Source: Deltaproteobacteria bacterium (GTDB lineage: Bacteria > Desulfobacterota > Syntrophia > Syntrophales > UBA8958). From it: a DNA stretch of 64,000 nt. Positions 1-64,000 of the stretch are shown piece after piece; the first letter of the stretch is position 1; each line of letters begins with the position of its first letter. Location of the stretch: contig JAPLJZ010000247.1 in NCBI GenBank assembly GCA_026388335.1, positions 1,233 through 65,232 on the forward strand. Direction: 5' to 3'. The translations under genes were made by a program, and so were the position numbers. The notes under the pieces are model-generated. The model saw nothing but the letters and a program-made list of their open reading frames with translations. It was not told the origin of the DNA and searched no databases.

Positions 1-660
1 GATTACAAGGAGAAGAAAAAGCAACAGATAGAAAAGGCACTTGAATGGCTATGCGTCCCGAAAGGAGAGGATCGGCATATGCTCCTGAACGAGATAGATA
101 GGCTTCGGTTGCTCAAGGATCTGATTGCGCACATCGCAAAGATGGATGTTAAGGCTCAAGGCGATTTAGCCGTACATTGGATGAACACATTATCCAATCA
201 ACGACGCAGAAAAGAAGATGCTGACGAGGTACTGACAAGAATGGATCGAGTGTTGTACGCCACACCCGCCATGGAAACCTGGGCTGAAGGTAGGCTAATC
301 GGCACGGGCATGGAGATCAAACCCCTAGAAATGGCGATTGAATGGGCTCATATCACACACCAAGACCCGCGGTTAGCTAGTGCGTACGTTCGGGATATGC
401 AAAAGATAAAGAATCGATTACAGCTTCGCATCCGCCGCACCACCACGCCAGTAAGGAAATCCGGTATGCCCATACAGCCCCGGCCGCGCTATAAGATGAC
501 GCCTCGGCAACAAGCTAAGCGCAAAGCCGCGATAACCAAGAACCGACTAAAAAAAGCAGCCGAAGCCAAGGGTTGGGAAGATGCCGCAGCCGCCCACAAG
601 GAGGAGCAACGCAAGGAACAAGAACGGGACCAAACACCGACGCCCAGCCCCCTCTCCTAA
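1..660 (+). CDS. hypothetical protein, 5-prime partial, Lys/Arg/Glu-rich C-terminus
   Basis: Frame 1 is open from nt 1 to the stop at 658-660 (ORF track 79..660). No motif recognised. Confidence 0.4.
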   Translation, partial: DYKEKKKQQIEKALEWLCVPKGEDRHMLLNEIDRLRLLKDLIAHIAKMDVKAQGDLAVHWMNTLSNQRRRKEDADEVLTRMDRVLYATPAMETWAEGRLIGTGMEIKPLEMAIEWAHITHQDPRLASAYVRDMQKIKNRLQLRIRRTTTPVRKSGMPIQPRPRYKMTPRQQAKRKAAITKNRLKKAAEAKGWEDAAAAHKEEQRKEQERDQTPTPSPLS

Positions 661-1604
661 TAAGCCCGCCCCCTCCCCCTGATGAGCCTTGAAACTCGTT
701 GGGGCGGAGGCCCCCCCAGGCGTCGGAGGACTACGCGGAAAACCAGCTCAACCAATAGGCCCCAGGAACCCAGGCCCCACCCTAAAAGGCCAGCCTTTCC
801 CCCTACCTTCAGTTTGTCTTTCGTCCAGTTCCAGGCCCCCTTGACCCCGGCGCTGCCCTGACAATATTCCGTCGTCTGGCAATCCACCTGTAGATTCAGG
901 GAGTCCGCTCCCGCTTCGGTGTAACCGCTCCCCCCCATGGAGAGATAGTGAAAGGTCAGGGCCGGACCGATAGTCTAGGGACCAAACTGAAAATCATAAC
1001 CCGTCCCCCCATAAACCGTCGTCTGACCACCGGAAGGTTTCGCAGTGGCCGTCCGGTCAATCCCCGGAAAGATGATACGCCGGCTGTTATCAAGGCTGTT
1101 CCATCCGTAACCGGCCTGTCCGTCGATATAAAAGGCCTCACGGAAATAAGTTTTATAAATTCCCAATGTATAACCATCTAATTTTACCGTGCTTCCAGCG
1201 TCGTTGAGCCAGGACTTGGCCGCATTCATCCCAAACAGGACGCCACCGATAAACCGTTCCGAAAAGCGGTAGTCCGTCCCCAGGGTGAGGCCGCCATTCT
1301 TAAAATCCTAGCCCCGCTGCGCCACCGTATCCTTCTGGTCCCCCAGAACAATATTATCTCTACCCATGTCAATCTTCTACCCATATTGCAGATGAGAGAG
1401 CAAAGAAAAAATGAAATTGGTCGGTAATTGGTCAACAAAGCCCCAGCCTGTTTGATTCTGCAAGAGGGCAATAATCCCTCTAAAGTTTTTCCTCAAAATG
1501 CCGATTAAATAAACGCTACTATAATGAGCATCTGGAATGCAGACATTGCCGGTGGTGTTTAGAACATTGAAAACTAACAGCAATTTACCAATGGTAGCCA
1601 CCAC
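657..1604 (-). pseudogene. autotransporter beta-barrel domain remnant (5-prime truncated, three in-frame TAG codons)
   Basis: Track ORFs 1377..1604, 975..1229 and 657..938 share one frame. Joined they read ...DFKNGGLTLGTDYRFSERFIGGVLFGMNAAKSW...YIDGQAGYGWNS...GYDFQFGP*TIGPALTFHYLSMGGSGYTEAGADSLNLQVD, typical of autotransporter beta domains. In-frame TAGs lie at 975-977, 1308-1310 and 1377-1379. There is no passenger domain (TGA at 1611-1613), and the C-terminal ~60 aa do not look barrel-like. Confidence 0.6.
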
Positions 1605-1666
1605 GTTTCTTCATCGGCACCAGAATTTACAGGATTTTGGGTAGTTTTTTGAGGAGTCATTCACGT

Positions 1667-2083
1667 ATGTTTCGCCTATGCTTACATAAAATCTCAAGGC
1701 TGGTTTGCATCGGTCTCGTTTTTTCCCTGATCGGGTGCGCAGCGGTTGCTACGGATCGCAGAAAAGAGGGTTTCGACGCACTCCAGAAGGGATTTACCTC
1801 TGTGGCGGAAACGCCTGACCTTCACGAGGTCATTGTATTAAAAGAAGTAAAGATCCATATTGTGGGATCCCGTAAGCTGTTCAACTGGAATATAGCAGCA
1901 GCCTACGGCTCCCCTGTGGCCGCTTATGCCAATACCGACAATGAGATCTGGATTTTAGGCAAAATGGTCAAAGGGAAAGTCATCGTCAATCAGGCAATTC
2001 TCGGGCATGAATTGGAGCATCTCCTGAATTTCAAGGAAAACAGGGTCGCCAATCCGGATGAGTTGGATGCCCTGGGCATGTAA
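1667..2083 (+). CDS. small lipoprotein with HExxH motif (putative metallopeptidase-like)
   Basis: Signal peptide with lipobox (VFSLIGC) and an ILGHELEHLL motif. The track ORF starts at 1637; Met at 1667 gives a normal signal peptide. Confidence 0.5.
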   Translation: MFRLCLHKISRLVCIGLVFSLIGCAAVATDRRKEGFDALQKGFTSVAETPDLHEVIVLKEVKIHIVGSRKLFNWNIAAAYGSPVAAYANTDNEIWILGKMVKGKVIVNQAILGHELEHLLNFKENRVANPDELDALGM

Positions 2084-2086
2084 TTA

Positions 2087-2192
2087 CGATTCTAAATCAA
2101 AGATGAAATCAAGACGGTTAGGAAGCGGCGACGCAGACGTATATAGGAATATGTCGAGGAGCCGATAAAGATATCGCTTTGATTTAGAATCG
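2087..2192. repeat. perfect 16-bp inverted repeat (CGATTCTAAATCAAAG / CTTTGATTTAGAATCG) enclosing 74 bp
   Basis: Arms at 2087-2102 and 2177-2192 are exact reverse complements. The loop holds a second smaller hairpin (GACGTATAT..ATATGTC). Lies in the intergenic gap between the lipoprotein and PilZ genes. Confidence 0.7.
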
Positions 2193-2337
2193 AAATAATG
2201 CCGGTATCACTCACTATTCATATAGATCCAGTCTCTTCCATTCCTTCTTATCTCCCGTCACAATGTCATTGACTTGAGAGTATATTTCTTTTATGTTTCA
2301 GGTATAGTGTTTAAGTAAATGACAGTGGAGTTAATTT

Positions 2338-3174
2338 ATGAAGAAGAGACCTTTAGCCATCGTTCTCATCGCCCTGTTTTACATCCTCGAACCCTTCGGT
2401 ACTCTGGTGCAAGCCGCCTACATCAATAATATGCCCATATTTGGCAGCAGTGGTATCATATCCCATCTTCTCTGGTCTGACTGGATCATTCTTGCTCTTT
2501 TCCCGGTGGTTGGAGTGGGTATCTACATGATGAAGAAGTGGGGCTGGTACCTTTTCCTATGCTTCTCGGTTCTCCTCATTTCCTATAACCTTTTTGTTTA
2601 CAAATACATGAATCCCAATTACTCCCTGGAAACGGTTATGTTTTTTATCGTTATCACTACCGTCATCACGGCATACTTCCTGAGAAAGAGTGTTTACGCC
2701 CCCTATTTCAACCCGAGGCTCCGGTGGTGGGAAATTGCAACACGTTACAGGACGCCTTTGAATACCGTCCTTGTCGTAAAGAATGGCGCCATGCCCTGCC
2801 AAACCATCGACATCTCTGAAACAGGATGTTTTGTTGACCTTGAGGGAGATATTCCCATAGGCTCCAGTGTGATGATTGAGTTTCTCTGCGACGGCATTGA
2901 AATAAGCTGCATGGGCAAGGTTGTCAATAAGAGGTCCGGTGCAAATGAAAAATATCGTGGCTACGGTATCATATTCGAGGCAATGCCCCGTGAAGTGAAG
3001 AAAAAAATCAGGCAGCTTCTTTGGCACTTTGAGAGAATCGGGTTGGAAGATAGAACGGATTCTCCCTCCGAAAACAGAACATCCAAAGATCCTTCCTGGC
3101 AAGAATATACATTCATCAAACAAATGGAATTCAGGATGAAGGTCTATTTCAGAAGCGTTTTTAGTCAGAAATAA
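2338..3174 (+). CDS. multi-TM membrane protein with C-terminal PilZ-like domain
   Basis: N-terminal ~110 aa are hydrophobic helices. The C-terminal part carries DISETG (the D/NxSxxG PilZ motif) preceded by an Arg-rich segment PRLRWWEIATRYR. The canonical RRxxxR is not cleanly present. Confidence 0.7.
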   Translation: MKKRPLAIVLIALFYILEPFGTLVQAAYINNMPIFGSSGIISHLLWSDWIILALFPVVGVGIYMMKKWGWYLFLCFSVLLISYNLFVYKYMNPNYSLETVMFFIVITTVITAYFLRKSVYAPYFNPRLRWWEIATRYRTPLNTVLVVKNGAMPCQTIDISETGCFVDLEGDIPIGSSVMIEFLCDGIEISCMGKVVNKRSGANEKYRGYGIIFEAMPREVKKKIRQLLWHFERIGLEDRTDSPSENRTSKDPSWQEYTFIKQMEFRMKVYFRSVFSQK

Positions 3175-3216
3175 CGAACAGTATTGTATTCTCCCTCCGG
3201 GGGAGTTCCTTTGTCG

Positions 3217-3999
3217 TTAACGCCGGGAGAAAAAGTCGAAGAATGACTTTTTCTTCTTGAGAGGTATGGGTTCGGGGATATTCACGGACTCCCCCCGGAG
3301 GATCTGCGCAGGTACCTCGTATACCATACGATGTGCCGCCTTCGTGCCGATAACCTCCGTGGCTGCGGCCAGACCTTCGGAGAGTTTGGGCGTTCTCGTG
3401 TGCAGGCCGTGGGAATCGCTTACGAGCATATGAACCAGGCGATGCTCCAGGAGACGGAAAGAAAATTCGCGAATCTCCTCCGTATGCGAGTCGACAAGAC
3501 TTGACGCCGTCATTTGCGCCAAATAACCCATTTCGACCCATCGATAGAGTCGCGACGGCTCCTGACGGATAACGGAGTTACGTTCCACATGGCTAAGGAT
3601 GGGTTTGATGCGCCCCATCTCGAGACCCCAGAAAAACTCATCCAAATGATCGGGAAGGGATCCATCGGGCAGTTCGATAAGGGCATATTTGCCGCCGTCG
3701 TTGATAGTTAGCAGTTCTCCCGCCTTGATCCTTTCCGGCAAGGTGATGTCGAGGCGCAGCTCCGCCCCGGGATGAATTCGCAGTTCAATCTTAGCTGACG
3801 CCATCATCTTTCGGCTTTCATCGAGTTTATCGAGAACAATCGACCTCGTATTTTCGTACCTTCCCGAAACCCAGTGGGGCGTGCAGACCACATCGGTAAT
3901 ACCGTCAGCCACAGCCATGCGGGCCATGGACAGGGACTGCTCCCAGTCCGTCGCACCGTCGTCTAGGTTCGGAAGCATATGGCTGTGTAAGTCTATCAT
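3217..3999 (-). CDS. PHP-family protein-tyrosine phosphatase (CpsB/YwqE type)
   Basis: N-terminus MIDLHSHMLPNLDDGA...VVCTPHW is the hallmark of CpsB/CapC Mn-dependent Tyr phosphatases. Sits directly downstream of the BY-kinase. Confidence 0.85.
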   Translation of the reverse strand: MIDLHSHMLPNLDDGATDWEQSLSMARMAVADGITDVVCTPHWVSGRYENTRSIVLDKLDESRKMMASAKIELRIHPGAELRLDITLPERIKAGELLTINDGGKYALIELPDGSLPDHLDEFFWGLEMGRIKPILSHVERNSVIRQEPSRLYRWVEMGYLAQMTASSLVDSHTEEIREFSFRLLEHRLVHMLVSDSHGLHTRTPKLSEGLAAATEVIGTKAAHRMVYEVPAQILRGESVNIPEPIPLKKKKSFFDFFSRR

Positions 4000-4009
4000 G
4001 GCGGTTTCC

Positions 4010-6400
4010 TTATGCCTTTCTGGGCGCCTTTGGGTCCGCCTTGGCCGACTGAGACTTCTTTTTTCCAGGGAAAAAACGGCTCAGCAACGATCGCTTGGGA
4101 GCCATGCCCGGCTTAACAGCATCTTGTCCATAGTAAAGACGACTTTTCAAAGATCGCTTCGAGTGGACGTTCTTCCGCTTCTCCCCATCCTCGCCATAAT
4201 AGTAATAATAGTACTGGTAGTAATAGTAGCTATCCCGCCCCATCTGTACGCCGTTGAGGACGGCGCCCAGGATATGGGCATTGACGGACTTGAGTTGGGC
4301 CACACCGTTTTTGATGATCTCCCGGTGGGTAACCCCGGCGCGGATGACCACAACGACGCCGTCGACGAAGTTCGACAGGATTACGGCGTCCGTAACGGCC
4401 GTAATCGGCGGGGAATCAATGATGATCCGGTCGTAGGATTTGCGGGCCTCCTCAATGAGGGCCTGCATATGGCGAGACCCCAGGAGTTCCGACGGATTGG
4501 GGGGAATCGGTCCCGAGGCAATGATGTCGATATTGGGTACCTGCGTATGAATAACCGCCTCTTCCAGGGTAGCGTTGCCGACGAGGATGTTGGACATCCC
4601 CATGTCCCTGTCTGCGCCGAATAGTTTGTTCAACTTGGGGCGGCGCATATCACAGTCCATAATCAACACCTTGCTCCCCGTCTGGGCCATGGTCACGGCA
4701 ATATTGGCCGAGGTAATGGTCTTCCCTTCCCGGGGCCCGGAACTGCACACCATGATGACCTGCGGCGCCTGGTCGGCGGAAGAGAAGAGGAGGCTCGTGC
4801 GGATGCCGCGATAGGACTCGCTGGCCGTCGATTTGGGCGCCCTCAGGGAGATGAGATCATCCTGTGGTTCCCGCTCCTGCTCCCTGCCTTCGGCGTCCTG
4901 TTCGGACGCAATCGCCGGCACGGGGCCGAGATAGGGAATCTTCAGCAGCGATGTGATCTCTTCGGGCAGCTTAATGGTGTTGTCTATATATTCCAGAAAA
5001 AAGGCCAGACCGATGCCCATGGACAGGCCGACCACAATGGCCAGGAGGATATTCTGGGCCTTCTTTGGCTTCACCGGGGATTTCGGGATCTCCGCCGGGT
5101 CAACGATACGGATGTTCCCCGTCCGGATATCTTCCGTAAGGGAAGTCTCCTTGAACCGTTTGAGGAGCACGTCGAATATGTCACGGCTCATATCAGCTTC
5201 CCGTTTCAGGGCCGAATAGTTGGCGGCCTCCTGATTCATGCTCATGCTCTCGCCCTTTTGCTGACTCATAGCCCCCCGCAGGGATTGTTCCCGGGACAGG
5301 GCCACACGATATTCGTTCTGGAGGGCCGTGATTATCCGCTGGATCTCCCCTGCCTTACGTTCATTCAGGGTCTTCATCTCATTATTCAGGGCAATGATCT
5401 GGGGATGATTGGCGCCGTATCGCTTGGAAAGCTCGGAGAGTTTTTTGTATATCTCCACTTCCTGTCTTTTGATGTCCTGAATGAGGAGATTATTCAATAC
5501 TTCGGCTACGGACCCCATGGAATCGGGACTGCCCTCCATGGATTTTGCCTGGCGGAAACGGGTCTCCGCCTCCACCCGCTTCGATGTCGCTTCGACAACC
5601 TGATTATTCAATATCGCCAGCTTCTGGGCAGTGATGGATTCAACATTGCTGGAAAAGTCCGTCGTGATGCCTTTTGTTTCTTTGAAGCTCAAAAGTGCCG
5701 TTTCGGCCTTCTCCACCCGTATTTTCTCTTGTTCGATCTGCTGATTAAGCCAGGCCATGGCATCCTGCGTGGCTTTCACCTTCGACTGTAGCATCAAATC
5801 GATATAGGATCGGGCGACGGTGTTCGCAACCTGGGCGGCAAGAACCCTTTCTTTACTCTCAAAGCTGATATCGACGAGGCGGCTGTTCCGGATGGGGCTG
5901 ACGGTGATCCGACTGGCAACGACGCCGACCAGGGGCGAATACGGCTCCGCAATGCCCAAAATGCTCCCCGCCGGGACATTGATCGGCTGGCCCGTCTTCA
6001 GGAGGGAACCGATGTAGTCGACAGGGGAGAAGATCCAGTTCCATATCTCGCCCAGGACGCCCTGTCTGGGGTTGAACTCCTCGCTTTTCTCCAGGTTCAG
6101 GCGCTTGATGACCTCATTGGCCACGCCGCGTCCTTCCAGGATCTTGTACTGGGTCTGGTAGTAGTCGAGGCCGGAGGAATCGACGGACATGACCTCCTGG
6201 ATGGAGACGACCTTCGGATTCTCCTTTTCGATGATAATCCTCGTCGTGGCCCGGTAGATTGGTGTGGCCGTAAAGGAAAAGATGGTGACGCTGACAACGA
6301 TCACGGCAAAAACGGTCAAGATGGTCCACTGGTGTTTCAGAATAACCCGGATGTAGTCTTGAATATTGATATTTTTCTGACCGATTTCCATACGTTGCAA
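4010..6400 (-). CDS. polysaccharide co-polymerase / tyrosine autokinase (Wzc/GumC-like BY-kinase)
   Basis: N-terminal TM, long coiled periplasmic region and second TM. Walker A SSGPREGKT, Walker A-prime VLIMDCDMRRP, Walker B IIIDSPP. Tyr cluster SYYYYQYYYYYYG, followed by a ~60 aa basic tail. Confidence 0.9.
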   Translation of the reverse strand: MQRMEIGQKNINIQDYIRVILKHQWTILTVFAVIVVSVTIFSFTATPIYRATTRIIIEKENPKVVSIQEVMSVDSSGLDYYQTQYKILEGRGVANEVIKRLNLEKSEEFNPRQGVLGEIWNWIFSPVDYIGSLLKTGQPINVPAGSILGIAEPYSPLVGVVASRITVSPIRNSRLVDISFESKERVLAAQVANTVARSYIDLMLQSKVKATQDAMAWLNQQIEQEKIRVEKAETALLSFKETKGITTDFSSNVESITAQKLAILNNQVVEATSKRVEAETRFRQAKSMEGSPDSMGSVAEVLNNLLIQDIKRQEVEIYKKLSELSKRYGANHPQIIALNNEMKTLNERKAGEIQRIITALQNEYRVALSREQSLRGAMSQQKGESMSMNQEAANYSALKREADMSRDIFDVLLKRFKETSLTEDIRTGNIRIVDPAEIPKSPVKPKKAQNILLAIVVGLSMGIGLAFFLEYIDNTIKLPEEITSLLKIPYLGPVPAIASEQDAEGREQEREPQDDLISLRAPKSTASESYRGIRTSLLFSSADQAPQVIMVCSSGPREGKTITSANIAVTMAQTGSKVLIMDCDMRRPKLNKLFGADRDMGMSNILVGNATLEEAVIHTQVPNIDIIASGPIPPNPSELLGSRHMQALIEEARKSYDRIIIDSPPITAVTDAVILSNFVDGVVVVIRAGVTHREIIKNGVAQLKSVNAHILGAVLNGVQMGRDSYYYYQYYYYYYGEDGEKRKNVHSKRSLKSRLYYGQDAVKPGMAPKRSLLSRFFPGKKKSQSAKADPKAPRKA

Positions 6401-6408
6401 TGTGCTCC

Positions 6409-7524
6409 TTAGAAGAAACTCTCCGGTACGATGATCAGGTCATTGGGCCTGATGCTCATGGCCTGGGTCATCTTTCCGGACTGGGTAATGGCGTCCATTT
6501 TGACTTCAAATATTTTTTCGACGCCTTTTTCCACCCGGACAATCCGGGTCTTGTTCCGCGAGGCGATCCGGGTAAAGCCGCCGGCCATGCTGATGGCCTC
6601 GGCGATGGTAATTTCCTTCTTCGTAAAGGCGTAAGAACCCGGCGTTTTGACCTCGCCGATGATGTAGAAGTAATCGGCGGTCGGAATGTAGAGGACATCA
6701 TTTTCGGCGAGGAAGATATTGGCATTCTGGTCCCGTCCCTTCAGGAGCCCCTGGAGATCAAAGTTGATGATGATCTTTTTTTCATCGGGTTTTCCGGGGT
6801 TAATGGTGCGGATGATCATCCCCTCCAGGGCCTGTGATTCATCCCTTGCTCCTGTCGAACCCTTTGCGGCTGCCGACGCCAGACCTCCCGCCTTGGAAAT
6901 GCCGTCCAGGACCCGTTCGCGGGCCTGGAGGGGGTAAAGACCGGGGGTAAAGACAGCGCCCAGGACAGAAAACTTCCGTCCCTCATATTTAACGACCATA
7001 ACCGACACATGGGCATCGAGAAGATATTCCTTTTCCGCCAGCATTTTCGCGATAAGGCGTTCAACCTCCGTCGTGGTCAAGTCGACGACCTTCACCCGGC
7101 CGATGAGGGGAAAGGTGATATCTCCTTCGGCCGTAACCCGGACGTTCTCCCGGGAGAGATCCTTTTCCTCATAGACGATGACGCTCAGGACATCGTATCC
7201 CCCGATCCGGTAATCGCTGATCGCATCTTTCGCATCGGGATATTTGGCCAGATACTCGGAAACGCTCATGGAAGCGCTCTTTTGGAGGAGGTCGGAAATG
7301 GTGTTTGTGCCCGGGTCCTTGGCGACAACCGTCTTTTTGTACTCCTCGAATTTGGCCAGATCGGCCTTCTTCAGTTCCAGGGCCTTCATGGCTTGGGCGG
7401 AATCGCTGACCTCCGTAACCGTCACCACGTTTCCGCCTAAGGCACAGGCGGAAAGGACAAGACAGCAGAGGAGCACAAAAGCCAGCTTTTTCAAGGAGAA
7501 ATTATTGTCTATCATCAAGTTCAT
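6409..7524 (-). CDS. Wza-like polysaccharide export protein (Poly_export + SLBB)
   Basis: Signal peptide with Cys (LVLSAC). YRIGGYDVLSVIVYEE...ITFPLIGRVKVVDLTTTEVE matches the Poly_export signature. A repeated SLBB-like segment follows. Confidence 0.85.
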   Translation of the reverse strand: MNLMIDNNFSLKKLAFVLLCCLVLSACALGGNVVTVTEVSDSAQAMKALELKKADLAKFEEYKKTVVAKDPGTNTISDLLQKSASMSVSEYLAKYPDAKDAISDYRIGGYDVLSVIVYEEKDLSRENVRVTAEGDITFPLIGRVKVVDLTTTEVERLIAKMLAEKEYLLDAHVSVMVVKYEGRKFSVLGAVFTPGLYPLQARERVLDGISKAGGLASAAAKGSTGARDESQALEGMIIRTINPGKPDEKKIIINFDLQGLLKGRDQNANIFLAENDVLYIPTADYFYIIGEVKTPGSYAFTKKEITIAEAISMAGGFTRIASRNKTRIVRVEKGVEKIFEVKMDAITQSGKMTQAMSIRPNDLIIVPESFF

Positions 7525-7630
7525 TACCGTTTATTAGCCTTCTTCATGTTTCGTTGTGCCCGCTTCGGCATGGGTGCTAGTTGCAATCGTCTCTAATACA
7601 GTTGACCTCAAATTGCAAAGAAATTGTGTT

Positions 7631-7677
7631 CATCAAAAGACATGGATACAACTCCCGGGGGGCTGTATCCATGTCTT
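7631..7677 (-). terminator. Rho-independent terminator after FecR-like paralog 1
   Basis: 14-bp perfect stem AAGACATGGATACA (7637-7650) / TGTATCCATGTCTT (7664-7677) with a GC-rich interior. On the minus strand it is followed by TTTTGATG. Confidence 0.7.
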
Positions 7678-8725
7678 GACATGCAAAGTGATTTTGAGGT
7701 GTTGATTACTGCTTGGGCTCGCACGGCGGGCTTGGGCATATGGTCGTCGTTGACATCGATGACGTGGTTGATGTGGTTGATGTCGTGCTGGTCGATGTCG
7801 TACTGGCCGCAGTTACCGGTACCGTTGTGGGCGTGGTTGTGGGACGTACCGTAGTCGTCGTCACGGGGACCGTGACGCCTGCCTGCTGGGCGTTATTCGT
7901 GTCCCTGGCCAGATTACTCTGAGTCTGCGTGATAGCTGTTGCCAAGACTGTCGATGCCTGGCTGGCCTGGCTCGCAACTGTCGAATCCGGGTTGCTCTTC
8001 ATGATCGTGGCGACGTCCTGGGCCACCTGGAGGGATGCCAACCTGGCCTGGTCCTGCACCACCGGTTTCAACACCGTGGCCGGCGCTGCCTGGGCCTGGA
8101 CGGTCTGCTGGTAGGCCGCCTGCAGGGCCTGATAAACACTGCTCTTTTGCGCGGCGCTGATACCGGGGTTCTCGAAGAAGCCCCGGATGACATTGCCGAC
8201 CACGGCGGCGTCGCCGCTGTACATATTCAGGTAGGTTCTCACGTTATCGTAGCCGAAATCCCCATCGGACCCTTGCAGACGAGCCACTGCCGTCGGGGTC
8301 TGGAGATAGTTCTTCGTGTTGGAAGCGCCGGATTTAAACCAGATCTTGCCGACCATGCAGGTGATGCGCCGGGCTGTATAGGTCGTCTTGAACATCCAGA
8401 AGCCACTCTGTTCCTGGCGCTCCTGAAGCAGGATGTTCGCATAGGGATTAACCTTCATGACCGCCCCGTCGTTAAAGGTGACATTCACCTCGCCGTTCTG
8501 CGTGGCGATGCCATCCCCGTCGTTCAAGGGCATACCCGCCTTGGTCACCTTGGTGATGACCGCCCCCGATTGGATAATCGCGTCCCCCTTGAAGCCGGTA
8601 ATCTTGCCGATGGCCGCCGCTACGGGGGAAGCGTAGAGGAGGATCAGGCCGGCCATTAAAAACGTCACGACCAACAATGTTTTCTTATAAAGCGGTTGAT
8701 TTTCCATAGGACAATTCTCCCTCCC
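7637..8725 (-). repeat. direct-repeat copy 1 of a ~1.1 kb duplicated segment (gene plus RBS plus hairpin)
   Basis: Nucleotide-level similarity to 16067-17160 is visible by eye from the stop codon region (TTACTGCTTGGGCTCGCACGGCGGGCTTGGGCATATGG identical) through the RBS. Confidence 0.75.
7706..8707 (-). CDS. secreted FecR-domain-like protein with Ser/Thr-rich tail ending ICPSPPCEPKQ (paralog 1)
   Basis: Signal peptide ...LYASPVAAA. IGKITGFKGDAIIQSG...PLNDGDGIATQNGEVNVTFNDGAVMKV resembles the FecR fold. Thr/Ser tract at the C-terminus. The track ORF runs to 8740; MENQ at 8707 aligns with the paralog. Confidence 0.7.
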   Translation of the reverse strand: MENQPLYKKTLLVVTFLMAGLILLYASPVAAAIGKITGFKGDAIIQSGAVITKVTKAGMPLNDGDGIATQNGEVNVTFNDGAVMKVNPYANILLQERQEQSGFWMFKTTYTARRITCMVGKIWFKSGASNTKNYLQTPTAVARLQGSDGDFGYDNVRTYLNMYSGDAAVVGNVIRGFFENPGISAAQKSSVYQALQAAYQQTVQAQAAPATVLKPVVQDQARLASLQVAQDVATIMKSNPDSTVASQASQASTVLATAITQTQSNLARDTNNAQQAGVTVPVTTTTVRPTTTPTTVPVTAASTTSTSTTSTTSTTSSMSTTTICPSPPCEPKQ

Positions 8726-8729
8726 GTGC

Positions 8730-10004
8730 TTAATAAACAATTTTCAAACTGGCCATAAACTGGTTGTCAGCAAATTCAAAGTTCTCGTAATTAGATGATT
8801 TCTTGTTATATTTATAACCTATGCCGCATGTTAACCATTCCCGGATCTTATAGTCGAGACCGGCATTAACAATATAGTTCTTGTCCGACCTGTCACCAAC
8901 GGAGGTGTAGCCCGCCGGCGCGGTGTTGTAATCATTAAGGCTGTAAAGAACACCGGCTGTCGCGAAAAACCTCGTGAGAATGGTCTGCCGAACACTGACG
9001 CCAACACCCGTGTCATAGAAAAAGGTGCTTGAATCGGCGGCCTGGTCTCTTGTGGTCCGGGCGATATTCAAACTGAGAACCGTCGTGGCCGTCGCATCAA
9101 AGTTGATGTTCGTCGCCGCCACCCACGTATCCCGATCGGTCCGGGTATTTCCCGCCGTGTCCAGGTTGTTATTGTACCTTTTCCACATGTAGCCGACGGA
9201 TAACTCTCCCGTCAGTTTAGAGCCCTGATCCCAGGTTAAACCGATATTGACCTGATTATATTTGAAATCCGCTTTGCGATTGTCGGGGAATCCGGCGACA
9301 TATGTCCCATTCTCCGTTTGGCCGCCGTAAAAGGACGCATAATTCTGGAGGCCGTAGATGTAGCGCACAAACCCCCACGTCCGGGGAAGAAAGCGGCCCT
9401 CGGCGCTGAAGCCGTATTCATTGAGGGTGTAATTCTGTGAAGCGTCATAATTGCTGAAATACTGCTGTTCGTACATGTTATATAGGGCGATGGTCCGGAA
9501 GGTGTTGTTCCCCCAAGCCATGCCCAGTTTGCTCTTCAAATCGTTTTCCCATCGTTTCGTCACACGGCCGATAGCGTACTGGTCGGGTGAGCCGAAGGGG
9601 TCCTGCTTCAGCCGGAATTCCTCGTTCACGCCAAGCAACAACCCTGACGGCGGTTTGTAGTCGATACCAAGAGCAAAGTTCTGGTTATTCCAGTTGTTTT
9701 TATCGTTTGTGTTATAAAAGGCCCAGTCGCCGTTCCAGCCAAGCTTGAGGTCGCCCCGCTCGGGGAGGTTGTAATTCAGCAGCATGCCGGGCTTGAGGTG
9801 ATAAATAGTATCGGATACCTTTTTGTTCGCATTGTCGTCGCTTCCATTCTTCATGTAGATATTGTCATCGTACACGACCTGGCCCTCGATACCAGGAATG
9901 ACCTTGAGATTCCCGAAGTTGATATTCCCTTGGGCAAGAAGCATTGTGGGGATTAGTAAAAATATCACCGTAACCACACAAGAAAAATTAATAGCTCTTT
10001 TCAC
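8730..10004 (-). CDS. outer-membrane beta-barrel protein (OmpL/BBP2-like, EPS-locus type)
   Basis: Signal peptide KRAINFSCVVTVIFLLIPTMLLAQG. Alternating aromatic/polar strands throughout, C-terminal ...ASLKIVY. The track ORF extends to 10121; GTG at 10004 behind GGAGG is the likelier start. Confidence 0.6.
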   Translation of the reverse strand: MKRAINFSCVVTVIFLLIPTMLLAQGNINFGNLKVIPGIEGQVVYDDNIYMKNGSDDNANKKVSDTIYHLKPGMLLNYNLPERGDLKLGWNGDWAFYNTNDKNNWNNQNFALGIDYKPPSGLLLGVNEEFRLKQDPFGSPDQYAIGRVTKRWENDLKSKLGMAWGNNTFRTIALYNMYEQQYFSNYDASQNYTLNEYGFSAEGRFLPRTWGFVRYIYGLQNYASFYGGQTENGTYVAGFPDNRKADFKYNQVNIGLTWDQGSKLTGELSVGYMWKRYNNNLDTAGNTRTDRDTWVAATNINFDATATTVLSLNIARTTRDQAADSSTFFYDTGVGVSVRQTILTRFFATAGVLYSLNDYNTAPAGYTSVGDRSDKNYIVNAGLDYKIREWLTCGIGYKYNKKSSNYENFEFADNQFMASLKIVY

Positions 10005-10172
10005 AATAATACCAGCCTCCTTTTCTTCACTTTCAAAACCCTCGATTACTCTACAGGAAAATACCAGTTGATTTTTTAATTTCACATGGGTAATATTAGT
10101 GAGAGATTGTAGTTCTGTCAAGTATTTTTTTGTAAATTTTTCGATACCAATTGGAGGGAGAATAGCTATTTT

Positions 10173-10868
10173 ATGATGTTAAATAAAACTGATATTGATC
10201 GTATCGGCATCGTCATTCCCACCCTGAACGAGGGTCAAACTCTTGCTGCTATTATCGAGGGAGTCCGCCCCTATACAAATGATATTATCGTAGTGGATGG
10301 ACACTCAACGGACAATACTGCCGAGGTCGCCGGATCCCTGGGGGCAAAGATCGTCCTTGATCACAAAAAAGGGAAAGGCGAAGCGATCCGGACCGTCATT
10401 CCCCATCTTACAAGAGAGGTCACCGTATTTATCGACGCCGATGGCTCCCACGATCCCGACGACATCCCGGCCATTGTCAGACCCATTCTCGACGGCGAGG
10501 CAGACCATGTCTCCGGTTCACGCCTCATCGGCGGTTCCAGCGAACTCCACGGCGGCTTCGACGAGTGTTTCCGTCTCATGGGCAGCTCCTTAATCACCGC
10601 CTGCATCAACCACCGTTTCCATGTCCGTCTGTCTGAGAGCCAGAACGGCTTCCGGGCCGTCCGGACAGAGGTACTGCGCCAGCTCGGTCTCGAGGAAAAC
10701 ATCACCACCATCGAGCAGGAGATGATCATCAAGACCCTGAAGAAGGGTTATCGCATGGCCGAGGTTCCCTCACACGAACACTCGCGGAAGGCGGGCTATT
10801 CAAAGATCAACGTTCGCAAAGTGGCCTTCCGATATGTTTACAGTATGGTCAAGTACCTTTATTTTTAG
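10173..10868 (+). CDS. GT2 glycosyltransferase, polyprenyl-phosphate sugar synthase class (Dpm1/Ppm1/GtrB/ArnC-like)
   Basis: IGIVIPTLNEGQTL...IIVVDGHSTDNT...VFIDADGSHDP (DxD). The ~230 aa size is typical of dolichyl/undecaprenyl-phosphate glycosyl synthases. Confidence 0.75.
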   Translation: MMLNKTDIDRIGIVIPTLNEGQTLAAIIEGVRPYTNDIIVVDGHSTDNTAEVAGSLGAKIVLDHKKGKGEAIRTVIPHLTREVTVFIDADGSHDPDDIPAIVRPILDGEADHVSGSRLIGGSSELHGGFDECFRLMGSSLITACINHRFHVRLSESQNGFRAVRTEVLRQLGLEENITTIEQEMIIKTLKKGYRMAEVPSHEHSRKAGYSKINVRKVAFRYVYSMVKYLYF

Positions 10869-10874
10869 GCTAAT

Positions 10875-12275
10875 ATGGCCAATGTTCTCCTCTTCAATCC
10901 CCCGGCGCCCGGCGGCGGCGGTTTCACCCGGGAGGGCCGATGTACCCAGGAGGCGGGGGTATGGGCCACCCAGTGGCCGCCCCTGTCCCTGACGACGACG
11001 GCGGCCCTGCTTATAGCGAATGGTCATATCGTAAAGGTCTTTGATTTTCCCGCCCTCGGGATGACGGCAACAGCCATCTCCACGCTCATCCGGAAAGAAC
11101 ATCCCGATTTAGCCATCTGGGGCACGGCGACGCCGACCCTCGGTTCGGATCTTCAAATCGCCCGCTTAATCAAGGAAATATCTCCGTCGACAATCACGGC
11201 GGTTATGGGAACCCACGTTACCGCCCGACCCGAAGACGCCCTCTCGGAAAGGGCCGTGGATGCAGTTATCCGGGGTGAACCGGAAGGCATCATCGGGAAT
11301 CTCTGCCGGGTTGGTCATAGCAACTGGAAGAGCGTCAACGGCATTTCATATCGCCGCAAGCAGCTTATACAACATAATCCCGATGCCGATTTTCTCGCTC
11401 CCCCAGACATTCCCGCCCCGGCGTGGCATCTCATCGATCACGGCTCCTATCGTTTGCCCCTAAAGGGACGTCCTTTTCTCATGGTCGCCCCGGTCCGGGG
11501 ATGCCCGTACCGCTGCACCTTCTGCACCGCCCCTCTATACTACGGCGCGAAATTGCGGCGGCGGCCCATCGAAAACGTCCTCCGGGAAATTGAAATAAAC
11601 ACAAAGTCATATAGCATCAGTGACATATTCATCTGGGCCGACACGTTCACCGCCGACCGGGACTATGTCAGGGAATTCTGTCGGGCCGTCATCGCACGCA
11701 GCCTGTCCATCTCCTGGACCTGCAACAGTCGTGTGGACACCATCGACGAGGAAACCCTCATGTTGATGAAAAAGGCCGGCTTGTGGATGATTTCCTATGG
11801 TCTGGAGTCGGGAAACGACGGGATTCTCGCAAGGTCGGGGAAAAAGATGACCGTTGCACAATCGAGAAAGGCTGTGCTATGGGCAAAACAGACGGGGATT
11901 CGCGTGGCGGGCCACTTCATCTTCGGTCTCCCGGGGGAAAAGAAAAGCACTATGGAGGAAACCCTGGCCCTCGCCCTTGAGCTTCCCCTGGATATCGCCC
12001 AGTTTTATGCGGCGGCGCCCTTTCCGGGAACCGGGCTCTACGCCGAGGCCAAGCGCGAGGGCTGGCTGAGGAAGGACTCATTTTCTTCCCAGGCTAGCGC
12101 CGTCATGGATCTGCCGGGTTTGTCGGCGGATGAGGTCGACGATTTCCGCCGTTTCGCCTTCCGGAAGTTCTACGGACGGCCCCAGGCGGCGCTTAATCTT
12201 CTTTCCATGGCGGAATGGGAGGCATTGAAAAGCGTCCCCGCGGCGATGAAAAGATTTCTTGGCTGGACACGGTAA
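10875..12275 (+). CDS. B12-binding-domain radical SAM enzyme
   Basis: CxxxCxxC cluster motif GCPYRCTFCTAP. An N-terminal ~150 aa Rossmann-like B12-binding region precedes it. Confidence 0.8.
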   Translation: MANVLLFNPPAPGGGGFTREGRCTQEAGVWATQWPPLSLTTTAALLIANGHIVKVFDFPALGMTATAISTLIRKEHPDLAIWGTATPTLGSDLQIARLIKEISPSTITAVMGTHVTARPEDALSERAVDAVIRGEPEGIIGNLCRVGHSNWKSVNGISYRRKQLIQHNPDADFLAPPDIPAPAWHLIDHGSYRLPLKGRPFLMVAPVRGCPYRCTFCTAPLYYGAKLRRRPIENVLREIEINTKSYSISDIFIWADTFTADRDYVREFCRAVIARSLSISWTCNSRVDTIDEETLMLMKKAGLWMISYGLESGNDGILARSGKKMTVAQSRKAVLWAKQTGIRVAGHFIFGLPGEKKSTMEETLALALELPLDIAQFYAAAPFPGTGLYAEAKREGWLRKDSFSSQASAVMDLPGLSADEVDDFRRFAFRKFYGRPQAALNLLSMAEWEALKSVPAAMKRFLGWTR

Positions 12276-12283
12276 ATTTCGGC

Positions 12284-12398
12284 GGGAGAGATTTTATACA
12301 AGGTCGGGGAAATCCCCCTGAATCCCCCTTTACAAAGGGAGACTTGGGGAAACTTTATACACCCTCTTTGCTAAAGAGGGGCTGGGGGAGATTTTACA
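12284..12398. repeat. cluster of family-A GC-hairpin mini-repeats filling an intergenic gap
   Basis: CCCCCTTTACAAAGGGA..GGGGAAACTTTATAC (12321-12360) and CCCTCTTTGCTAAAGAGGGGCTGGGGGAGATTTTACA (12362-12398), plus a partial GAGAGATTTTATACA. The same pattern recurs at 22596 and 26701. Confidence 0.8.
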
Positions 12399-12399
12399 T

Positions 12400-14262
12400 T
12401 TGGAAAACAATTATGTTTTAGGCGTCTGGGACGGCCACGATGCAGGAGCGGCCCTCCTCAAGGGAGAGGAAATCGTTTTCGCCATCAACGAAGAGCGCCT
12501 GAGCCGCCGGAAGCTGGAAGTCGGTTTCCCCCACCGATCCATCCGGGCCTGTCTCGACTTCGCCGGACTGAATCCCCCCGACATCAAGTATATTGCCGCT
12601 TCGACAACGGACCCTGCCAAGACACTAACGCGGATTTTCCCAAACCTGAAAGAGGAGTATTACCTCATCCGCCGCCGGAAGCAACCTCCACGTTCCTTTG
12701 ACGCTTTCAAAAAAACCTTTAAATACCGGTTCACGGAACTGGCTCCGAATGTGATTTCACGCCGACTCAGCCTGTCCTGGATGCATAGCCGACTACGGGA
12801 GATGGGCTTCGCCGGATACCGGCTCGAATGGGTTGACCACCACAAAGCCCATGCGGCGGCAGCCTTTTGCTGCGGCTTACCGGAATGTCTGGTGATAACC
12901 CTCGATGGCGTCGGAGACGGCTGCTGCGGCTCGCTATGGTCTTTCCGGAACAAAAAGCTCTCCCTCATCAAGGCCCTGCCCGCCTCCCGCTCCCTGGGAA
13001 TCTTCTTCGAACACGTTACTAATCTCATGAACATGCGGGAACTGGAAGACGAGGGAAAGGTCATGGCCCTGGCCAACTATGCCTATCCCATCGCGGATGA
13101 CGATAATCCCCTGATGTCCGTCATCCAGACGAAAGATCTGGACATTGTCACTCCTTATTCCTCCACGGCCATGTTTCGGGAAATGAAAAAGATCATCTGG
13201 CGCTATCCTTCGGAGCAATTTGCCGCCATGGCCCAGCGGGTCCTCGAAAAATGCGTTCTCGATCTTGTCGCAGCGGCCCTGGCGAAAACCAGTCATAAGA
13301 GAATCGCGGCGGCAGGAGGCGTTTTTTCCAACATCAAGATGAATATGAAGCTCGCCGCGCAACGGGAGGTGGAGAACATCTACGTCTTCCCCCACATGGG
13401 CGATGGCGGCCTCGCCATCGGCGCCGCCATGCTCATGAATCACGACCGCTTCGGCATTTCCGGATATTCGCTACCGAGTCTTGCCCTTGGCCCGTCCTTC
13501 ACGGCGGAAGAGGTTTGGGCCGCCCTTCAAAGCCACCATATAACTGATTCGGCAGCCGGAGAGGGCAGGCCTACAGGAAAAACGGCACTACTGGATTCCT
13601 GCCTTCGCCGGAATGACGATAGGGAGACTGAAATGGAATTTTTCAAAGGTCTCAAGGTAGCACCGGAAACGCACCGAAACGGCGATATCCTGTTTCGGCG
13701 GATCGAAAGCGCTCCGGAGACGGCGGCCCGCCTCATCCTCGCTGGAGAAATCATCCTTTGGTTCCAGGGACGGATGGAAATCGGCCCGCGGTCCCTGGGC
13801 AATCGCAGCATCCTCGCCCGGCCCGATGACAGTGCAATCAAGGACCGTCTCAATCTCCTGCTGAAGAAGAGGGTCTGGTATCAGCCCTTCTGCCCCAGCA
13901 TCCTCGTCGAAGACGCCCCGGCGCTCCTCCATACTGATGGGCAGAACCTCCGCAACAACCCCTTCATGACCATGGCCTTCCGGGTCAGGGCAGATGAGAT
14001 GAAGATGATGGCGGGAGTCATAAATATCGACGGGACCTGCCGTCCCCAGTTTGTCGGCGACGAGCATCCACTATACAGGGATCTCCTTGAACAGATCAAA
14101 AAAATCCTGGGCTATGGAGTGTTGCTCAACACGAGCTTTAACATCCACGGTGAACCGGTGGTCTGTACTCCTCATGAAGCCATCGACATGCTACAGCGGA
14201 CCGGCATCCGCTATCTCGTCATCGAGGACATCCTGGTCGAAAACATGAAGGCAAACCAATGA
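12400..14262 (+). CDS. carbamoyltransferase (NodU/CmcH family)
   Basis: N-terminus YVLGVWDGHDAGAALLKGEEIVFAINEERLSRRK and C-terminal WFQGRMEIGPRSLGNRSILARP are family signatures. Apparent TTG start. Confidence 0.85.
   Translation: MENNYVLGVWDGHDAGAALLKGEEIVFAINEERLSRRKLEVGFPHRSIRACLDFAGLNPPDIKYIAASTTDPAKTLTRIFPNLKEEYYLIRRRKQPPRSFDAFKKTFKYRFTELAPNVISRRLSLSWMHSRLREMGFAGYRLEWVDHHKAHAAAAFCCGLPECLVITLDGVGDGCCGSLWSFRNKKLSLIKALPASRSLGIFFEHVTNLMNMRELEDEGKVMALANYAYPIADDDNPLMSVIQTKDLDIVTPYSSTAMFREMKKIIWRYPSEQFAAMAQRVLEKCVLDLVAAALAKTSHKRIAAAGGVFSNIKMNMKLAAQREVENIYVFPHMGDGGLAIGAAMLMNHDRFGISGYSLPSLALGPSFTAEEVWAALQSHHITDSAAGEGRPTGKTALLDSCLRRNDDRETEMEFFKGLKVAPETHRNGDILFRRIESAPETAARLILAGEIILWFQGRMEIGPRSLGNRSILARPDDSAIKDRLNLLLKKRVWYQPFCPSILVEDAPALLHTDGQNLRNNPFMTMAFRVRADEMKMMAGVINIDGTCRPQFVGDEHPLYRDLLEQIKKILGYGVLLNTSFNIHGEPVVCTPHEAIDMLQRTGIRYLVIEDILVENMKANQ
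13591..13623. repeat. family-C hairpin repeat core (GGATTCC-TGCCTTCGCC-GGAATGACG) inside the carbamoyltransferase CDS
   Basis: The reverse strand reads VIPAKAGIQ (end of antisense ORF 13588..14067). The sense frame reads LLDSCLRRNDD. A related copy lies at 41775-41803. Confidence 0.7.
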
Positions 14263-16049
14263 ATACCAAGGGGTTCTACGGTATCTGCATCCTTATTCTC
14301 TACCTTTTTATCCTCGGCGTCGCTGTCTATATTATCGACTACTATCCCAAACCGGCCATCGAAGGGGCTTTGATGATCTGGATGCCCTGGACCCTCCGCC
14401 TCAATTTTATCATGTTATGTGCAGGCTTGCTCTTCTGGTGGCTGAACAGGCGAAACACTCATGGTCGCCGTGAGGAAGATACAAGCCAAAGCAGCAATAC
14501 TCTTGAACACACAAATAATCATGGCAAAGATCTTTTTCGTAGCAATCAGGTCATGGATCTATTCATAAACAACCGCACAGGGGTGAGCCTCGCCCTTATT
14601 CTGGTCGCTGCCTTCAGCGCCGTTTACTTTCTTTCCCCACAGATTCACCGCCTCTTCTACGACGAGGACATCTATACCAATATCGGCCAGAACATCGCTT
14701 ACCTCAATCGGGCGGCCATGTGTAACTACGGGATCTTCGATTACGGCGATTATCAGGGCAACTGGATGGAGTACAACAAAGATCCGAACGGCTGGCCCTT
14801 TCTCGTGAGCCTCGTATTTCAGGCCTTCGGCGTTAATGAAGCCTATGTATTTCTGCTGAACAACCTCATTTTTACCGGTAGCGTCTTCATCGTTTATCTC
14901 ATCGTGCGGCGCCTGACCGATCGTTTTTTCCCCGCTCTCCTCGGCGCCTTGGTCTATGCCATCATCCCCCACAATCTCATCTGGTCGAACACGGCCGTCG
15001 CGGAACCGGCAGCGGCCTTCTTTGGCGGGCTGACAGCCCTCTTTCTCGTCTCCTATCTGCGCTCACAGAAAGAGATCCACTTCTATCTTTTTGCCCTGAC
15101 CCTGCCCCTCGCATGCCAGATGCGGCCGGAATCGGGCCTGATCGCCATCTGGGCGGCTATCACCATCCTGGTCCTTTCGCCAAAAACGCTCCTCAAACGC
15201 CACGTTTGGGCCCTTGGATCATTAAGCGTCCTCTTCCTCATGCCCCATGTTTTCCATCTTTATGCCATGAGCGGCCATTCGTGGGGGGCGGAGGGTGCAA
15301 AGTTTTCCACGGACTTTTTCCTGAGCAATCTCCGGGTCAACGGGCCCTACTATCTGAACAATGAGCAGTTTCCTGTCATGATCACCATCCTTACCCTCAT
15401 GGGATGCCTGGTGGGCAAAGGGATCCGCCGATGGATGGCGGTGATCCTGGCCTGGCTGGTCCTTTTCTGGGGGATTTTTCTCTTCTTTTATGCGGGAAGT
15501 TACCGGTTCGGCACAGACGTGCGGTTCGCTCTGGTGACGTTCATGCCGATGGCGATTCTGGCGGGGCTGGGTGGCGGGGTGTTTATGGAATGGTTCGTAA
15601 AAAAAAGATATGCAGGCGCCTTAATCGTCCTGGTTCTTCTATTTTCCTGGCTGTCCTTCCTGCCCATGATCCGAACGGTTGGACAGGAGGCTTGGGCGGC
15701 CCGCTTCGATCACTGGTACGCCCGGGAGTTTGCGAAGAAGATCCCGAACCGATCCATTGTCCTGACCCATAATCCCAGCATGTTTCTCCTCTGGGGACAG
15801 AGCGCCATTCAGAGTCATGTCGGTCTGAAGGACCCCGAACTCGTCCGGCAGCTCATGGACAGGTACCCGGGACAGGTCTATTTTCACTTCAACTTCTGGT
15901 GCAATACCGAGCGGGATCCCAACCGGAAACTTTGTGAAGAGGTAATGGCGGCATACTCCATGGAGGAAATCGCCACAGCACAGGAACAGCATTACCATTA
16001 CGGCCTTTACAGAATGCATCCAAAAAAGAGCGGAAAGGCGGAACAATAA
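14259..16049 (+). CDS. GT-C fold membrane glycosyltransferase (GT39/GT83, PMT/ArnT-like)
   Basis: About 12 or more predicted TM helices. Acidic loop motif RLFYDEDIYTNIG after the early TM helices. Soluble C-terminal domain. 4-bp overlap with the carbamoyltransferase. Confidence 0.7.
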   Translation: MNTKGFYGICILILYLFILGVAVYIIDYYPKPAIEGALMIWMPWTLRLNFIMLCAGLLFWWLNRRNTHGRREEDTSQSSNTLEHTNNHGKDLFRSNQVMDLFINNRTGVSLALILVAAFSAVYFLSPQIHRLFYDEDIYTNIGQNIAYLNRAAMCNYGIFDYGDYQGNWMEYNKDPNGWPFLVSLVFQAFGVNEAYVFLLNNLIFTGSVFIVYLIVRRLTDRFFPALLGALVYAIIPHNLIWSNTAVAEPAAAFFGGLTALFLVSYLRSQKEIHFYLFALTLPLACQMRPESGLIAIWAAITILVLSPKTLLKRHVWALGSLSVLFLMPHVFHLYAMSGHSWGAEGAKFSTDFFLSNLRVNGPYYLNNEQFPVMITILTLMGCLVGKGIRRWMAVILAWLVLFWGIFLFFYAGSYRFGTDVRFALVTFMPMAILAGLGGGVFMEWFVKKRYAGALIVLVLLFSWLSFLPMIRTVGQEAWAARFDHWYAREFAKKIPNRSIVLTHNPSMFLLWGQSAIQSHVGLKDPELVRQLMDRYPGQVYFHFNFWCNTERDPNRKLCEEVMAAYSMEEIATAQEQHYHYGLYRMHPKKSGKAEQ

Positions 16050-16066
16050 AAAACAGACGCCTAAAA

Positions 16067-16104
16067 ACACGGATACGCCCCTTGGGGGGGCGTATCCGTG
16101 TTTT
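16067..16104. terminator. bidirectional Rho-independent terminator between convergent genes
   Basis: ACACGGATACGCCC(C) / (G)GGGCGTATCCGTGT stem of 14-15 bp. T-run TTTT follows on plus; A-run upstream gives GTTTTT on minus. Confidence 0.8.
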
Positions 16105-16132
16105 CGCATGGGCCGTTATTTTAAGATTTTGA

Positions 16133-17140
16133 TTACTGCTTGGGCTCGCACGGCGGGCTTGGGCATATGGTTGTCGTTGACATCGATGATGTGGTGGACG
16201 TGGTTGATGTCGTACTGGTTGATGTCGTACTGGCTGCGGTCGTTGGCGCCGTTGTGGGCGCGGGGACTGTAGTTGTGGTTGCGGGAACAGTGGTCGTGGG
16301 CACTGTAACGCCTGCCTTTTGCGCGTCACCTATGGCCTTACCAAGGTCAGTCCGGACCGTCGCGGTAATAGTGCCCAACGTAACCAATGCCTGACTGGCC
16401 TGGCTCGCAACGACCGCGTCAGGGTTGCTCTTCATTATCGCGGCCACCTGCTGGGCCACATCAAGGGCGGCAATCTTGGCCTGTGCCTGCACCACCGGTT
16501 TCAGCACCGTCGGCGGCGCTTCCTGGGCTTGGACGGTCTGCTGGTAAGCCCTCTGCATTGATTGGTAAACGCTGCTCTTTTGCGCCGCGCTGATACCGGG
16601 GTTATCGAAGAAGCCCCGGATGACACTGCCGATTACGGCGGCGTCGCCGCTGTACATATTCAGGTAGGTTCTGACATTGTCGTACCCGAAGTCTCCATCG
16701 GACCCTCGCAGACCCGCGACAGCGGTTGGGCTTTGGAGATAGCTCTTCGTGTTCGAAGCGCCCGTTTTGTACCAGAGCTTTCCGACCATGCAGGTAATTC
16801 GTCTAGCCGATTGGGAGGTCTTGAATATCCAGGTGCCGCTCTGCTCCGTGCGTTCCTGAAGCTGAATGTTAGAATAGGAATTAACCTTCATAACCGCCCC
16901 ATCGTTAAAGGTGATATTCACCTCACCGCTTTGTGTGGCTACCAAATCACCATCGTTCAAGGGCATACCCGCCTTGGTCACTTTGGCAATGGCTGCCCCC
17001 GATTGGATAATCGCGTCCCCCTTGAAGCCGGTGATCTTGCCGATGGCCGCCGCTACCGGGGAAGCGTGAAGAAGGATCAAGCCGAACATTACAAACACTA
17101 CGACCAACAATGTTTTCTTATACAGCAGTTGATTCTTCAT
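16133..17140 (-). CDS. secreted FecR-domain-like protein with Ser/Thr-rich tail ending ICPSPPCEPKQ (paralog 2)
   Basis: About 80 percent identical by eye to 7706..8707. The last 34 residues are identical. The track ORF extends to 17209; MKNQ at 17140 aligns with paralog 1. Confidence 0.7.
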   Translation of the reverse strand: MKNQLLYKKTLLVVVFVMFGLILLHASPVAAAIGKITGFKGDAIIQSGAAIAKVTKAGMPLNDGDLVATQSGEVNITFNDGAVMKVNSYSNIQLQERTEQSGTWIFKTSQSARRITCMVGKLWYKTGASNTKSYLQSPTAVAGLRGSDGDFGYDNVRTYLNMYSGDAAVIGSVIRGFFDNPGISAAQKSSVYQSMQRAYQQTVQAQEAPPTVLKPVVQAQAKIAALDVAQQVAAIMKSNPDAVVASQASQALVTLGTITATVRTDLGKAIGDAQKAGVTVPTTTVPATTTTVPAPTTAPTTAASTTSTSTTSTTSTTSSMSTTTICPSPPCEPKQ

Positions 17141-17319
17141 GGAACAATCCTCTCTTTTCGATTCCGGACGAGCACTTTTCGATCTTACCGATCTTCTTTG
17201 TTTCTTCACAATGAACCCTTTACAAGGCTCGTCTTAATAACACATAAAAAAAAATAAATATAGTTTTTCTACTCAGTGCATGTGCATCTCTACCATTCAG
17301 ATCTTGCTCTCATTTAATG

Positions 17320-18144
17320 TCAGTTCTTCTTCCTCCGATAAAAGAAAACAACGAGGACACAGATCAGCACCACCAGTCCCACGACGAGGAAGGCCTTGAA
17401 CAGAACCGGCCTTTCCTCCACACGGACCTTTCCTTCTACCTGCCTGGCATACTGGTTATTGTTCTCTTCATAGCGCACGATCATCTGATAGGAAACATCC
17501 CCCTTTAAGACCCCCGTCACCGCCACAGGTATTGCCAGTGCTTTTTCTTCTCCGGCGTTGAGGCGGAAGTCCATTTCACCTGCCTCCATCTTCAGGTCGT
17601 CGGGGAGGGCAAAGAAAACGACGGGTTCAATGGCTGTCCCATGGCCATTCTTCAGGGACAGATTAATTTTTATACGCGACCCCAGAGGGCTTTTCAGATT
17701 GATAACCGGCGTGTCCACTCTCACCGTCAAGGCCGGTTTCCCCTTAGCCTCCCCGGCGCGGACGGCAAATGTCGTGAAATGGTAGGTAATGTGGGACGTG
17801 CCGTATTTTTCGTTGAAATTGATCCGGGTGATCAGGATATACTGTCCCGGTTTCAGGATGGTTCCATCGAAAGCGCAGGTATAGCGGATTGTTCCACCGG
17901 GCCTGTTATCCCCCAGGACATCGGAATGGCGCGCGTCGCCGCCCAGAAAGGTGGTTACCGTGACGTTATGGGCCGTATCGTCCCCGAGATTGCTGATTTC
18001 GTCATCAATAAGGATCTTACTCGTAGCCTGGAAGGTAACCTTCGTCGTTACTTTAGTCGTGATGGCGCCGCCATGGACAATGGGCGTTGAAAGCAAGAAT
18101 GTGCAACCCAGCAAGACTATACAGCATAGAATGGCATTCTTCAC
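17320..18144 (-). CDS. hypothetical cell-surface protein, signal peptide (possible lipobox LLGC), two beta-rich domains, C-terminal TM anchor
   Basis: N-terminal MKNAILCCIVLLGC. C-terminal LFKAFLVVGLVVLICVLVVFFYRRKKN. No catalytic motif. Confidence 0.5.
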   Translation of the reverse strand: MKNAILCCIVLLGCTFLLSTPIVHGGAITTKVTTKVTFQATSKILIDDEISNLGDDTAHNVTVTTFLGGDARHSDVLGDNRPGGTIRYTCAFDGTILKPGQYILITRINFNEKYGTSHITYHFTTFAVRAGEAKGKPALTVRVDTPVINLKSPLGSRIKINLSLKNGHGTAIEPVVFFALPDDLKMEAGEMDFRLNAGEEKALAIPVAVTGVLKGDVSYQMIVRYEENNNQYARQVEGKVRVEERPVLFKAFLVVGLVVLICVLVVFFYRRKKN

Positions 18145-20447
18145 TCTTTTACCTCACCTGTTTTTCCCTCAATTTTCTCTCCGATGGCTTCTTTGATCTT
18201 TGTCTCGTCGGGATAGAAGTTTTTTACAAATCGAGTGATCTCCTCTTTGGCGGCCTCGACGTCTTTGACTACCTTGTCGTTGACAGTGGAAATGGTTTTG
18301 CCGCTGTTGACGGCTTCACCTCTGACGGCATTGTCGTCGCTCGCGGTCTTGCCGCTGGTGACCGCCAGGGCCTTATGATAGTGCCAGAGAGCCTTGGTCC
18401 AGGCGGTTTCGGATTTTGGATCTTCCGGGGACAGGGAGCGGGAGCGCATGACCCAGTAATTTCCCATGTCCAGATGTAGGTGAGGGTTTTCCGCCCAGTC
18501 GCCCGCCAAGTGGGCTGCCCTTTCCATAGACTTGTCCGCCGCCGGCATCCACTTCTCCGTGTAATCCGGCCGGTACCATAAATGGGTATATTCCCAGGCC
18601 AGGCGGACATGATATTCCGCGTCCAGGGGGTTCAAACGGATGGCTCCCTCCAGAGCTTTGATGACGGCCACTTGGTTTTCGTCCCTGCTCAGGGCCTTTT
18701 CCTTCTCATCGCCGCCCGGCGTCTGCGTCTGCCGTTGTGCCTCCTGGTCCTCTTTCCCGATCAGGACCATGGCCAGTTTATAATGGTAAGATGCGTTCCC
18801 GCCGTCCCAGGTGATCGCCTGCCGAATACGATCTTCCGGCGGCAACTGGTCCAGGTTCAGGGTCGGATTCATCCCCAGTGGGCAATTGGCATCGCCGATA
18901 AAATGCCGCACCGACCAGATACCCGCCCACAGCATTAACAAAACCAGTGATCCAAGTACCACCACGCCGCCTCGCCATAGGGGGAAGGAGTGAAAACCGT
19001 AAGTCATGGTATCATGGTGGCGTCCCTCTTCCAGGTGGAGGGCGCAAAAACCGATGGCCAGCACGGCGGTCAGGATCATAAAATTGGCAGGAATCCGGAG
19101 ATTGAAGTCGGACCAGGCATGGATAGCCGTCGCCACCAATGCCGCCAGGGACGCCACACCCAGGCAAACGGCAAAGGCACTGCGCCGGGCCAGGCATTTC
19201 CGGACTACGGGATAAAGATAATACCCTATCCCCGCAAGCATCAGGATCAAACCGACGACACCCGCCTCCGCCAGGAGCTGAACCCAGTCGTTGTGGCTGA
19301 ATATCATGCTCTGTCGCACATGTTTCGGATCCTGATAACGCGGATAGGCATATTTGAAGTTACCCACGCCGACCCCAGCCATACGATAGTCATCGAACAT
19401 TTTGAGCGAATTATGGGTAACCAGGGCGCGGTCCTGATAAGCCAGATCAAATTTCTTGAATCGTTCAACGGTCTTATCGAGACCAACAGCCAGGGAATAA
19501 CCCGACATCAGGAGGAAGAGGCCCAGGATGATCGCGCCTTTTCGCCGGAGATCTTTTCGAAAGACAAAGAATAAACCCATAAACAGGAGGGCAACCGTAG
19601 TCGCGATGATTCCGCCCCGGGACCTGGACAGGACCAGGCCGACGCCCATCACCGCGCCTGAAAAGATGATGAGAAAACGCCTGGTAAAGAAGCCCTCGCT
19701 GGAAAAAAAGACCAATATTTTTTCTTTCAGGCCATCTTTCCGGGAGGATCGCCTTGCCTTACCCTGCCCGCGAATCGCAAAGGCGCCGGCATAGGCCGCC
19801 GCCAGTATGATCCCCATCGCCATGAGACCGGCAAAATGATTCCGGTTGTCGTAAGTGCCCGTCACATCCCCAATATAATAAAGTTTTTTTGCCCACAGCA
19901 TCCGTTCGCTTCCCGAATAGGTTTCGATAATGCCATAGAGTGATTCAACCGTTGCCACGCAGAGGATGAGGAGCACCATCGTCTTGATGCGTTTCCGGGA
20001 ATTGAGGGTCCGGACAAGGCCGAAAAAAAAGAGTCCGTAGATTACCCAGCGGATGAGCGACATCCGGACGGGATAAACATAAGGGGCAAGGGTAAGCCAC
20101 TGTTCCTTCATCGCCGTGCCGCCGGCAAGGCCCGCCGCCGGTGCGGCGTAACCTTCCACAACCTTCGCCTCCGGAGATATCTTGAATAAGAGGGCTTCCG
20201 GCAGGGGAGTCATCTGTAAAACCAGGAGAACCATAAAGAAGACAAACAGGGGTATCATCCCCGTCTTCGGGAGGCAATAGGCATAGACGCCGTGGCTCGT
20301 TTTGACGATGCCTTCCTTGATCAGGAGCAGGTTGGCGATGATAATCAAAACAAATACAATGGTATACACCCAGGTATGGACAGCCCCGAAGAGCACCGGA
20401 CTGACGGCCAGGACAAACAAATAAATGATGAAAGCGGCTTTTTCCAT
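18141..20447 (-). CDS. O-antigen ligase / Wzy-like polymerase domain protein with C-terminal helical-repeat (TPR-like) periplasmic domain
   Basis: About 12 TM helices with a Wzy_C-like loop (SMIFSHNDWVQLLAEAGVVG). A ~250 aa soluble tail with helical repeats follows. Confidence 0.7.
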   Translation of the reverse strand: MEKAAFIIYLFVLAVSPVLFGAVHTWVYTIVFVLIIIANLLLIKEGIVKTSHGVYAYCLPKTGMIPLFVFFMVLLVLQMTPLPEALLFKISPEAKVVEGYAAPAAGLAGGTAMKEQWLTLAPYVYPVRMSLIRWVIYGLFFFGLVRTLNSRKRIKTMVLLILCVATVESLYGIIETYSGSERMLWAKKLYYIGDVTGTYDNRNHFAGLMAMGIILAAAYAGAFAIRGQGKARRSSRKDGLKEKILVFFSSEGFFTRRFLIIFSGAVMGVGLVLSRSRGGIIATTVALLFMGLFFVFRKDLRRKGAIILGLFLLMSGYSLAVGLDKTVERFKKFDLAYQDRALVTHNSLKMFDDYRMAGVGVGNFKYAYPRYQDPKHVRQSMIFSHNDWVQLLAEAGVVGLILMLAGIGYYLYPVVRKCLARRSAFAVCLGVASLAALVATAIHAWSDFNLRIPANFMILTAVLAIGFCALHLEEGRHHDTMTYGFHSFPLWRGGVVVLGSLVLLMLWAGIWSVRHFIGDANCPLGMNPTLNLDQLPPEDRIRQAITWDGGNASYHYKLAMVLIGKEDQEAQRQTQTPGGDEKEKALSRDENQVAVIKALEGAIRLNPLDAEYHVRLAWEYTHLWYRPDYTEKWMPAADKSMERAAHLAGDWAENPHLHLDMGNYWVMRSRSLSPEDPKSETAWTKALWHYHKALAVTSGKTASDDNAVRGEAVNSGKTISTVNDKVVKDVEAAKEEITRFVKNFYPDETKIKEAIGEKIEGKTGEVKE

Positions 20448-20471
20448 AACTACTCCGTGTTATTCGCTCTT

Positions 20472-23384
20472 TTATCTCCCGATGCGCACCCAATCCACCC
20501 TCAACTGCCGGTTGTTGTAGGCGTCGTCGGGATTATTGACCAAGTGGACTTCAATTCGATGATCGACGCCGGATATCGGTATCGTGTCCCCAGATTTATC
20601 TACTTTGAACCGGTAAATCTGCCAGCGGGGTTCCGTCACATCTACCTCACCGACTATTTGCCCATCCAGGACAACCCGCACCCGGGGCGGATCTTGCATT
20701 TGAATAAGGTTTCGGGCCTTGATATCGATGAAACCAGTCATGCGCTCGTTCCCCACGCCCGGAAAGTCAGGTACACGAAACGAAGCAGCTATGTAATTAT
20801 TCTTGAAGATCTCCCAGTAATGGTGCTCCCAGTTTCTCATAACCGGTTGTCCGGGCGTTTTCTCGGTCATGCTCTCCGCCTCGATCTGAACAAACGGCGC
20901 CGTATCAACGCAAGCCCCGACATTCGTCAAGAGGGTTGTGAATAGCCGCAATGCCCGTTCCTGATTTTCTCCCGCCGCCATAACCGAAACTGGCTGGGGA
21001 AAATGCGCTGCGGTCCGACTGAGCGACGCGTATTGAGGCTTCAGAATCTCTGTCCAGTCCAACGTATCAACGATGATAAGTCCTTTACCTGACTGCGCTG
21101 CCATAATGACGGCAGGCTCGGTAAGCTTCCACCAGCCTGGCGATAAGGTCTCAAGGTTAACGCTTTTCCCATCCCCTACAAAGGACATAGGCACTGATTT
21201 ATTCACCCCCTCCCCTTCAAGGGGAGGTTTAGGGTGGGGATGGGGTTTAGACGAGAGTTGTGGCGAAGCTAAAGGGGCAAGCTCCAGCGCCCATTTGGAC
21301 GGCGGCAGCAGGCTCGCGAAATTATAGGTCACATCGGGAAGCGACGCGGGCCAGTAAAGATATTGATTCAGAAGACCCTGGGTCAGCAGTGAAGCGTTCC
21401 AGAGAGATCCCGGGGTTCGAACCATCGGAGCATCTGGATCTCTCCCGGCAATTTTAACAGGCAAGCGCTCCTTTGACAATGACACAACCTTCAGGCCTCG
21501 CACCGGCGGGTTTATCATAGGCAATGTTTGATCATCGGCGCCCGTCAGCCAGAGGATATTTCCCGCTTTAACCCAATCCTCAAGGCGAGAGTCGGCATGA
21601 GGCTGCCGGGCAAGCTCAGACGCCGTCATCATGAAAATGCCCTGATAATCATCAGTCAATGCGGCGTTTTCGACATGAACACCCCATGCCGACAAATGCT
21701 GCTGCACTACCTCCGGAAGATGCAAGCTTGTCCCTGTTAACAACCTATCAGTGCTATCCTGCCCCGACATGTTCGCTCCGGCTACACTCCCCGTCCTTTC
21801 AGGACTTTCGAGATATCTAATGGCATTAAAGAGGATTTCCGCCGCCACCGGTTCCTTATGCGCTTTCTCAACCAACGCCAATTGACTGAAAAGTGTCGTG
21901 CCGGACACATCAGTCTTTTCGTTAGTCGTACCGGCAATACCAGGCTTTGCGATCGCCCTGCCACCCACACCGGGTTTTTCGATCAATGAGCAATAAATCA
22001 GGCCGCCTGTCCCACCGCTGACGACCAACGGCCGATACCCGCCACCGATTGGCAAATTGAAATCTTTACGGGAGATGTTCAGATCCGCTGCCCATAATCT
22101 GAACATGTCATTCCTACTCATACTGGAATCCTTTGCCCTTACGACCGGATGCCCGGGTGCGGCAACAAACCCCAACGTCGTCCCGTGCCGCTCATTAAGC
22201 GTCAGGCCCGGGGGGAATCCCAGTGGATATCTGTCCTGCTCCAGGATAAGCGTCGCTTCCCGACCGGCGGTGATTCGTTCCGTAAGCTTCCGAATTTCTT
22301 TATCGTCGAGTTTCGTTAAGGCATCCTTCCCGATGATGAGGATGCCTCGCATCTTTTTCCCCTCCGTGGCACTTGCCGCAGGCATGCTTGTCACCTTTCG
22401 ATAGGGTAACCCCAGCTTTTTGAAAAGATTCTCCGTATCTCCCAATGGATCGAAAAGATAAACCGGCTTCAGCCGCCTCCAGGTAACACCCGCCGGCCGG
22501 GGATAAACAGCCACCAATTTTTGAATGTCATCCTTTGATCTTCGGATCTCATCCCTCCCCCCTTCCGCGACAGGGGATCCAATGAGATTATTACTTCCCC
22601 CTTTCCCAAAAGAGGACCAAGGGGGATTTTCCAGGACACAAATCTTAACTTCATAATCCCGAACCGCACGGACCTTTGGCAAAGAAAACCCGATTTCAAC
22701 TTCCTGCCGGCCACCGGGCTCGACAAGAAAAGGCCCTAAAATATTAGCTTCGTAATCGCTGACTTGTTTTGATTTCCCTTTAACAGTCGAATTACCGGCA
22801 CGGACCGCTTTCGCTCCGACGGCAGCATTACCTTTGTCGCCTGCTTGTTCCCCTAACGAATAGTGAATGGATAAGCGCTTCTGCCCCCGGGTATCATTCA
22901 GCAAGATGCCTTTCCAGCGCAACGTAGCGCCGCCGTAGTATCTCTCCACGGCCTGTGGATAGAGGATCAGCTTCAGCGGTTTCAGCGCTTCTTTCAAGGC
23001 GGCGTTTGCCTTCGGACCCGCGGGCGGATTCCAGGGATTAATCATTGCAACATCCATGGCCCGCGTCGCTTCCACGGTATGTTTCCAGATTTCCCCTTGT
23101 GCGACATCTCGAATCGTACGGTGCTGCGCGTAGGCGTCATCACCGGAAATGATGGCTTCCGTGTGGGGCGCCCCACCGTAGAAATAACCGATTTCACCGA
23201 TATCCAGGGGCTTCTTTCGCTCCCAGCGCCATTTGAAATCCGGTTTGTGATACCAGAAGGAAGAAGTCGATATAGGTACTCGACCGGCTTTCTCCCCTAT
23301 CCTTGCGATCCCGCTCTTTCCCCCTCCCCTCAATCCCCTCCCGCAAGGGGAGGGGAAGCTTATTGGAATGCGCCGCCGCATCAC
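20472..23384 (-). CDS. C-terminal ~900 aa of a giant secreted glycosidase (continuation of the GH2 ORF in another frame); ends in a CBM-like beta-sandwich
   Basis: After the repeat-derived first ~30 aa it reads ...WYHKPDFKWRWERKKPLDIGEIGYFYGG, a GH2 nucleophile-like context. The C-terminus FVQIEAES...RVVLDGQIVGEV...QLRVDWVRIGR resembles a carbohydrate-binding module. No signal peptide of its own. Confidence 0.5.
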   Translation of the reverse strand: MMRRRIPISFPSPCGRGLRGGGKSGIARIGEKAGRVPISTSSFWYHKPDFKWRWERKKPLDIGEIGYFYGGAPHTEAIISGDDAYAQHRTIRDVAQGEIWKHTVEATRAMDVAMINPWNPPAGPKANAALKEALKPLKLILYPQAVERYYGGATLRWKGILLNDTRGQKRLSIHYSLGEQAGDKGNAAVGAKAVRAGNSTVKGKSKQVSDYEANILGPFLVEPGGRQEVEIGFSLPKVRAVRDYEVKICVLENPPWSSFGKGGSNNLIGSPVAEGGRDEIRRSKDDIQKLVAVYPRPAGVTWRRLKPVYLFDPLGDTENLFKKLGLPYRKVTSMPAASATEGKKMRGILIIGKDALTKLDDKEIRKLTERITAGREATLILEQDRYPLGFPPGLTLNERHGTTLGFVAAPGHPVVRAKDSSMSRNDMFRLWAADLNISRKDFNLPIGGGYRPLVVSGGTGGLIYCSLIEKPGVGGRAIAKPGIAGTTNEKTDVSGTTLFSQLALVEKAHKEPVAAEILFNAIRYLESPERTGSVAGANMSGQDSTDRLLTGTSLHLPEVVQQHLSAWGVHVENAALTDDYQGIFMMTASELARQPHADSRLEDWVKAGNILWLTGADDQTLPMINPPVRGLKVVSLSKERLPVKIAGRDPDAPMVRTPGSLWNASLLTQGLLNQYLYWPASLPDVTYNFASLLPPSKWALELAPLASPQLSSKPHPHPKPPLEGEGVNKSVPMSFVGDGKSVNLETLSPGWWKLTEPAVIMAAQSGKGLIIVDTLDWTEILKPQYASLSRTAAHFPQPVSVMAAGENQERALRLFTTLLTNVGACVDTAPFVQIEAESMTEKTPGQPVMRNWEHHYWEIFKNNYIAASFRVPDFPGVGNERMTGFIDIKARNLIQMQDPPRVRVVLDGQIVGEVDVTEPRWQIYRFKVDKSGDTIPISGVDHRIEVHLVNNPDDAYNNRQLRVDWVRIGR
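21205..21247. repeat. family-B GC-hairpin repeat inside CDS
   Basis: ACCCCCTCCCCTTCAAGGGGAGGTTTAGGGTGGGGATGGGGTT. Read in frame as KPHPHPKPPLEGEGV. Confidence 0.75.
22553..22633. repeat. family-A hairpin repeat (plus adjacent small hairpin) inside CDS
   Basis: CCCCCTTTCCCAAAAGAGGACCAAGGGGGATTTTCC preceded by CCCCCCTTCCGCGACAGGGG. Read in frame as ENPPWSSFGKGGSNNLIGSPVAEGG. Confidence 0.7.
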
Positions 23385-25101
23385 GGCGCGGCAGACTCGT
23401 CACATCTCCCAGCCACCAGGCATCCTTCGGATACTGATTCCAAAACGGCAGTTCATGAGGATAGTGCAGGCTGATGATATCCGCCACACCCTCCGGGTCG
23501 TCACCGCCGTTGAAGAGAATCGGCCGGGTGGGGTCCCACCTCTTGACCTTCCTCCCCAATTCCGCAAATTTCATCTCTGCGCGGTTGCCGTGACTGTACT
23601 GGATAGACTCGTTTTCAATACTGTAGACGATAACCGAGGGATGATTCCGGAATTTCCGCACCAAGCCCTGCCAGTGAATAGTCGCGTTATCAAAGAAAAT
23701 ATCGCTGTTATAATTATTTTGAACCACATAAGAACCATTAATCGCCGATTCTGCCACAACCAGCATCCCCATTTGATCAGCTACATCGTAATACCAATCG
23801 GGAAAAATATTCGCATGAAAGCGAACTGCATTGACATTCAAATTCTTCAAATGCTGCAGATGCTCCACAAGTTGCTGACGACTGAACCCATTATTGCCAA
23901 TCGAAGCCGTAAACAGATGGATCTTCTTCCCATTCAGCCAGAGTTCATGTCCCTTAACGATAATCTGCCGATAACCAAAGGGGATTACTTTTCTATAACA
24001 AAGTCCACCACCCAAATTAATTCTCAAATTATAAAGAACCGGACTTTTCGGCTCCCAGGGTGTCAACCCCTTCGCGTCCAGAATAACCTGAAATGTCTTA
24101 CTCTGTCCCGCCGCAACGTCGCGAACGTCGGTGACGTCAACGACGGTGATTCCTTTGCTGTCATTCCCGACGACGATTTCCTTGCCATCACCTCCCTCAA
24201 CGATGGCAATGGTCATTATCCCCTGCCACGCCCGCGCCCCCTGGTTGTGAATCTGTCCGGACACCCGAATCTTGCCGTCGGCAACCAGCGCATCCACTGC
24301 CACATCGTCCACGCGCACACCCGGCAATACCTCAAACCGGACATCATCCCAAATACCATACAGACGATGATTGCCGCCTACCGGAGCAATCGTTTTATAC
24401 CAGATGGATTTATCAAAGGGACTCCCTGGTGAAAATTGAAGGATCACACCATTCTTGTTGCTTCCTTGACCGGCTGCATCCGCTGATATCTCCTGCCCCT
24501 GTGCCTTCTCAAGCACTGAAGTCCAGTCCTGAACAAGGATAATCAATTCATTATCATTTTCTCCTTTATCCTTCACTGCTAAAGGAGAAGCAGGACGGAG
24601 TTCAGGAAATTGGGCGCTTCCCCTGTTTTTCAGGAAAGGCGTAAGATCATGTTCAAACGGCTCTAACGTCGGCCCATGCCCACCCACGAACCTGCCATTG
24701 AGATAAACCTGCGACGCGAAGGCAACACCATTGAAATGGATGATGATTCGATCGTCGATGTTTCCGGCAGGTAATGCAAAGGTTTTACGGTAGGCAGCAA
24801 AATGGGTTGGGGATGAACCTTCACGGGAAGGAATCTCTACAGGCGCCCACTTGTCCGGCTTCAGCGCGCTCAAGGAAAATTGATCGATGAATTGCCGCTG
24901 CCAAGGGCCATTCATGGAAATTATTTTGGGGTAAAAAACAGTTCCAACAGTTTCAACGGTTCCAGCAGTTCCAGCAGTTTCAACGGCATAAGCGCTTAAA
25001 ACACCAATATGCAGGCATAAAAAAAGCGTCATGATTAAGCACCATGCCGCCCCTTTTTGTCGATGTTTCATTTTAGATCGACCTGCAATTTTACAATTCA
25101 A
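23194..25101 (-). CDS. glycoside hydrolase family 2-like protein, N-terminal part (signal peptide, sugar-binding, Ig-like, start of TIM barrel)
   Basis: Signal peptide ...CLHIGVLSAYA. NAVRFHANIFPDWYYDVADQMGMLVVAES and VIVYSIENES (acid/base-type NE) are GH2 TIM-barrel signatures. The last ~55 aa are repeat or out-of-frame sequence. Confidence 0.7.
   Translation of the reverse strand: MNCKIAGRSKMKHRQKGAAWCLIMTLFLCLHIGVLSAYAVETAGTAGTVETVGTVFYPKIISMNGPWQRQFIDQFSLSALKPDKWAPVEIPSREGSSPTHFAAYRKTFALPAGNIDDRIIIHFNGVAFASQVYLNGRFVGGHGPTLEPFEHDLTPFLKNRGSAQFPELRPASPLAVKDKGENDNELIILVQDWTSVLEKAQGQEISADAAGQGSNKNGVILQFSPGSPFDKSIWYKTIAPVGGNHRLYGIWDDVRFEVLPGVRVDDVAVDALVADGKIRVSGQIHNQGARAWQGIMTIAIVEGGDGKEIVVGNDSKGITVVDVTDVRDVAAGQSKTFQVILDAKGLTPWEPKSPVLYNLRINLGGGLCYRKVIPFGYRQIIVKGHELWLNGKKIHLFTASIGNNGFSRQQLVEHLQHLKNLNVNAVRFHANIFPDWYYDVADQMGMLVVAESAINGSYVVQNNYNSDIFFDNATIHWQGLVRKFRNHPSVIVYSIENESIQYSHGNRAEMKFAELGRKVKRWDPTRPILFNGGDDPEGVADIISLHYPHELPFWNQYPKDAWWLGDVTSLPRRDAAAHSNKLPLPLREGIEGRGKERDRKDRGESRSSTYIDFFLLVSQTGFQMALGAKEAPGYR
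23316..23359. repeat. family-B GC-hairpin repeat at the frame junction of the two GH2 ORFs
   Basis: CTTTCCCCCTCCCCTCAATCCCCTCCCGCAAGGGGAGGGGAAGC. Read as LPLPLREGIEGRG in one ORF and SFPSPCGRGLRGGG in the other. Confidence 0.75.
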
Positions 25102-25390
25102 CGGAATTGAGCCAGTCTTCCAGATTGACTTTCAAAGCCATGTTCCTCTTTTTCAGCAAAAGGAGAAAGTCCCACATGTTCAAATCCAGCATGCGGCAGG
25201 CTTCTTCCACGGAAAGATCGCCGGTCTGATATTTCTCCAAAAGCCTCACCTGCCGGTCTTCATCAAACCCTTTTTGCAAGATTTCCCGCAGATACGCCGA
25301 TTTATCGAGGTGCATATTTTTGACAAACGAAGTTATCTCCTTCAGAAATTCTTCAGGTATCCTCACTGTTGCCGGTTTCAACATTTCCAA
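25091..25390 (-). CDS. RHH / UPF0175-like antitoxin-type protein
   Basis: TVRIPEEFLKEITSFVKNMHLDKSAYLREILQKG (CopG-like RHH), then LEKYQTGDLSVEEACRMLDLNMWDFLLLLKK (UPF0175-like). Confidence 0.5.
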   Translation of the reverse strand: MEMLKPATVRIPEEFLKEITSFVKNMHLDKSAYLREILQKGFDEDRQVRLLEKYQTGDLSVEEACRMLDLNMWDFLLLLKKRNMALKVNLEDWLNSVEL

Positions 25391-25579
25391 TCTCCTCCAG
25401 TCTCAATAGTGCTTCAGCAATGATATCGGGTGCATAACGTCCCTCAATGCGCATCTTTTCAATGGCTACTTTTGCCAAAGGTCTTTCGATGCGTCCACGC
25501 CGGTACAACTCCGTGGCGATCTTCGGGGATATGATAAAAGGCAGGTTCAGAAATCTGCATGTCTTAATGTTTCGTCCCC
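25353..25579 (-). pseudogene. C-terminal remnant of a DUF3368/PIN-like toxin (no start codon)
   Basis: Open frame reads ...LPFIISPKIATELYRRGRIERPLAKVAIEKMRIEGRYAPDIIAEALLRLEEIGN. It starts directly after the stop of the MazF-like gene and has no ATG/GTG. Confidence 0.3.
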
Positions 25580-25942
25580 CTACAAGTTAAGAACGAGTTT
25601 TATCGCCTGGTCTATATCGGCCATCCGATGGGTGGGCACCTGTCCGGCAAGATTGGGCAGATGTGTCTCGGGGTGATAGAAACGGGAAGGGTCAATTGAG
25701 CGTAACTGGAAACAAAGGAAAACAGTGTCTATCGGGAGCCCCGTTTCTTTAGCAGTGACACGAACATTGGTTGGATAGTCGCGGGGGACATTTCTGGCGT
25801 CTGTGCCTACAACCACGGTTACGACGAGTGGTTGCAGATTGATAGCATCGCTCGAAACGACCAGAACAGGTCTGTATCCGGCTTGCTCCCGGCCTTGAGT
25901 CGGATTCAGATTTGCAAAATAGATCTGACCGCGGTTAATCAT
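25580..25942 (-). CDS. MazF/PemK-family endoribonuclease toxin
   Basis: MINRGQIYFANLNPTQGREQAGYRPVLVVSSD is the canonical PemK/MazF N-terminus. 8-bp overlap with the upstream antitoxin. Confidence 0.85.
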   Translation of the reverse strand: MINRGQIYFANLNPTQGREQAGYRPVLVVSSDAINLQPLVVTVVVGTDARNVPRDYPTNVRVTAKETGLPIDTVFLCFQLRSIDPSRFYHPETHLPNLAGQVPTHRMADIDQAIKLVLNL

Positions 25943-26210
25943 TCTTTAAACCGTCCGCTTCCGCAATGGCAAATTCTTTTGATAGAACGGCACATTCCTT
26001 ACGGATGGCGGGATCAGCCGCCATCCGTGCCATTGACTCTTCAAAGGACCGCTTCTTTCGTTGGGTAACGAAATCCTGCAACGCCACCGTTACGAGACGG
26101 TTTAAATTTTCACGCAACTCAGGAGGAGCAACGGTGAGTACTTCTTCAATGAGTTTGTAAGGCAGCGCCACGCTGCGGCGAACGGTCTTGGGTGATGGTT
26201 CTGATTTCAT
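25935..26210 (-). CDS. RHH-type antitoxin partner of the MazF-like toxin
   Basis: KTVRRSVALPYKLIEEV...LVTVALQDFV (ribbon-helix-helix). ATG at 26210 sits behind GAAAGGA; the track ORF starts at a TTG at 26231. Confidence 0.6.
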   Translation of the reverse strand: MKSEPSPKTVRRSVALPYKLIEEVLTVAPPELRENLNRLVTVALQDFVTQRKKRSFEESMARMAADPAIRKECAVLSKEFAIAEADGLKND

Positions 26211-26231
26211 GTCACACATCCTTTCACACAA

Positions 26232-26271
26232 AATTTAACCCATAAAATGTTACTTGTCAAGCATAAAATGT
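26232..26271 (-). promoter_or_regulatory. sigma70-like promoter with flanking direct-repeat operator for the mazEF-like operon
   Basis: On the minus strand, TTGACA (26260-26255), a 17-nt spacer, then TAAATT (26237-26232). The 10-mer CATAAAATGT occurs at 26241-26250 and 26262-26271, 21 bp apart. Confidence 0.5.
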
Positions 26272-26479
26272 ATCCGGCCAATACCGGAAAGGCGGTACAA
26301 TTTATAAGCGATCCAAATCGAAACAGTGACGATCGCAAAATCAATCAACTGGCATATAAAATAGTAAGCCTTCTGGTAAATCATTGTTTTCATACGCTAA
26401 GATGGTTGATTTAGAAAATAACGGATATGCCCTGAACGATCTTTCTTCTCATGATTGTTTTATCGATGACGGGATTTAA

Positions 26480-26602
26480 TATTGCAAAGCACTTAGTCTC
26501 TCTACCGTTCAGAAGTGGGAGATCGGAGATAAGCATCCTGCCGGCCCTTCTCTCAAATTATTGAGCATTCTGGACCGTAAGGGACTGGAAGCACTGAGGT
26601 AA
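26480..26602 (+). pseudogene. C-terminal fragment of an XRE-HTH antitoxin (HigA/MqsA-like), frameshifted
   Basis: Reads ...KALSLSTVQKWEIGDKHPAGPSLKLLSILDRKGLEALR* with TAA immediately upstream. The upstream half (MTGFNIAKHL) lies in another frame. Confidence 0.35.
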
Positions 26603-26700
26603 ATTGAAAAATATAAGGAGGCATCGCCCCTATTTCCCCAAGGAGAGACGTGCCTTTTCGCACACCAATTACAAATCAATGCTGACCGTTACAGATTCAC

Positions 26701-26743
26701 TCCCCCCTTTAGTAAAGGGGGGAAAGGGGGGATTTTATACAAA
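26701..26743. repeat. family-A hairpin repeat abutting the stop codon of the response regulator
   Basis: TCCCCCCTTTAGTAAAGGGGGGAAAGGGGGGATTTTATACAAA. Confidence 0.8.
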
Positions 26744-27217
26744 CTACTTCCATATCATGCCGAGGATGATGCCCAGAATCAACCAGATGGGGATGGAGGC
26801 GATCAGGGCCCAGAAAAGACCGGTCATCGTCTTCAATGATTTTTTCGTCTTCCTGGTGCTGAGAATCCTCTCCACTTTTATGCGGATGTCTTCCATGTGA
26901 AAAGGCTTGGTCACATAGTCATAGGCCCCTTCCTTGATCGCATTGACAGCGGTGTTTGTATCCGGGAAGCCTGTAATCATCAGAAAATATACTAGACTGT
27001 CCTGCATTTTTATCCTTTTCAGCAGTTCAAGGCCGTCGATCTTCGGCATCATAAGGTCGGAGATGACGCAGTCGAATCTGCCCGGGACAAACTTCATCAG
27101 CGCATCCGCCCCATCGATAGCGGTGACCACTTCATGGCCGCAACTCGTAAAGTATTCACCTAAAGCCGAGCGGATGGCTTCATCATCATCGACTATCAGG
27201 ATACGTCCAGCATTCAT
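26744..27217 (-). CDS. single-domain response regulator (REC) with C-terminal transmembrane helix
   Basis: ILIVDDDEAIR...DCVISDLMMPKIDG...VTKPF (receiver-domain residues). Tail GLFWALIASIPIWLILGIILGMIW is a TM segment. No output domain. Confidence 0.8.
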   Translation of the reverse strand: MNAGRILIVDDDEAIRSALGEYFTSCGHEVVTAIDGADALMKFVPGRFDCVISDLMMPKIDGLELLKRIKMQDSLVYFLMITGFPDTNTAVNAIKEGAYDYVTKPFHMEDIRIKVERILSTRKTKKSLKTMTGLFWALIASIPIWLILGIILGMIWK

Positions 27218-27361
27218 TGCCTACCTCCAATATTAACTGGGAACAGTTCGGTATTTTTGAATTGGTACTTCCCAGGAAGGATTTGCGGCTTTATCCGAAT
27301 TATACCTTCCATTAGTCGTCGTAATAAATCGTATACTATTCCTAATTTAGCGTTAAAGCAT

Positions 27362-28036
27362 TTATAGTTTTACCGCATCATCCAGAAACATTCTTACCGT
27401 TTCCTTGGAATAAGGATGGACCAGCATCCCTTCCAACAGGTTCGGCAGCACGGTTACGATATGGGCACCCGCTTCCAGCCATTCGATAACATTCAAGATT
27501 TCTCGCGTCGAGGCAACGATGATTTTTGCATCCAAATCCTGTAAATCGAGAACTTGACGGAGTTTGACAATCTCATCACAGACATTATAGCCCATATTAT
27601 TGACCCTGCCTCCAAATAGGGAAATATAGGAAGCCCCCGCCATTGCTGCCAACAGGCATTGTTGGGCGCTCATCATGGCCGTCACATTCACCCGTACGTC
27701 ATATTTAGTTTCCAGATCATGGATCACACCCATGTTGTCCAGTTCTCCGTTTGGACCATGAATCGTAATCTTCACTACCACATTTTCCGCCCACTTTGCA
27801 AATTCGCGGGCCTGTTTGACCATATCCTGGGGATCGTTTGTGGTAACCTCCACCGAAACCGGATAAGGGGCGATCAATTGAGCAATTTTTATCGTTTGCT
27901 TCTTAATCCCCCCCAAACCGCCGGTGATTCCGTCTTTAAACATTATCGTTGGATTGGTTGTGACGCCTCTGATAATGCCCATCTTATGGTACTTTTGAAT
28001 CTCCTTGATTTTGCTGGTATCCAGAAATATAGCCAC
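27362..28036 (-). CDS. transaldolase / fructose-6-phosphate aldolase family (short, type 3B)
   Basis: FLDTSKIKEIQKYHKMGIIRGVTTNPTIM and the ~220 aa length are characteristic. Confidence 0.85.
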   Translation of the reverse strand: MAIFLDTSKIKEIQKYHKMGIIRGVTTNPTIMFKDGITGGLGGIKKQTIKIAQLIAPYPVSVEVTTNDPQDMVKQAREFAKWAENVVVKITIHGPNGELDNMGVIHDLETKYDVRVNVTAMMSAQQCLLAAMAGASYISLFGGRVNNMGYNVCDEIVKLRQVLDLQDLDAKIIVASTREILNVIEWLEAGAHIVTVLPNLLEGMLVHPYSKETVRMFLDDAVKL

Positions 28037-28054
28037 CTTGTTTTCCCCCTCCCT

Positions 28055-28597
28055 TTAAGTGTCTTTATTCTTTATGATGATCTCTAAAGCGCTTTTGAGA
28101 TTCTCGATCCGGTAATCGCCTCCGACATCCTGATTATACAGCGCATCAATCAAAATGCATGTGCAGCCTGCCTTTTTGCCTGCTTCCATGTCTTTCCATC
28201 CATCGCCGACCATGAATGATTGTGCCAGGTCGATGCCCCATTTCCCAGCGCCTTCCAGCAGCATCCCCGGCAGGGGTTTTCTGCATGTGCAGGCATGCTG
28301 ATCGTCATGCGGGCAAACGAGCAGATCATCCACATGGGTTTCCGACAGCACCCGCTCTGTCATCCAATCAAAGTCAGCCGTAGAAAGCAACCCCCTCGCA
28401 ATGTCAGGCTGGTTGGTCACCACCAGCACTTTGAAGCCTGCCGCCTGCAGCTCCCGAATCGCCGCCGACGCACCTTCTATAACCCTGAATTCCTCCCGCG
28501 TCCGGGGAGAAAACGCTTTACCATCGCGAATAATGGCATGATTGATAACCCCGTCGCGATCGAGAAAAACTGCACGGTTCACTTCACGCTTTCCCAT
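28055..28597 (-). CDS. gmhB: D-glycero-D-manno-heptose 1,7-bisphosphate phosphatase (HAD-IIIA)
   Basis: AVFLDRDGVIN (DxDG), Zn-finger-like CPHDDQHACTCRKP, and MVGDGWKDMEAG. The track ORF extends to 28645; ATG at 28597 is the likely start. Confidence 0.8.
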   Translation of the reverse strand: MGKREVNRAVFLDRDGVINHAIIRDGKAFSPRTREEFRVIEGASAAIRELQAAGFKVLVVTNQPDIARGLLSTADFDWMTERVLSETHVDDLLVCPHDDQHACTCRKPLPGMLLEGAGKWGIDLAQSFMVGDGWKDMEAGKKAGCTCILIDALYNQDVGGDYRIENLKSALEIIIKNKDT

Positions 28598-29175
28598 TTC
28601 ATCTCCGAAATTTTCATGTCCGGATGGGAAACAATCATATGCCAAACCACGGCCTGAAAGGCCTCCGTATGGGGCGTCACCGTCTCTGGATTGACAGTGG
28701 GAATGATCACACAGACGTCTGCGACCTGTGCCGTATAGCCGCCATCACGGCCAACCACACCGAATACCTTTGCCCCGACTTCTTTGGCATATTCCAAGGC
28801 GCGGACCAGATTCATACTGATGTTCTTTTCAGCATTGCCCCCGCCTACGGAAAACACGAAAACGCCATCTTCTTTTCGTAATCGGCTTCCTTTCAACCAG
28901 TTCACAAAAGAGGTGTCCCAGCCGTCGTCATTTACACGTGCCGTTAATTCCGAGACATTATCCGTGGGCGCATAGCTTTCAATCCCGCAGATCTTCCGGA
29001 AGTCGTTCACTGCATGGGAGGCATTGCCCGCCCCTCCGCCGACGCCCAGAAAGAAAAGCCGTCCATTCGTCCCGCGCAGATCCACTAATAATTGAACCAT
29101 CTTTTCTATGACAGCTTTATCCATTTCCCCAATGATTTTATATAATTCATCAATATAAACATCTACGTATGGCAT
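28579..29175 (-). CDS. gmhA: phosphoheptose isomerase (SIS domain)
   Basis: LFFLGVGGGAGNASHAVNDFRK...FSVGGGN matches the GmhA SIS signature. Confidence 0.85.
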   Translation of the reverse strand: MPYVDVYIDELYKIIGEMDKAVIEKMVQLLVDLRGTNGRLFFLGVGGGAGNASHAVNDFRKICGIESYAPTDNVSELTARVNDDGWDTSFVNWLKGSRLRKEDGVFVFSVGGGNAEKNISMNLVRALEYAKEVGAKVFGVVGRDGGYTAQVADVCVIIPTVNPETVTPHTEAFQAVVWHMIVSHPDMKISEMKWESVK

Positions 29176-29177
29176 TT

Positions 29178-30107
29178 TTATATATTTCCCTTCTCAATTT
29201 CGCTTTTAATATAGGCAATGGCGTTTCTGAGGCCCGTCTCGATATCGGTCTTCGGCACCCACCCCAGCTTCCGTGCCGCAGTTATATCGGCCAGCGTCGT
29301 CTCTGCTTCGCCCGGCAGATCCGGATTCCGAACCGGCGGGATATGAATGCCGAGCATCTCGGTAAGCATCGCGTAAATATCATTGACGGAATAGTTTACA
29401 CCGGCGCCGAGATTAAAAACCTGATTATCCGTACGCTCATCCGTCAAACACTGGACATGAAAATCATTGACGTCATCCACATAGACAAAATCCCTGCGCT
29501 TTTCCCCTGTTCCATAGATGATGGGCGTTTCTCCCCTGAGGAGCTTGATAATGAAGGCACTCATGACCGGCGGGATCGTCCGCCGGTAATCCTGAACGGG
29601 GCCATAGACGCAGAAATAACGCAAGGCCGTCGAATTCAGACCATAAAAGCGTTGGTAGGCGTCGGCAAAATATTTCGTGGCCATTTTGCTGACGGCATAA
29701 AAGCTTTCGGGCGCCTCATCCCATTCCGGGGTCGGGTACGTCTTTGCCCCTTCATACAGCGCCGAGCTTTCCGCGTAGATCACTTTACGAACACCGGCCA
29801 GACGGGTGGCTTCAAAGACGTTGACCGTCCCCCGGACGTTGATATCCGCCGTTTCTACGGGGTCCTGCTGGCAATCGGCGATGCAATTCTTTGCCGCAAG
29901 GTGAAATACCGCATCGATTCCGCCGAAAAATGGATACATGGCTTTATCCCGAATGTCCTGCTGATGGAATGCGATGCCGGCCGGAATATTCTCCCGCAAC
30001 CCATAGGCAAGGTTATCAATACCAACGACCTCATGGCCTTCCTTCAAAAGCCTTACACCAAGATTAGATCCAATGAATCCGGCAACCCCAGTAATTAATA
30101 CTTTCAT
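29178..30107 (-). CDS. NAD-dependent nucleotide-sugar epimerase/dehydratase (extended SDR)
   Basis: MKVLITGVAGFIGSNL (GxxGxxG) and YAVSK (YxxxK). Confidence 0.85.
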   Translation of the reverse strand: MKVLITGVAGFIGSNLGVRLLKEGHEVVGIDNLAYGLRENIPAGIAFHQQDIRDKAMYPFFGGIDAVFHLAAKNCIADCQQDPVETADINVRGTVNVFEATRLAGVRKVIYAESSALYEGAKTYPTPEWDEAPESFYAVSKMATKYFADAYQRFYGLNSTALRYFCVYGPVQDYRRTIPPVMSAFIIKLLRGETPIIYGTGEKRRDFVYVDDVNDFHVQCLTDERTDNQVFNLGAGVNYSVNDIYAMLTEMLGIHIPPVRNPDLPGEAETTLADITAARKLGWVPKTDIETGLRNAIAYIKSEIEKGNI

Positions 30108-30117
30108 CTACTGTCCT

Positions 30118-30849
30118 TTATTGTTTTTTCCCCGACAAGATCTTCGCAGCCAACTGATTCGCCCTCTCATACGCATCCAGATCATCGATCCCGATAATCG
30201 GTTCATCCATCTTTACGGCGTACATGCAGTCGCCACGCCGCAGCAACGCGGGGAAGACATCATAACTAAAATCACAATATTTTCCAGGCGGGATGTCTTT
30301 AAGAATCCGGGGATGCATGTAGAAAAACCCGGCGTTGACATAATGACTCGTGACCTCTTCCACCTGGGGCTTTTCGACGATTCGCAGGATGCTGCCATCT
30401 TCCGCCATCTCGATCATACCGCTATGCGTTACATCATCCCGCCAGTGGACGGCCATAACAGCCATCGGTGTAGCTACGCTCCGATCATCGAAGCAGGCCT
30501 TCAAAAGACCCAGATCCCACCTGCTGAAATTATCCCCATAAATCATGTAAAAAGGATCATCAAAGAAATCAGCCACTTTTTTGACAGCGCCTGCCGTCCC
30601 CAGCAAAACAGGCTCGAAAGAATAATGGACCGTCATTCCAAATCGCGATCCATCGCCAACAAAATCCTTGACCTGATCCTGAAGATAATGAAGATTGATG
30701 GCACATTCCGTAACACCATGTTCTTTCAACCAGTTCAATGTCCATTCAATCAACGGCCGCCCCGCCAACGGCATCAGACACTTCGGCCTGTCATCCGTCA
30801 GGGGCTTCAGTCTGTTTCCCATTCCGGCTGCCAGAACCATGGCTTTCAA
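30118..30849 (-). CDS. hddC: sugar-1-phosphate nucleotidyltransferase, probable D-glycero-alpha-D-manno-heptose-1-P guanylyltransferase
   Basis: MKAMVLAAGMGNRLKPLTDDRPKCLMPL (NTP_transferase G-loop). The assignment to heptose rests on context with gmhA/gmhB/hddA. Confidence 0.65.
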   Translation of the reverse strand: MKAMVLAAGMGNRLKPLTDDRPKCLMPLAGRPLIEWTLNWLKEHGVTECAINLHYLQDQVKDFVGDGSRFGMTVHYSFEPVLLGTAGAVKKVADFFDDPFYMIYGDNFSRWDLGLLKACFDDRSVATPMAVMAVHWRDDVTHSGMIEMAEDGSILRIVEKPQVEEVTSHYVNAGFFYMHPRILKDIPPGKYCDFSYDVFPALLRRGDCMYAVKMDEPIIGIDDLDAYERANQLAAKILSGKKQ

Positions 30850-31925
30850 GAGTCAACCTCGCTAATTTTTACCGGACGATTTTCCTTTGCGGACAGATAC
30901 ACCGCCGCGAGCATCCGGTTCGCCTCCAGACCGTCGCACCCGCTTCCCAAGGGTTCCCGCCCTTCTCGAATCGCCGCCGTAAATTCCTGCCATTCCATCT
31001 CCCAGGAGACATCCGGTCCGTCAAAGATGATCGTCTCTTCCTCCGGCGCCCCCCCAAGATACTGATTCTTATTTCCCCCTTTTTTCACAGGCCGTTTCCC
31101 AATGATCAATTTCTCAACACCATAACTCCCCCCAAGGCCTTCAATAATCAAGTAACCGGCCTCGCCGAATATCTCGAAGGTGAAACGATTCTTCCACTGG
31201 GTCCAACTGGTGTGCATCATGGCCGTCTGTCCGTCTGAAGTGCGGAAAATGGCGAAGGCGTTGTCCTCCACTTCCACCGGCCAATAGCAGGTTTGGGTGT
31301 AACCCATAGCTTCCTCAAAATCACCCAGGAACCAGCGAAAAAGGTCCACCACGTGGACACCCTGATCCAAAAGTTCCCCGCCGCCGCAGATCTCTTTGCT
31401 GGCCCGCCATTCCTTTTCATAACCGGGCCTGCCGCCGTGACCGTAGATGCAACGGGCATAATAGATCTGCCCGATAGCCCCTTTACTTACAAGATCATGC
31501 GCTTCGAAGATCGCCGGATGGTGCCTGTGATTGAATCCCGTCTTGAGGATCGCACCGTTCTCCCGGGCTACCTTGACCAGCCGCTCGGACTCCCAGGGAT
31601 TCCGGCCCAATGGCTTTTCGCACAACACGTTAATCCCCCGTTGCAATGCCCAGAGGCTGATTTTCTTCAGATATTTATTCGGCGTCGCTACGATTACGGC
31701 ATCTAACTTTTCCTCGCTCAACATATCCCGCCAGTCCTGACAAGCGCGGCCACCCGCGCCCGCACCGAATTGCTGCAATAAACCGGCGGCGTTGATGACA
31801 TTGACGTCAGAGGCGGCGCGCAGCACGGACGCTGGATCATTTTTAATGACCGCAGCCCGTTTGTTGCCGATCAAACCGCAGCCGATGATGCCAACTTTCA
31901 AGATGTCGTTGTTTATGATAGTCAT
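30846..31925 (-). CDS. Gfo/Idh/MocA-family oxidoreductase
   Basis: LKVGIIGCGLIGNKRA Rossmann N-terminus and an EKP motif (LCEKPL). Confidence 0.8.
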   Translation of the reverse strand: MTIINNDILKVGIIGCGLIGNKRAAVIKNDPASVLRAASDVNVINAAGLLQQFGAGAGGRACQDWRDMLSEEKLDAVIVATPNKYLKKISLWALQRGINVLCEKPLGRNPWESERLVKVARENGAILKTGFNHRHHPAIFEAHDLVSKGAIGQIYYARCIYGHGGRPGYEKEWRASKEICGGGELLDQGVHVVDLFRWFLGDFEEAMGYTQTCYWPVEVEDNAFAIFRTSDGQTAMMHTSWTQWKNRFTFEIFGEAGYLIIEGLGGSYGVEKLIIGKRPVKKGGNKNQYLGGAPEEETIIFDGPDVSWEMEWQEFTAAIREGREPLGSGCDGLEANRMLAAVYLSAKENRPVKISEVDS

Positions 31926-31972
31926 AAGCGTTCCACAAAACCTAATAAATACGAGGGACAGAGCCCTATTTA

Positions 31973-32944
31973 TTATTTATATGGCTGCCGTCTAAGCATA
32001 CCAGCCGCGCCAGGATCTTTCCCTTCAAAATGTATCACGTATTCTTTATAGGGTTCGTTGACGTGAATCAGGCGGCCCGAAAGGCATTCAGGACGCTGCT
32101 CCGCCAGATAAAGGCATAATTCCGACACCTTTCCCGGCGGGGTCCCACCCTCAGCATCGGTCTGTACTGCTTCCGCATAGGCCCGTTCCCCTGCCGCTTC
32201 CTGACAGGCAAGCACTTCTTCAGTCATGCGTGTCCGCACGGCCCCCGGCGCTATGGCATAGATCTTAATTCCCTCTGAGCAGTCAATTCTCAATTCTTCA
32301 TGAATCGACTCCACCAGCCTCAGCATACCGGTTTTACTTGCCCCGTAAGCAGAAAAATTGGGGCGTGCATAGGCCGCCCCGCCTCCGGAAAAAATAATGA
32401 TCACACCCCGCTGCGCCTTGAGCATCCGGCTAAGACCGGCTTGGCATACATGGAAGACCCCGTTCAGATTGGCGGCGACGGCTTCGCACCATTTGTTAGG
32501 TTCGTTTTTCCAAAGAGGTCCGATCGGGCCTTGCAGGGCTGCAGCGTTGACGATAACATCGAAGCCACCGAAGCATTGAACATGCTCTTCGATCACCCCC
32601 GCCACGCTTTCAAAGGAAGTCACATCGGCAACCTGCCCACGGATTTTCATGCTTCGTTGTGCCCGCGCCTGGGCATGGGTGTTAGACAGCACCGCGCCCC
32701 CCGATGCATGTCCTGCACCATCCTGTTCTATCGAAGTAGGAATCACTCGGCGCAACTCCTGCACTGAATTCTCATCCTGCTCAACCGCCACAAATGTAAC
32801 GCATCTCAACTCCTGAACCGTGCGATCTACCGGCCCCAGTGACCTGGCGGCAATAGTCACGCCGTAGCCGGCAGAAACAAAGGAATCGGCCACGACCCGG
32901 CCAATCCCCCCGGAACCTCCAAAAATGATGGCTGACTTATGCAC
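31973..32944 (-). CDS. short-chain dehydrogenase/reductase with a ~50 aa internal insertion
   Basis: IIFGGSGGIGR (TGxxxGxG-like) and YGASK (YxxxK). The insertion contains an 18-aa diverged tandem duplication. Confidence 0.75.
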   Translation of the reverse strand: MHKSAIIFGGSGGIGRVVADSFVSAGYGVTIAARSLGPVDRTVQELRCVTFVAVEQDENSVQELRRVIPTSIEQDGAGHASGGAVLSNTHAQARAQRSMKIRGQVADVTSFESVAGVIEEHVQCFGGFDVIVNAAALQGPIGPLWKNEPNKWCEAVAANLNGVFHVCQAGLSRMLKAQRGVIIIFSGGGAAYARPNFSAYGASKTGMLRLVESIHEELRIDCSEGIKIYAIAPGAVRTRMTEEVLACQEAAGERAYAEAVQTDAEGGTPPGKVSELCLYLAEQRPECLSGRLIHVNEPYKEYVIHFEGKDPGAAGMLRRQPYK

Positions 32945-33945
32945 TACCTCACCCCATCCACAATGTTCATCAGGACTTTTGAACCCTCGAAGTCAAACCG
33001 ATAACGCATTTCCCGGAGGCCCAGTTCCTTCATTTTCTCCCGGAACCGGGCCTGATGCTTTTCCACATAAAACAAAAAGAACCCACCGCCGCCCGCCCCG
33101 GAAATCTTCCCGCCCAGGGCGCCGTTCTCCTTGGCAAGGTCGTAAATCTCATCAAACCGCTTGTTGGACATCTTCGTAGATATTCTTTTCTTATACTGCC
33201 AATGCTGATCGAACAGCAGGCCCACATCGGTGATATTGCCGCTCTCCACGGCCTCCAGGATCTTGTAACCCAATTCCTTGATGTAGTGCATGCTTTCCAC
33301 CACGCTCTTCTTTTCCTCTTTGGCCCCCCGGCTCTGCTCGGAAAGAATGGTATCCGCACTCCGGGAGGACCCCGTGTAAAACATGAGGATGTTGCAACTC
33401 AACTCATCCAGGGCGTTGTCTGTCACATTAGCAGCACGAACCTTCACCGTCCCGTCTTTGCCGATCTCCAGCACCGTCAGCCCCCCGAATGCGGCCATGT
33501 ATTGATCCTGTTTGCCGATCGGCTTGCCCAAGCGGTTGATCTCAAGATCGCAGGCCATCTCGGCCAGATCCTGGAGGGATAAATACTGCCGCTTCATGGA
33601 CTGCAAAGCCCGTAGGAGCCCCACAGCATAGCAACTCGATGAGCCCAAGCCGGTGCCGGCTGGTACGTCGGCCATGGAAATGATCTCTACGGCCTTTTCC
33701 ACCCCCATCATGCGCAGGGCCTCTTTAGCGATGTCATGCTGGAGATCTTCCCGGTGCTCTACCGTTTCAGATATCGAGTATTTGACCCGCACCATATCGT
33801 CAACGATGGGACGATTAAGATTGATGTACATGTATTTATTGATGGCTGCGGCAAATATAAAACCGCCGTATTTTGAATAATAAGACGTAAGGTCTGTCCC
33901 GCCACCGCCCAGAGTAAAGCGGAATGGTGTTCTTGTGATAATCAT
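32944..33945 (-). CDS. hddA: GHMP kinase, probable D-glycero-alpha-D-manno-heptose 7-phosphate kinase
   Basis: MIITRTPFRFTLGGGGTDL...YGGFIFAAAINKYMYI and the GHMP motif PAGTGLGSSS. Confidence 0.75.
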   Translation of the reverse strand: MIITRTPFRFTLGGGGTDLTSYYSKYGGFIFAAAINKYMYINLNRPIVDDMVRVKYSISETVEHREDLQHDIAKEALRMMGVEKAVEIISMADVPAGTGLGSSSCYAVGLLRALQSMKRQYLSLQDLAEMACDLEINRLGKPIGKQDQYMAAFGGLTVLEIGKDGTVKVRAANVTDNALDELSCNILMFYTGSSRSADTILSEQSRGAKEEKKSVVESMHYIKELGYKILEAVESGNITDVGLLFDQHWQYKKRISTKMSNKRFDEIYDLAKENGALGGKISGAGGGGFFLFYVEKHQARFREKMKELGLREMRYRFDFEGSKVLMNIVDGVR

Positions 33946-34530
33946 TTAAGCGCCTTCCTGCATCAATTTACATTCTGTCTCAGAAATAGAATACATGCGC
34001 CTGCATGTACAGGACACTACACTAACTGAACCATCACTACTCGGCAACTTCAACCCGCAGACACACATCCATCCTTTTGACCGTGCAGGATTGCCGTGAA
34101 CCAGCGCATGGGCCGTCACCATTCTTGTCACCACCGCGCCTGCGCCGACCGAGGCATATCGCCCGATTTTCACGCCGGGGGCGATGATCGCCCCCGCACC
34201 AATACTGACGCCATCTTCAATAATAATGGGTTCATAGGTCTTGGGATAACCGCTCCGCGGGTACCGCTCATTCGAGAACACCGCATGCGGCCCCAAAAAA
34301 ACATCATTGCCGATCATGGTTCCTTCCCAAAGGGAGATACCGTTTTTCACCACCACCCGGTCACCGATCTTCACCCCGTTTTCGATGAAGCAGTGCTCGC
34401 CGACATTGCACGACGCACCGATGGAAACCTGTTCTTGGACATGGCTCCAGCCCCAAATCCTGGTACCCTCGCCAATACTGCGTGTCTCAACAATAGCCAA
34501 GGGGTGGACAAAAAAGGGGTTCTCTGTCAT
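33946..34530 (-). CDS. left-handed beta-helix (hexapeptide) acyl/acetyltransferase with Cys-rich C-terminal tail
   Basis: Hexapeptide repeats (IGDRVVVKNGISLWEGTMIGNDVFLG..). C-terminal CVCG...SCTCRR. The first 38 codons of the track ORF are repeat-derived; Met at 34530 is the likely start. Confidence 0.8.
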   Translation of the reverse strand: MTENPFFVHPLAIVETRSIGEGTRIWGWSHVQEQVSIGASCNVGEHCFIENGVKIGDRVVVKNGISLWEGTMIGNDVFLGPHAVFSNERYPRSGYPKTYEPIIIEDGVSIGAGAIIAPGVKIGRYASVGAGAVVTRMVTAHALVHGNPARSKGWMCVCGLKLPSSDGSVSVVSCTCRRMYSISETECKLMQEGA

Positions 34531-34536
34531 CAAGAA

Positions 34537-34574
34537 ACACCCCCACCCTCCCCCTGCAATGGGGAGGGAAATGG
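34537..34574. repeat. family-B GC-hairpin repeat in the short gap between two genes
   Basis: ACACCCCCACCCTCCCCCTGCAATGGGGAGGGAAATGG. Confidence 0.75.
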
Positions 34575-34615
34575 AAGGACATTCTCCCTTGCTGGGAGTG
34601 AATTTAAAAGAGTTG

Positions 34616-35590
34616 TCATTGTTTGAACTGCAACACTGATTCAAATAGTTCCATGACTTTCAGCATGAAGCCGCCATCCGTCAATGGCCGCTGCCTTTCG
34701 CGGATACACATGATAAAATGATCCACCACATTGGCCAAGGGCTCGCCCGCACCATGCGGCAAGGCAGTTTCTGTCTTCTCTTCAAACTTGAAAAGGGTCA
34801 ACTTTTTCTCCGGATCAAGGTCATCGAAGATGAGCTGCTGCCGGCCATCGGCAATCAACAATTCACGACGGCGCTCCGGTAGTGTCCAACTCAAACCAAC
34901 ATGGATCGGAAAGCGCTGCGATTCCAATCTGATCATGGCCGTATCGCAACACGTCCCGGATATGCCATACAAGCGATGCACGGCAACCGGCGCAAAAACC
35001 TCATTAGGGAACAGGTATGTCAGGATGGCCGCATCATGGAAGAACAGATCCCGGATCACATCCGTTCCCTGATCCAACATGGTCGTCCTGAGTCTGGCGA
35101 TATTATGCATCCGCAGGTCATTACCGTAACGCAGGGATTGGATAAACCCAATCTCCGGAAAAAGTTCCTTATCCAATAAATGCCTGATCTCACGGACAGG
35201 ATCGCTATAGACAAATGTTGAATCCATCATAAATACAAAATGATCCCGATCTGCCATCTCCACAAGTATTTCCAGCTCTGTCAAAGTCTGCGTCGGCGGC
35301 TTGGTCATAAGGACGTGTTTGCCTGCCGCAAATGCCGCCTTCGCCAACTCAAAATGGGTCGGCGGCGGCGTGGCGATTACTACACCCACCACATCTGGCA
35401 TCTCCAGAACGCGCGAGGGATCTTCATACAAGACCACATTTGGGTAGCTCTTCATCTCTTCCCGCCGCGCCGCCCAGGGATCACAACCAGAAATCTTTGA
35501 TACTTGAGGATTTGCCGATAAATTGCGCAACAGCTTCGATCCCCACCAGCCAAGGCCTAAAACCGCAATATGCAGCATATCTCCCCTCAT
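34616..35590 (-). CDS. Gfo/Idh/MocA-family oxidoreductase
   Basis: IAVLGLGWWGSKLLRNL Rossmann N-terminus and LMTKPP (EKP-like). Confidence 0.7.
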   Translation of the reverse strand: MRGDMLHIAVLGLGWWGSKLLRNLSANPQVSKISGCDPWAARREEMKSYPNVVLYEDPSRVLEMPDVVGVVIATPPPTHFELAKAAFAAGKHVLMTKPPTQTLTELEILVEMADRDHFVFMMDSTFVYSDPVREIRHLLDKELFPEIGFIQSLRYGNDLRMHNIARLRTTMLDQGTDVIRDLFFHDAAILTYLFPNEVFAPVAVHRLYGISGTCCDTAMIRLESQRFPIHVGLSWTLPERRRELLIADGRQQLIFDDLDPEKKLTLFKFEEKTETALPHGAGEPLANVVDHFIMCIRERQRPLTDGGFMLKVMELFESVLQFKQ

Positions 35591-37050
35591 GAAATTCTGC
35601 TCCCATCGCCAAAGATGACCACAGGAATGGTTCGCAACATGATTTCCAGATCAAGCAACAGAGACCAGTTCTGAATGTAATAAAGATCCAGGGCGACCAT
35701 GTCGTCATAAGAAACGTCGCTTCTCGCCCGAACCTGCCACAAACCCGTTATCCCCGGCTTCATTTGAAAACGTCTTTTTTGCCAGGGTTTATAGAAACTT
35801 AATTCCGTCACGGAACAGAAACGGGGACCCACCAAACTCATTTCGCCCCTGAATACGTTGATCAACTGAGGCAACTCATCCAATGAATACTTGCGCAAAA
35901 AACGGCCCACTTTGGTAATCCTGCATTCGTTTTCCACGAAGTATGCGTCCTTTACCCGCCCCTGGATAAAATCCTGCATAAACTCAAGATGCCTCTTTTT
36001 ACCTTCTTCATACGCTTGCTTCTCTTCCGGCGAGGGACTATTTTCAGGAATCATGCTGCGGAATTTGTAAGTGAGAAAAACCTTTTCCCCTTTGCCGACA
36101 ACCGTCGGCCGATAAAAAACAGGACCTCGAGATTCGCTTTTGATAGCCCAGATAATGGCGCAAAAAACCGGGCTTACCAATAAGAGGGCCAAGGCAGAAC
36201 ACAAGAGGTCTATCATTCGTTTTATGCCAGCGCGGACAATGCCGTGCTGGCGGGATTCGATGCGATATGTGATCAGCCCGCCAAAGGCCTCTGCTTCCAG
36301 TTTCTCAGTCACGTGCGAAAAAAGGTTCGATATGACATGAATCACCAAATCGGCTTCCTTGCACCGTTCGATCAACGCGACCAGATCCCCCCGGTTAATA
36401 TTGCTGATGGCAATGATCACCTCCTGGATTTTTGCTTGCACCTTCAATTGGGGTATATCGGAGCTAGAACCCAGTACCGGAAACCCGAAGGCATATGTAC
36501 CCAGTAAATTGGGGTTGTCATCGCAAAACCCGACAATCTCAAAGTAATTCTCATGGCTTTGCCGCAGATGATCCAGCACCTGTTGGCCATGCTCACCGGC
36601 GCCCATGATGAGTGCCCGCTTCTTGATGATCCCCTTGTCAACAAAATAATAGAAAACCAGAGGAACCGTCAGGACACGCGCAAGGATCATGAATGTGAAA
36701 CTGAAAAGGAAACCAAGGCCGATGGTCAGGCGGCTGTCGGCAATGTACGCAGTCTTCATAAAGAAAACGAGCAGGATAAATGCCGCCAAAACCCGGAAAT
36801 AACATTTCAACAGCGACTGCACCTGATGGACAGGATTTGCAATGGCCTGATACTTGTACAGCCCGTTCAACTGAAACACGACCAGAAAGATCACCGTGAG
36901 CACGATGATGGAGGGGATGAAATAAGGCGGATATGCACGCGCAGATCCATAGAGACCGGAGTCAAAAACGTACCAGAAGGACAGGGAAAAACCGGCCACC
37001 AGCAGGGTGATGTCCAAAAGGGCTAATGAGATTTTATGTTTAGAAATCAT
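35587..37050 (-). CDS. polyprenyl-phosphate hexose-1-phosphate transferase (WbaP/EpsB-type priming enzyme)
   Basis: 4-5 N-terminal TM helices, a central Rossmann-like domain, and a C-terminal Bac_transf domain (KRMIDLLCSALALLLVSPVF...SLVGPR...PGITGLWQV). Confidence 0.9.
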   Translation of the reverse strand: MISKHKISLALLDITLLVAGFSLSFWYVFDSGLYGSARAYPPYFIPSIIVLTVIFLVVFQLNGLYKYQAIANPVHQVQSLLKCYFRVLAAFILLVFFMKTAYIADSRLTIGLGFLFSFTFMILARVLTVPLVFYYFVDKGIIKKRALIMGAGEHGQQVLDHLRQSHENYFEIVGFCDDNPNLLGTYAFGFPVLGSSSDIPQLKVQAKIQEVIIAISNINRGDLVALIERCKEADLVIHVISNLFSHVTEKLEAEAFGGLITYRIESRQHGIVRAGIKRMIDLLCSALALLLVSPVFCAIIWAIKSESRGPVFYRPTVVGKGEKVFLTYKFRSMIPENSPSPEEKQAYEEGKKRHLEFMQDFIQGRVKDAYFVENECRITKVGRFLRKYSLDELPQLINVFRGEMSLVGPRFCSVTELSFYKPWQKRRFQMKPGITGLWQVRARSDVSYDDMVALDLYYIQNWSLLLDLEIMLRTIPVVIFGDGSRIS

Positions 37051-37086
37051 GATAAGACGAAGCGAACGGCAGGGTCTTGACGGCGA

Positions 37087-38685
37087 TCATCCCGCCGCGG
37101 CATAGAAGTCCTTGATTTGATCCGCAACATACCGGATCTGTCTTTCATCAAGTTCCGGGTACATGGGCAGGGAGAGAATCCTTTTCGCCCCGGCTTCCGC
37201 AATCGGAAAATCACCGGTTTTATATCCCAGGTGCTGATAGGCAAGTTGGAGATGCAAAGGCGTCGGATAGTGCAGCCCCGTCGCGATGCCCTTTTCCAGA
37301 AGGTATTTCTGCAAAGCCTCACGCCTGACTGCCTGAATTACAAACAGGTGATAGACGCTGTAAACATTTTCTCTTTCCGTCGGGACCTGCACCTCCTCAA
37401 CATCTTTCAGGAATTCGCGATATAAAGCGGCATTGACCCGGCGTTTCTCCGTCCATTCCGCCAGATATTTCGCCTTCACGGAAAGCACCGCTCCCTGGAA
37501 GGCCTCCATCCGGTAATTATGACCGATCACCTGATGCTGATAACGCTGTATTTCCCCGTGCTGTCGGATCATCCTGGCCTTTTCATATAGTCCATCATCA
37601 TTGGTGATCAATGCCCCCGCCTCGCCATAAGCCCCCAAGTTCTTACCGGGGAAAAAACTGAAGGCGCCAAAAGCCCCAAAGTTCCCAACCGGTTTCTCTT
37701 GATATCGCGCCAAATGCGCCTGGCAGCAGTCTTCCACAATCGTTAAACCATACTGATCAGCCAATGCGCCGACGGCCTCCATATTAGCCGGCTGCCCGTA
37801 GAGATGCACAGGAATAATCGCCTTAATTTGAATATTCCCGCCCCCTTGACGGGGGAGGTCTGGGTGGGGGTGAAAATGGGGATGCCCTTCCATTAATTCC
37901 CTCACCTTCTCAACATCAACATTATAGTATTCATCGCAATCCACAAAAACCGGCGTAGCTCCGCAAAGCGACACCGCCTCGGCAGTAGCGATAAACGTAT
38001 TCACCGGCAGGATCACCCCATCGCCAGGTCCAATCCCCGAAGCCAGCAGGGCGATATGCAAGGCGTCCGTCCCGCTGGAGAGACCGATGCAATGCTTCGC
38101 CCCCTGCATCGCGGCGAATGCACCTTCAAATTCCTCCACATACTTCCCCAGGATAAAGGCCGTATTGGCAATAACATCCGTGAGTTTGTCATCAATTTCG
38201 TTATATGTTCGATGATGCTGCGCCTTCAGGTCGACAAATGGAACAGATGAAACCAAAGGATTGTTATTCGTCTCCTTGAAAAGCGAGACAAATTCGGCAG
38301 GTGTGAAAGCCGGCACAGGAGAACCCTGAAAATGCCTTGTGTTGCGGGTGATGATGTAATCCAGATTGAACTGGCTGGCCGCTGCCATCTTCATGTTGTC
38401 TTCAAAATCCGGAGATAACGACGCATTGGCCTCCGTGAGGGTAGATTTCCGGACCGGTAGGACGGAAAGTGAGCGCAGGTTCGTGAATATCTTGTTCCGC
38501 GCGACAAGTTCATCAAATTCCTTTTTCAGGTAGTAGTGCACCGTCGAATAAGAATCCGCGCTCAACCACCCTTCCACCTTATTCAAGGCGCAGAGATTCA
38601 GGACTGCAAAGCTGTCGAGATAAAACTCACGCCGGGGAAGCAGAATATCCAGAACCACATTGATATCGAGAAGTATCCTGATCAT
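37087..38685 (-). CDS. in-frame fusion of a PIN-domain toxin-like module (~150 aa) to a DegT/DnrJ/EryC1 sugar aminotransferase
   Basis: N-terminus MIRILLDINVVLDILL...DFEDNM...IITRNTRHF (PIN). From VPFVDLKAQ onward it is DegT-like (GLSSGTDALHIAL, SFFPGKNLGAYGEAG). The ATG at 38685 forms an ATGA overlap with the stop of the upstream DUF104 gene. Confidence 0.8.
   Translation of the reverse strand: MIRILLDINVVLDILLPRREFYLDSFAVLNLCALNKVEGWLSADSYSTVHYYLKKEFDELVARNKIFTNLRSLSVLPVRKSTLTEANASLSPDFEDNMKMAAASQFNLDYIITRNTRHFQGSPVPAFTPAEFVSLFKETNNNPLVSSVPFVDLKAQHHRTYNEIDDKLTDVIANTAFILGKYVEEFEGAFAAMQGAKHCIGLSSGTDALHIALLASGIGPGDGVILPVNTFIATAEAVSLCGATPVFVDCDEYYNVDVEKVRELMEGHPHFHPHPDLPRQGGGNIQIKAIIPVHLYGQPANMEAVGALADQYGLTIVEDCCQAHLARYQEKPVGNFGAFGAFSFFPGKNLGAYGEAGALITNDDGLYEKARMIRQHGEIQRYQHQVIGHNYRMEAFQGAVLSVKAKYLAEWTEKRRVNAALYREFLKDVEEVQVPTERENVYSVYHLFVIQAVRREALQKYLLEKGIATGLHYPTPLHLQLAYQHLGYKTGDFPIAEAGAKRILSLPMYPELDERQIRYVADQIKDFYAAAG
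37837..37882. repeat. family-B GC-hairpin repeat inserted in frame in the aminotransferase
   Basis: CCCGCCCCCTTGACGGGGGAGGTCTGGGTGGGGGTGAAAATGGGGA, read as HPHFHPHPDLPRQGGG. Confidence 0.8.
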
Positions 38686-38969
38686 CGATGCTTCCTCCAC
38701 AGGTGCTCCCGGTAGGCCTCCCTGTCGTATTTTCCCGGTGGCTGTCTCAGAATGCCCACCAATTCCAAAATATCCTTGCTGACTTCCATCCCCGGAAAAT
38801 TCTTCTGAAAATAGCTTCTGGCCTCCCCCTGATAAAGATTCACATGCTCCTCGGATGTGTGGGGTTTTTCATCACTGATCACAACAACGGCATCGGAATC
38901 CCCGTCCAGTTGCAATGGCTCGACAGGAACGAATACGCCATCTTTGTATTTTACTGAAATAACCTGCAT
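38682..38969 (-). CDS. DUF104 (AF2212-like) antitoxin-type protein, C-terminally extended
   Basis: MQVISVKYKDGVFVPVEPLQLDG..AVVVI is the DUF104 signature. Translationally coupled to the PIN fusion. Confidence 0.6.
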   Translation of the reverse strand: MQVISVKYKDGVFVPVEPLQLDGDSDAVVVISDEKPHTSEEHVNLYQGEARSYFQKNFPGMEVSKDILELVGILRQPPGKYDREAYREHLWRKHR

Positions 38970-38996
38970 TGTTAAAAACCTCCTTTACTAATTATG

Positions 38997-39480
38997 CTAA
39001 TTCCCCAAGAACATTTCCGCTACTTCTTCGACGAGATCTTTTGATTTCATCAAAGAGGTACCACCCCGGTACTTCTTCTTTAAGCGAATCAGGGGAATTT
39101 TCTCCATTTCATCCAAACGAACCATCCGGCCCCTTTCGATCAGGTGGCGATCAACGGCGGCCAATTTACCTTTGAACAGGGAATAAGTGGGGGTTCCCAG
39201 CACCGCCGCTTCCCGGTTCATGCTCCCAACAAAGCAATCCGGATTCGATACGACGTGTTCAAGGGCGGCTTCAAACAGGGGGTTCTCAAAATGATGATAC
39301 AAAGCCCGTGTGGCAGGAAGCCTCATAACAGCAAGAATTTTCCCCGGCGATATCTTGAGCCTGGAAAGGTAATCTTCAACGGGCGCAAAGTCCGCCAGAT
39401 AAATCTCTTCATTCGTTCCCTAATTTCTTACCGCCATGCTCACCGGTCGGCACATGCTTCGTGCGAAAAAGATTGATGAA
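38997..39480 (-). pseudogene. DUF354-family gene remnant, copy 1 (about the last 160 codons, frameshifted upstream)
   Basis: EEIYLADFAPVEDYLSRLKISPGKILAVMRLPATRALYHH...GSMNREAAVLGTPTYSLFKGKLAAVDRHLIE... No N-terminal half. Frame break near 39400. Confidence 0.55.
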
Positions 39481-39482
39481 CT

Positions 39483-40328
39483 TCATTCGCCCAATCCTTT
39501 CAGCAGCATGCGAACAAATCCCACTACATCCGCTTGGATATCATCATCGGGAGCTCCATGTATAAACTCAGAAACTCTTCGGGGGCCAAGGCCATCCTGG
39601 TTTAGAAAGTCACGCTTAAGAATATCAATGGTTTTTCTGGTTTCAGAGTCCTTAAGCAGGGGCCGAAGCCTGTCAACAACGTCCCCTATCCCGGCCCCAT
39701 AATTGCGAAGCACATAAAAAAGATCATAGGCATCCTTGTTTTCCCCGCGGCCATCGAACGCAAGGGTTTTCAGGACAGTATAAGCCCCGGGACCACAAAC
39801 CCATATCCTACGTGAGGCCTCCTCACCGATAATGGTTTTGCCTGAGAGCGTGATCTGTTGCCGGTCAATGAAAGCCAGTCGAAGACCGGGGGTGACAATG
39901 GCCGCAAAATCGGACTGAATGTGTTTCAACCTGCCGCCCTGATCTCTGTCGTCCGACGGAGGGATGAGAAAGTCCACCGTAACATGTCCGAAGTCCTTGA
40001 TCTTCCATCGTTGATTCGTCAAACGCCCTTCTTCATTTGTATCCGGGACGAACCCGGCCCGCCGGAGGCGTTCCGCAAGGGCTTCGTACCGTTTCTCATC
40101 AAAGATCGCCAGGCTCAAGCCGACATCCAGATCCATCGTACCCACATGAGTATCGGTCTCCGGAGAAAGGGTTGACTGGTCGATGATGAGTGAAGGAACA
40201 AGCCCGCCCACCACCACAAGCTCATCCATCAGGTCGCCCAGCTTCGTTGCTATAAAAAGACAAACAGCCCGAACAAGAGCCACCTGTTTCGGAACATAAT
40301 CGGATGCCCGTGTCGGTTTAGCGATCAC
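39483..40328 (-). CDS. nucleotidyltransferase-fold protein (AbiEii/MNT-like toxin candidate)
   Basis: LVVVGGLVPSLII...THVGTMDLDVGLSL fits the hG[GS]-x(n)-DxD NTase pattern. 11-bp overlap with the upstream wHTH gene. Confidence 0.45.
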   Translation of the reverse strand: MIAKPTRASDYVPKQVALVRAVCLFIATKLGDLMDELVVVGGLVPSLIIDQSTLSPETDTHVGTMDLDVGLSLAIFDEKRYEALAERLRRAGFVPDTNEEGRLTNQRWKIKDFGHVTVDFLIPPSDDRDQGGRLKHIQSDFAAIVTPGLRLAFIDRQQITLSGKTIIGEEASRRIWVCGPGAYTVLKTLAFDGRGENKDAYDLFYVLRNYGAGIGDVVDRLRPLLKDSETRKTIDILKRDFLNQDGLGPRRVSEFIHGAPDDDIQADVVGFVRMLLKGLGE

Positions 40329-41373
40329 TCGTCCTCCAGTTCAGGAAATCTTTACGGAGTTTTTCGGCAGCCTCTGCGGACCTTTCCGGATGATCCTTGA
40401 GATCGAGGTAAACCTGAACCGGATGAACGCAACGGATGCCTGCGACTTCACCGGCGCCATGAAATACCCCCTCGTCCTTGGGTTCAATCAGCCATACGTT
40501 GCCACCCCGAGGTTCCTCTTGAAAGCCGATCTCTGCCAACCAGGACGGCGACGGAGCCTCATTCAGGTAAATGCTTGCAGTGCGATATGCCGCAAAATGG
40601 GTGTAGAGCCAGGCCGCACCAAGGCCGGTGGCGGCATATGCGATCCCTCGATTTTGACAGTCGGCCGCCAACCGCTGTAACGCCTCTTCGCCGGTTCGCG
40701 CCGCTATATGACCTCGTATCCATGCATGCGCCTGTATTCGGTACATCTCCCTCCATGATTCCATGAGCGCTGCGGGATCCTGCACCAGCAAATTTCCCGA
40801 CTTATCGCGCCGGATCAAACCTTCATTTACCATTCGGGAGACGATCCGGCTTACAAAGCCCTCGTCCATGCCGACGGTCCGGGCCAATTCCCGCTGGGGG
40901 AAAGACTTTCCCGGATGGATGAGGAGCCAGCGGGCGATCCGCGAGCTTTTAGGTGCAAATATATCGGCCGGCCGGCCTCTGACATTGAAGCGGTTGGGAC
41001 GTCCTTCGACACGGACATGAAGTCCCGAACCCATGATCCGTCCGTTGCCGGAAAGGTCGAACCAGCCGATGCCGGCCTCTTCACAGACGGTGCGTCCGGC
41101 TGAACCCATAAAAGGGACGCAAATGACAGGCACGGCTTGTACGTCTATAGGAAGCGACAGCTTCCGGTGTTGCTCGATCGCCGTTTTCATAGGGATAATC
41201 GAACTGGACGACTTGTACACCACGACAAATAGTTTACCCAACGCCTGAAGAGCCAGATCCACGCCGGGAATCGGTTGGGCAGCAAGGACGGCATCAGGCT
41301 CGATGCCCAAAAGCTCGGAAAATACCTGGGTTGCGCCGGCTAACCAATTATTATGTTTACTTTTGTCACTCAT
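40318..41373 (-). CDS. winged-HTH regulator with AbiEi-like C-terminal domain and an extra N-terminal domain
   Basis: SFPQRELARTVGMDEGFVSRIVSRMVNEGLIRRD (MarR-like wHTH). The C-terminal VQVYLDLKDHPERSAEAAEKL resembles AbiEi antitoxins. Confidence 0.45.
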   Translation of the reverse strand: MSDKSKHNNWLAGATQVFSELLGIEPDAVLAAQPIPGVDLALQALGKLFVVVYKSSSSIIPMKTAIEQHRKLSLPIDVQAVPVICVPFMGSAGRTVCEEAGIGWFDLSGNGRIMGSGLHVRVEGRPNRFNVRGRPADIFAPKSSRIARWLLIHPGKSFPQRELARTVGMDEGFVSRIVSRMVNEGLIRRDKSGNLLVQDPAALMESWREMYRIQAHAWIRGHIAARTGEEALQRLAADCQNRGIAYAATGLGAAWLYTHFAAYRTASIYLNEAPSPSWLAEIGFQEEPRGGNVWLIEPKDEGVFHGAGEVAGIRCVHPVQVYLDLKDHPERSAEAAEKLRKDFLNWRTSDR

Positions 41374-41381
41374 GCTTGACT

Positions 41382-41401
41382 AAATAAGGCAACTTGATCG
41401 A
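41382..41401 (-). promoter_or_regulatory. palindrome ACTTGA-N8-TCAAGT just upstream of the wHTH gene (possible operator)
   Basis: Arms at 41382-41387 and 41396-41401. The centre contains GATCGATC. Confidence 0.25.
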
Positions 41402-41447
41402 TCAGTCAAGTGAAATAATTTACTCATATCTCTCCGTTTATTCCTCC

Positions 41448-41649
41448 AAAAACATTCCCGCTACCTCTTCGACAAGATCTTTTGATTTCATCAGCGAGGA
41501 GTCACCCCGGTCCTTCTTCTTCAGGCGAATCAAGGGAATTTTCTCCATTTCATCCAAATGAACCATCCGGCCCTTTTCGATCAGGTGGCGATCAACGGCG
41601 GCTAATTTACCTTTAAACAGGGAATAAGTCGGCGTTCCCAGGACCGCCG
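41448..41649 (-). pseudogene. DUF354 remnant, copy 2 (last ~66 codons)
   Basis: Reads AAVLGTPTYSLFKGKLAAVDRHLIEKGRMVHLDEMEKIPLIRLKKKDRGDSSLMKSKDLVEEVAGMFLEE*. DNA is ~85-90 percent identical by eye to copies 1 and 3. Confidence 0.6.
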
Positions 41650-41738
41650 CCTCCAGTTCAGGAAATCTTTACGGAGTTGTTCGGCAGCCTCCGCAGACCT
41701 TTCCGGATGATCCTTGAGATCGAGGTAAATCTGAACCG
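41650..41738 (-). pseudogene. duplicated 3-prime end of the AbiEi-like gene fused to DUF354 copy 2
   Basis: The 89 bp match 40333-40421 with about 5 mismatches. Reads VQIYLDLKDHPERSAEAAEQLRKDFLNW in its own frame. Confidence 0.7.
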
Positions 41739-41756
41739 TGCATTAAGTTTTGTGTC

Positions 41757-41803
41757 CCCATATTCCCCCCCCATATTCCCCCGGCCTTCGCTGGGATGAC
41801 AGG
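41757..41803. repeat. tandem CCCATATTCCCCC x2 followed by a family-C-like core (ATTCCCCCGGCCTTCGCTGGGATGACAGG)
   Basis: Direct reading. Compare GGATTCCTGCCTTCGCCGGAATGACGA at 13593-13619. Confidence 0.6.
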
Positions 41804-41816
41804 AAAGTGTAGATTT

Positions 41817-42245
41817 TCAAAGGTCCCTCTGGCGGAAGGCGGCGGCGGTCATGATGGGGATATTACGGAAACTGCCGAGAGTGAGGAGATCTTTGTCTCC
41901 GCTTATGATGCAATCGGCGCTTGCGGCCACGGCGCAGGACAGGAATGGATCATCCGCCGGATCCCGGCACACGCTAAGGATCGCTTCCCCAATCTCGACT
42001 ACTTCGCAAAAAGGCAGTACCTCGTCTTCGATGAGGGCGGCGATTTCCTGAATCGTCAGAGAAAATTTCGGATATGAGAGGACCCTCCTAAACTCGTCAA
42101 AGGTTTCGCGCGAAAAAACCGGAACAAATGCGCCGGATTTCCAACCTTCGACGATCCATCCCAGCTCTCCGGAAAAAAGCAGCGCGGAAACAAGGACATT
42201 CGTGTCCAGAACGACCCGGATCACGTCTCTTTCTTTCTCGCCCAA
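41817..42245 (-). CDS. PIN-domain toxin (TIGR00305-like)
   Basis: IRVVLDTNVLVSALLFSG...CAVAASADCIISGDKDLL. Confidence 0.8.
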   Translation of the reverse strand: MGEKERDVIRVVLDTNVLVSALLFSGELGWIVEGWKSGAFVPVFSRETFDEFRRVLSYPKFSLTIQEIAALIEDEVLPFCEVVEIGEAILSVCRDPADDPFLSCAVAASADCIISGDKDLLTLGSFRNIPIMTAAAFRQRDL

Positions 42246-42460
42246 CGGATTGCGTCGGTCACCTCGTCCGGCGTTATCCCGAGTTTCTCCATCTTCTTAC
42301 GGATCCCATCCAGATTGGCGCCCAAGGGCTGCATTCTTACGGGCGCCAGGAGGATACGCCCATCTGCCACGGCGACATCGAAATACGTGATCCCCTGGAA
42401 CTCTTTAACAATGTCCCGTGGTAGCGTAAGCTGATTTTTTGTGGTGAGTTTGGCAAGCAT
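42221..42460 (-). CDS. AbrB/SpoVT-family antitoxin
   Basis: MLAKLTTKNQLTLPRDIVKEF (SpoVT-AbrB swapped-hairpin motif). Overlaps the PIN gene by 25 bp. Confidence 0.75.
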   Translation of the reverse strand: MLAKLTTKNQLTLPRDIVKEFQGITYFDVAVADGRILLAPVRMQPLGANLDGIRKKMEKLGITPDEVTDAIRWARKKET

Positions 42461-42612
42461 TCCTTACCTCCTTACAACAAGGATACATTCCATTCGAACA
42501 TCCGTCAAGAAAAAACACGCAAGCTGTCAAGAACAAGCGAGGAAGTGTCTCATTTACATTGGTACATGAGGGAGGGTGAATAAAGAGGTTTCTGTCCCTA
42601 TTTTCTCCAATT

Positions 42613-43011
42613 TTATCGCCAGTCTTCCAGATGCAGGTCAACAACTCTTTCAAATTCTTTGGTGTTGTTAGTCACCAATATCATGTCTCGTGATCGGGCA
42701 AGACCTGCTATTAGAAGATCATAAGGTCCAATTGATATTCCTTTCTTTTCAAGTTGTGCACGAATGGCTGCGGCTTCAATCGCAGCGGAACGATCCAGGT
42801 CAATAATGTTCAATGGCAGAAGGAATTTGTCAAGAGCATCCTCGGAACGTTGCCTGAATTGACTTTTTTCAACCCCGTATTGAAGCTCAAAGAGGGTGAT
42901 TGTGGAAATTGCAACATCCTGTGGTGAATGTTCCCGGAATCGCTCAAGAATCTCTGGTGAGTGTTTTTTGATGAGATAGATGCAAATATTGGTATCAAAC
43001 AGATAGCGCAT
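42613..43011 (-). CDS. vapC: VapC-type PIN ribonuclease toxin
   Basis: MRYLFDTNICIYLIKK...LVTNNTKEFERV. Abuts vapB with a 1-nt coordinate overlap at 43011 (ORF-track coordinates). Confidence 0.9.
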   Translation of the reverse strand: MRYLFDTNICIYLIKKHSPEILERFREHSPQDVAISTITLFELQYGVEKSQFRQRSEDALDKFLLPLNIIDLDRSAAIEAAAIRAQLEKKGISIGPYDLLIAGLARSRDMILVTNNTKEFERVVDLHLEDWR

Positions 43012-43241
43012 CAGAAGGATTCTCTTTTCTGCATGTCTGGTTGATTACGCCCGTCTTTCATGAAATCTTCCGGAAATTCACTGAGCGATTCAAACAACGG
43101 GTCCCATGTCGTTTCTATGGGCTCCAGAATAACATGATTGCCTTTCCTAAATATTTTTACCTCATTTCCGGGAATTCTGAATTCCTTGGGCAGCCTTACT
43201 GCTTGAGAACTCCCATTCTGAAACAACTTTGCTGTATCCAT
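43011..43241 (-). CDS. vapB: VapB antitoxin (AbrB/MazE fold)
   Basis: MDTAKLFQNGSSQAVRLPKEFRIPGNEVKIFRKGNHVILEP. Confidence 0.85.
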   Translation of the reverse strand: MDTAKLFQNGSSQAVRLPKEFRIPGNEVKIFRKGNHVILEPIETTWDPLFESLSEFPEDFMKDGRNQPDMQKRESF

Positions 43242-43245
43242 TTTA

Positions 43246-43572
43246 TCACCTCTCTATTTCGTATATATTTTTAGTATATACACCAATGATCGTAAAATCA
43301 AGGAACATTTCCGCGACTTCTTCGACAAGATCTTTTGATTTCATCAATGAGGAACCATTCTGATCCTTCTTCTTCAGGAGAACCAGGGGAATTTTCTCCA
43401 TTTCATCCAAATGAACCATCCGGCCCTTTTCGATCAGGTGGCGATCAACGGCGGCCAATTTTCCTTTGAACAGGGAATAAGTGGGGGTTCCCAGCACCAC
43501 TGCTTCCCTGTTCATGCTCCCGCCACCGCTGATTAAGAGCCCCGCGTGGTACATGGGATTGGGTCTGTCCAA
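43246..43572 (-). pseudogene. DUF354 remnant, copy 3 (last ~100 codons), abutting the AT-rich cassette
   Basis: HAGLLISGGGSMNREAVVLGTPTYSLFKGKLAAVDRHLIEKGRMVHLDEMEKIPL... Only 18 bp separate it from the stop of the upstream GT4 gene. No N-terminal half is present. Confidence 0.6.
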
Positions 43573-43590
43573 GGCGTGATCGGTGTATCG

Positions 43591-44703
43591 CTATGCAAAC
43601 GAATGATAGAGTTCATCATACTGCTGTGCTAAATTATCCCATGAAAACTTGCCACGCACCCAATTTTGTGCTTTTAATCCCATCGCTTTAACTATCTCAG
43701 GATTTTGCATAGCCCATTCAATTTTTGACTTTAAATCATTCGAGTCGTCAACTTTAAAAAATAAAGCATGATCATTATCTAATACAGCCTTATTCGCATG
43801 AATATTGCTACATATTATTGGAACACCGAGCGCTGCCGCTTCCAACAAAGCCATTGACATTCCTTCGCTGATTGATGGCATTATAAATAAACTACACATC
43901 TTGATTATCCCAAACAAGGCGTATTCATTAGAAATAAACGGTATGTAGATTACATTCTCATTTGACATGGATTTTAGCATTCGAGAATATGCGGGATGTG
44001 CTTGTGATAGATCTCCAATGATAATTAATTTTTTTGTACTGCCTAATTGCTGAAAAGCACCCAGCAGAACATGCGCACCTTTTAGAGGAATAATCCTCCC
44101 TGCAACAAAAACGAAATATTCATCCGTATCAATATTTAAGCCGGAATTTTTTAAAATCTTTTTTGACTCAGCAAGATCCACCTTTTCTTCATCATCAATT
44201 CCATTAGGAATATAATGGACGATACGATGGCATTTCATACTCAAATACCGTGCATCAATCGCGGAAACACTTGTGCTGGCGCTGGCCAGTTGAGCAAATA
44301 AATATTCGATCGAGTTTAATAAAAGAACAGCAAAAGAATTCCACTTATTTCCTTTGGTAAATCTTCCATGGGCCGTTGCTATCACAGGATATTTAAAGCG
44401 AAGAATTGGTAGGACGATACTTGCTTCTATATTATGCAGATGTATTAAATCATATTTTCTGAATAATATTGCATGGAATGCTGCAATCAGATCAACGGTT
44501 AGCATTCTAAATACTTTTCCAGGTAAACCTTTAATCCTTATAAGTTCAACATTTTGTAATTTGAAATTTGGGGGTGTATAATGACTGCTGCAGTAGACTG
44601 TCACTTGATGGTTTACAGAAATTCTTTTTACGAGGGCTTCAACGACACGTTCCGCGCCGCCTTTTGATGGTAAACCCTTTATGCCAATATAGGCTATTTT
44701 CAA
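43591..44703 (-). CDS. GT4 glycosyltransferase
   Basis: KIAYIGIKGLPSKGGAERVVE... and a C-terminal EGMSMALLEAAALGVPII (E-x7-E region). The track ORF runs to 44844; TTG at 44703 gives the usual GT4 N-terminus. Confidence 0.8.
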   Translation of the reverse strand: MKIAYIGIKGLPSKGGAERVVEALVKRISVNHQVTVYCSSHYTPPNFKLQNVELIRIKGLPGKVFRMLTVDLIAAFHAILFRKYDLIHLHNIEASIVLPILRFKYPVIATAHGRFTKGNKWNSFAVLLLNSIEYLFAQLASASTSVSAIDARYLSMKCHRIVHYIPNGIDDEEKVDLAESKKILKNSGLNIDTDEYFVFVAGRIIPLKGAHVLLGAFQQLGSTKKLIIIGDLSQAHPAYSRMLKSMSNENVIYIPFISNEYALFGIIKMCSLFIMPSISEGMSMALLEAAALGVPIICSNIHANKAVLDNDHALFFKVDDSNDLKSKIEWAMQNPEIVKAMGLKAQNWVRGKFSWDNLAQQYDELYHSFA

Positions 44704-44725
44704 TTTCTGGACCGGTATAGCGTTG

Positions 44726-47173
44726 TCAAGGCTGTTTAAACATTGATAGAACAAATTCAAGATTCGTTGATAAAGCACGTGAAGATCCATACAATAAGGG
44801 ATTAGACACCCAATCAGGTGAACCTGCAAATTTATCGACGGCAATTTTCGTTTTCATCATTTCTTGTGTTATATTCTCAATCTGACGGACATTTTGCTGT
44901 GAACCAAGTTTTTTCATAAGAGCCGCTAGTGACAATTTCGTTTCTTCTTTTCCGACAACCTTTGCGGCAGCGTTCAGGTCGCGCAAGACTGTCTCAATAC
45001 TTGTTACGGTTCTTTCAATATGCTCTTTAATAATTGCATCCAAAGATCCTATTTGTATAATTGTCACATCGCCTGCTGATAAAAATACGTCTTTTAACTG
45101 AATCTGTGTTTCTGAGACCGATAATTTCAGAAATGTGTGTCCCAGAACATCAACAGCGTAGACAGGCCGAGAACCGACTCTTATTTTTCTTGCATCAACA
45201 AATAAGTCAAAATTAGTTCTGTCCTTCCCACTATTTAAACAAGTAAACCGTAAGGTATTATTCTCTCCATAGCCAAATCGCTCAACGAAAACGTCAGGTT
45301 TCGAGGAAACAGCATAAGTCAAAGGCTCCCAGCCTGCCCGGGAGGTTTGAACAATTGGCTGTAAATAGTCCCGAAAGAGCTGTTGATCTCTCTTCTGCAT
45401 ATCAGACTTGTAAAATTCATAACGTTGCCAATCGTCACCTTTCTTCTCGGCGCCGCCATTCATCGCAGGATAAAAACCGTAAAAAAGCGAGCGCCCTAAG
45501 TATTGCTTAACCATGTCGTGGTTGAATTTCTGAATTCCCGTCATGAGAAGCAAATATGGTTTCTTATACGAAAAAGCCCGCCGAAAAGAGAGCCGTGAAT
45601 CTGGCTCCGGTGTCATCTGATTTGGCGCTGTCGCCCACCAGACCTCGGTTCCGGGTATATCAATCAAGTGATTATAAAATCCAAAACTTGCCCGCATGGC
45701 GCCATTACACATTGTTAGCAAACCAGCATGAGAAATTGAGGTGTTTAGCCAAGAAAGATATTCATAGTTAGTTAATAAATTGAAAATCGCCACTTTCTTG
45801 TTCTTGCTCGAGAAGGTAAGCGGAAAATCAGTGAACTTGAAATGGTCGCGCCGAAAATTTAGGTAATTACCCGTATATTCAGGAGAACCATCGATATAAA
45901 TACCGTCGTATTTGGCAACATTTTTTAAATATTCATTCGCAGAATACCTGGCCGCGTTAATCCCCTTAGAATTTACCGTCGGCAATTCCGGGGCACAATT
46001 CAGTGGGAACCAGCCACCGTAACTCCAAGATTCGTCCTTAAAAGAGCCTATCACGCGCCCACTCTCATCATGTAATGCGCTTGAAAGGGTGGCGCCATTT
46101 TTATGAGGCCCTGGTTTATTGCCCGTCTCTTTTAAATAGGACAATACATCATCGTAACTATATTTCTTTCCCTTTGGCATATGCAGCCAGAAATCCCATG
46201 GTTCATCATAATAAAAGCTTTTGATGTCGTTCTGCCTATCGAATTCCAATGCCTTCGCGTCAACCGGCTGTTCGTGAAAACCAATTTGAAAATCTTCCCA
46301 GTTAGGAATATCCTCTATTCTGCCAAAATTCTTCCAGATGCCTTCTTTCTTGACACGTTTTTCAAACCATTGAGGGTACATTTCATAGTATTTTTTCAAA
46401 GCCGAACGCATACCCCAAGCAGGTTCATCAATTTTATAAAGTATGAATCTGATTTTTACCGTAGATGGAATCTTGGAATCTTTCGTGAGACCAATATCAT
46501 AACGAATGATCAACTGCTTTGATTGGCTATCATAGATCAAACGATACACAGCGGGGCTATCCATTGGTAGGCCAAGCGCTAATCCTACTTGATCGTTTGA
46601 AATCGCTGACCAGCAGTATCGTGCCATTTTTCCAGACTCGCCTGCAGGAACAGTGACGCTCTCTTCATAAATCTTTCCAGCTTCAATCTTACGCTTTTCC
46701 CTAAGATGGTCATACCAATACCATCCGAGCGCATCGATGGGCAAGGCAAACCCAACTGCCAGCGACCGATCCAATTTTGACAGGGATGTTAACGTCAAAT
46801 CGAACATAATTTTCTTGGCATCGGTTCGGATTTGGGCAAGAAGGTTAAGTTGAAGCGCTGGGCTACTGGCTACAAAGACCGCATCTGTTTTTGAACCTTC
46901 CATTTTGCCTCTGAACCATTTTGTTTCACTGCCACTTGCTATATCCTTGGCATAGAACCCACCGATACCTTTGACCTGCGAGCCCTTGTCATCAAAGTCA
47001 GTGCGACTTACGTTTCCATTTTCATCAAATTGGATCGATAGACCGTCACCGGTTTGTATCTTAATCGCGGCGAAACAAACACCCGCACAAAAAAAGAATA
47101 TGAAGACACTAAAAAGAAGAATACGAAGTTCTTTGTGATTTTTAAAAACGCGATAAATAGAAATAGTATGCAT
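44726..47173 (-). CDS. large (815 aa) N-terminally anchored hypothetical protein
   Basis: ATG at 47173 behind AGGTGG. TM/signal segment LRILLFSVFIFFFCAGVCFAA. Trp/Tyr-rich body (possible glycan-binding or hydrolase-like) with no motif I can name. Confidence 0.5.
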   Translation of the reverse strand: MHTISIYRVFKNHKELRILLFSVFIFFFCAGVCFAAIKIQTGDGLSIQFDENGNVSRTDFDDKGSQVKGIGGFYAKDIASGSETKWFRGKMEGSKTDAVFVASSPALQLNLLAQIRTDAKKIMFDLTLTSLSKLDRSLAVGFALPIDALGWYWYDHLREKRKIEAGKIYEESVTVPAGESGKMARYCWSAISNDQVGLALGLPMDSPAVYRLIYDSQSKQLIIRYDIGLTKDSKIPSTVKIRFILYKIDEPAWGMRSALKKYYEMYPQWFEKRVKKEGIWKNFGRIEDIPNWEDFQIGFHEQPVDAKALEFDRQNDIKSFYYDEPWDFWLHMPKGKKYSYDDVLSYLKETGNKPGPHKNGATLSSALHDESGRVIGSFKDESWSYGGWFPLNCAPELPTVNSKGINAARYSANEYLKNVAKYDGIYIDGSPEYTGNYLNFRRDHFKFTDFPLTFSSKNKKVAIFNLLTNYEYLSWLNTSISHAGLLTMCNGAMRASFGFYNHLIDIPGTEVWWATAPNQMTPEPDSRLSFRRAFSYKKPYLLLMTGIQKFNHDMVKQYLGRSLFYGFYPAMNGGAEKKGDDWQRYEFYKSDMQKRDQQLFRDYLQPIVQTSRAGWEPLTYAVSSKPDVFVERFGYGENNTLRFTCLNSGKDRTNFDLFVDARKIRVGSRPVYAVDVLGHTFLKLSVSETQIQLKDVFLSAGDVTIIQIGSLDAIIKEHIERTVTSIETVLRDLNAAAKVVGKEETKLSLAALMKKLGSQQNVRQIENITQEMMKTKIAVDKFAGSPDWVSNPLLYGSSRALSTNLEFVLSMFKQP

Positions 47174-47175
47174 AT

Positions 47176-48015
47176 TTATCCACCTAAGCCCCATAGTCGC
47201 CTCAGTTTCTTGCGCAGTGGGATCAGTTTTTCATCCCAGAGAAAAGATTCTGGCAAAGAGTGTATTAAACGGTCGATGATATACCTTGTGTATAGCCCTG
47301 CATATATTTTATGGCTGTGTTTATAACTTATAGTTAATGTTTCATGCCACATTTTCCAGCGGCTGTTTTGGCTTTTAGAATTCTGATGCACCCTGAAGGC
47401 GGCCAAGAATTGGTCTATGAAACGCAATGGATAGCACTTGGCAACCTTAATACAAAAGTCGTAATCAGCAGCGTATTTATATGCTGTGTCAAAAAAACCA
47501 ATGTTCTTCAAGGCAGATCTCCGTACAAGCATGGCCCCGGTAAAAATATTGTTTCCATGTCTAATTAGCCGATCATAGTCAGTTAGCCCAGCCCGCAAAT
47601 GATCAACGGGAATACCTTGTTCGGAGAGCCTAACACTACCCCCGTAGGCGAGAGCGCTCTCAGGATGTGCGTTTAATTCACCTACAAGCGTTGAGATTGC
47701 ACCAGGATATAACACATCATCTGCATTAAGGTATCCCAGATAATCACCCTTGGCGTTATGCCACCCTTTGTTGACAGCATCATAAAGGCCTTGATCTGGT
47801 TCGCAAATCCAACCAATTCTTCCTGAATAATCACGCAATATATCCAACGTATCATCGGTGGAGCCACCATCCAGGACAGTATATTCTACCATAGGATAGT
47901 CCTGGGCTAACACACTATCAATGGCTGCGCGGATATATGCACCATGGTTTAGAGATGGTGTTACTATCGAAACCGTGCAAGATGCCGTTGTGGTCGCTTT
48001 ACTAAGTAGAGTCAT
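47176..48015 (-). CDS. GT2 glycosyltransferase
   Basis: VSIVTPSLNHGAYIRAAIDSVLAQDYP...VLDGGSTDDT...LNADD. Confidence 0.85.
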   Translation of the reverse strand: MTLLSKATTTASCTVSIVTPSLNHGAYIRAAIDSVLAQDYPMVEYTVLDGGSTDDTLDILRDYSGRIGWICEPDQGLYDAVNKGWHNAKGDYLGYLNADDVLYPGAISTLVGELNAHPESALAYGGSVRLSEQGIPVDHLRAGLTDYDRLIRHGNNIFTGAMLVRRSALKNIGFFDTAYKYAADYDFCIKVAKCYPLRFIDQFLAAFRVHQNSKSQNSRWKMWHETLTISYKHSHKIYAGLYTRYIIDRLIHSLPESFLWDEKLIPLRKKLRRLWGLGG

Positions 48016-49046
48016 TTCGGTAGTTTGACATATAGATTATGTAAAGTTTGTATTTCTAAGTTGACTATATGCGCAAAATTAAAGGTTCGGGCACTCAGAT
48101 GGGCATTACTTGAAAGTCTTTTTCGCAAATTTGAATCTTTAAGCAAACAATTCAGTGAACCAGCCAAAGCGTCAACATCACCAGGCGGAAATAGAAGCCC
48201 TGTTTCTCCGTCGATAATAGCATCACTATTCCCAGGCACATTGCTTACTATACATGCTGCTCCACAAACCATGGCCTCAATTAGAGACTTTGGGTGTCCT
48301 TCCATTGTCAGCGTGGGCAAGACAAAAATTGCGGCAGACTGCATTAGTTCCAAAACATCGGCATTAGATACACGCCCCTTGAATTGGACATCGGTCAGCC
48401 CTAACGCTTCTGCTTGGGCGCATAGTTTCTCTTCTTCCTCACCGGCACCACAAATGACTAACCGCGCATCAGGGTGGAGAAGCTTCACGCGAGCAAAGGC
48501 ATCTATAAGGACATTTATGCCTTTAATCCAGTTTAGTCGCCCAGCATATAAAATTAAATGATTATTTCGCACAACTTCTTTAGAGGCTAAAGCCACAGAG
48601 CTTAAATCAACCCAATTAGGCAATAAGATTGTCTTTTTTGCATAAACTGTTTGGATTTTCTCCTCAAGCCATTTAGCGGTTACAAGGACAAGATCAGCGG
48701 GCCACAATGCAAGTCTCTCCAAGAGAGGAGCCAACAAGTATTTCAACCCTTTCTTATCATTCATGCGAGTTCCCTCAGCATAATCAAACTGATAGGTCAC
48801 CATCATCGGTCTGCGAGAGAGTATCTTTACGAGAGGTAAAGTCGGGATATTGCTGCCAAATACCTTAATTACACCTTTCATGCGTGGAGCTTTCCATACA
48901 AGCCAGAGGTAAAAAACCAGATGTCGCCAACCAAATGTTTTCGGTAGCCAAGGAACCGGATTATGCGAGACACCTAATTCCTTGGCGTATGCGTCCTCGT
49001 CACATGTATATAAGACCACATCAAATGTTTTGGCATACTCCTGCAA
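48012..49046 (-). CDS. GT4 glycosyltransferase (frame stays open upstream to 49136)
   Basis: EGHPKSLIEAMVCGAACIVSNVPG (GT4 C-terminal motif). The N-terminal ~30 codons upstream of the track TTG look genuine (KPILTIIQSTHASLRGIKEVG). Confidence 0.8.
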   Translation of the reverse strand: MQEYAKTFDVVLYTCDEDAYAKELGVSHNPVPWLPKTFGWRHLVFYLWLVWKAPRMKGVIKVFGSNIPTLPLVKILSRRPMMVTYQFDYAEGTRMNDKKGLKYLLAPLLERLALWPADLVLVTAKWLEEKIQTVYAKKTILLPNWVDLSSVALASKEVVRNNHLILYAGRLNWIKGINVLIDAFARVKLLHPDARLVICGAGEEEEKLCAQAEALGLTDVQFKGRVSNADVLELMQSAAIFVLPTLTMEGHPKSLIEAMVCGAACIVSNVPGNSDAIIDGETGLLFPPGDVDALAGSLNCLLKDSNLRKRLSSNAHLSARTFNFAHIVNLEIQTLHNLYVKLPK

Positions 49047-49166
49047 TAACCTTCTGTGTCTCTCAAGCAGTCCAACTTCTTTGATGCCACGTAATGATGC
49101 ATGGGTTGACTGAATAATCGTTAAAATTGGCTTCGTTATATTCCTCCTGCTTAAAACCTAATGAGG

Positions 49167-50543
49167 TCAAAGGGGCTTCGTTTCATCAATGACAAGTTTA
49201 AACTTACCGGCCTTAGTCAAGGCAATTTTCTCCACTTGCTCAATATCATACTCGATTTTCCCTTCAAGATGCGGGGCTATTTGTCTACGAATTAGGTCAA
49301 GTTCCACTTGAGATAAGTGCGGTGACGCCTGAATCCGGATCGTAATGCGGTTAGGGGTTACTTTGGCGATTTGATATTGTTGAATCTTGGGTAACTGGCT
49401 GATTAGACTGGAGCCAAAAAAGCTGGGAACTAAAAGAGCGCCACCCGTTGGTGTCGTGATCAAATCGGCGGTTCTTCCGGCGATTTTCTTTAATGTTGCC
49501 CAGTGACGACCACAACTGCAAGTTTCATTAGCCAGCACTGCCAGGTCGCCAACTTTATAACGAATGAATGGCATACCATAGTTATCGAGGTTGGTAAGTA
49601 CCAACTCCTTGAACTCATCCCCGCCACAATCGGCGTACTCAACGATTACATGTGGTTCCACAATGTGATAAAACCCGCCCGCTTTGCATTGATAGGCTAC
49701 GCCCGAGATTTCCCCTGATCCATAACCATCATAAACTGGTCCGAAAACTTCACCAATCATTGCGCGTTGAAAATCGTAGACGGTTTCAGCGGTTGTCAGC
49801 ACACCCTTACACGCCAGCCCGCCCACACCAAACTCCTTTGCCTTAAGCGCTAAAAAGTAGATAGCGTTCGGATAGCCATTCAGATAATCAGGCCGCCAGT
49901 CATGGATGGTTTTGAGGGCATCTCTGACGTGCCGGTCGTCAGTGAGCAGATACGCCCCAATCCGCTTGTTCCTATAAGCCCATTGCTTTAGCCGGCTATG
50001 CCATGTCGTCCATTGTTCCTCGACCGTAATACGATTGCCCCATACGGTGACATTACGCGCCCCGAAGCGATAACCAGCCATCTCCCAACCAATACGTTCA
50101 GCACCAAAAGCTGCGCCAATGGCCGTTCTCGTACGATAGCTAACCACGACCTGCCCTGTTGAGCCGCTGGATGCGCCTTTTTTTAAAGTCTCTATACTGT
50201 GGTCGGTTGATATCAAGTCTTGAAGATTTTCAAGGACATCTTTTCTTGTCAAAAATGGCAGCTTTGAAAGATCGCCCGGTTCCCGAATATCATCTGGAAC
50301 GATTCCAGCTTTTTTCATCGTACGGTGATAGTAAGGCACTGTCTGATAAGCATGTTGAATTAGTCGCTTTAACGCCGCTTGCTTATATCTATCGTTTTCT
50401 TCTCGTGACCACCATTGAGCCTTACGATAAAAGCGGAAGAATTTATTGATGGGAACGCGGCGAAGCAAATCCTCACCGGGGAACAAGATGTTATATGCAA
50501 TCAGACTACGCAGCGAAGAAGGCAACATGTATGAACGCCTCAA
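49167..50543 (-). CDS. adenylate-forming enzyme, phenylacetate-CoA ligase / CapK / F390-synthetase-like
   Basis: QHAYQTVPYYHRTMKKAGI...DLSKLPFLTRKDV...SSGSTGQ (AMP-binding P-loop analogue). Confidence 0.7.
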   Translation of the reverse strand: MRRSYMLPSSLRSLIAYNILFPGEDLLRRVPINKFFRFYRKAQWWSREENDRYKQAALKRLIQHAYQTVPYYHRTMKKAGIVPDDIREPGDLSKLPFLTRKDVLENLQDLISTDHSIETLKKGASSGSTGQVVVSYRTRTAIGAAFGAERIGWEMAGYRFGARNVTVWGNRITVEEQWTTWHSRLKQWAYRNKRIGAYLLTDDRHVRDALKTIHDWRPDYLNGYPNAIYFLALKAKEFGVGGLACKGVLTTAETVYDFQRAMIGEVFGPVYDGYGSGEISGVAYQCKAGGFYHIVEPHVIVEYADCGGDEFKELVLTNLDNYGMPFIRYKVGDLAVLANETCSCGRHWATLKKIAGRTADLITTPTGGALLVPSFFGSSLISQLPKIQQYQIAKVTPNRITIRIQASPHLSQVELDLIRRQIAPHLEGKIEYDIEQVEKIALTKAGKFKLVIDETKPL

Positions 50544-51724
50544 TATAATAGTTTCTTGAGAATCGGTGTGGCGCCCACTTGCCTCAACAGTCGTCGCAAC
50601 TGAGCGTATGGCCAGACTTCCCGGTGCGCATTTAATGCATACGTTACGAATAAACGGCTTATTGTTTTTGATTCCCCTACCTGATGTAGGCCCATCCGCA
50701 AAAGACGCGTGGGGTCAGGGCTATCAAACACATTACTGCTACCTTTAGCAGTAGTGGCAACGTAACCAACGTGCAAGGCCATCGCATGTGTATCTTCATT
50801 CCACCCACCGTTAGGCCAACAAAGGTAAGAAACAGGTTTTGAGAGGTGGTTTTCTATGATTTGCTTTGATTCAGCCAATTCATACTTAAGGCGTAAGAAG
50901 TAATCAGTCTCTGTTTCTCGCTTATATACCACTGAATGCTGCTTCGTGTATTGCTGTGAAACTGAAAACAATTCCTGTCTCCAGTCGAATCGGGAAAAGA
51001 ATGCAGCCCCCCCGTGAAGCCTGACATAGTTAACAATATAGTTTGTCAAAGTGCCGTCTTCATCAACACGGCGGGCCACAATAGCTTGCGATGATTCGTA
51101 AACAGGCGTGCCGAAAGACACCAAACCCTCCTGATCTTGCGTCATGTAAAATGGTTTAACCATTTTATCTGCATTCCATTTTAGCCAGATCCAGAAATCG
51201 TCCGGATAGTGAAAATCTACGATCTGATCGGTTATCGGATAAAAGGTGTGAGTCATCGTATGAGACTCAACATCAATAATTCCGCTCTTTTGCATTTCCT
51301 GCAATTCCGCCCATGAAAGGAATCCATCACTAACCAAAGCGGCTGTATCAGAATGGCCTGACCAACAGTCTTCTAAGTTTGGTCGTACATCTGTCTCTCC
51401 CAGGATAAATTCCGGACTGACAAAGATCGTAGCCCGAAACCCATGCTTCCGGAGTAGTGGAAAGGCAAAAACCCAATTGTCCAAATAGCCGTCGTCAAAG
51501 GTCAGACAGACGCTTCGTGCGGGCAAACTTTTGATTCCTTTCTTATGCGCTATTATTTCATCTAACGAAGCCACATAATAATCATTTTTCTTAAAATATT
51601 CTAACTGACGGATGAAATAAGGCAGTTCCAATGTTAAATGGGAATATACCCATTTTGGATTCCTTGCCGGCCGTACAGAATGATACATAATAATTGGTAC
51701 CGGATGGGATTTCATCAACTCCAC
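50540..51724 (-). CDS. polysaccharide deacetylase (NodB homology domain)
   Basis: PIIMYHSV...CLTFDDGYLDNW...ATIFV. Confidence 0.8.
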   Translation of the reverse strand: MELMKSHPVPIIMYHSVRPARNPKWVYSHLTLELPYFIRQLEYFKKNDYYVASLDEIIAHKKGIKSLPARSVCLTFDDGYLDNWVFAFPLLRKHGFRATIFVSPEFILGETDVRPNLEDCWSGHSDTAALVSDGFLSWAELQEMQKSGIIDVESHTMTHTFYPITDQIVDFHYPDDFWIWLKWNADKMVKPFYMTQDQEGLVSFGTPVYESSQAIVARRVDEDGTLTNYIVNYVRLHGGAAFFSRFDWRQELFSVSQQYTKQHSVVYKRETETDYFLRLKYELAESKQIIENHLSKPVSYLCWPNGGWNEDTHAMALHVGYVATTAKGSSNVFDSPDPTRLLRMGLHQVGESKTISRLFVTYALNAHREVWPYAQLRRLLRQVGATPILKKLLY

Positions 51725-52818
51725 TCTTTTACTGTTTCCCGGTACATTCCATCAAGTACCTTCAGGCGGGCTGTCTGGGAAAAATTATTTTCCGTTCTTT
51801 GTTTGGCTTCAGATCCCATTTTTTTTCTCAGGGCATCATCGGCCAATAAAGCTGTGAGACGGTCCGCAAATTGCTCGCAATCTGCAAACGGAACCACGTA
51901 CCCTGTCTCCCCATGAACCACTATCTCTTTGTTTCCCCCCACATCGAATACAACGGCAGGTAAACCAGAAGCATTCGCTTCTAACAGGGCCACAGAGAAG
52001 GCTTCCCGCTCGGAAGTTAACACAAACACATCCATCATTTCGTAGAATTGCGCAATATCCGTTTGCGGACCCACTATGCGAAATATATTAGCCAATCCTC
52101 TTTTTTTCACTTGATTCCTCAACTCTGGAATGTCTGGGCCATCGCCAACGATTAAGAAAATTACATTTGGGATCTTTTCCATAATAATTTCAGCTACAGC
52201 CAGCAGCAGATCCAACCTCTTAACCGGAATCAATCTGCCGACAAAGCCTACTACTATCGCACTTTCGCGTATTTGATGCCTGCAACGCGCTGCGAGAGAT
52301 ATCTGTGTTTTAGCTACGGCAAAGGAACTATAACAATTGTAAATTATGGTTGTTTTTGTCGGGTCTGCATTCTCCCTCTCAATTTTTACCGTCTGGGTTG
52401 CGATACAAACACATGCAATTGTATGCGCAAGCTTGAAAGTGACTGAAACAACGATGCGAAATTTTAGTTCATTAAGCCGCCAAAGCCCTAGGCCATGCTC
52501 CGTGATGATAACTGGAATATTAAGTAATCTACCCACAACAGAAGCCAATAGGTTGGCACCAGTGAGATGCGCATGGATGAGATCGAAACGGCCTTTGCGG
52601 CAAAAAAAGTACAGAGAAACTAAACGGCCAAGCCAGTTTCTGGATGTGATTAAAAATTGAGCAACTGCTGGATTTATCGTGTTAACAAGCCTACCAGTTG
52701 CCCAATAAGCCAAGGTTACATTCCAGTTGTTCGCAGCTAGCAGATTCGCATCCGTTACAACCTGCCGTTCAGCACCCCCGGGGTCAAGAGTTTCACAAAG
52801 CAGCAATATTTTCTTCAT
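51715..52818 (-). CDS. GT4 glycosyltransferase
   Basis: MKKILLLCETLDPGGAERQ... and EAFSVALLEANASGLPAVVFDVGGNKE. Confidence 0.85.
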   Translation of the reverse strand: MKKILLLCETLDPGGAERQVVTDANLLAANNWNVTLAYWATGRLVNTINPAVAQFLITSRNWLGRLVSLYFFCRKGRFDLIHAHLTGANLLASVVGRLLNIPVIITEHGLGLWRLNELKFRIVVSVTFKLAHTIACVCIATQTVKIERENADPTKTTIIYNCYSSFAVAKTQISLAARCRHQIRESAIVVGFVGRLIPVKRLDLLLAVAEIIMEKIPNVIFLIVGDGPDIPELRNQVKKRGLANIFRIVGPQTDIAQFYEMMDVFVLTSEREAFSVALLEANASGLPAVVFDVGGNKEIVVHGETGYVVPFADCEQFADRLTALLADDALRKKMGSEAKQRTENNFSQTARLKVLDGMYRETVKEWS

Positions 52819-52886
52819 TTTGAAATCACTGAGCACGCATTTGGCGCTTTCACATGCTACGATAGAATAATCCTAACCACCTGAAT

Positions 52887-54128
52887 CTAAATTGCTTCTT
52901 CGATCAAGCGAACAATCTTGTCATGATACTCTTTAAAAATATATTTGCGGAACATTTTTATACAATTCTGCTTGTAGCCATTTTCATGTGACAATATCTT
53001 TGTAATAGACTCCGTAATGTCATCAAATTTATCTATACATATCCCGACCTCGTTCCCTTCGATTAATTCTTCGAATCCCATCAATTTTTGAGTAATTATC
53101 GGGACACCAAACTTAAGATAATGAAACATCTTGCCAGATGATAAATCTGGGCACGATAAATTCGTGTTCATGGCTGTATGTGTTCCATCAAAAAATACCA
53201 AACCAATATCGCAGGACGAATATATATCGTCAAGCCGCTCAAATGGCACTGGTTCATTACTTAAGAAAACATTTTTTCTTCTCTTAAGGAGTTGATACAG
53301 CATGTCATTATTAGACAATTTCATTTCTGCTTTTGTGTGGATTACCAACACACAGTCAGATGGCCATGCGGCAATTTGGTTTATCAGTGAGTTTATGCAA
53401 TAAGCTTCGCCATAACCACCTGCATGAAGAACAATTTTCTTGTCTTTCTCTATATTGAACATTTCATTGAAATAATAATTTCTCTTTATTTCTGCAGCAC
53501 CGAGGGGCGAGTTGGGGATTGATAACATAGAGGATAATGGTATTTTGTTTTCCACACTCAGTAAGTTACAGCGCGACTGCCCGAACTCAATCGTATACAA
53601 AGAAAATTTGTTGCAGTATCTTTCAATTTTCTTCACTAATATTTGACCAAAATTTTGAAGGTCCTTCTCTATCCATAGTTCTAATGACCAATAAATTAGC
53701 ACATTATTCGTCCTACGTTGAAGCAAATAAACCGCCGCCAAACTTACCGGATCGCCAGCAATGAAAACATGCCGTTTTTTTTTGTTAGTTTTTAAATAAA
53801 CAGTTGAGACAAAAATTAATGATCTACATAATAGGTCTATTGCATCGCCAAACCCGGATAAGCCTTTCAAGTTAAAGTACCGAAAGACTCTGAAAATACG
53901 TTTTATTATGGCCAATAATAATTTCAGAAAATATGGTATCTTAACTTCGACTAGCCTGAAGTTATCTGAGAAATTAGCCTTATATTTATGATTTCTGTAA
54001 TCCCATATTTGATATACATTTACATCGTACCCTCTTTCAGTCCATAATCGGATAGAATTTCGCCACGGGCTACATTGAAAAATTGATTCATAAAATATTA
54101 CAAAATTTACAGAGGGTTTTTGTTCCAT
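52887..54128 (-). CDS. hypothetical protein, probable GT-B fold glycosyltransferase
   Basis: C-terminal half (KIVLHAGGYGE...SGKMFHYLKFGVPIITQKL) resembles a GT-B nucleotide-sugar-binding domain. Weak call. Confidence 0.4.
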   Translation of the reverse strand: MEQKPSVNFVIFYESIFQCSPWRNSIRLWTERGYDVNVYQIWDYRNHKYKANFSDNFRLVEVKIPYFLKLLLAIIKRIFRVFRYFNLKGLSGFGDAIDLLCRSLIFVSTVYLKTNKKKRHVFIAGDPVSLAAVYLLQRRTNNVLIYWSLELWIEKDLQNFGQILVKKIERYCNKFSLYTIEFGQSRCNLLSVENKIPLSSMLSIPNSPLGAAEIKRNYYFNEMFNIEKDKKIVLHAGGYGEAYCINSLINQIAAWPSDCVLVIHTKAEMKLSNNDMLYQLLKRRKNVFLSNEPVPFERLDDIYSSCDIGLVFFDGTHTAMNTNLSCPDLSSGKMFHYLKFGVPIITQKLMGFEELIEGNEVGICIDKFDDITESITKILSHENGYKQNCIKMFRKYIFKEYHDKIVRLIEEAI

Positions 54129-54238
54129 AGCGAGAAAACTTACATTGACAAATGGTTTTTCAATTTCATACGTATAGGCACCGAACGAAACATAGAGATA
54201 ATGCTGCTACAATCATTGAGGCGTAATCAATATTATCG

Positions 54239-55279
54239 TTATTGGTCACACTCTAAATAGTTTTTCTTAAGAACGTAGGACAGTAGCTCTGGATCGTTCC
54301 GGACCTCATTCCGGTGAAATTCATAGCCATCTAAATATGCCGTTCTAACTTGTCTGCTAATTTTTGCATCTCGGGAAAACCAACATAGTGTCGATGCAAT
54401 TCTTCTCCAAAATGCGCCCAACATTTCCATAAACGATTTCTGTTGTACTTTAAGGCACACCCTGGTAAATTGCTTATACAGATTTTCTGTTGTTTCAGGC
54501 GACGGTTGCAACATCAATCCACCATTATGGCGAATATCCGAAAACGATCTTGAAATACCTTGATTGTAGGCACGGTTGCAAATATATTCAATAGTTAATC
54601 TGCTCGCGGGAATTATATGATACGCAGTGGCACAGGGATCATAATAGGCTCTATAGCCAGCCTTTTTGAATCTGGACATAAGTGCGGTTTCTCCGTCACC
54701 GCGCCATCGCAAGTGCTCCGTCGGCACCCCATCGGGATGAAACCCTCCCAGGCTGAACACTATCTTTTTGGGAAGAAAGCAATTGCCGCCAAATACAAGC
54801 ATTGGATCAATAGGCTTTTTTTCGCCCCCCAAATCAAGTAATCCTAAGTAACCAAAGACTCCATTGCTCGCCATTTTCAATAGCCATTCAGGCGGTTTTG
54901 CCTCCCATTTAGGCAAAATACGGCCAACCACGGCGACCGCTTTGTCGCTTGCGACCATATCAACCCCTTGAATCCAAGTTGGCGCCAAAACCATATCATC
55001 ATCCAAATACCCCACGAAGGAACCTTCTGCCTCGTTTGCGCCGCGGTGCCGCCCATGGTGAAGGCCAAGCCGAGGTTCATGTATATAGCGAATTTTAATT
55101 GGTAGCTCACTCATTTTTTGGTGAACAATTTGCGAGGTTTGATCCGTAGACCCATTATCTATTACAAGTACTTCCCAACGGAACGGTACCGGGTTTTGCA
55201 CAGCAAGTGAGTCTAAAAGGTCTCCGATCCGTTGCGCACGATTTCGCGTTGGAATAATAACAGACAAAAGCAAACTCAT
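54239..55279 (-). CDS. GT2 glycosyltransferase
   Basis: LSVIIPTRNRAQRIGDLLDSLAVQ...IDNGSTDQT...LDDD. Confidence 0.85.
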   Translation of the reverse strand: MSLLLSVIIPTRNRAQRIGDLLDSLAVQNPVPFRWEVLVIDNGSTDQTSQIVHQKMSELPIKIRYIHEPRLGLHHGRHRGANEAEGSFVGYLDDDMVLAPTWIQGVDMVASDKAVAVVGRILPKWEAKPPEWLLKMASNGVFGYLGLLDLGGEKKPIDPMLVFGGNCFLPKKIVFSLGGFHPDGVPTEHLRWRGDGETALMSRFKKAGYRAYYDPCATAYHIIPASRLTIEYICNRAYNQGISRSFSDIRHNGGLMLQPSPETTENLYKQFTRVCLKVQQKSFMEMLGAFWRRIASTLCWFSRDAKISRQVRTAYLDGYEFHRNEVRNDPELLSYVLKKNYLECDQ

Positions 55280-55367
55280 GCGCGTTTAATCGACCCCTTA
55301 CGTGGACATAACATCATTTCATAAAGTCTTCGACGATCTTACTCTTAGGTCCGTGGTTTTTTAAAGT

Positions 55368-56561
55368 TCAAAGAAACTGATGGCCAGGAGCGCGCCTGAA
55401 ATTCCACGGATATTGCAGTTCCAGTGGTGGATGCTGCAACCCGCTAAGACAATAGGCCAATCCTAGTGTCCTGAACCATGTGTAGAACAAATTGCTTTCA
55501 TTTACTGCACTGAACATCTCGCGATGTCCGATGGTCATTGACTCGTGTCTTCGGAATACCCACCCGCCATTACCATTGAAGTTATGTAAAAGTGCCGGTA
55601 AGGCCCGCTGAAGTGATAATTGAATATCCGCATTTCTATAGCTACTCTGCCGACCCAGTCGCACTAAAGGATCGATGCTATCAATGTCCTCACATGCGCT
55701 AGAGTTCCATTTAACGCCATAACCGCCAAGCCGATTCTGCGTCTTTAGGACATTATCTATGATACTCTCCACGTGGTTAATAGCAAGGTCATCATAGAAA
55801 TACAAAAGCCAAAAATGATAACCTGCTTGAACACCTATCGAAATTTCTGTTGGTGTATTAAATTTACAACCATAAAGCCCCGTATGACTGTCTTGCTTAG
55901 CACTAAGCATCTCGTATAATACATCAATAAGCTTACCGGCAGTTGTTGAGTTATGATAATCCCTTGAATATTGAAGCATTACTCCGATATTCTGTATCGC
56001 GTTAGATGAATCATGAACCTTGTTTTCCCAATCGAGAGAATTAAGAAACTTCCTAAACTTGTCAGGATTGGCAAATTGAACTACATAGCTAATCTCACGA
56101 CGCGCCGGTCTATCATAAAGAGCGAGGGTCATTAATGCATGGAGCGTCAGGTGTCGCCATCCCCACCAATCCTCGGTTTCCGCTTCCCTACATTCAATTA
56201 CGGGGTCACGCCAAAGACCATCTTCGCTTTGAGCTTTCAATACTAATTCCAACGCCTCTTCGGCGTGATTAACGTCTTCATCATAAAGATTCTTAATAAG
56301 TAGCACTGCAAGGGTCGAATATAGTGTGGGCTTAGTACAGCTTTTTGAGTGTCGATAGCCTATAAACTTCCCCCTTTTCGTAACGCGCAGGGAGGATAAA
56401 TAATTAAGCGTTCTACTTTTGATTTCATAAATATTCACCGGTGAAGTAAGTAAATATTCCTCGCGCCTGCCGAGAAAATTATTCCACCTTCGTAAACCTT
56501 TTTCGGCGAACACAGTTAGCGGATAAAGAGCGGATTTCGTTTGCGATAGAAGAGACTTCAT
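55368..56561 (-). CDS. hypothetical protein with alpha/alpha-toroid-like repeats (prenyltransferase / terpene-cyclase-like)
   Basis: Repeated motifs AQSEDGLWRD, TQNRLGGYG and NGNGGWVF resemble QxxDGxW / GGW repeats. Assignment is tentative. Confidence 0.35.
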   Translation of the reverse strand: MKSLLSQTKSALYPLTVFAEKGLRRWNNFLGRREEYLLTSPVNIYEIKSRTLNYLSSLRVTKRGKFIGYRHSKSCTKPTLYSTLAVLLIKNLYDEDVNHAEEALELVLKAQSEDGLWRDPVIECREAETEDWWGWRHLTLHALMTLALYDRPARREISYVVQFANPDKFRKFLNSLDWENKVHDSSNAIQNIGVMLQYSRDYHNSTTAGKLIDVLYEMLSAKQDSHTGLYGCKFNTPTEISIGVQAGYHFWLLYFYDDLAINHVESIIDNVLKTQNRLGGYGVKWNSSACEDIDSIDPLVRLGRQSSYRNADIQLSLQRALPALLHNFNGNGGWVFRRHESMTIGHREMFSAVNESNLFYTWFRTLGLAYCLSGLQHPPLELQYPWNFRRAPGHQFL

Positions 56562-56605
56562 AACCTTATGTTTTGTAATCCTTCATAAAAAATAATATTC
56601 CATTC

Positions 56606-57625
56606 TTAGTATTGAGCATATTTTTTTACGATGCGCTTTATGAGTTGTTTTGCTAAAGACATATCTAATCGCCGCAGCGGTGAATTCCAAAATGTTTTTA
56701 TTTCCTTGAGGCCGGGTTCACTACTATTTAGACAAATAGAACTCCATGTTTTAGATATAGTGCCAAAGAAAATATCTTCAGGATATATTTTTTTTACTTT
56801 ATTCATTTCGTTCAGTTTAAGCAAAATCTTTTCCACCCTGATTGCAAAATCCTTACCCTGAACTTTTCCTCCCCAAAATATACTAATAAGCAAACTGACT
56901 TCTTCCTCCGAAGCCTCAATTCCAATGAGGCGCATGTTGTTTCTGTAAATATTTCCTAGATTGAGAGCCCTGACCTCGTTAACTGAATGGCTAAAACTTG
57001 TAGAAGAAACTCGATAATTTAACAGAATTTCCGGTACATTAGATAACGGGAAAAAAAAACTACACCTGTGCCATAATTCAAAATCCTCCAATATGTGAAT
57101 ATACTTAGGATCGTAATATAAATTATGTTCCTTCATCTGTGACTTACGCATCATCACAGAAGGATGGGCTAGCGCATTTGTAAAAAAGGAGGTGCATTTT
57201 ATTTCATTTGCATCGGTAGGTGGACACCATAGTCTATCATTCTCTTCTCCAAAAAATCTGACCCATGTGCCGCAGATGCCAACTTCACGATGCGTATCCA
57301 TAAACCGCACTTGCTTGCTTAACCTCTCCGGCAGGCTTATGTCATCACAATCCATGCGTGCAATGTATTCTCCTTCTGCCAAATCAATTCCTCTGTTAAG
57401 CGTCGCTACAAGTTTAAGATTCTTATTATTGTGAACAAGTCTTATCCTTGAGTCGTTATATGACGCAATAATGTTCGCACTTTCATCTGTAGATCCATCA
57501 TTGATTATCAGGAATTCAAAATCCGTGAATGTTTGCCCACGTATGCTTTCTATAGCCTCACGAAGGTATTTTTCACCATTATACACCGGCATCAACACGG
57601 TTACCTTAGGCAGGCTTGCTCTCAT
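56606..57625 (-). CDS. GT2 glycosyltransferase
   Basis: VTVLMPVYNGEKYLREAIESIRGQTF...INDGSTDES...MDCDD. Confidence 0.85.
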   Translation of the reverse strand: MRASLPKVTVLMPVYNGEKYLREAIESIRGQTFTDFEFLIINDGSTDESANIIASYNDSRIRLVHNNKNLKLVATLNRGIDLAEGEYIARMDCDDISLPERLSKQVRFMDTHREVGICGTWVRFFGEENDRLWCPPTDANEIKCTSFFTNALAHPSVMMRKSQMKEHNLYYDPKYIHILEDFELWHRCSFFFPLSNVPEILLNYRVSSTSFSHSVNEVRALNLGNIYRNNMRLIGIEASEEEVSLLISIFWGGKVQGKDFAIRVEKILLKLNEMNKVKKIYPEDIFFGTISKTWSSICLNSSEPGLKEIKTFWNSPLRRLDMSLAKQLIKRIVKKYAQY

Positions 57626-58883
57626 TTAGATTGCCTCCACTATTGTTCATAGAATGCTTCAGAAAGGGGTTTACCATCAAACCGAGCAAAACAAAAAATA
57701 ATATTTCATTCTGTACCACCACCCAAGTTATCCAATTAACAACAGCCAAATATAGAAAAGAATAGAAAAGTATTTTCCCAACCAATGTATCCTTACTTAA
57801 TTGATAGGAACCTTTAATTGCTTTGAACCAGACATAAGTATATACAATCCCGCAAAAGATACCTTTCAGCAAGAATTTATTCAGGTACCCATTCAGTAGG
57901 TCAGTGTTACTCAAGAACCAATAATAATCGAATTTTGTAACTATCTTCTCTCCCAACCAATTTGGGTAGGAAAAAATCATATAAAATGAGTCTGCAATAT
58001 TTCTTGATCTTCCAATTAAACCACCAGGTGCGTCAGGAGAAAATATGCTGTAAAAAATAAGATCATCAAAAGCCTGACCTAACAGAAAATATATGAGCCA
58101 AACAGAGGCAAACACGGGTACGGTAAATACAAATAATCTCGCTATCCCAATTTTTTGTCTTCGATCAAACCAATATGTAATAGATGTTAATATTAAACAT
58201 ATCGCCGCTGTTCGAGACTGTGAGACTACTACGCCTATGACAGCAAAGATAATTACACAATAAATAATGGCTTTCTGATTTTTACTAATCATTAATCTTT
58301 CCTGAATAATTATAAAATTCATTAATACAACGAGACTCAAAAACACACCTAAAAAAATTGGTTGAGCAAAACTTGCTGCAACTCTTACACTACCAAACCT
58401 CTCATACAGCATTTGACTATTCATCCACAAATTGTCCGGGTCCATCATTAAATAACTAAACCTCTGAAAAAAAGGGTTTCCAGTACGCATTTCATACAAC
58501 GCCATAATAGACACAACGAGCGCGGCGCAATTCAAGACAATAACGTAGGACAAAAATGATTTTTCACTTTTGATGAGATATTTTCCTGCAAAATAAGGAA
58601 CTATAAAATACATAGATTTGGCTATAAAGTCAGCAACAGCGGCCCTCATGTTCTGATTAAAGAATGTAGCAAAAACATCTAACGCTACGAGAGCCAAGAT
58701 CACTAAATCAAATGTCTCAATATTAAAATAGTTTCCTTTAACTTCTTTGAGAAGTGGGGGGATAATAAGAAGTATTGCCAAAATCATCCATAAATAAAAA
58801 TCAAGTAAAGATCGAAACCCGATACCGTTTGGAAGAATAATCATAAGAAACGTATAAACAAAGAATGAATTAATCGTCTTCAT
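57606..58883 (-). CDS. Wzy-type O-antigen/EPS polymerase (polytopic membrane protein)
   Basis: About 10-12 hydrophobic helices, very AT-rich and Phe/Ile/Leu-rich, embedded among GT genes. Confidence 0.6.
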   Translation of the reverse strand: MKTINSFFVYTFLMIILPNGIGFRSLLDFYLWMILAILLIIPPLLKEVKGNYFNIETFDLVILALVALDVFATFFNQNMRAAVADFIAKSMYFIVPYFAGKYLIKSEKSFLSYVIVLNCAALVVSIMALYEMRTGNPFFQRFSYLMMDPDNLWMNSQMLYERFGSVRVAASFAQPIFLGVFLSLVVLMNFIIIQERLMISKNQKAIIYCVIIFAVIGVVVSQSRTAAICLILTSITYWFDRRQKIGIARLFVFTVPVFASVWLIYFLLGQAFDDLIFYSIFSPDAPGGLIGRSRNIADSFYMIFSYPNWLGEKIVTKFDYYWFLSNTDLLNGYLNKFLLKGIFCGIVYTYVWFKAIKGSYQLSKDTLVGKILFYSFLYLAVVNWITWVVVQNEILFFVLLGLMVNPFLKHSMNNSGGNLNESKPA

Positions 58884-58901
58884 AAAATAAATGTCAACAG
58901 A

Positions 58902-60071
58902 TCACGCAGCAAGGTATATATGATCAAAAAAATCCTTAAATCTCCGCGTCCATGTATGCTCCTGGATAGCCCGTTTATAACCAGCGTTCGCTATGTTTTC
59001 TCTGGAAGTCTCATGCTTTATGTAGTAACCAAGTTTCTCTGCTAAATCGTGTTCATTATGATAACAGCAAATCTCTTTGTTAATATCAAACAAAGATGCA
59101 ATTTCATCGGAATACTGGGTGCAAAGAAAAGTACCGCTCATAGTTGTTTCAAAATCCCTGAGATTTGAGCCATACAAAACATGATGATCAAGAAAATCAT
59201 GATTAAATCGCGATTCTGCAACATTTATGACTCCACTTGCTTGAGCCAAACACTGTGTGTATTCATCATCATTAAGTGCCGAGTGAACATGTCTTGGATA
59301 GTCCATATTAACTTTTAAAATTATACGGTCTCGCAGGTCGGAATCCAAATGCTGTAACGTTTTATCAATTGAATCACCATAATACTTTGTTATATTAAGA
59401 CCAAGACTGTTCATAGTTTTCTTTATGGTATTCTTAAGCAACGATGGGTTATATCTCCGGGAAGGGACTTGCCATCCATTCCCATGGAGATGCAAATTTA
59501 CACCATACTGCAACACCCGCCAGAACAAATAAGGTCGAATCCCATATGGTTGCCCAACAAATACTATATCCTGAGTTTTCAATTTAGAAGGCTTATAGAA
59601 GGCAGGATTCGCTGCAAAGGGCATCCAGTAACTTTGTACACCCGTCTTATCGAACGCTCCCTTAGCCACCGTTGACACATAAATATTTATGTCAACATTC
59701 CGTGCAATATCTTCGTACAATGAAAACTGATGGAAATTAGTTGTGTAATTTACGGTGAGCACCTTTTTTTTTATTTCTTTGAAAACATCTGGTTCAATCT
59801 GACCACTGTGGAGATACGACAAAAAGATATCAAAACCTTTTTTTTCGTGTTCTTGTCCGAATATAATAGGCAGCTCGTTCGAGAGCAGTTCTTTTGCTTT
59901 TTGACTCATTGATACTTCATTATGGCTTAACAGAAAAGCGTCAATATCGTATAATCTTACGTCATGCCCCATCGAGACGAGGGGATCATAAAAATTCCGC
60001 AACCATATCTCACTGCCGGCAATCGAAGTTGCACGAGCACCCATAACCAGGAATATTCTTAGTTTTTTCAT
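58902..60071 (-). CDS. CgeB-like / Glyco_trans_1_2-type glycosyltransferase
   Basis: The C-terminus IANAGYKRAIQEHTWTRRFKDFFDHI is typical of CgeB/DUF3880-associated GT domains. Confidence 0.55.
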   Translation of the reverse strand: MKKLRIFLVMGARATSIAGSEIWLRNFYDPLVSMGHDVRLYDIDAFLLSHNEVSMSQKAKELLSNELPIIFGQEHEKKGFDIFLSYLHSGQIEPDVFKEIKKKVLTVNYTTNFHQFSLYEDIARNVDINIYVSTVAKGAFDKTGVQSYWMPFAANPAFYKPSKLKTQDIVFVGQPYGIRPYLFWRVLQYGVNLHLHGNGWQVPSRRYNPSLLKNTIKKTMNSLGLNITKYYGDSIDKTLQHLDSDLRDRIILKVNMDYPRHVHSALNDDEYTQCLAQASGVINVAESRFNHDFLDHHVLYGSNLRDFETTMSGTFLCTQYSDEIASLFDINKEICCYHNEHDLAEKLGYYIKHETSRENIANAGYKRAIQEHTWTRRFKDFFDHIYLAA

Positions 60072-60099
60072 GGCAATATTCTGAATACAAACAAGCGTA

Positions 60100-61191
60100 T
60101 CAACGATAGAACTCTTTGATCACCAGCGAAACCATTTCTATCTCATCATCGGTGAGGCGCGAGGCGGATGGTAACCAGAGTCCTTTTTGGCCGATGAGGT
60201 TTGAGACTTTATGTTCTCCGGCTACACTGTACGCCTTCTGTTTATTAATCGGTGGATACATAATTCGTGTCCCTATGCCTCTTCCTTTTAAGTGATTCTG
60301 TAGGTCCTCTCTTTTCTCAACCAAAACATCAATAAACCAAGGGACAGTGCGCTCCAGGTCTTGATTGAAAAACGACACTTGGACTACATCTTCGAGCAAA
60401 CGTTTGTATAACCTGTATATTTCTTTTTTTCTCGCTACACGCCAGGGCAGTTTTTTCATTTGCTCTATACCTATACAGGCTTGGAGGTCTGTAAATTTGA
60501 AGTTATATCCGATCGTATCGTGTATGTCTGTTCCGCCCTCTGCTCTCCCAAAATCTTTCAATCTCTGTAGTTTGCGTGCAATTTGCTCATCGTTTGTTAC
60601 TATGCAGCCGCCCTGTCCTGTGGAGATGACTTTTGGCGCTGAAAAAGAAAAACTCCCAACCAATCCGGCAGTACCCATATGCCGGCCATCAGGATAAAAG
60701 GAGCCAAGGCTCTGTGCCGCATCTTCTATAAGGACCAGGGAATGTCGATTGCACAAATCTTGAAACGCTTGAATGCCTGCCTGTGGATACCTTCCATTGG
60801 CCGTAACCAACATTATAGCCTTCGTTTTCCGGGTTATGGCATTTTCCACTTTGTTGATATCCAAACAGAGAGTCTCGCGTTCGACATCCACAAACACAGG
60901 TATTGCACCAAATATCTTGACCGAATTCGGGGTGGCAATCATAGTATAGTTAGGTATGATTACCTCATCCACCGCTTTCACACCGCAGGCTAATGCCGCC
61001 AAGGTAAGGCTTATTGTTCCGTTATTGACAACGACGCAATGCTTCGCCCCGGTATATTCGGCAATCATATTCTCGAACTTCTCAGTCTGTTTGAACTCTG
61101 TGATCCAGCCACCTTCGTTCATATAATCGACAAGCGCCTGTTTTTCTTCGTCGCCGAACCATGGTTCCATTTGAGGAATACTCATAATCAT
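60100..61191 (-). CDS. DegT/DnrJ/EryC1 sugar aminotransferase
   Basis: VNNGTISLTLAALA..., SFSAPKVISTGQGG (PLP-Lys region), and 363 aa length. Confidence 0.9.
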   Translation of the reverse strand: MIMSIPQMEPWFGDEEKQALVDYMNEGGWITEFKQTEKFENMIAEYTGAKHCVVVNNGTISLTLAALACGVKAVDEVIIPNYTMIATPNSVKIFGAIPVFVDVERETLCLDINKVENAITRKTKAIMLVTANGRYPQAGIQAFQDLCNRHSLVLIEDAAQSLGSFYPDGRHMGTAGLVGSFSFSAPKVISTGQGGCIVTNDEQIARKLQRLKDFGRAEGGTDIHDTIGYNFKFTDLQACIGIEQMKKLPWRVARKKEIYRLYKRLLEDVVQVSFFNQDLERTVPWFIDVLVEKREDLQNHLKGRGIGTRIMYPPINKQKAYSVAGEHKVSNLIGQKGLWLPSASRLTDDEIEMVSLVIKEFYR

Positions 61192-61754
61192 TTCTCCTGT
61201 TCAATAAACTCCCTGAATCTTAGCTCGTAGCCAGCTATGTGGGTTTTATTTACATCTCTTATAACTCGGGCAGGGATGCCCCCGTAAAGCGTGTAGCTTT
61301 CTAAATCCGTCGTAGCCAAAGAAAGGGCAGCTAATCGTGCGCCCTCAAAAAAAGTTACATTAGGCAGCACTACTGAATTGGCTCCGATTAATGCATGTTT
61401 CTCCATGATTATCTTCCCTTTTGTAACGCCTCCTTTGAACTCTTCGGGAATTATGGGTGTAGCAATGCCGTTGACGTAATCATCGGAGCCTGCAGACAAA
61501 ACAACATTCGGTGACAAACTCGTGAATTCCTGCATCTCTACAGAGCATTCGCGTCCACCAATAAGTTTGCATCCAGAAGCTATGTGAACATAAGAACATA
61601 CTTTTAATGACGTTGAGATATAAGTAAAATCATCTATGATGACATTGTCTTCGATTTCGACCAACTCTGGATATCGAATACGAACTGTTTTACCAATGAT
61701 TACATTTTTCCCGCAGCTTTTGAGTTCTGAAAGATCGAAAAAAAGATTGTCCAT
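61188..61754 (-). CDS. hexapeptide-repeat (LbH) N-acetyltransferase
   Basis: Repeating [LIV]G-x4 turns. 4-bp overlap with the aminotransferase. Confidence 0.8.
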   Translation of the reverse strand: MDNLFFDLSELKSCGKNVIIGKTVRIRYPELVEIEDNVIIDDFTYISTSLKVCSYVHIASGCKLIGGRECSVEMQEFTSLSPNVVLSAGSDDYVNGIATPIIPEEFKGGVTKGKIIMEKHALIGANSVVLPNVTFFEGARLAALSLATTDLESYTLYGGIPARVIRDVNKTHIAGYELRFREFIEQEK

Positions 61755-61759
61755 TTAAG

Positions 61760-62158
61760 CTAAATTCTCCTTCTGTCTTTTTCAGCGCCTGGGTATGGTC
61801 CATTCTTTATTTCAAATACAATCGTATCGTTATCGAGAATTTCATATCCGTGGCCGCCTGAGAATAGAACCATAGCTTCTCCAGAATTTACACGAACCTC
61901 TTCCAGAAACTCACCACCTTCATCATACATGATTACCTTAATGGATCCTGCCATGACAACAATACATTCCTGAGTTCGATTAATTTCGCGCTTCACGTAA
62001 TTGTGAATATGTGCAGAGAGCTTTCTGCCCTTGTCGTATCTCCAGCTACCAAGCTGAAGATAATCGCTTTCCTCTGTAAAGAACGACAAGCCACTCTTCA
62101 GATCAGCGCCTTTTATATGCCTTCCTATTATCACACCGTCACTCACAAAGTCCTTCAC
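61760..62158 (-). CDS. cupin-fold WxcM/FdtA-like protein (possible NDP-4-keto-6-deoxyhexose 3,4-isomerase)
   Basis: 132 aa beta-rich protein with a His (SAHIHN) in a cupin-like context. Context: sits next to the aminotransferase and acetyltransferase. Confidence 0.5.
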   Translation of the reverse strand: MKDFVSDGVIIGRHIKGADLKSGLSFFTEESDYLQLGSWRYDKGRKLSAHIHNYVKREINRTQECIVVMAGSIKVIMYDEGGEFLEEVRVNSGEAMVLFSGGHGYEILDNDTIVFEIKNGPYPGAEKDRRRI

Positions 62159-62169
62159 GGACCACCCCC

Positions 62170-63084
62170 CTATATTACTCGGTAATGGGTAAAATAATCA
62201 TAATAGTTGAATATCTTTATCATCTGTGAAATGCCGTCATCTAATGTTTTTTCCGGAATATAGCCCAAGCTCCGTATCTTATTATATGAAATCAAAAAAT
62301 TTCTCAGGTCTTTATCCTTAACGTCTGACTCTATGATCTGAAAATTAGCATATTTTTGAACTGCCTGTGCAATTTCTAACTTTGAATAATTCAGATGTTC
62401 GCCACCCGCATTAAAGACATCCCCTTTCATTTTTTCGAAGTTCTCCAGTGCGAAAATGTAACACCCGACTGCATCATCAATATGGATAAAGGTTCTTTTT
62501 GCGTAACTATCAAACAACACAACAACCCCTTCCTTGAGGGCCTTATAGGTAAAATCGTTCACCATCAAATCCATGCGCATTTTTGGGCTGAAGCCGAACA
62601 CTGTTGCGAAGCGTAGGCTAATTGAATTCTCTCTTTCCATCATAATCTGTTCAGCCGCGTACTTTGTTTTGCCATATTGGCTTACCGGATCCACCGGAGT
62701 ATGCTCGGTGTACTCTTCGCCGGACTTTCCATAAAAAGACGTTGTGGAGGCATATATTAACCTTTGCCCTTTCCCCAACGATCTTACCAACTGATTCGTT
62801 GCCTCGACATTAATCAATTGCGCCGACGATGGATTTGCCGCACACGCTGGCAAACCGCTCAGACCTGCCAAGTGAAAAATAACATCATACTCCGCTATAT
62901 CATCAATATTGTTTCTAATATCCTGTTTCTTAACGGTAAGATCATCGTTTTCCACCAAATGTAAGATTGGTTCGAAACCATACATAAAATTGTCCAGGAT
63001 CGTCACTTTGTAGCCTTTTTCCAAGAGCCTTGCCACCAGCTTAACCCCTTTATATCCAGCACCACCCGTTACAAGTATTTTCAA
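62170..63084 (-). CDS. NAD-dependent epimerase/dehydratase (extended SDR)
   Basis: MKILVTGGAGYKG and YGKTK (YxxxK). Confidence 0.85.
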   Translation of the reverse strand: MKILVTGGAGYKGVKLVARLLEKGYKVTILDNFMYGFEPILHLVENDDLTVKKQDIRNNIDDIAEYDVIFHLAGLSGLPACAANPSSAQLINVEATNQLVRSLGKGQRLIYASTTSFYGKSGEEYTEHTPVDPVSQYGKTKYAAEQIMMERENSISLRFATVFGFSPKMRMDLMVNDFTYKALKEGVVVLFDSYAKRTFIHIDDAVGCYIFALENFEKMKGDVFNAGGEHLNYSKLEIAQAVQKYANFQIIESDVKDKDLRNFLISYNKIRSLGYIPEKTLDDGISQMIKIFNYYDYFTHYRVI

Positions 63085-63097
63085 AGTATCCTCCTAT

Positions 63098-64000
63098 TTA
63101 GATTCGTTGATTAAATTTTATAAACGCTTTTAATATTTTCTTTATTCTACTTTTTGTGGCCATCTTAAATCCAAAAAAGGCAGAGATTAAGATTAGCCGC
63201 TTAAAATAATTCTGTGGTTCGGGTCGATCTATCCCAAGGCAATCGAGGTCTTTAATTGATCTTATATTATATTTTATGAATAGCTTTCTCAGAACGGGGG
63301 CATATAAATCTAAATTTTCATTTTTCCCATGTATTTTCTTAAATAAATGCAAGTATTCTGATAATTCTATTTGTTTGTTATTTGAGCAAAGATTGGTCAC
63401 TCGATTTTTGTTTGCATCTGTCTCACCGATAAGTGGCTTTGAGCAAAAAACAAAGTCTCTATTATTTCGTAGCACCCTTATATAGAAATCAAAATCAACT
63501 AGCCATTGAAGCTTTATATCAAAACCTTCTTTAACTGAGTGCCTATATATTACAGCGCTTGGGCTCCCTATAAAATTTCCAGTAAAGAGGACGTCTGGAT
63601 TGTCAAAAAGCAGCGTCCGTTGGTTCTCGTCCGCAGCATGTATTTTTGTCTCATTAATTGAAGAGAACTCATTTAAAGTTGCGGAAAAAGCAAAATCACA
63701 GTGCGGATTTTGGTCAAGCATATTGACATACTCGCCAAGACTTTTGTCATCTATAAACCAAGTGTCATGGTGCATAATCTTTATGTATTCGCCTTTTGCA
63801 TGACGCACCGCTTCGTTCCAGTTTTCAGGGGAACCTAAGCGCGTTTCATTCTTGATATATCTTAACTTTTTGTTCCCATATTGATTGGCAATGTTTTTGA
63901 TACTATCGTCTTGCGTGTCATCGGTAATAACTATCTCGTAATCCGGAAACTTTTGCACAAATACAGTTTCTAATAATTTTCCCAGATATTTTGGTTCGTT
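63098..64000 (-). CDS. GT2 glycosyltransferase, 5-prime partial (frame runs off the window end)
   Basis: ...YEIVITDDTQDDS...SPENWNEA...IMHHDTWF. The frame is open to nt 64000. Confidence 0.75.
   Translation of the reverse strand, partial: NEPKYLGKLLETVFVQKFPDYEIVITDDTQDDSIKNIANQYGNKKLRYIKNETRLGSPENWNEAVRHAKGEYIKIMHHDTWFIDDKSLGEYVNMLDQNPHCDFAFSATLNEFSSINETKIHAADENQRTLLFDNPDVLFTGNFIGSPSAVIYRHSVKEGFDIKLQWLVDFDFYIRVLRNNRDFVFCSKPLIGETDANKNRVTNLCSNNKQIELSEYLHLFKKIHGKNENLDLYAPVLRKLFIKYNIRSIKDLDCLGIDRPEPQNYFKRLILISAFFGFKMATKSRIKKILKAFIKFNQRI

Follow-up and report, generated by a model that had tools for sequence, protein, structure and literature searches.

The window, the whole 64-kb stretch of DNA analysed, comes from an uncultured deltaproteobacterium, and the region described here lies where the conserved half of a sugar-polymer cluster meets the variable half, on a GC step (0.47–0.56 left of 43 kb, 0.35–0.46 right of it) at which the earlier note had placed the island. 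All features are on the minus strand. The AT-rich variable half ends with a gene for a GT4-family glycosyltransferase (43591–44844; Pfam Glycos_transf_1 and Glyco_transf_4), and the conserved half begins with a PIN_3–DegT/DnrJ/EryC1 aminotransferase fusion (37087–38700; Pfam PIN_3 at aa 8–122, DegT at aa 167–529) that also occurs in the related contigs L012 and L020. Beside the fusion is a DUF104/AF2212-like antitoxin-type gene (38682–38969; Pfam AF2212-like 22.4 bits, cut-off 21.6), syntenic in L012 and L006; the DUF104/PIN module reported downstream of the island is present, with its PIN part fused to DegT. Between these borders, three direct repeats of a DUF354 gene's 3' end (PF04007; 38997–39475, 41440–41654 and 43301–43583, copies 1 to 3) are interleaved with AbiE-like, AbrB/PIN_3 and VapBC modules.

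The VapB antitoxin (43011–43241; NCBIfam NF047862, 112 bits, cut-off 100; Pfam MazE_antitoxin) and the VapC PIN toxin of the tRNA(fMet)-endonuclease type (42613–43011; NCBIfam NF047863, 174 bits, cut-off 140; Pfam PIN) both exceed their equivalog cut-offs and belong to 90%-identity clusters of 141 and 148 members, respectively. The PIN_3 family toxin (41817–42245; Pfam PIN_3 E 1.6e-22; TIGR00305 70 bits, cut-off 29) recurs as the same protein in Logan assemblies, called there as a 135-aa product, and its gene start is overlapped by the gene of a candidate AbrB/MazE/SpoVT-like antitoxin (42221–42460), which is named by the NCBI record only, gave no match in profile searches and is likewise found as an exact protein in Logan assemblies. 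An AbiEi-like winged-helix antitoxin or regulator (40318–41373; Pfam AbiEi_2 29.9 bits, cut-off 21; HTH domains), which NCBI also names AbiEi family, is overlapped at its end by a gene (39483–40328) for a divergent 281-aa protein whose exact sequence occurs in several Logan samples. This protein scored 16.2 bits against Pfam AbiEii, below the 22.5 cut-off, and had no sequence match in the PDB; it is probably an AbiEii-type nucleotidyltransferase, as gene order and the overlap with AbiEi suggest. The cassette identities first proposed were for the most part upheld, with the AbiEii partner sub-threshold and the AbrB-like antitoxin lacking a profile match. The proposed pattern of one gene fragment per cassette did not hold, since VapBC and AbrB/PIN share a single DUF354 fragment.

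The triple same-orientation repeat proved real and far above chance by blastn, and the identity, put by eye at about 85–90 percent, measured 88.7–91.3% over ~215 nt (39009–39227 against 43303–43521, 91.3%, E 4e-85; 39000–39213 against 41440–41654, 89.8%, E 5e-78; 41451–41654 against 43304–43507, 88.7%, E 2e-71). All three copies match Pfam DUF354 at profile positions ~258–345 of 349 (E 5e-11, 2e-8 and 1e-14); their 3' ends lie no more than ~10 nt from the natural stop codon of DUF354, and their 5' ends vary. Copy 2 covers aa ~268 to the end and copy 3 aa ~247 to the end; the homology of copy 3 stops ~8 nt short of the natural stop, its called ORF continues to 43246, and its 5' end is truncated by the join to the variable region, with a breakpoint (43583) 7 nt from the GT4 stop. 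The description as 3' ends fails for copy 1, a nearly whole gene reduced by multiple deletions to three pieces: aa ~42–62 (39416–39475, directly after the AbiEii-like stop at 39483), aa ~158–215 (39227–39419) and aa ~263 to the end (38997–39227). At least two internal deletions separate these pieces, among them a 132-nt in-frame deletion with its junction at 39227, and copy 1 preserves the ancestral junction to DUF104. The earlier statement that no N-terminal half of DUF354 exists is accurate for the window except for the 20-codon piece inside copy 1. The window also contains no Epimerase_2 partner gene, and two large protein searches found no intact DUF354 from the ~90%-identity cluster.

A fourth repeat had been missed. 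The last 89 nt of AbiEi (40333–40421) recur at 41650–41738 with 96% identity, as the 3'-end remnant of a second AbiEi gene (AbiEi') fused to copy 2 across an imperfect microhomology, GAAC(T/CG)GGA(G/A)G. The variants of this remnant, with the signature QIYL...AEQLRK, match alleles P0055 and P0057 of other metagenomes and not the resident full copy, so that we read it, on these variants, as a decayed second AbiE unit of a different allele fused to copy 2.

An array of this kind in a metagenome-assembled genome could be a chimera in which the alleles of co-existing strains were threaded in tandem through shared DUF354 k-mers, and the exact VapB and VapC proteins are indeed on record for the NCBI contig alone, the Logan assemblies with the adjacent genes lacking them. 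Independent Logan assemblies match 39175–40412 and 43469–57194 at 100% identity and terminate within the repeats, as true repeats predict; equally direct confirmation stops at 40412 and resumes at 43469. A chimera would, however, require real reads joining each cassette end to a DUF354 5' breakpoint. Three such joins are present, each of them unique: that of the AbiEii stop with DUF354 aa 42, that of AbiEi' with copy 2 and that of GT4 with copy 3. Independent Logan assemblies of other runs reproduce two of them at 100%; contigs L001–L005 match copy 1, and L046 confirms the GT4/copy 3 junction, at 100%. The interleaved architecture was also assembled independently in L006 (at least eight assemblies), L014, L040 and L017. 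The missing VapBC records would be explained by a second, ~93%-identical VapC copy that appears to lie in the same metagenome-assembled genome and breaks short-read contigs, and we regard the chimera as very unlikely.

The proposal that cassettes accumulated repeatedly at one site was borne out by related contigs, in which at least eight different modules occupy the junction of DUF354 with its downstream gene. The ancestral operon in this clade would have been Epimerase_2–DUF354–DegT/Bac_transf, and intact DUF354 abuts the next gene directly in L021, L024, L026, L027 and L028. Elsewhere the DUF354/DegT junction carries Phd/PIN, MazE/PIN, VapBC, MNT/HEPN or ATPase modules, each between incomplete, diverged duplicates of the genes at the junction. 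Phd/PIN lies between two DUF354 copies in L006; L040 has MazE/PIN and VapBC, and L014 two MazE/PIN pairs. In L023 a DegT remnant, a methyltransferase and MNT/HEPN precede a full DegT (DegT copies 69–73% identical), and in L029 an ATPase separates a DegT 5' remnant from a full DegT (87%). L012 has GT4, one DUF354 remnant, DUF104 and PIN-DegT, with no further cassette. In L017 a DUF354 piece and a PIN-like/UPF0175 pair sit inside another gene, away from any DUF354 gene, with ~1 kb of GFO/NTP_transferase duplicated around the insert, a microhomology at the junction, flanking copies 94–97% identical over 144–153 nt and a GFO remnant that retains N and C pieces.

The closest known kind of arrangement would be the "insertion with long target duplication" that Kobayashi's group described for restriction-modification systems (Nobusato et al. 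2000, Gene 259:99; Furuta, Abe & Kobayashi 2010, PMC2853133; review PMC3874152). There, chromosomal modules of the post-segregational-killing type, unaccompanied by a transposase or integrase, lie between variable direct target repeats of 46–423 bp that often cover a gene 3' end; relatives carry the empty site, and the repeat-flanked units can be amplified (PMC2853133; PMC3874152). The present array shares the addiction-type module with no mobility genes, the long direct target repeats and an empty site in a relative, L012. It differs in that the modules are toxin-antitoxin pairs, several of them stacked in tandem, in that the flanks are heterologous alleles (89–91%, synonymous-biased) and not near-identical duplication products, and in that the copies began almost whole and were trimmed by internal deletions. 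If cassette insertion itself had duplicated the target in place, the copies would have diverged within the lineage, and the L017 flanks could be a fairly recent duplication of this sort.

The divergence of the copies argues otherwise for the window. Seven close copies, three from the window and four from other contigs, differ by 17–27 positions per ~220 nt in every pair, a star-like pattern in which the nearest relatives of the window copies are not each other. The window copies, 9–11% diverged, gave dN/dS values of 0.10 (copies 1 and 2), 0.12 (copies 2 and 3) and 0.29 (copies 1 and 3), with dS of 0.23–0.48; binomial tests of the three pairs against neutrality gave p = 3e-6, 4e-6 and 0.011, and omega was ~0.11 for variants common to more than one copy and ~0.30 for singletons. 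The first two pairs also fall significantly below an omega of 0.5 (p = 0.0015 and 0.003), the expectation with just one copy remaining functional. In-place duplication followed by drift is thus not favoured, because a drifting fragment would show no synonymous bias. The foreign allele of the AbiEi' remnant and the low identity of the L023 DegT duplicates point the same way, and we consider this explanation unlikely. Judged from these comparisons, the copies in the window did not arise by fresh duplication of the target, and the claim that each event duplicated the target's 3' end is not supported: they are distinct alleles, no closer to one another than to those of other genomes, and their differences are mostly synonymous.

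The same bias could be read as selection on the DUF354 segment itself, either as a small C-terminal protein or as a homology arm for toxin-antitoxin homing through host recombination. The bias is strong although all cluster copies are degraded, and all three window copies retain ORFs. The start of the fragment ORF of L012 and the stop of the GT4 gene before it overlap (TGATG), and L012 and L014 carry independent 2-nt deletions, each of which brings an upstream start codon into frame. The L017 piece accompanies a toxin-antitoxin pair away from DUF354 genes, and identity between the window and L006 falls sharply at the DUF354 stop, from ~92–94% to ~75%. Against selection, the N-terminal limits vary (aa 42, 247 and 268), the GGGSMNRE motif is absent from copy 2 and the glycine loop from copy 1, and frameshifts occur in copies L006a, L042 and L040b; there was no promoter excess and no Rfam match, and the window cassettes share no DNA with the cassettes of other contigs. 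We hold a functional segment to be quite unlikely.

Tandem site-specific integration of small islets would account for copies whose 3' ends lie so near the stop codon, if the DUF354 3' end contained the att site of a tyrosine or serine recombinase that has since been lost or is encoded elsewhere; accretion at one site also recalls tandem islands at gene 3' ends. Those islands, at tRNA or protein genes, likewise have gene 3'-end direct repeats between successive blocks; unlike them, this array has no integrase in the scanned ORFs, lacks both constant att limits and a restored, intact target gene, and consists of blocks of only 1.6–2.4 kb. No integrase, transposase or recombinase was found among non-overlapping ORFs of at least 90 aa in the 64-kb window and 10 kb beyond its right edge, and no inverted repeats of at least 30 nt were found. 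The repeats are 215–480 nt long and 9–11% diverged with 5' limits anywhere between aa 42 and aa 268, microhomology and not a common core marks the junctions, and other duplicated genes (DegT, GFO) also flank inserts at the hotspot. Site-specific integration is highly improbable on this evidence, and the earlier comparison with islands that insert at a gene end and rebuild it is not supported, as no intact DUF354 is restored, the 5' boundaries vary and no recombinase turned up in the scanned ORFs; its alternative, unequal recombination, fits. Chromosomal-integron toxin-antitoxin cassettes, which bear promoters in a repeat-separated array and are thought to stabilise it against deletion (PMC2654758), resemble the locus in having repeats between toxin-antitoxin units. 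Unlike integrons, it has no IntI, attI or attC-like inverted repeat, and its repeats are what remains of the coding sequence of an adjacent gene.

The region looks like an array of recombination scars made with no mobile-element enzyme, not a set of site-specific insertions. The explanation that we favour, and consider somewhat more probable than its negation, is a recombination hotspot at which out-of-register homologous and microhomology joins stacked remnant-plus-cassette units from related lineages, the redundant copies then decaying. Selfish or defence modules would land in the short interval that follows the DUF354 stop codon, with the oldest downstream and the youngest upstream. The DUF104/PIN module would have arrived first, its PIN domain fusing to DegT, and the AbiE pair would then have been placed upstream of a DUF354 copy, today's copy 1. 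DNA of a related lineage carrying AbiEi' and copy 2, with different alleles, may next have recombined out of register through DUF354 homology and stacked a second unit, whose redundant AbiE genes and DUF354 5' part were deleted, at least one of these deletions closing on microhomology. The unit of copy 3, VapBC and AbrB/PIN would have followed, and finally the AT-rich glycosyltransferase block would have joined illegitimately inside copy 3, with loss of the rest of DUF354 and of Epimerase_2.

Under the recombination hotspot, the DUF354 pieces would be non-functional leftovers of formerly functional alleles that still supply portable homology when arrays recombine by a RecA-type process. Cassettes may accumulate rather than replace one another if cells that lose a resident toxin-antitoxin pair pay a cost, the surviving recombinants being those that keep it; deletions in redundant copies must presumably stay internal, which would explain why gene ends persist. 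With no donor genome identified, recombination is inferred only from the footprints it left. Three observations weigh against this account. Three independent 5' breakpoints fall within ~12 nt, a clustering not expected if the illegitimate joins were purely random. A history in which the alleles diverged while functional and were then recently broken everywhere is less comfortable because of the failure to find an intact cluster member. The copy-1-type deletion allele (junction at 39227) is common to L040 and L042, three contigs in all, yet these copies are ~10% different with a synonymous bias (copy 1 and L042 have 13 synonymous and 10 non-synonymous differences), and therefore gene conversion or residual constraint is needed. 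The shared junction itself speaks for common ancestry between these genomes. In favour of decay by internal deletion, as in the three pieces of copy 1 and the GFO remnant of L017, L006b has a deletion between two GAAATG repeats, and L040b has two deletions.

Homology-facilitated illegitimate recombination in natural transformation, reportedly described by de Vries & Wackernagel and by Prudhomme et al., both in 2002, offers a possible route. It combines one homologous anchor with a join at 3–10 nt of microhomology, uses no element-encoded enzyme, and predicts a donor anchor copy, then foreign DNA, then a 5'-truncated recipient copy, the layout seen here; it is known from experiments on single events, whereas here it would be inferred from junction footprints only. 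Part of the array is accounted for just as well by homologous exchange, out of register, between repeats already in place. O-antigen and capsule loci offer a further parallel, in that junction-gene remnants mark past exchanges of variable blocks, and our array lies at a comparable border between the conserved and low-GC variable parts of a polysaccharide locus. To our knowledge, neither serial toxin-antitoxin accumulation nor a triple remnant of one gene is usually described at such loci; this junction has both.

The DUF354 (PF04007) 3' end is triplicated in the window, as the earlier note had claimed: direct copies at 39000-39227, 41440-41654 and 43303-43521 (copies 1, 2 and 3, or c1 to c3, all on the minus strand) align with 88.7-91.3% identity (blastn E 1e-71 to 1e-85), and each matches the Pfam DUF354 profile only at approximately positions 258-345 of 349. 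The direct repeats are 215-480 nt long. None of the copies reaches the ~340-350 residues of a full-length domain, a length approached by relatives of 335-340 aa in four related loci from other assemblies (L018, L024, L027 and L031), and the window copies are pseudogene remnants, which calls for caution in annotation, where three ORFs of the record ('DUF354 domain-containing' or hypothetical) are likewise gene remnants. In the alignment, the similarity of all three copies fades within ~10 nt of the natural DUF354 stop codon, and their 5' limits differ (aa 42, 247 and 268). In copy 3 the DUF354 homology extends up to 43583, which is 7 nt away from the stop codon of the final variable-region glycosyltransferase gene, and copy 2 starts at 41654. 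The description '3-prime end' fits these two copies but not copy 1, which keeps much more: residues ~42-62, beginning directly after the AbiEii-like stop at 39483, then residues ~158-215, an in-frame 132-nt deletion (junction 39227) and the C-terminus. Barring residues ~42-62 of copy 1, the N-terminal half of DUF354 is indeed missing from the window, and Epimerase_2, the usual upstream partner of DUF354, was not found there. A fourth repeat, overlooked in the earlier note, is formed by the final 89 nt of AbiEi (40333-40421), which recur at 41650-41738 with 96% identity, fused to copy 2; we refer to this remnant as AbiEi'. A short tandem, GGGGGAATATGG x2 at 41745-41775 (minus strand), lies between the PIN_3 stop and AbiEi'.

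Three minus-strand cassettes occupy the spaces between the copies. The VapBC pair named in the earlier note (42613-43241) forms an operon in which vapB and vapC overlap by one base and both genes score above equivalog cut-offs (VapB, NCBIfam NF047862, 112 against 100; VapC, a PIN-domain protein, NF047863, 174 against 140). For the PIN/AbrB pair (41817-42460) the PIN_3 toxin stands, above the TIGR00305 cut-off, but the AbrB-like partner has no profile match. The AbiE-like pair is likewise upheld on one side, as AbiEi (40318-41373) matches AbiEi_2 with 29.9 bits against a cut-off of 21, but its 281-aa AbiEii-like partner (39483-40328) reaches only 16.2 bits for AbiEii, below the cut-off of 22.5; PADLOC returned no AbiE match for this pair, and a PDB sequence search with the AbiEii-like protein gave no match. 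The 90%-identity clusters to which VapB and VapC belong comprise 141 and 148 members, respectively, found on many metagenome contigs of up to 87 kb, and the pair is a very widespread cassette. In exact-protein look-ups, copy 3, VapB, VapC, PIN (142 aa) and AbiEi were not on record.

Independent assemblies of other sequencing runs (Logan) match 39175-40412 at 100%, a stretch running from the end of AbiEi through AbiEii into the copy-1 pieces, the 39227 junction included. Another Logan set matches 43469-57194 at 100%, taking in the junction between copy 3 and the GT4 glycosyltransferase gene (43591-44844). Both sets break off inside the repeats, which is the usual behaviour of short-read contigs at true repeats. 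Logan also contains AbrB, PIN (called as 135 aa) and DUF104. VapB and VapC are absent from the Logan assemblies, and the middle of the array is its least verified part. Judged from its accession range, a second VapC (MCX5824887.1, ~93% identical) seems to be held by the same MAG, which can explain the broken Logan contigs at VapBC.

The window lies within an 89-kb contig of the MAG 'Deltaproteobacteria bacterium' (locus tags NTV58_), and a profile search of its ORFs assigns nearly all 64 kb to a single exopolysaccharide locus with CpsB, a Wzc-like kinase, Wza, a Wzy_C protein, sugar-nucleotide enzymes and many glycosyltransferases. The GC content is 0.47-0.57 as far as ~43 kb and 0.35-0.46 past that point. 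Since the region of interest has its genes on the minus strand, 'downstream' here means towards lower coordinates.

A scan of GTDB-representative genomes returned 2 loci only, the clade being poorly represented among genomes, and a metagenome scan returned 25. Among more distant relatives, DUF354 is intact (335-340 aa), comes after Epimerase_2 and directly adjoins Bac_transf - GFO - DegT (L021, L024, L027 and L028) or DegT - GFO - Bac_transf (L026), and in L025 a spacer of ~100 nt separates it from Bac_transf - GFO - DegT; this abutment of intact DUF354 on the next gene is the uninterrupted state. L012 (GCA_025355175.1) reads unrelated GT4, one DUF354 remnant, DUF104, PIN-DegT, Bac_transf, GFO, which is the window order without AbiE, AbrB/PIN and VapBC, and it therefore serves as an empty site. 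Other relatives carry inserts. In L006 and its seven sibling assemblies, Epimerase_2 and a DUF354 with a frameshift are followed by Phd/PIN, then by another DUF354 piece that is truncated at its 5' end and carries an internal deletion between two GAAATG repeats, and finally by DUF104; the order in L040 is HigBA - Epimerase_2 - DUF354 remnant - MazE/PIN - second remnant - VapBC - deleted PIN-DegT; and in L014 a different MazE/PIN is followed by a DUF354 remnant and the same VapBC as in L040. Remnants of DegT flank further inserts at this junction in L023 (4386-7735: DegT remnant, methyltransferase, MNT/HEPN, full DegT) and in L029 (10486-13595: DegT 5' remnant, ATPase_2/DUF234 gene, full DegT); in L034 a DegT 5' remnant (10511-10783) lies between DUF354 and Bac_transf, with an IS21 copy ~4 kb upstream. 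In L017 (2244-4643; Desulfobacteraceae MAG CAIVVZ010000527.1) a 99-nt DUF354 piece, 88-91% identical to those of the window, stands beside a PIN-like/UPF0175 pair just after the GFO gene. Piece and pair are inserted 8 codons into an NTP_transferase gene, ~1 kb comprising GFO and those 8 codons is repeated downstream with 88-97% identity and an internal deletion, and the NTP_transferase-DUF354 join lies at a 9/10 microhomology (CTGGCTGCCG against TTGGCCGCCG). As inserts occupy the same gap in several loci, the gap after DUF354 is a recurrent landing place, at which partial duplicates of the junction genes are the rule.

The earlier note had proposed that each insertion event duplicated the 3' end of the target gene, but the copies, at 88.7-91.3% identity, are related in a star-like manner with those of other genomes and are separated by dN/dS values of 0.10-0.29. 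In a distance matrix of seven close DUF354 copies, three from the window and four from other contigs, all pairwise distances amount to 17-27 differences over ~220 sites, and the window pairs, with 22, 22 and 26, are no closer than between-genome pairs. Synonymous and non-synonymous differences number 15 and 6 for c1-c2 (dN/dS 0.10), 17 and 9 for c2-c3 (0.12) and 10 and 11 for c1-c3 (0.29), with p = 3e-6, 4e-6 and 0.011, respectively, in tests against neutral drift; the ratio for c1-c2 and c2-c3 is also lower than omega = 0.5, which would correspond to one functional and one drifting copy. Variants common to several copies have an omega of ~0.11 and singletons of ~0.30, a pattern expected if the sequences had diverged mostly as working genes and then relaxed recently. 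The DUF354 copies in the window are heterologous alleles and did not arise by duplication in place. Duplicate identity elsewhere at the hotspot runs from 69-73% (L023) through 87% (L029) to 94-97% (L017), a spread that argues against a single duplicate-at-insertion mechanism. Greater conservation of the fragments than of their flanks was considered as proof of horizontal spread and rejected as too weak, since the flank comparators (DUF104 and degraded DegT) are short or fast-evolving.

The AbiEi' remnant bears QIYL...AEQLRK variants, as do P0055 and P0057, AbiEi alleles from other metagenomes, and the resident AbiEi has QVYL...AEKLRK. These foreign-allele variants imply that AbiEi' and copy 2 are together the wreck of a second, foreign AbiE - DUF354 unit. 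At the join between them GAACTGGAGG runs into CGGCGG, against GAACCGGGAAG followed by CGGCGG in DUF354; this microhomology join may be the primary join or a deletion within a stacked array, both of which fit. Redundant copies carry internal deletions, and junctions show microhomology. L040 and L042 share the deletion junction of copy 1, and L042 looks like a mosaic, since it also has the DQN variant that characterises copy 3 and L017.

An island that integrates into a gene end and regenerates it, as the earlier note had envisaged, is disfavored by the absence of an integrase from the scanned ORFs, by 5' limits that are not fixed and by 3' limits scattered over ~10 nt. A Pfam search of essentially all non-overlapping ORFs of at least 90 aa in the window gave no integrase or transposase, and no recombinase or integrase, which the earlier note suggested looking for just outside the window, was found in the scanned ORFs of the 10 kb past its right edge (L043). 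The array thus differs from site-specific integrative islets in having no integrase in either set of scanned ORFs and in having repeats without fixed boundaries or a common core. It differs from an integron cassette array in that the scanned ORFs include no integrase and 36-47 kb is free of inverted repeats of at least 30 nt; attC-like repeats were absent at the repeat lengths examined (at least 30 nt).

Homology-facilitated illegitimate recombination would give the same anchor - foreign - truncated-anchor order as the one seen here. Junctions in the window and in L017 lie at microhomology, which would be expected of such a primary join and equally of a deletion within a stacked array. In the literature search, toxin-antitoxin modules and this type of recombination were linked only in a simulation study, and a search for 'DUF354' gave unrelated DUF354x families only; no paper was found on the present pattern for toxin-antitoxin modules, though with incomplete coverage this does not show that none exists. 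Among described systems the nearest is the insertion with long target duplication of restriction-modification complexes (the Kobayashi class), which are addiction-type units without mobility genes, flanked by variable direct repeats of 46-423 bp that often overlap a gene 3' end; such units are found mostly in naturally competent species and, when repeat-flanked, can amplify (PMC2853133; PMC3874152). The array likewise contains addiction-type modules with no mobility gene in the scanned window ORFs, and its repeats exceed 30 bp (here 215-480 nt) and align with a single-copy target at the empty site in L012, but they are neither nearly identical nor each other's closest relatives (88.7-91.3%). 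With two features of the class present and a single-duplication origin failing, we file the array as a variant that operates in the manner of the class and not as a class member.

The feature is real and not an ordinary tandem duplication. On this comparative evidence from a MAG, the best explanation is an array of recombination scars to which toxin-antitoxin modules accreted, for which we infer steps of entry, shrinkage, addiction penalty and final block joining. DNA from related lineages would have come in through recombination that used DUF354 or neighbouring homology as its anchor, with the other end placed out of register on another DUF354 copy or closed by an illegitimate join, leaving donor and recipient copies adjoining and the donor's cassette in between. 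The redundant AbiE - DUF354 genes of the second unit would have been removed by deletions, the downstream one closing at GAACTGGAGG/GAACCGGGAAG, and redundant copies would shrink through internal deletions; as deletions reaching a toxin-antitoxin or downstream gene would be costly, gene ends would survive. Addiction would penalise recombinants that swap out the resident pair, giving net accumulation. In the last step the AT-rich glycosyltransferase block would have been joined inside copy 3, removing the remaining DUF354 and Epimerase_2.

A second reading, to which we give only a small chance, is that the ~200-300 nt DUF354 3' segment has been selectively kept, as a portable homology arm or a small expressed protein, and travels with toxin-antitoxin cassettes. 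A homology arm would allow cassettes to home into and stack within polysaccharide loci by the host recombination machinery alone; if true, this would be a recombinase-free mobile cassette system, and L017 would be a cassette that brought its arm along into another gene. In two large protein searches no intact DUF354 turned up within the ~90%-identity cluster, yet the synonymous bias is strong, even between carriers of one deletion allele (c1 against L042, 13 synonymous and 10 non-synonymous), and this, together with clustered breakpoints and 2-nt deletions, keeps the reading alive as a minority one. Three independent 5' breakpoints of DUF354 remnants fall within ~12 nt at TTTTTGTnCCCGATCAC (window 43583, L012 ~7120, L040 ~2515), where they adjoin two unrelated GT4 genes and one internal-deletion junction, and the cluster could be an illegitimate-joining hotspot or a sign of selection on what follows; L012 and L014 have independent 2-nt deletions, each of which places an upstream start codon in the reading frame of the fragment. 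A promoter and terminator scan gave 5 promoter-like sites against 5.3 expected, and so lends no support to a promoter inside the fragment. An Rfam scan of 38-44.5 kb (E up to 1) gave a single sub-threshold chance match, with no RNA-family signal in the DUF354 repeat.

It is a long-standing question how chromosomal toxin-antitoxin modules move and accumulate when no transposase or integrase is involved. If the array is a set of recombination scars, as we favor, this locus and its relatives would provide unusually legible footprints of toxin-antitoxin spread without mobile-element enzymes, in the form of heterologous flanking copies of junction genes, microhomology joins, decayed duplicate cassettes and a relative with an empty site. 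They point to stacking driven by host recombination at a seam of the polysaccharide locus, would extend the long-target-duplication pattern of restriction-modification systems to toxin-antitoxin modules, and suggest a ratchet in which addictive modules can be added, not swapped out.

The polysaccharide locus runs on for at least 10 kb beyond window position 64000 (L043 1-10000, Logan ERR15302165_164336) with ABC2_membrane, Wzt_C, GT2, Hexapep and DegT genes, and the cluster thus mixes Wzx/Wzy-type and ABC-transporter-type components. A further toxin-antitoxin pair lies within the locus at 25580-26231 (minus strand), with a MazF/PemK toxin (25580-25942, minus strand) overlapping an upstream 98-aa ORF without a family match. 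Downstream of copy 1, a DUF104/AF2212-like antitoxin-type gene (38682-38969, minus strand) precedes and overlaps a gene (37087-38700, minus strand) that encodes an in-frame fusion of a PIN_3 toxin domain (aa 8-122) with a DegT/DnrJ/EryC1 sugar aminotransferase (aa 167-529). Plain, unfused DegT occurs in L024, L026, L027 and L029, and the fusion is also found in L012 (63% identity) and L020 (54%), so that a toxin domain joined to a biosynthetic enzyme is conserved across lineages.
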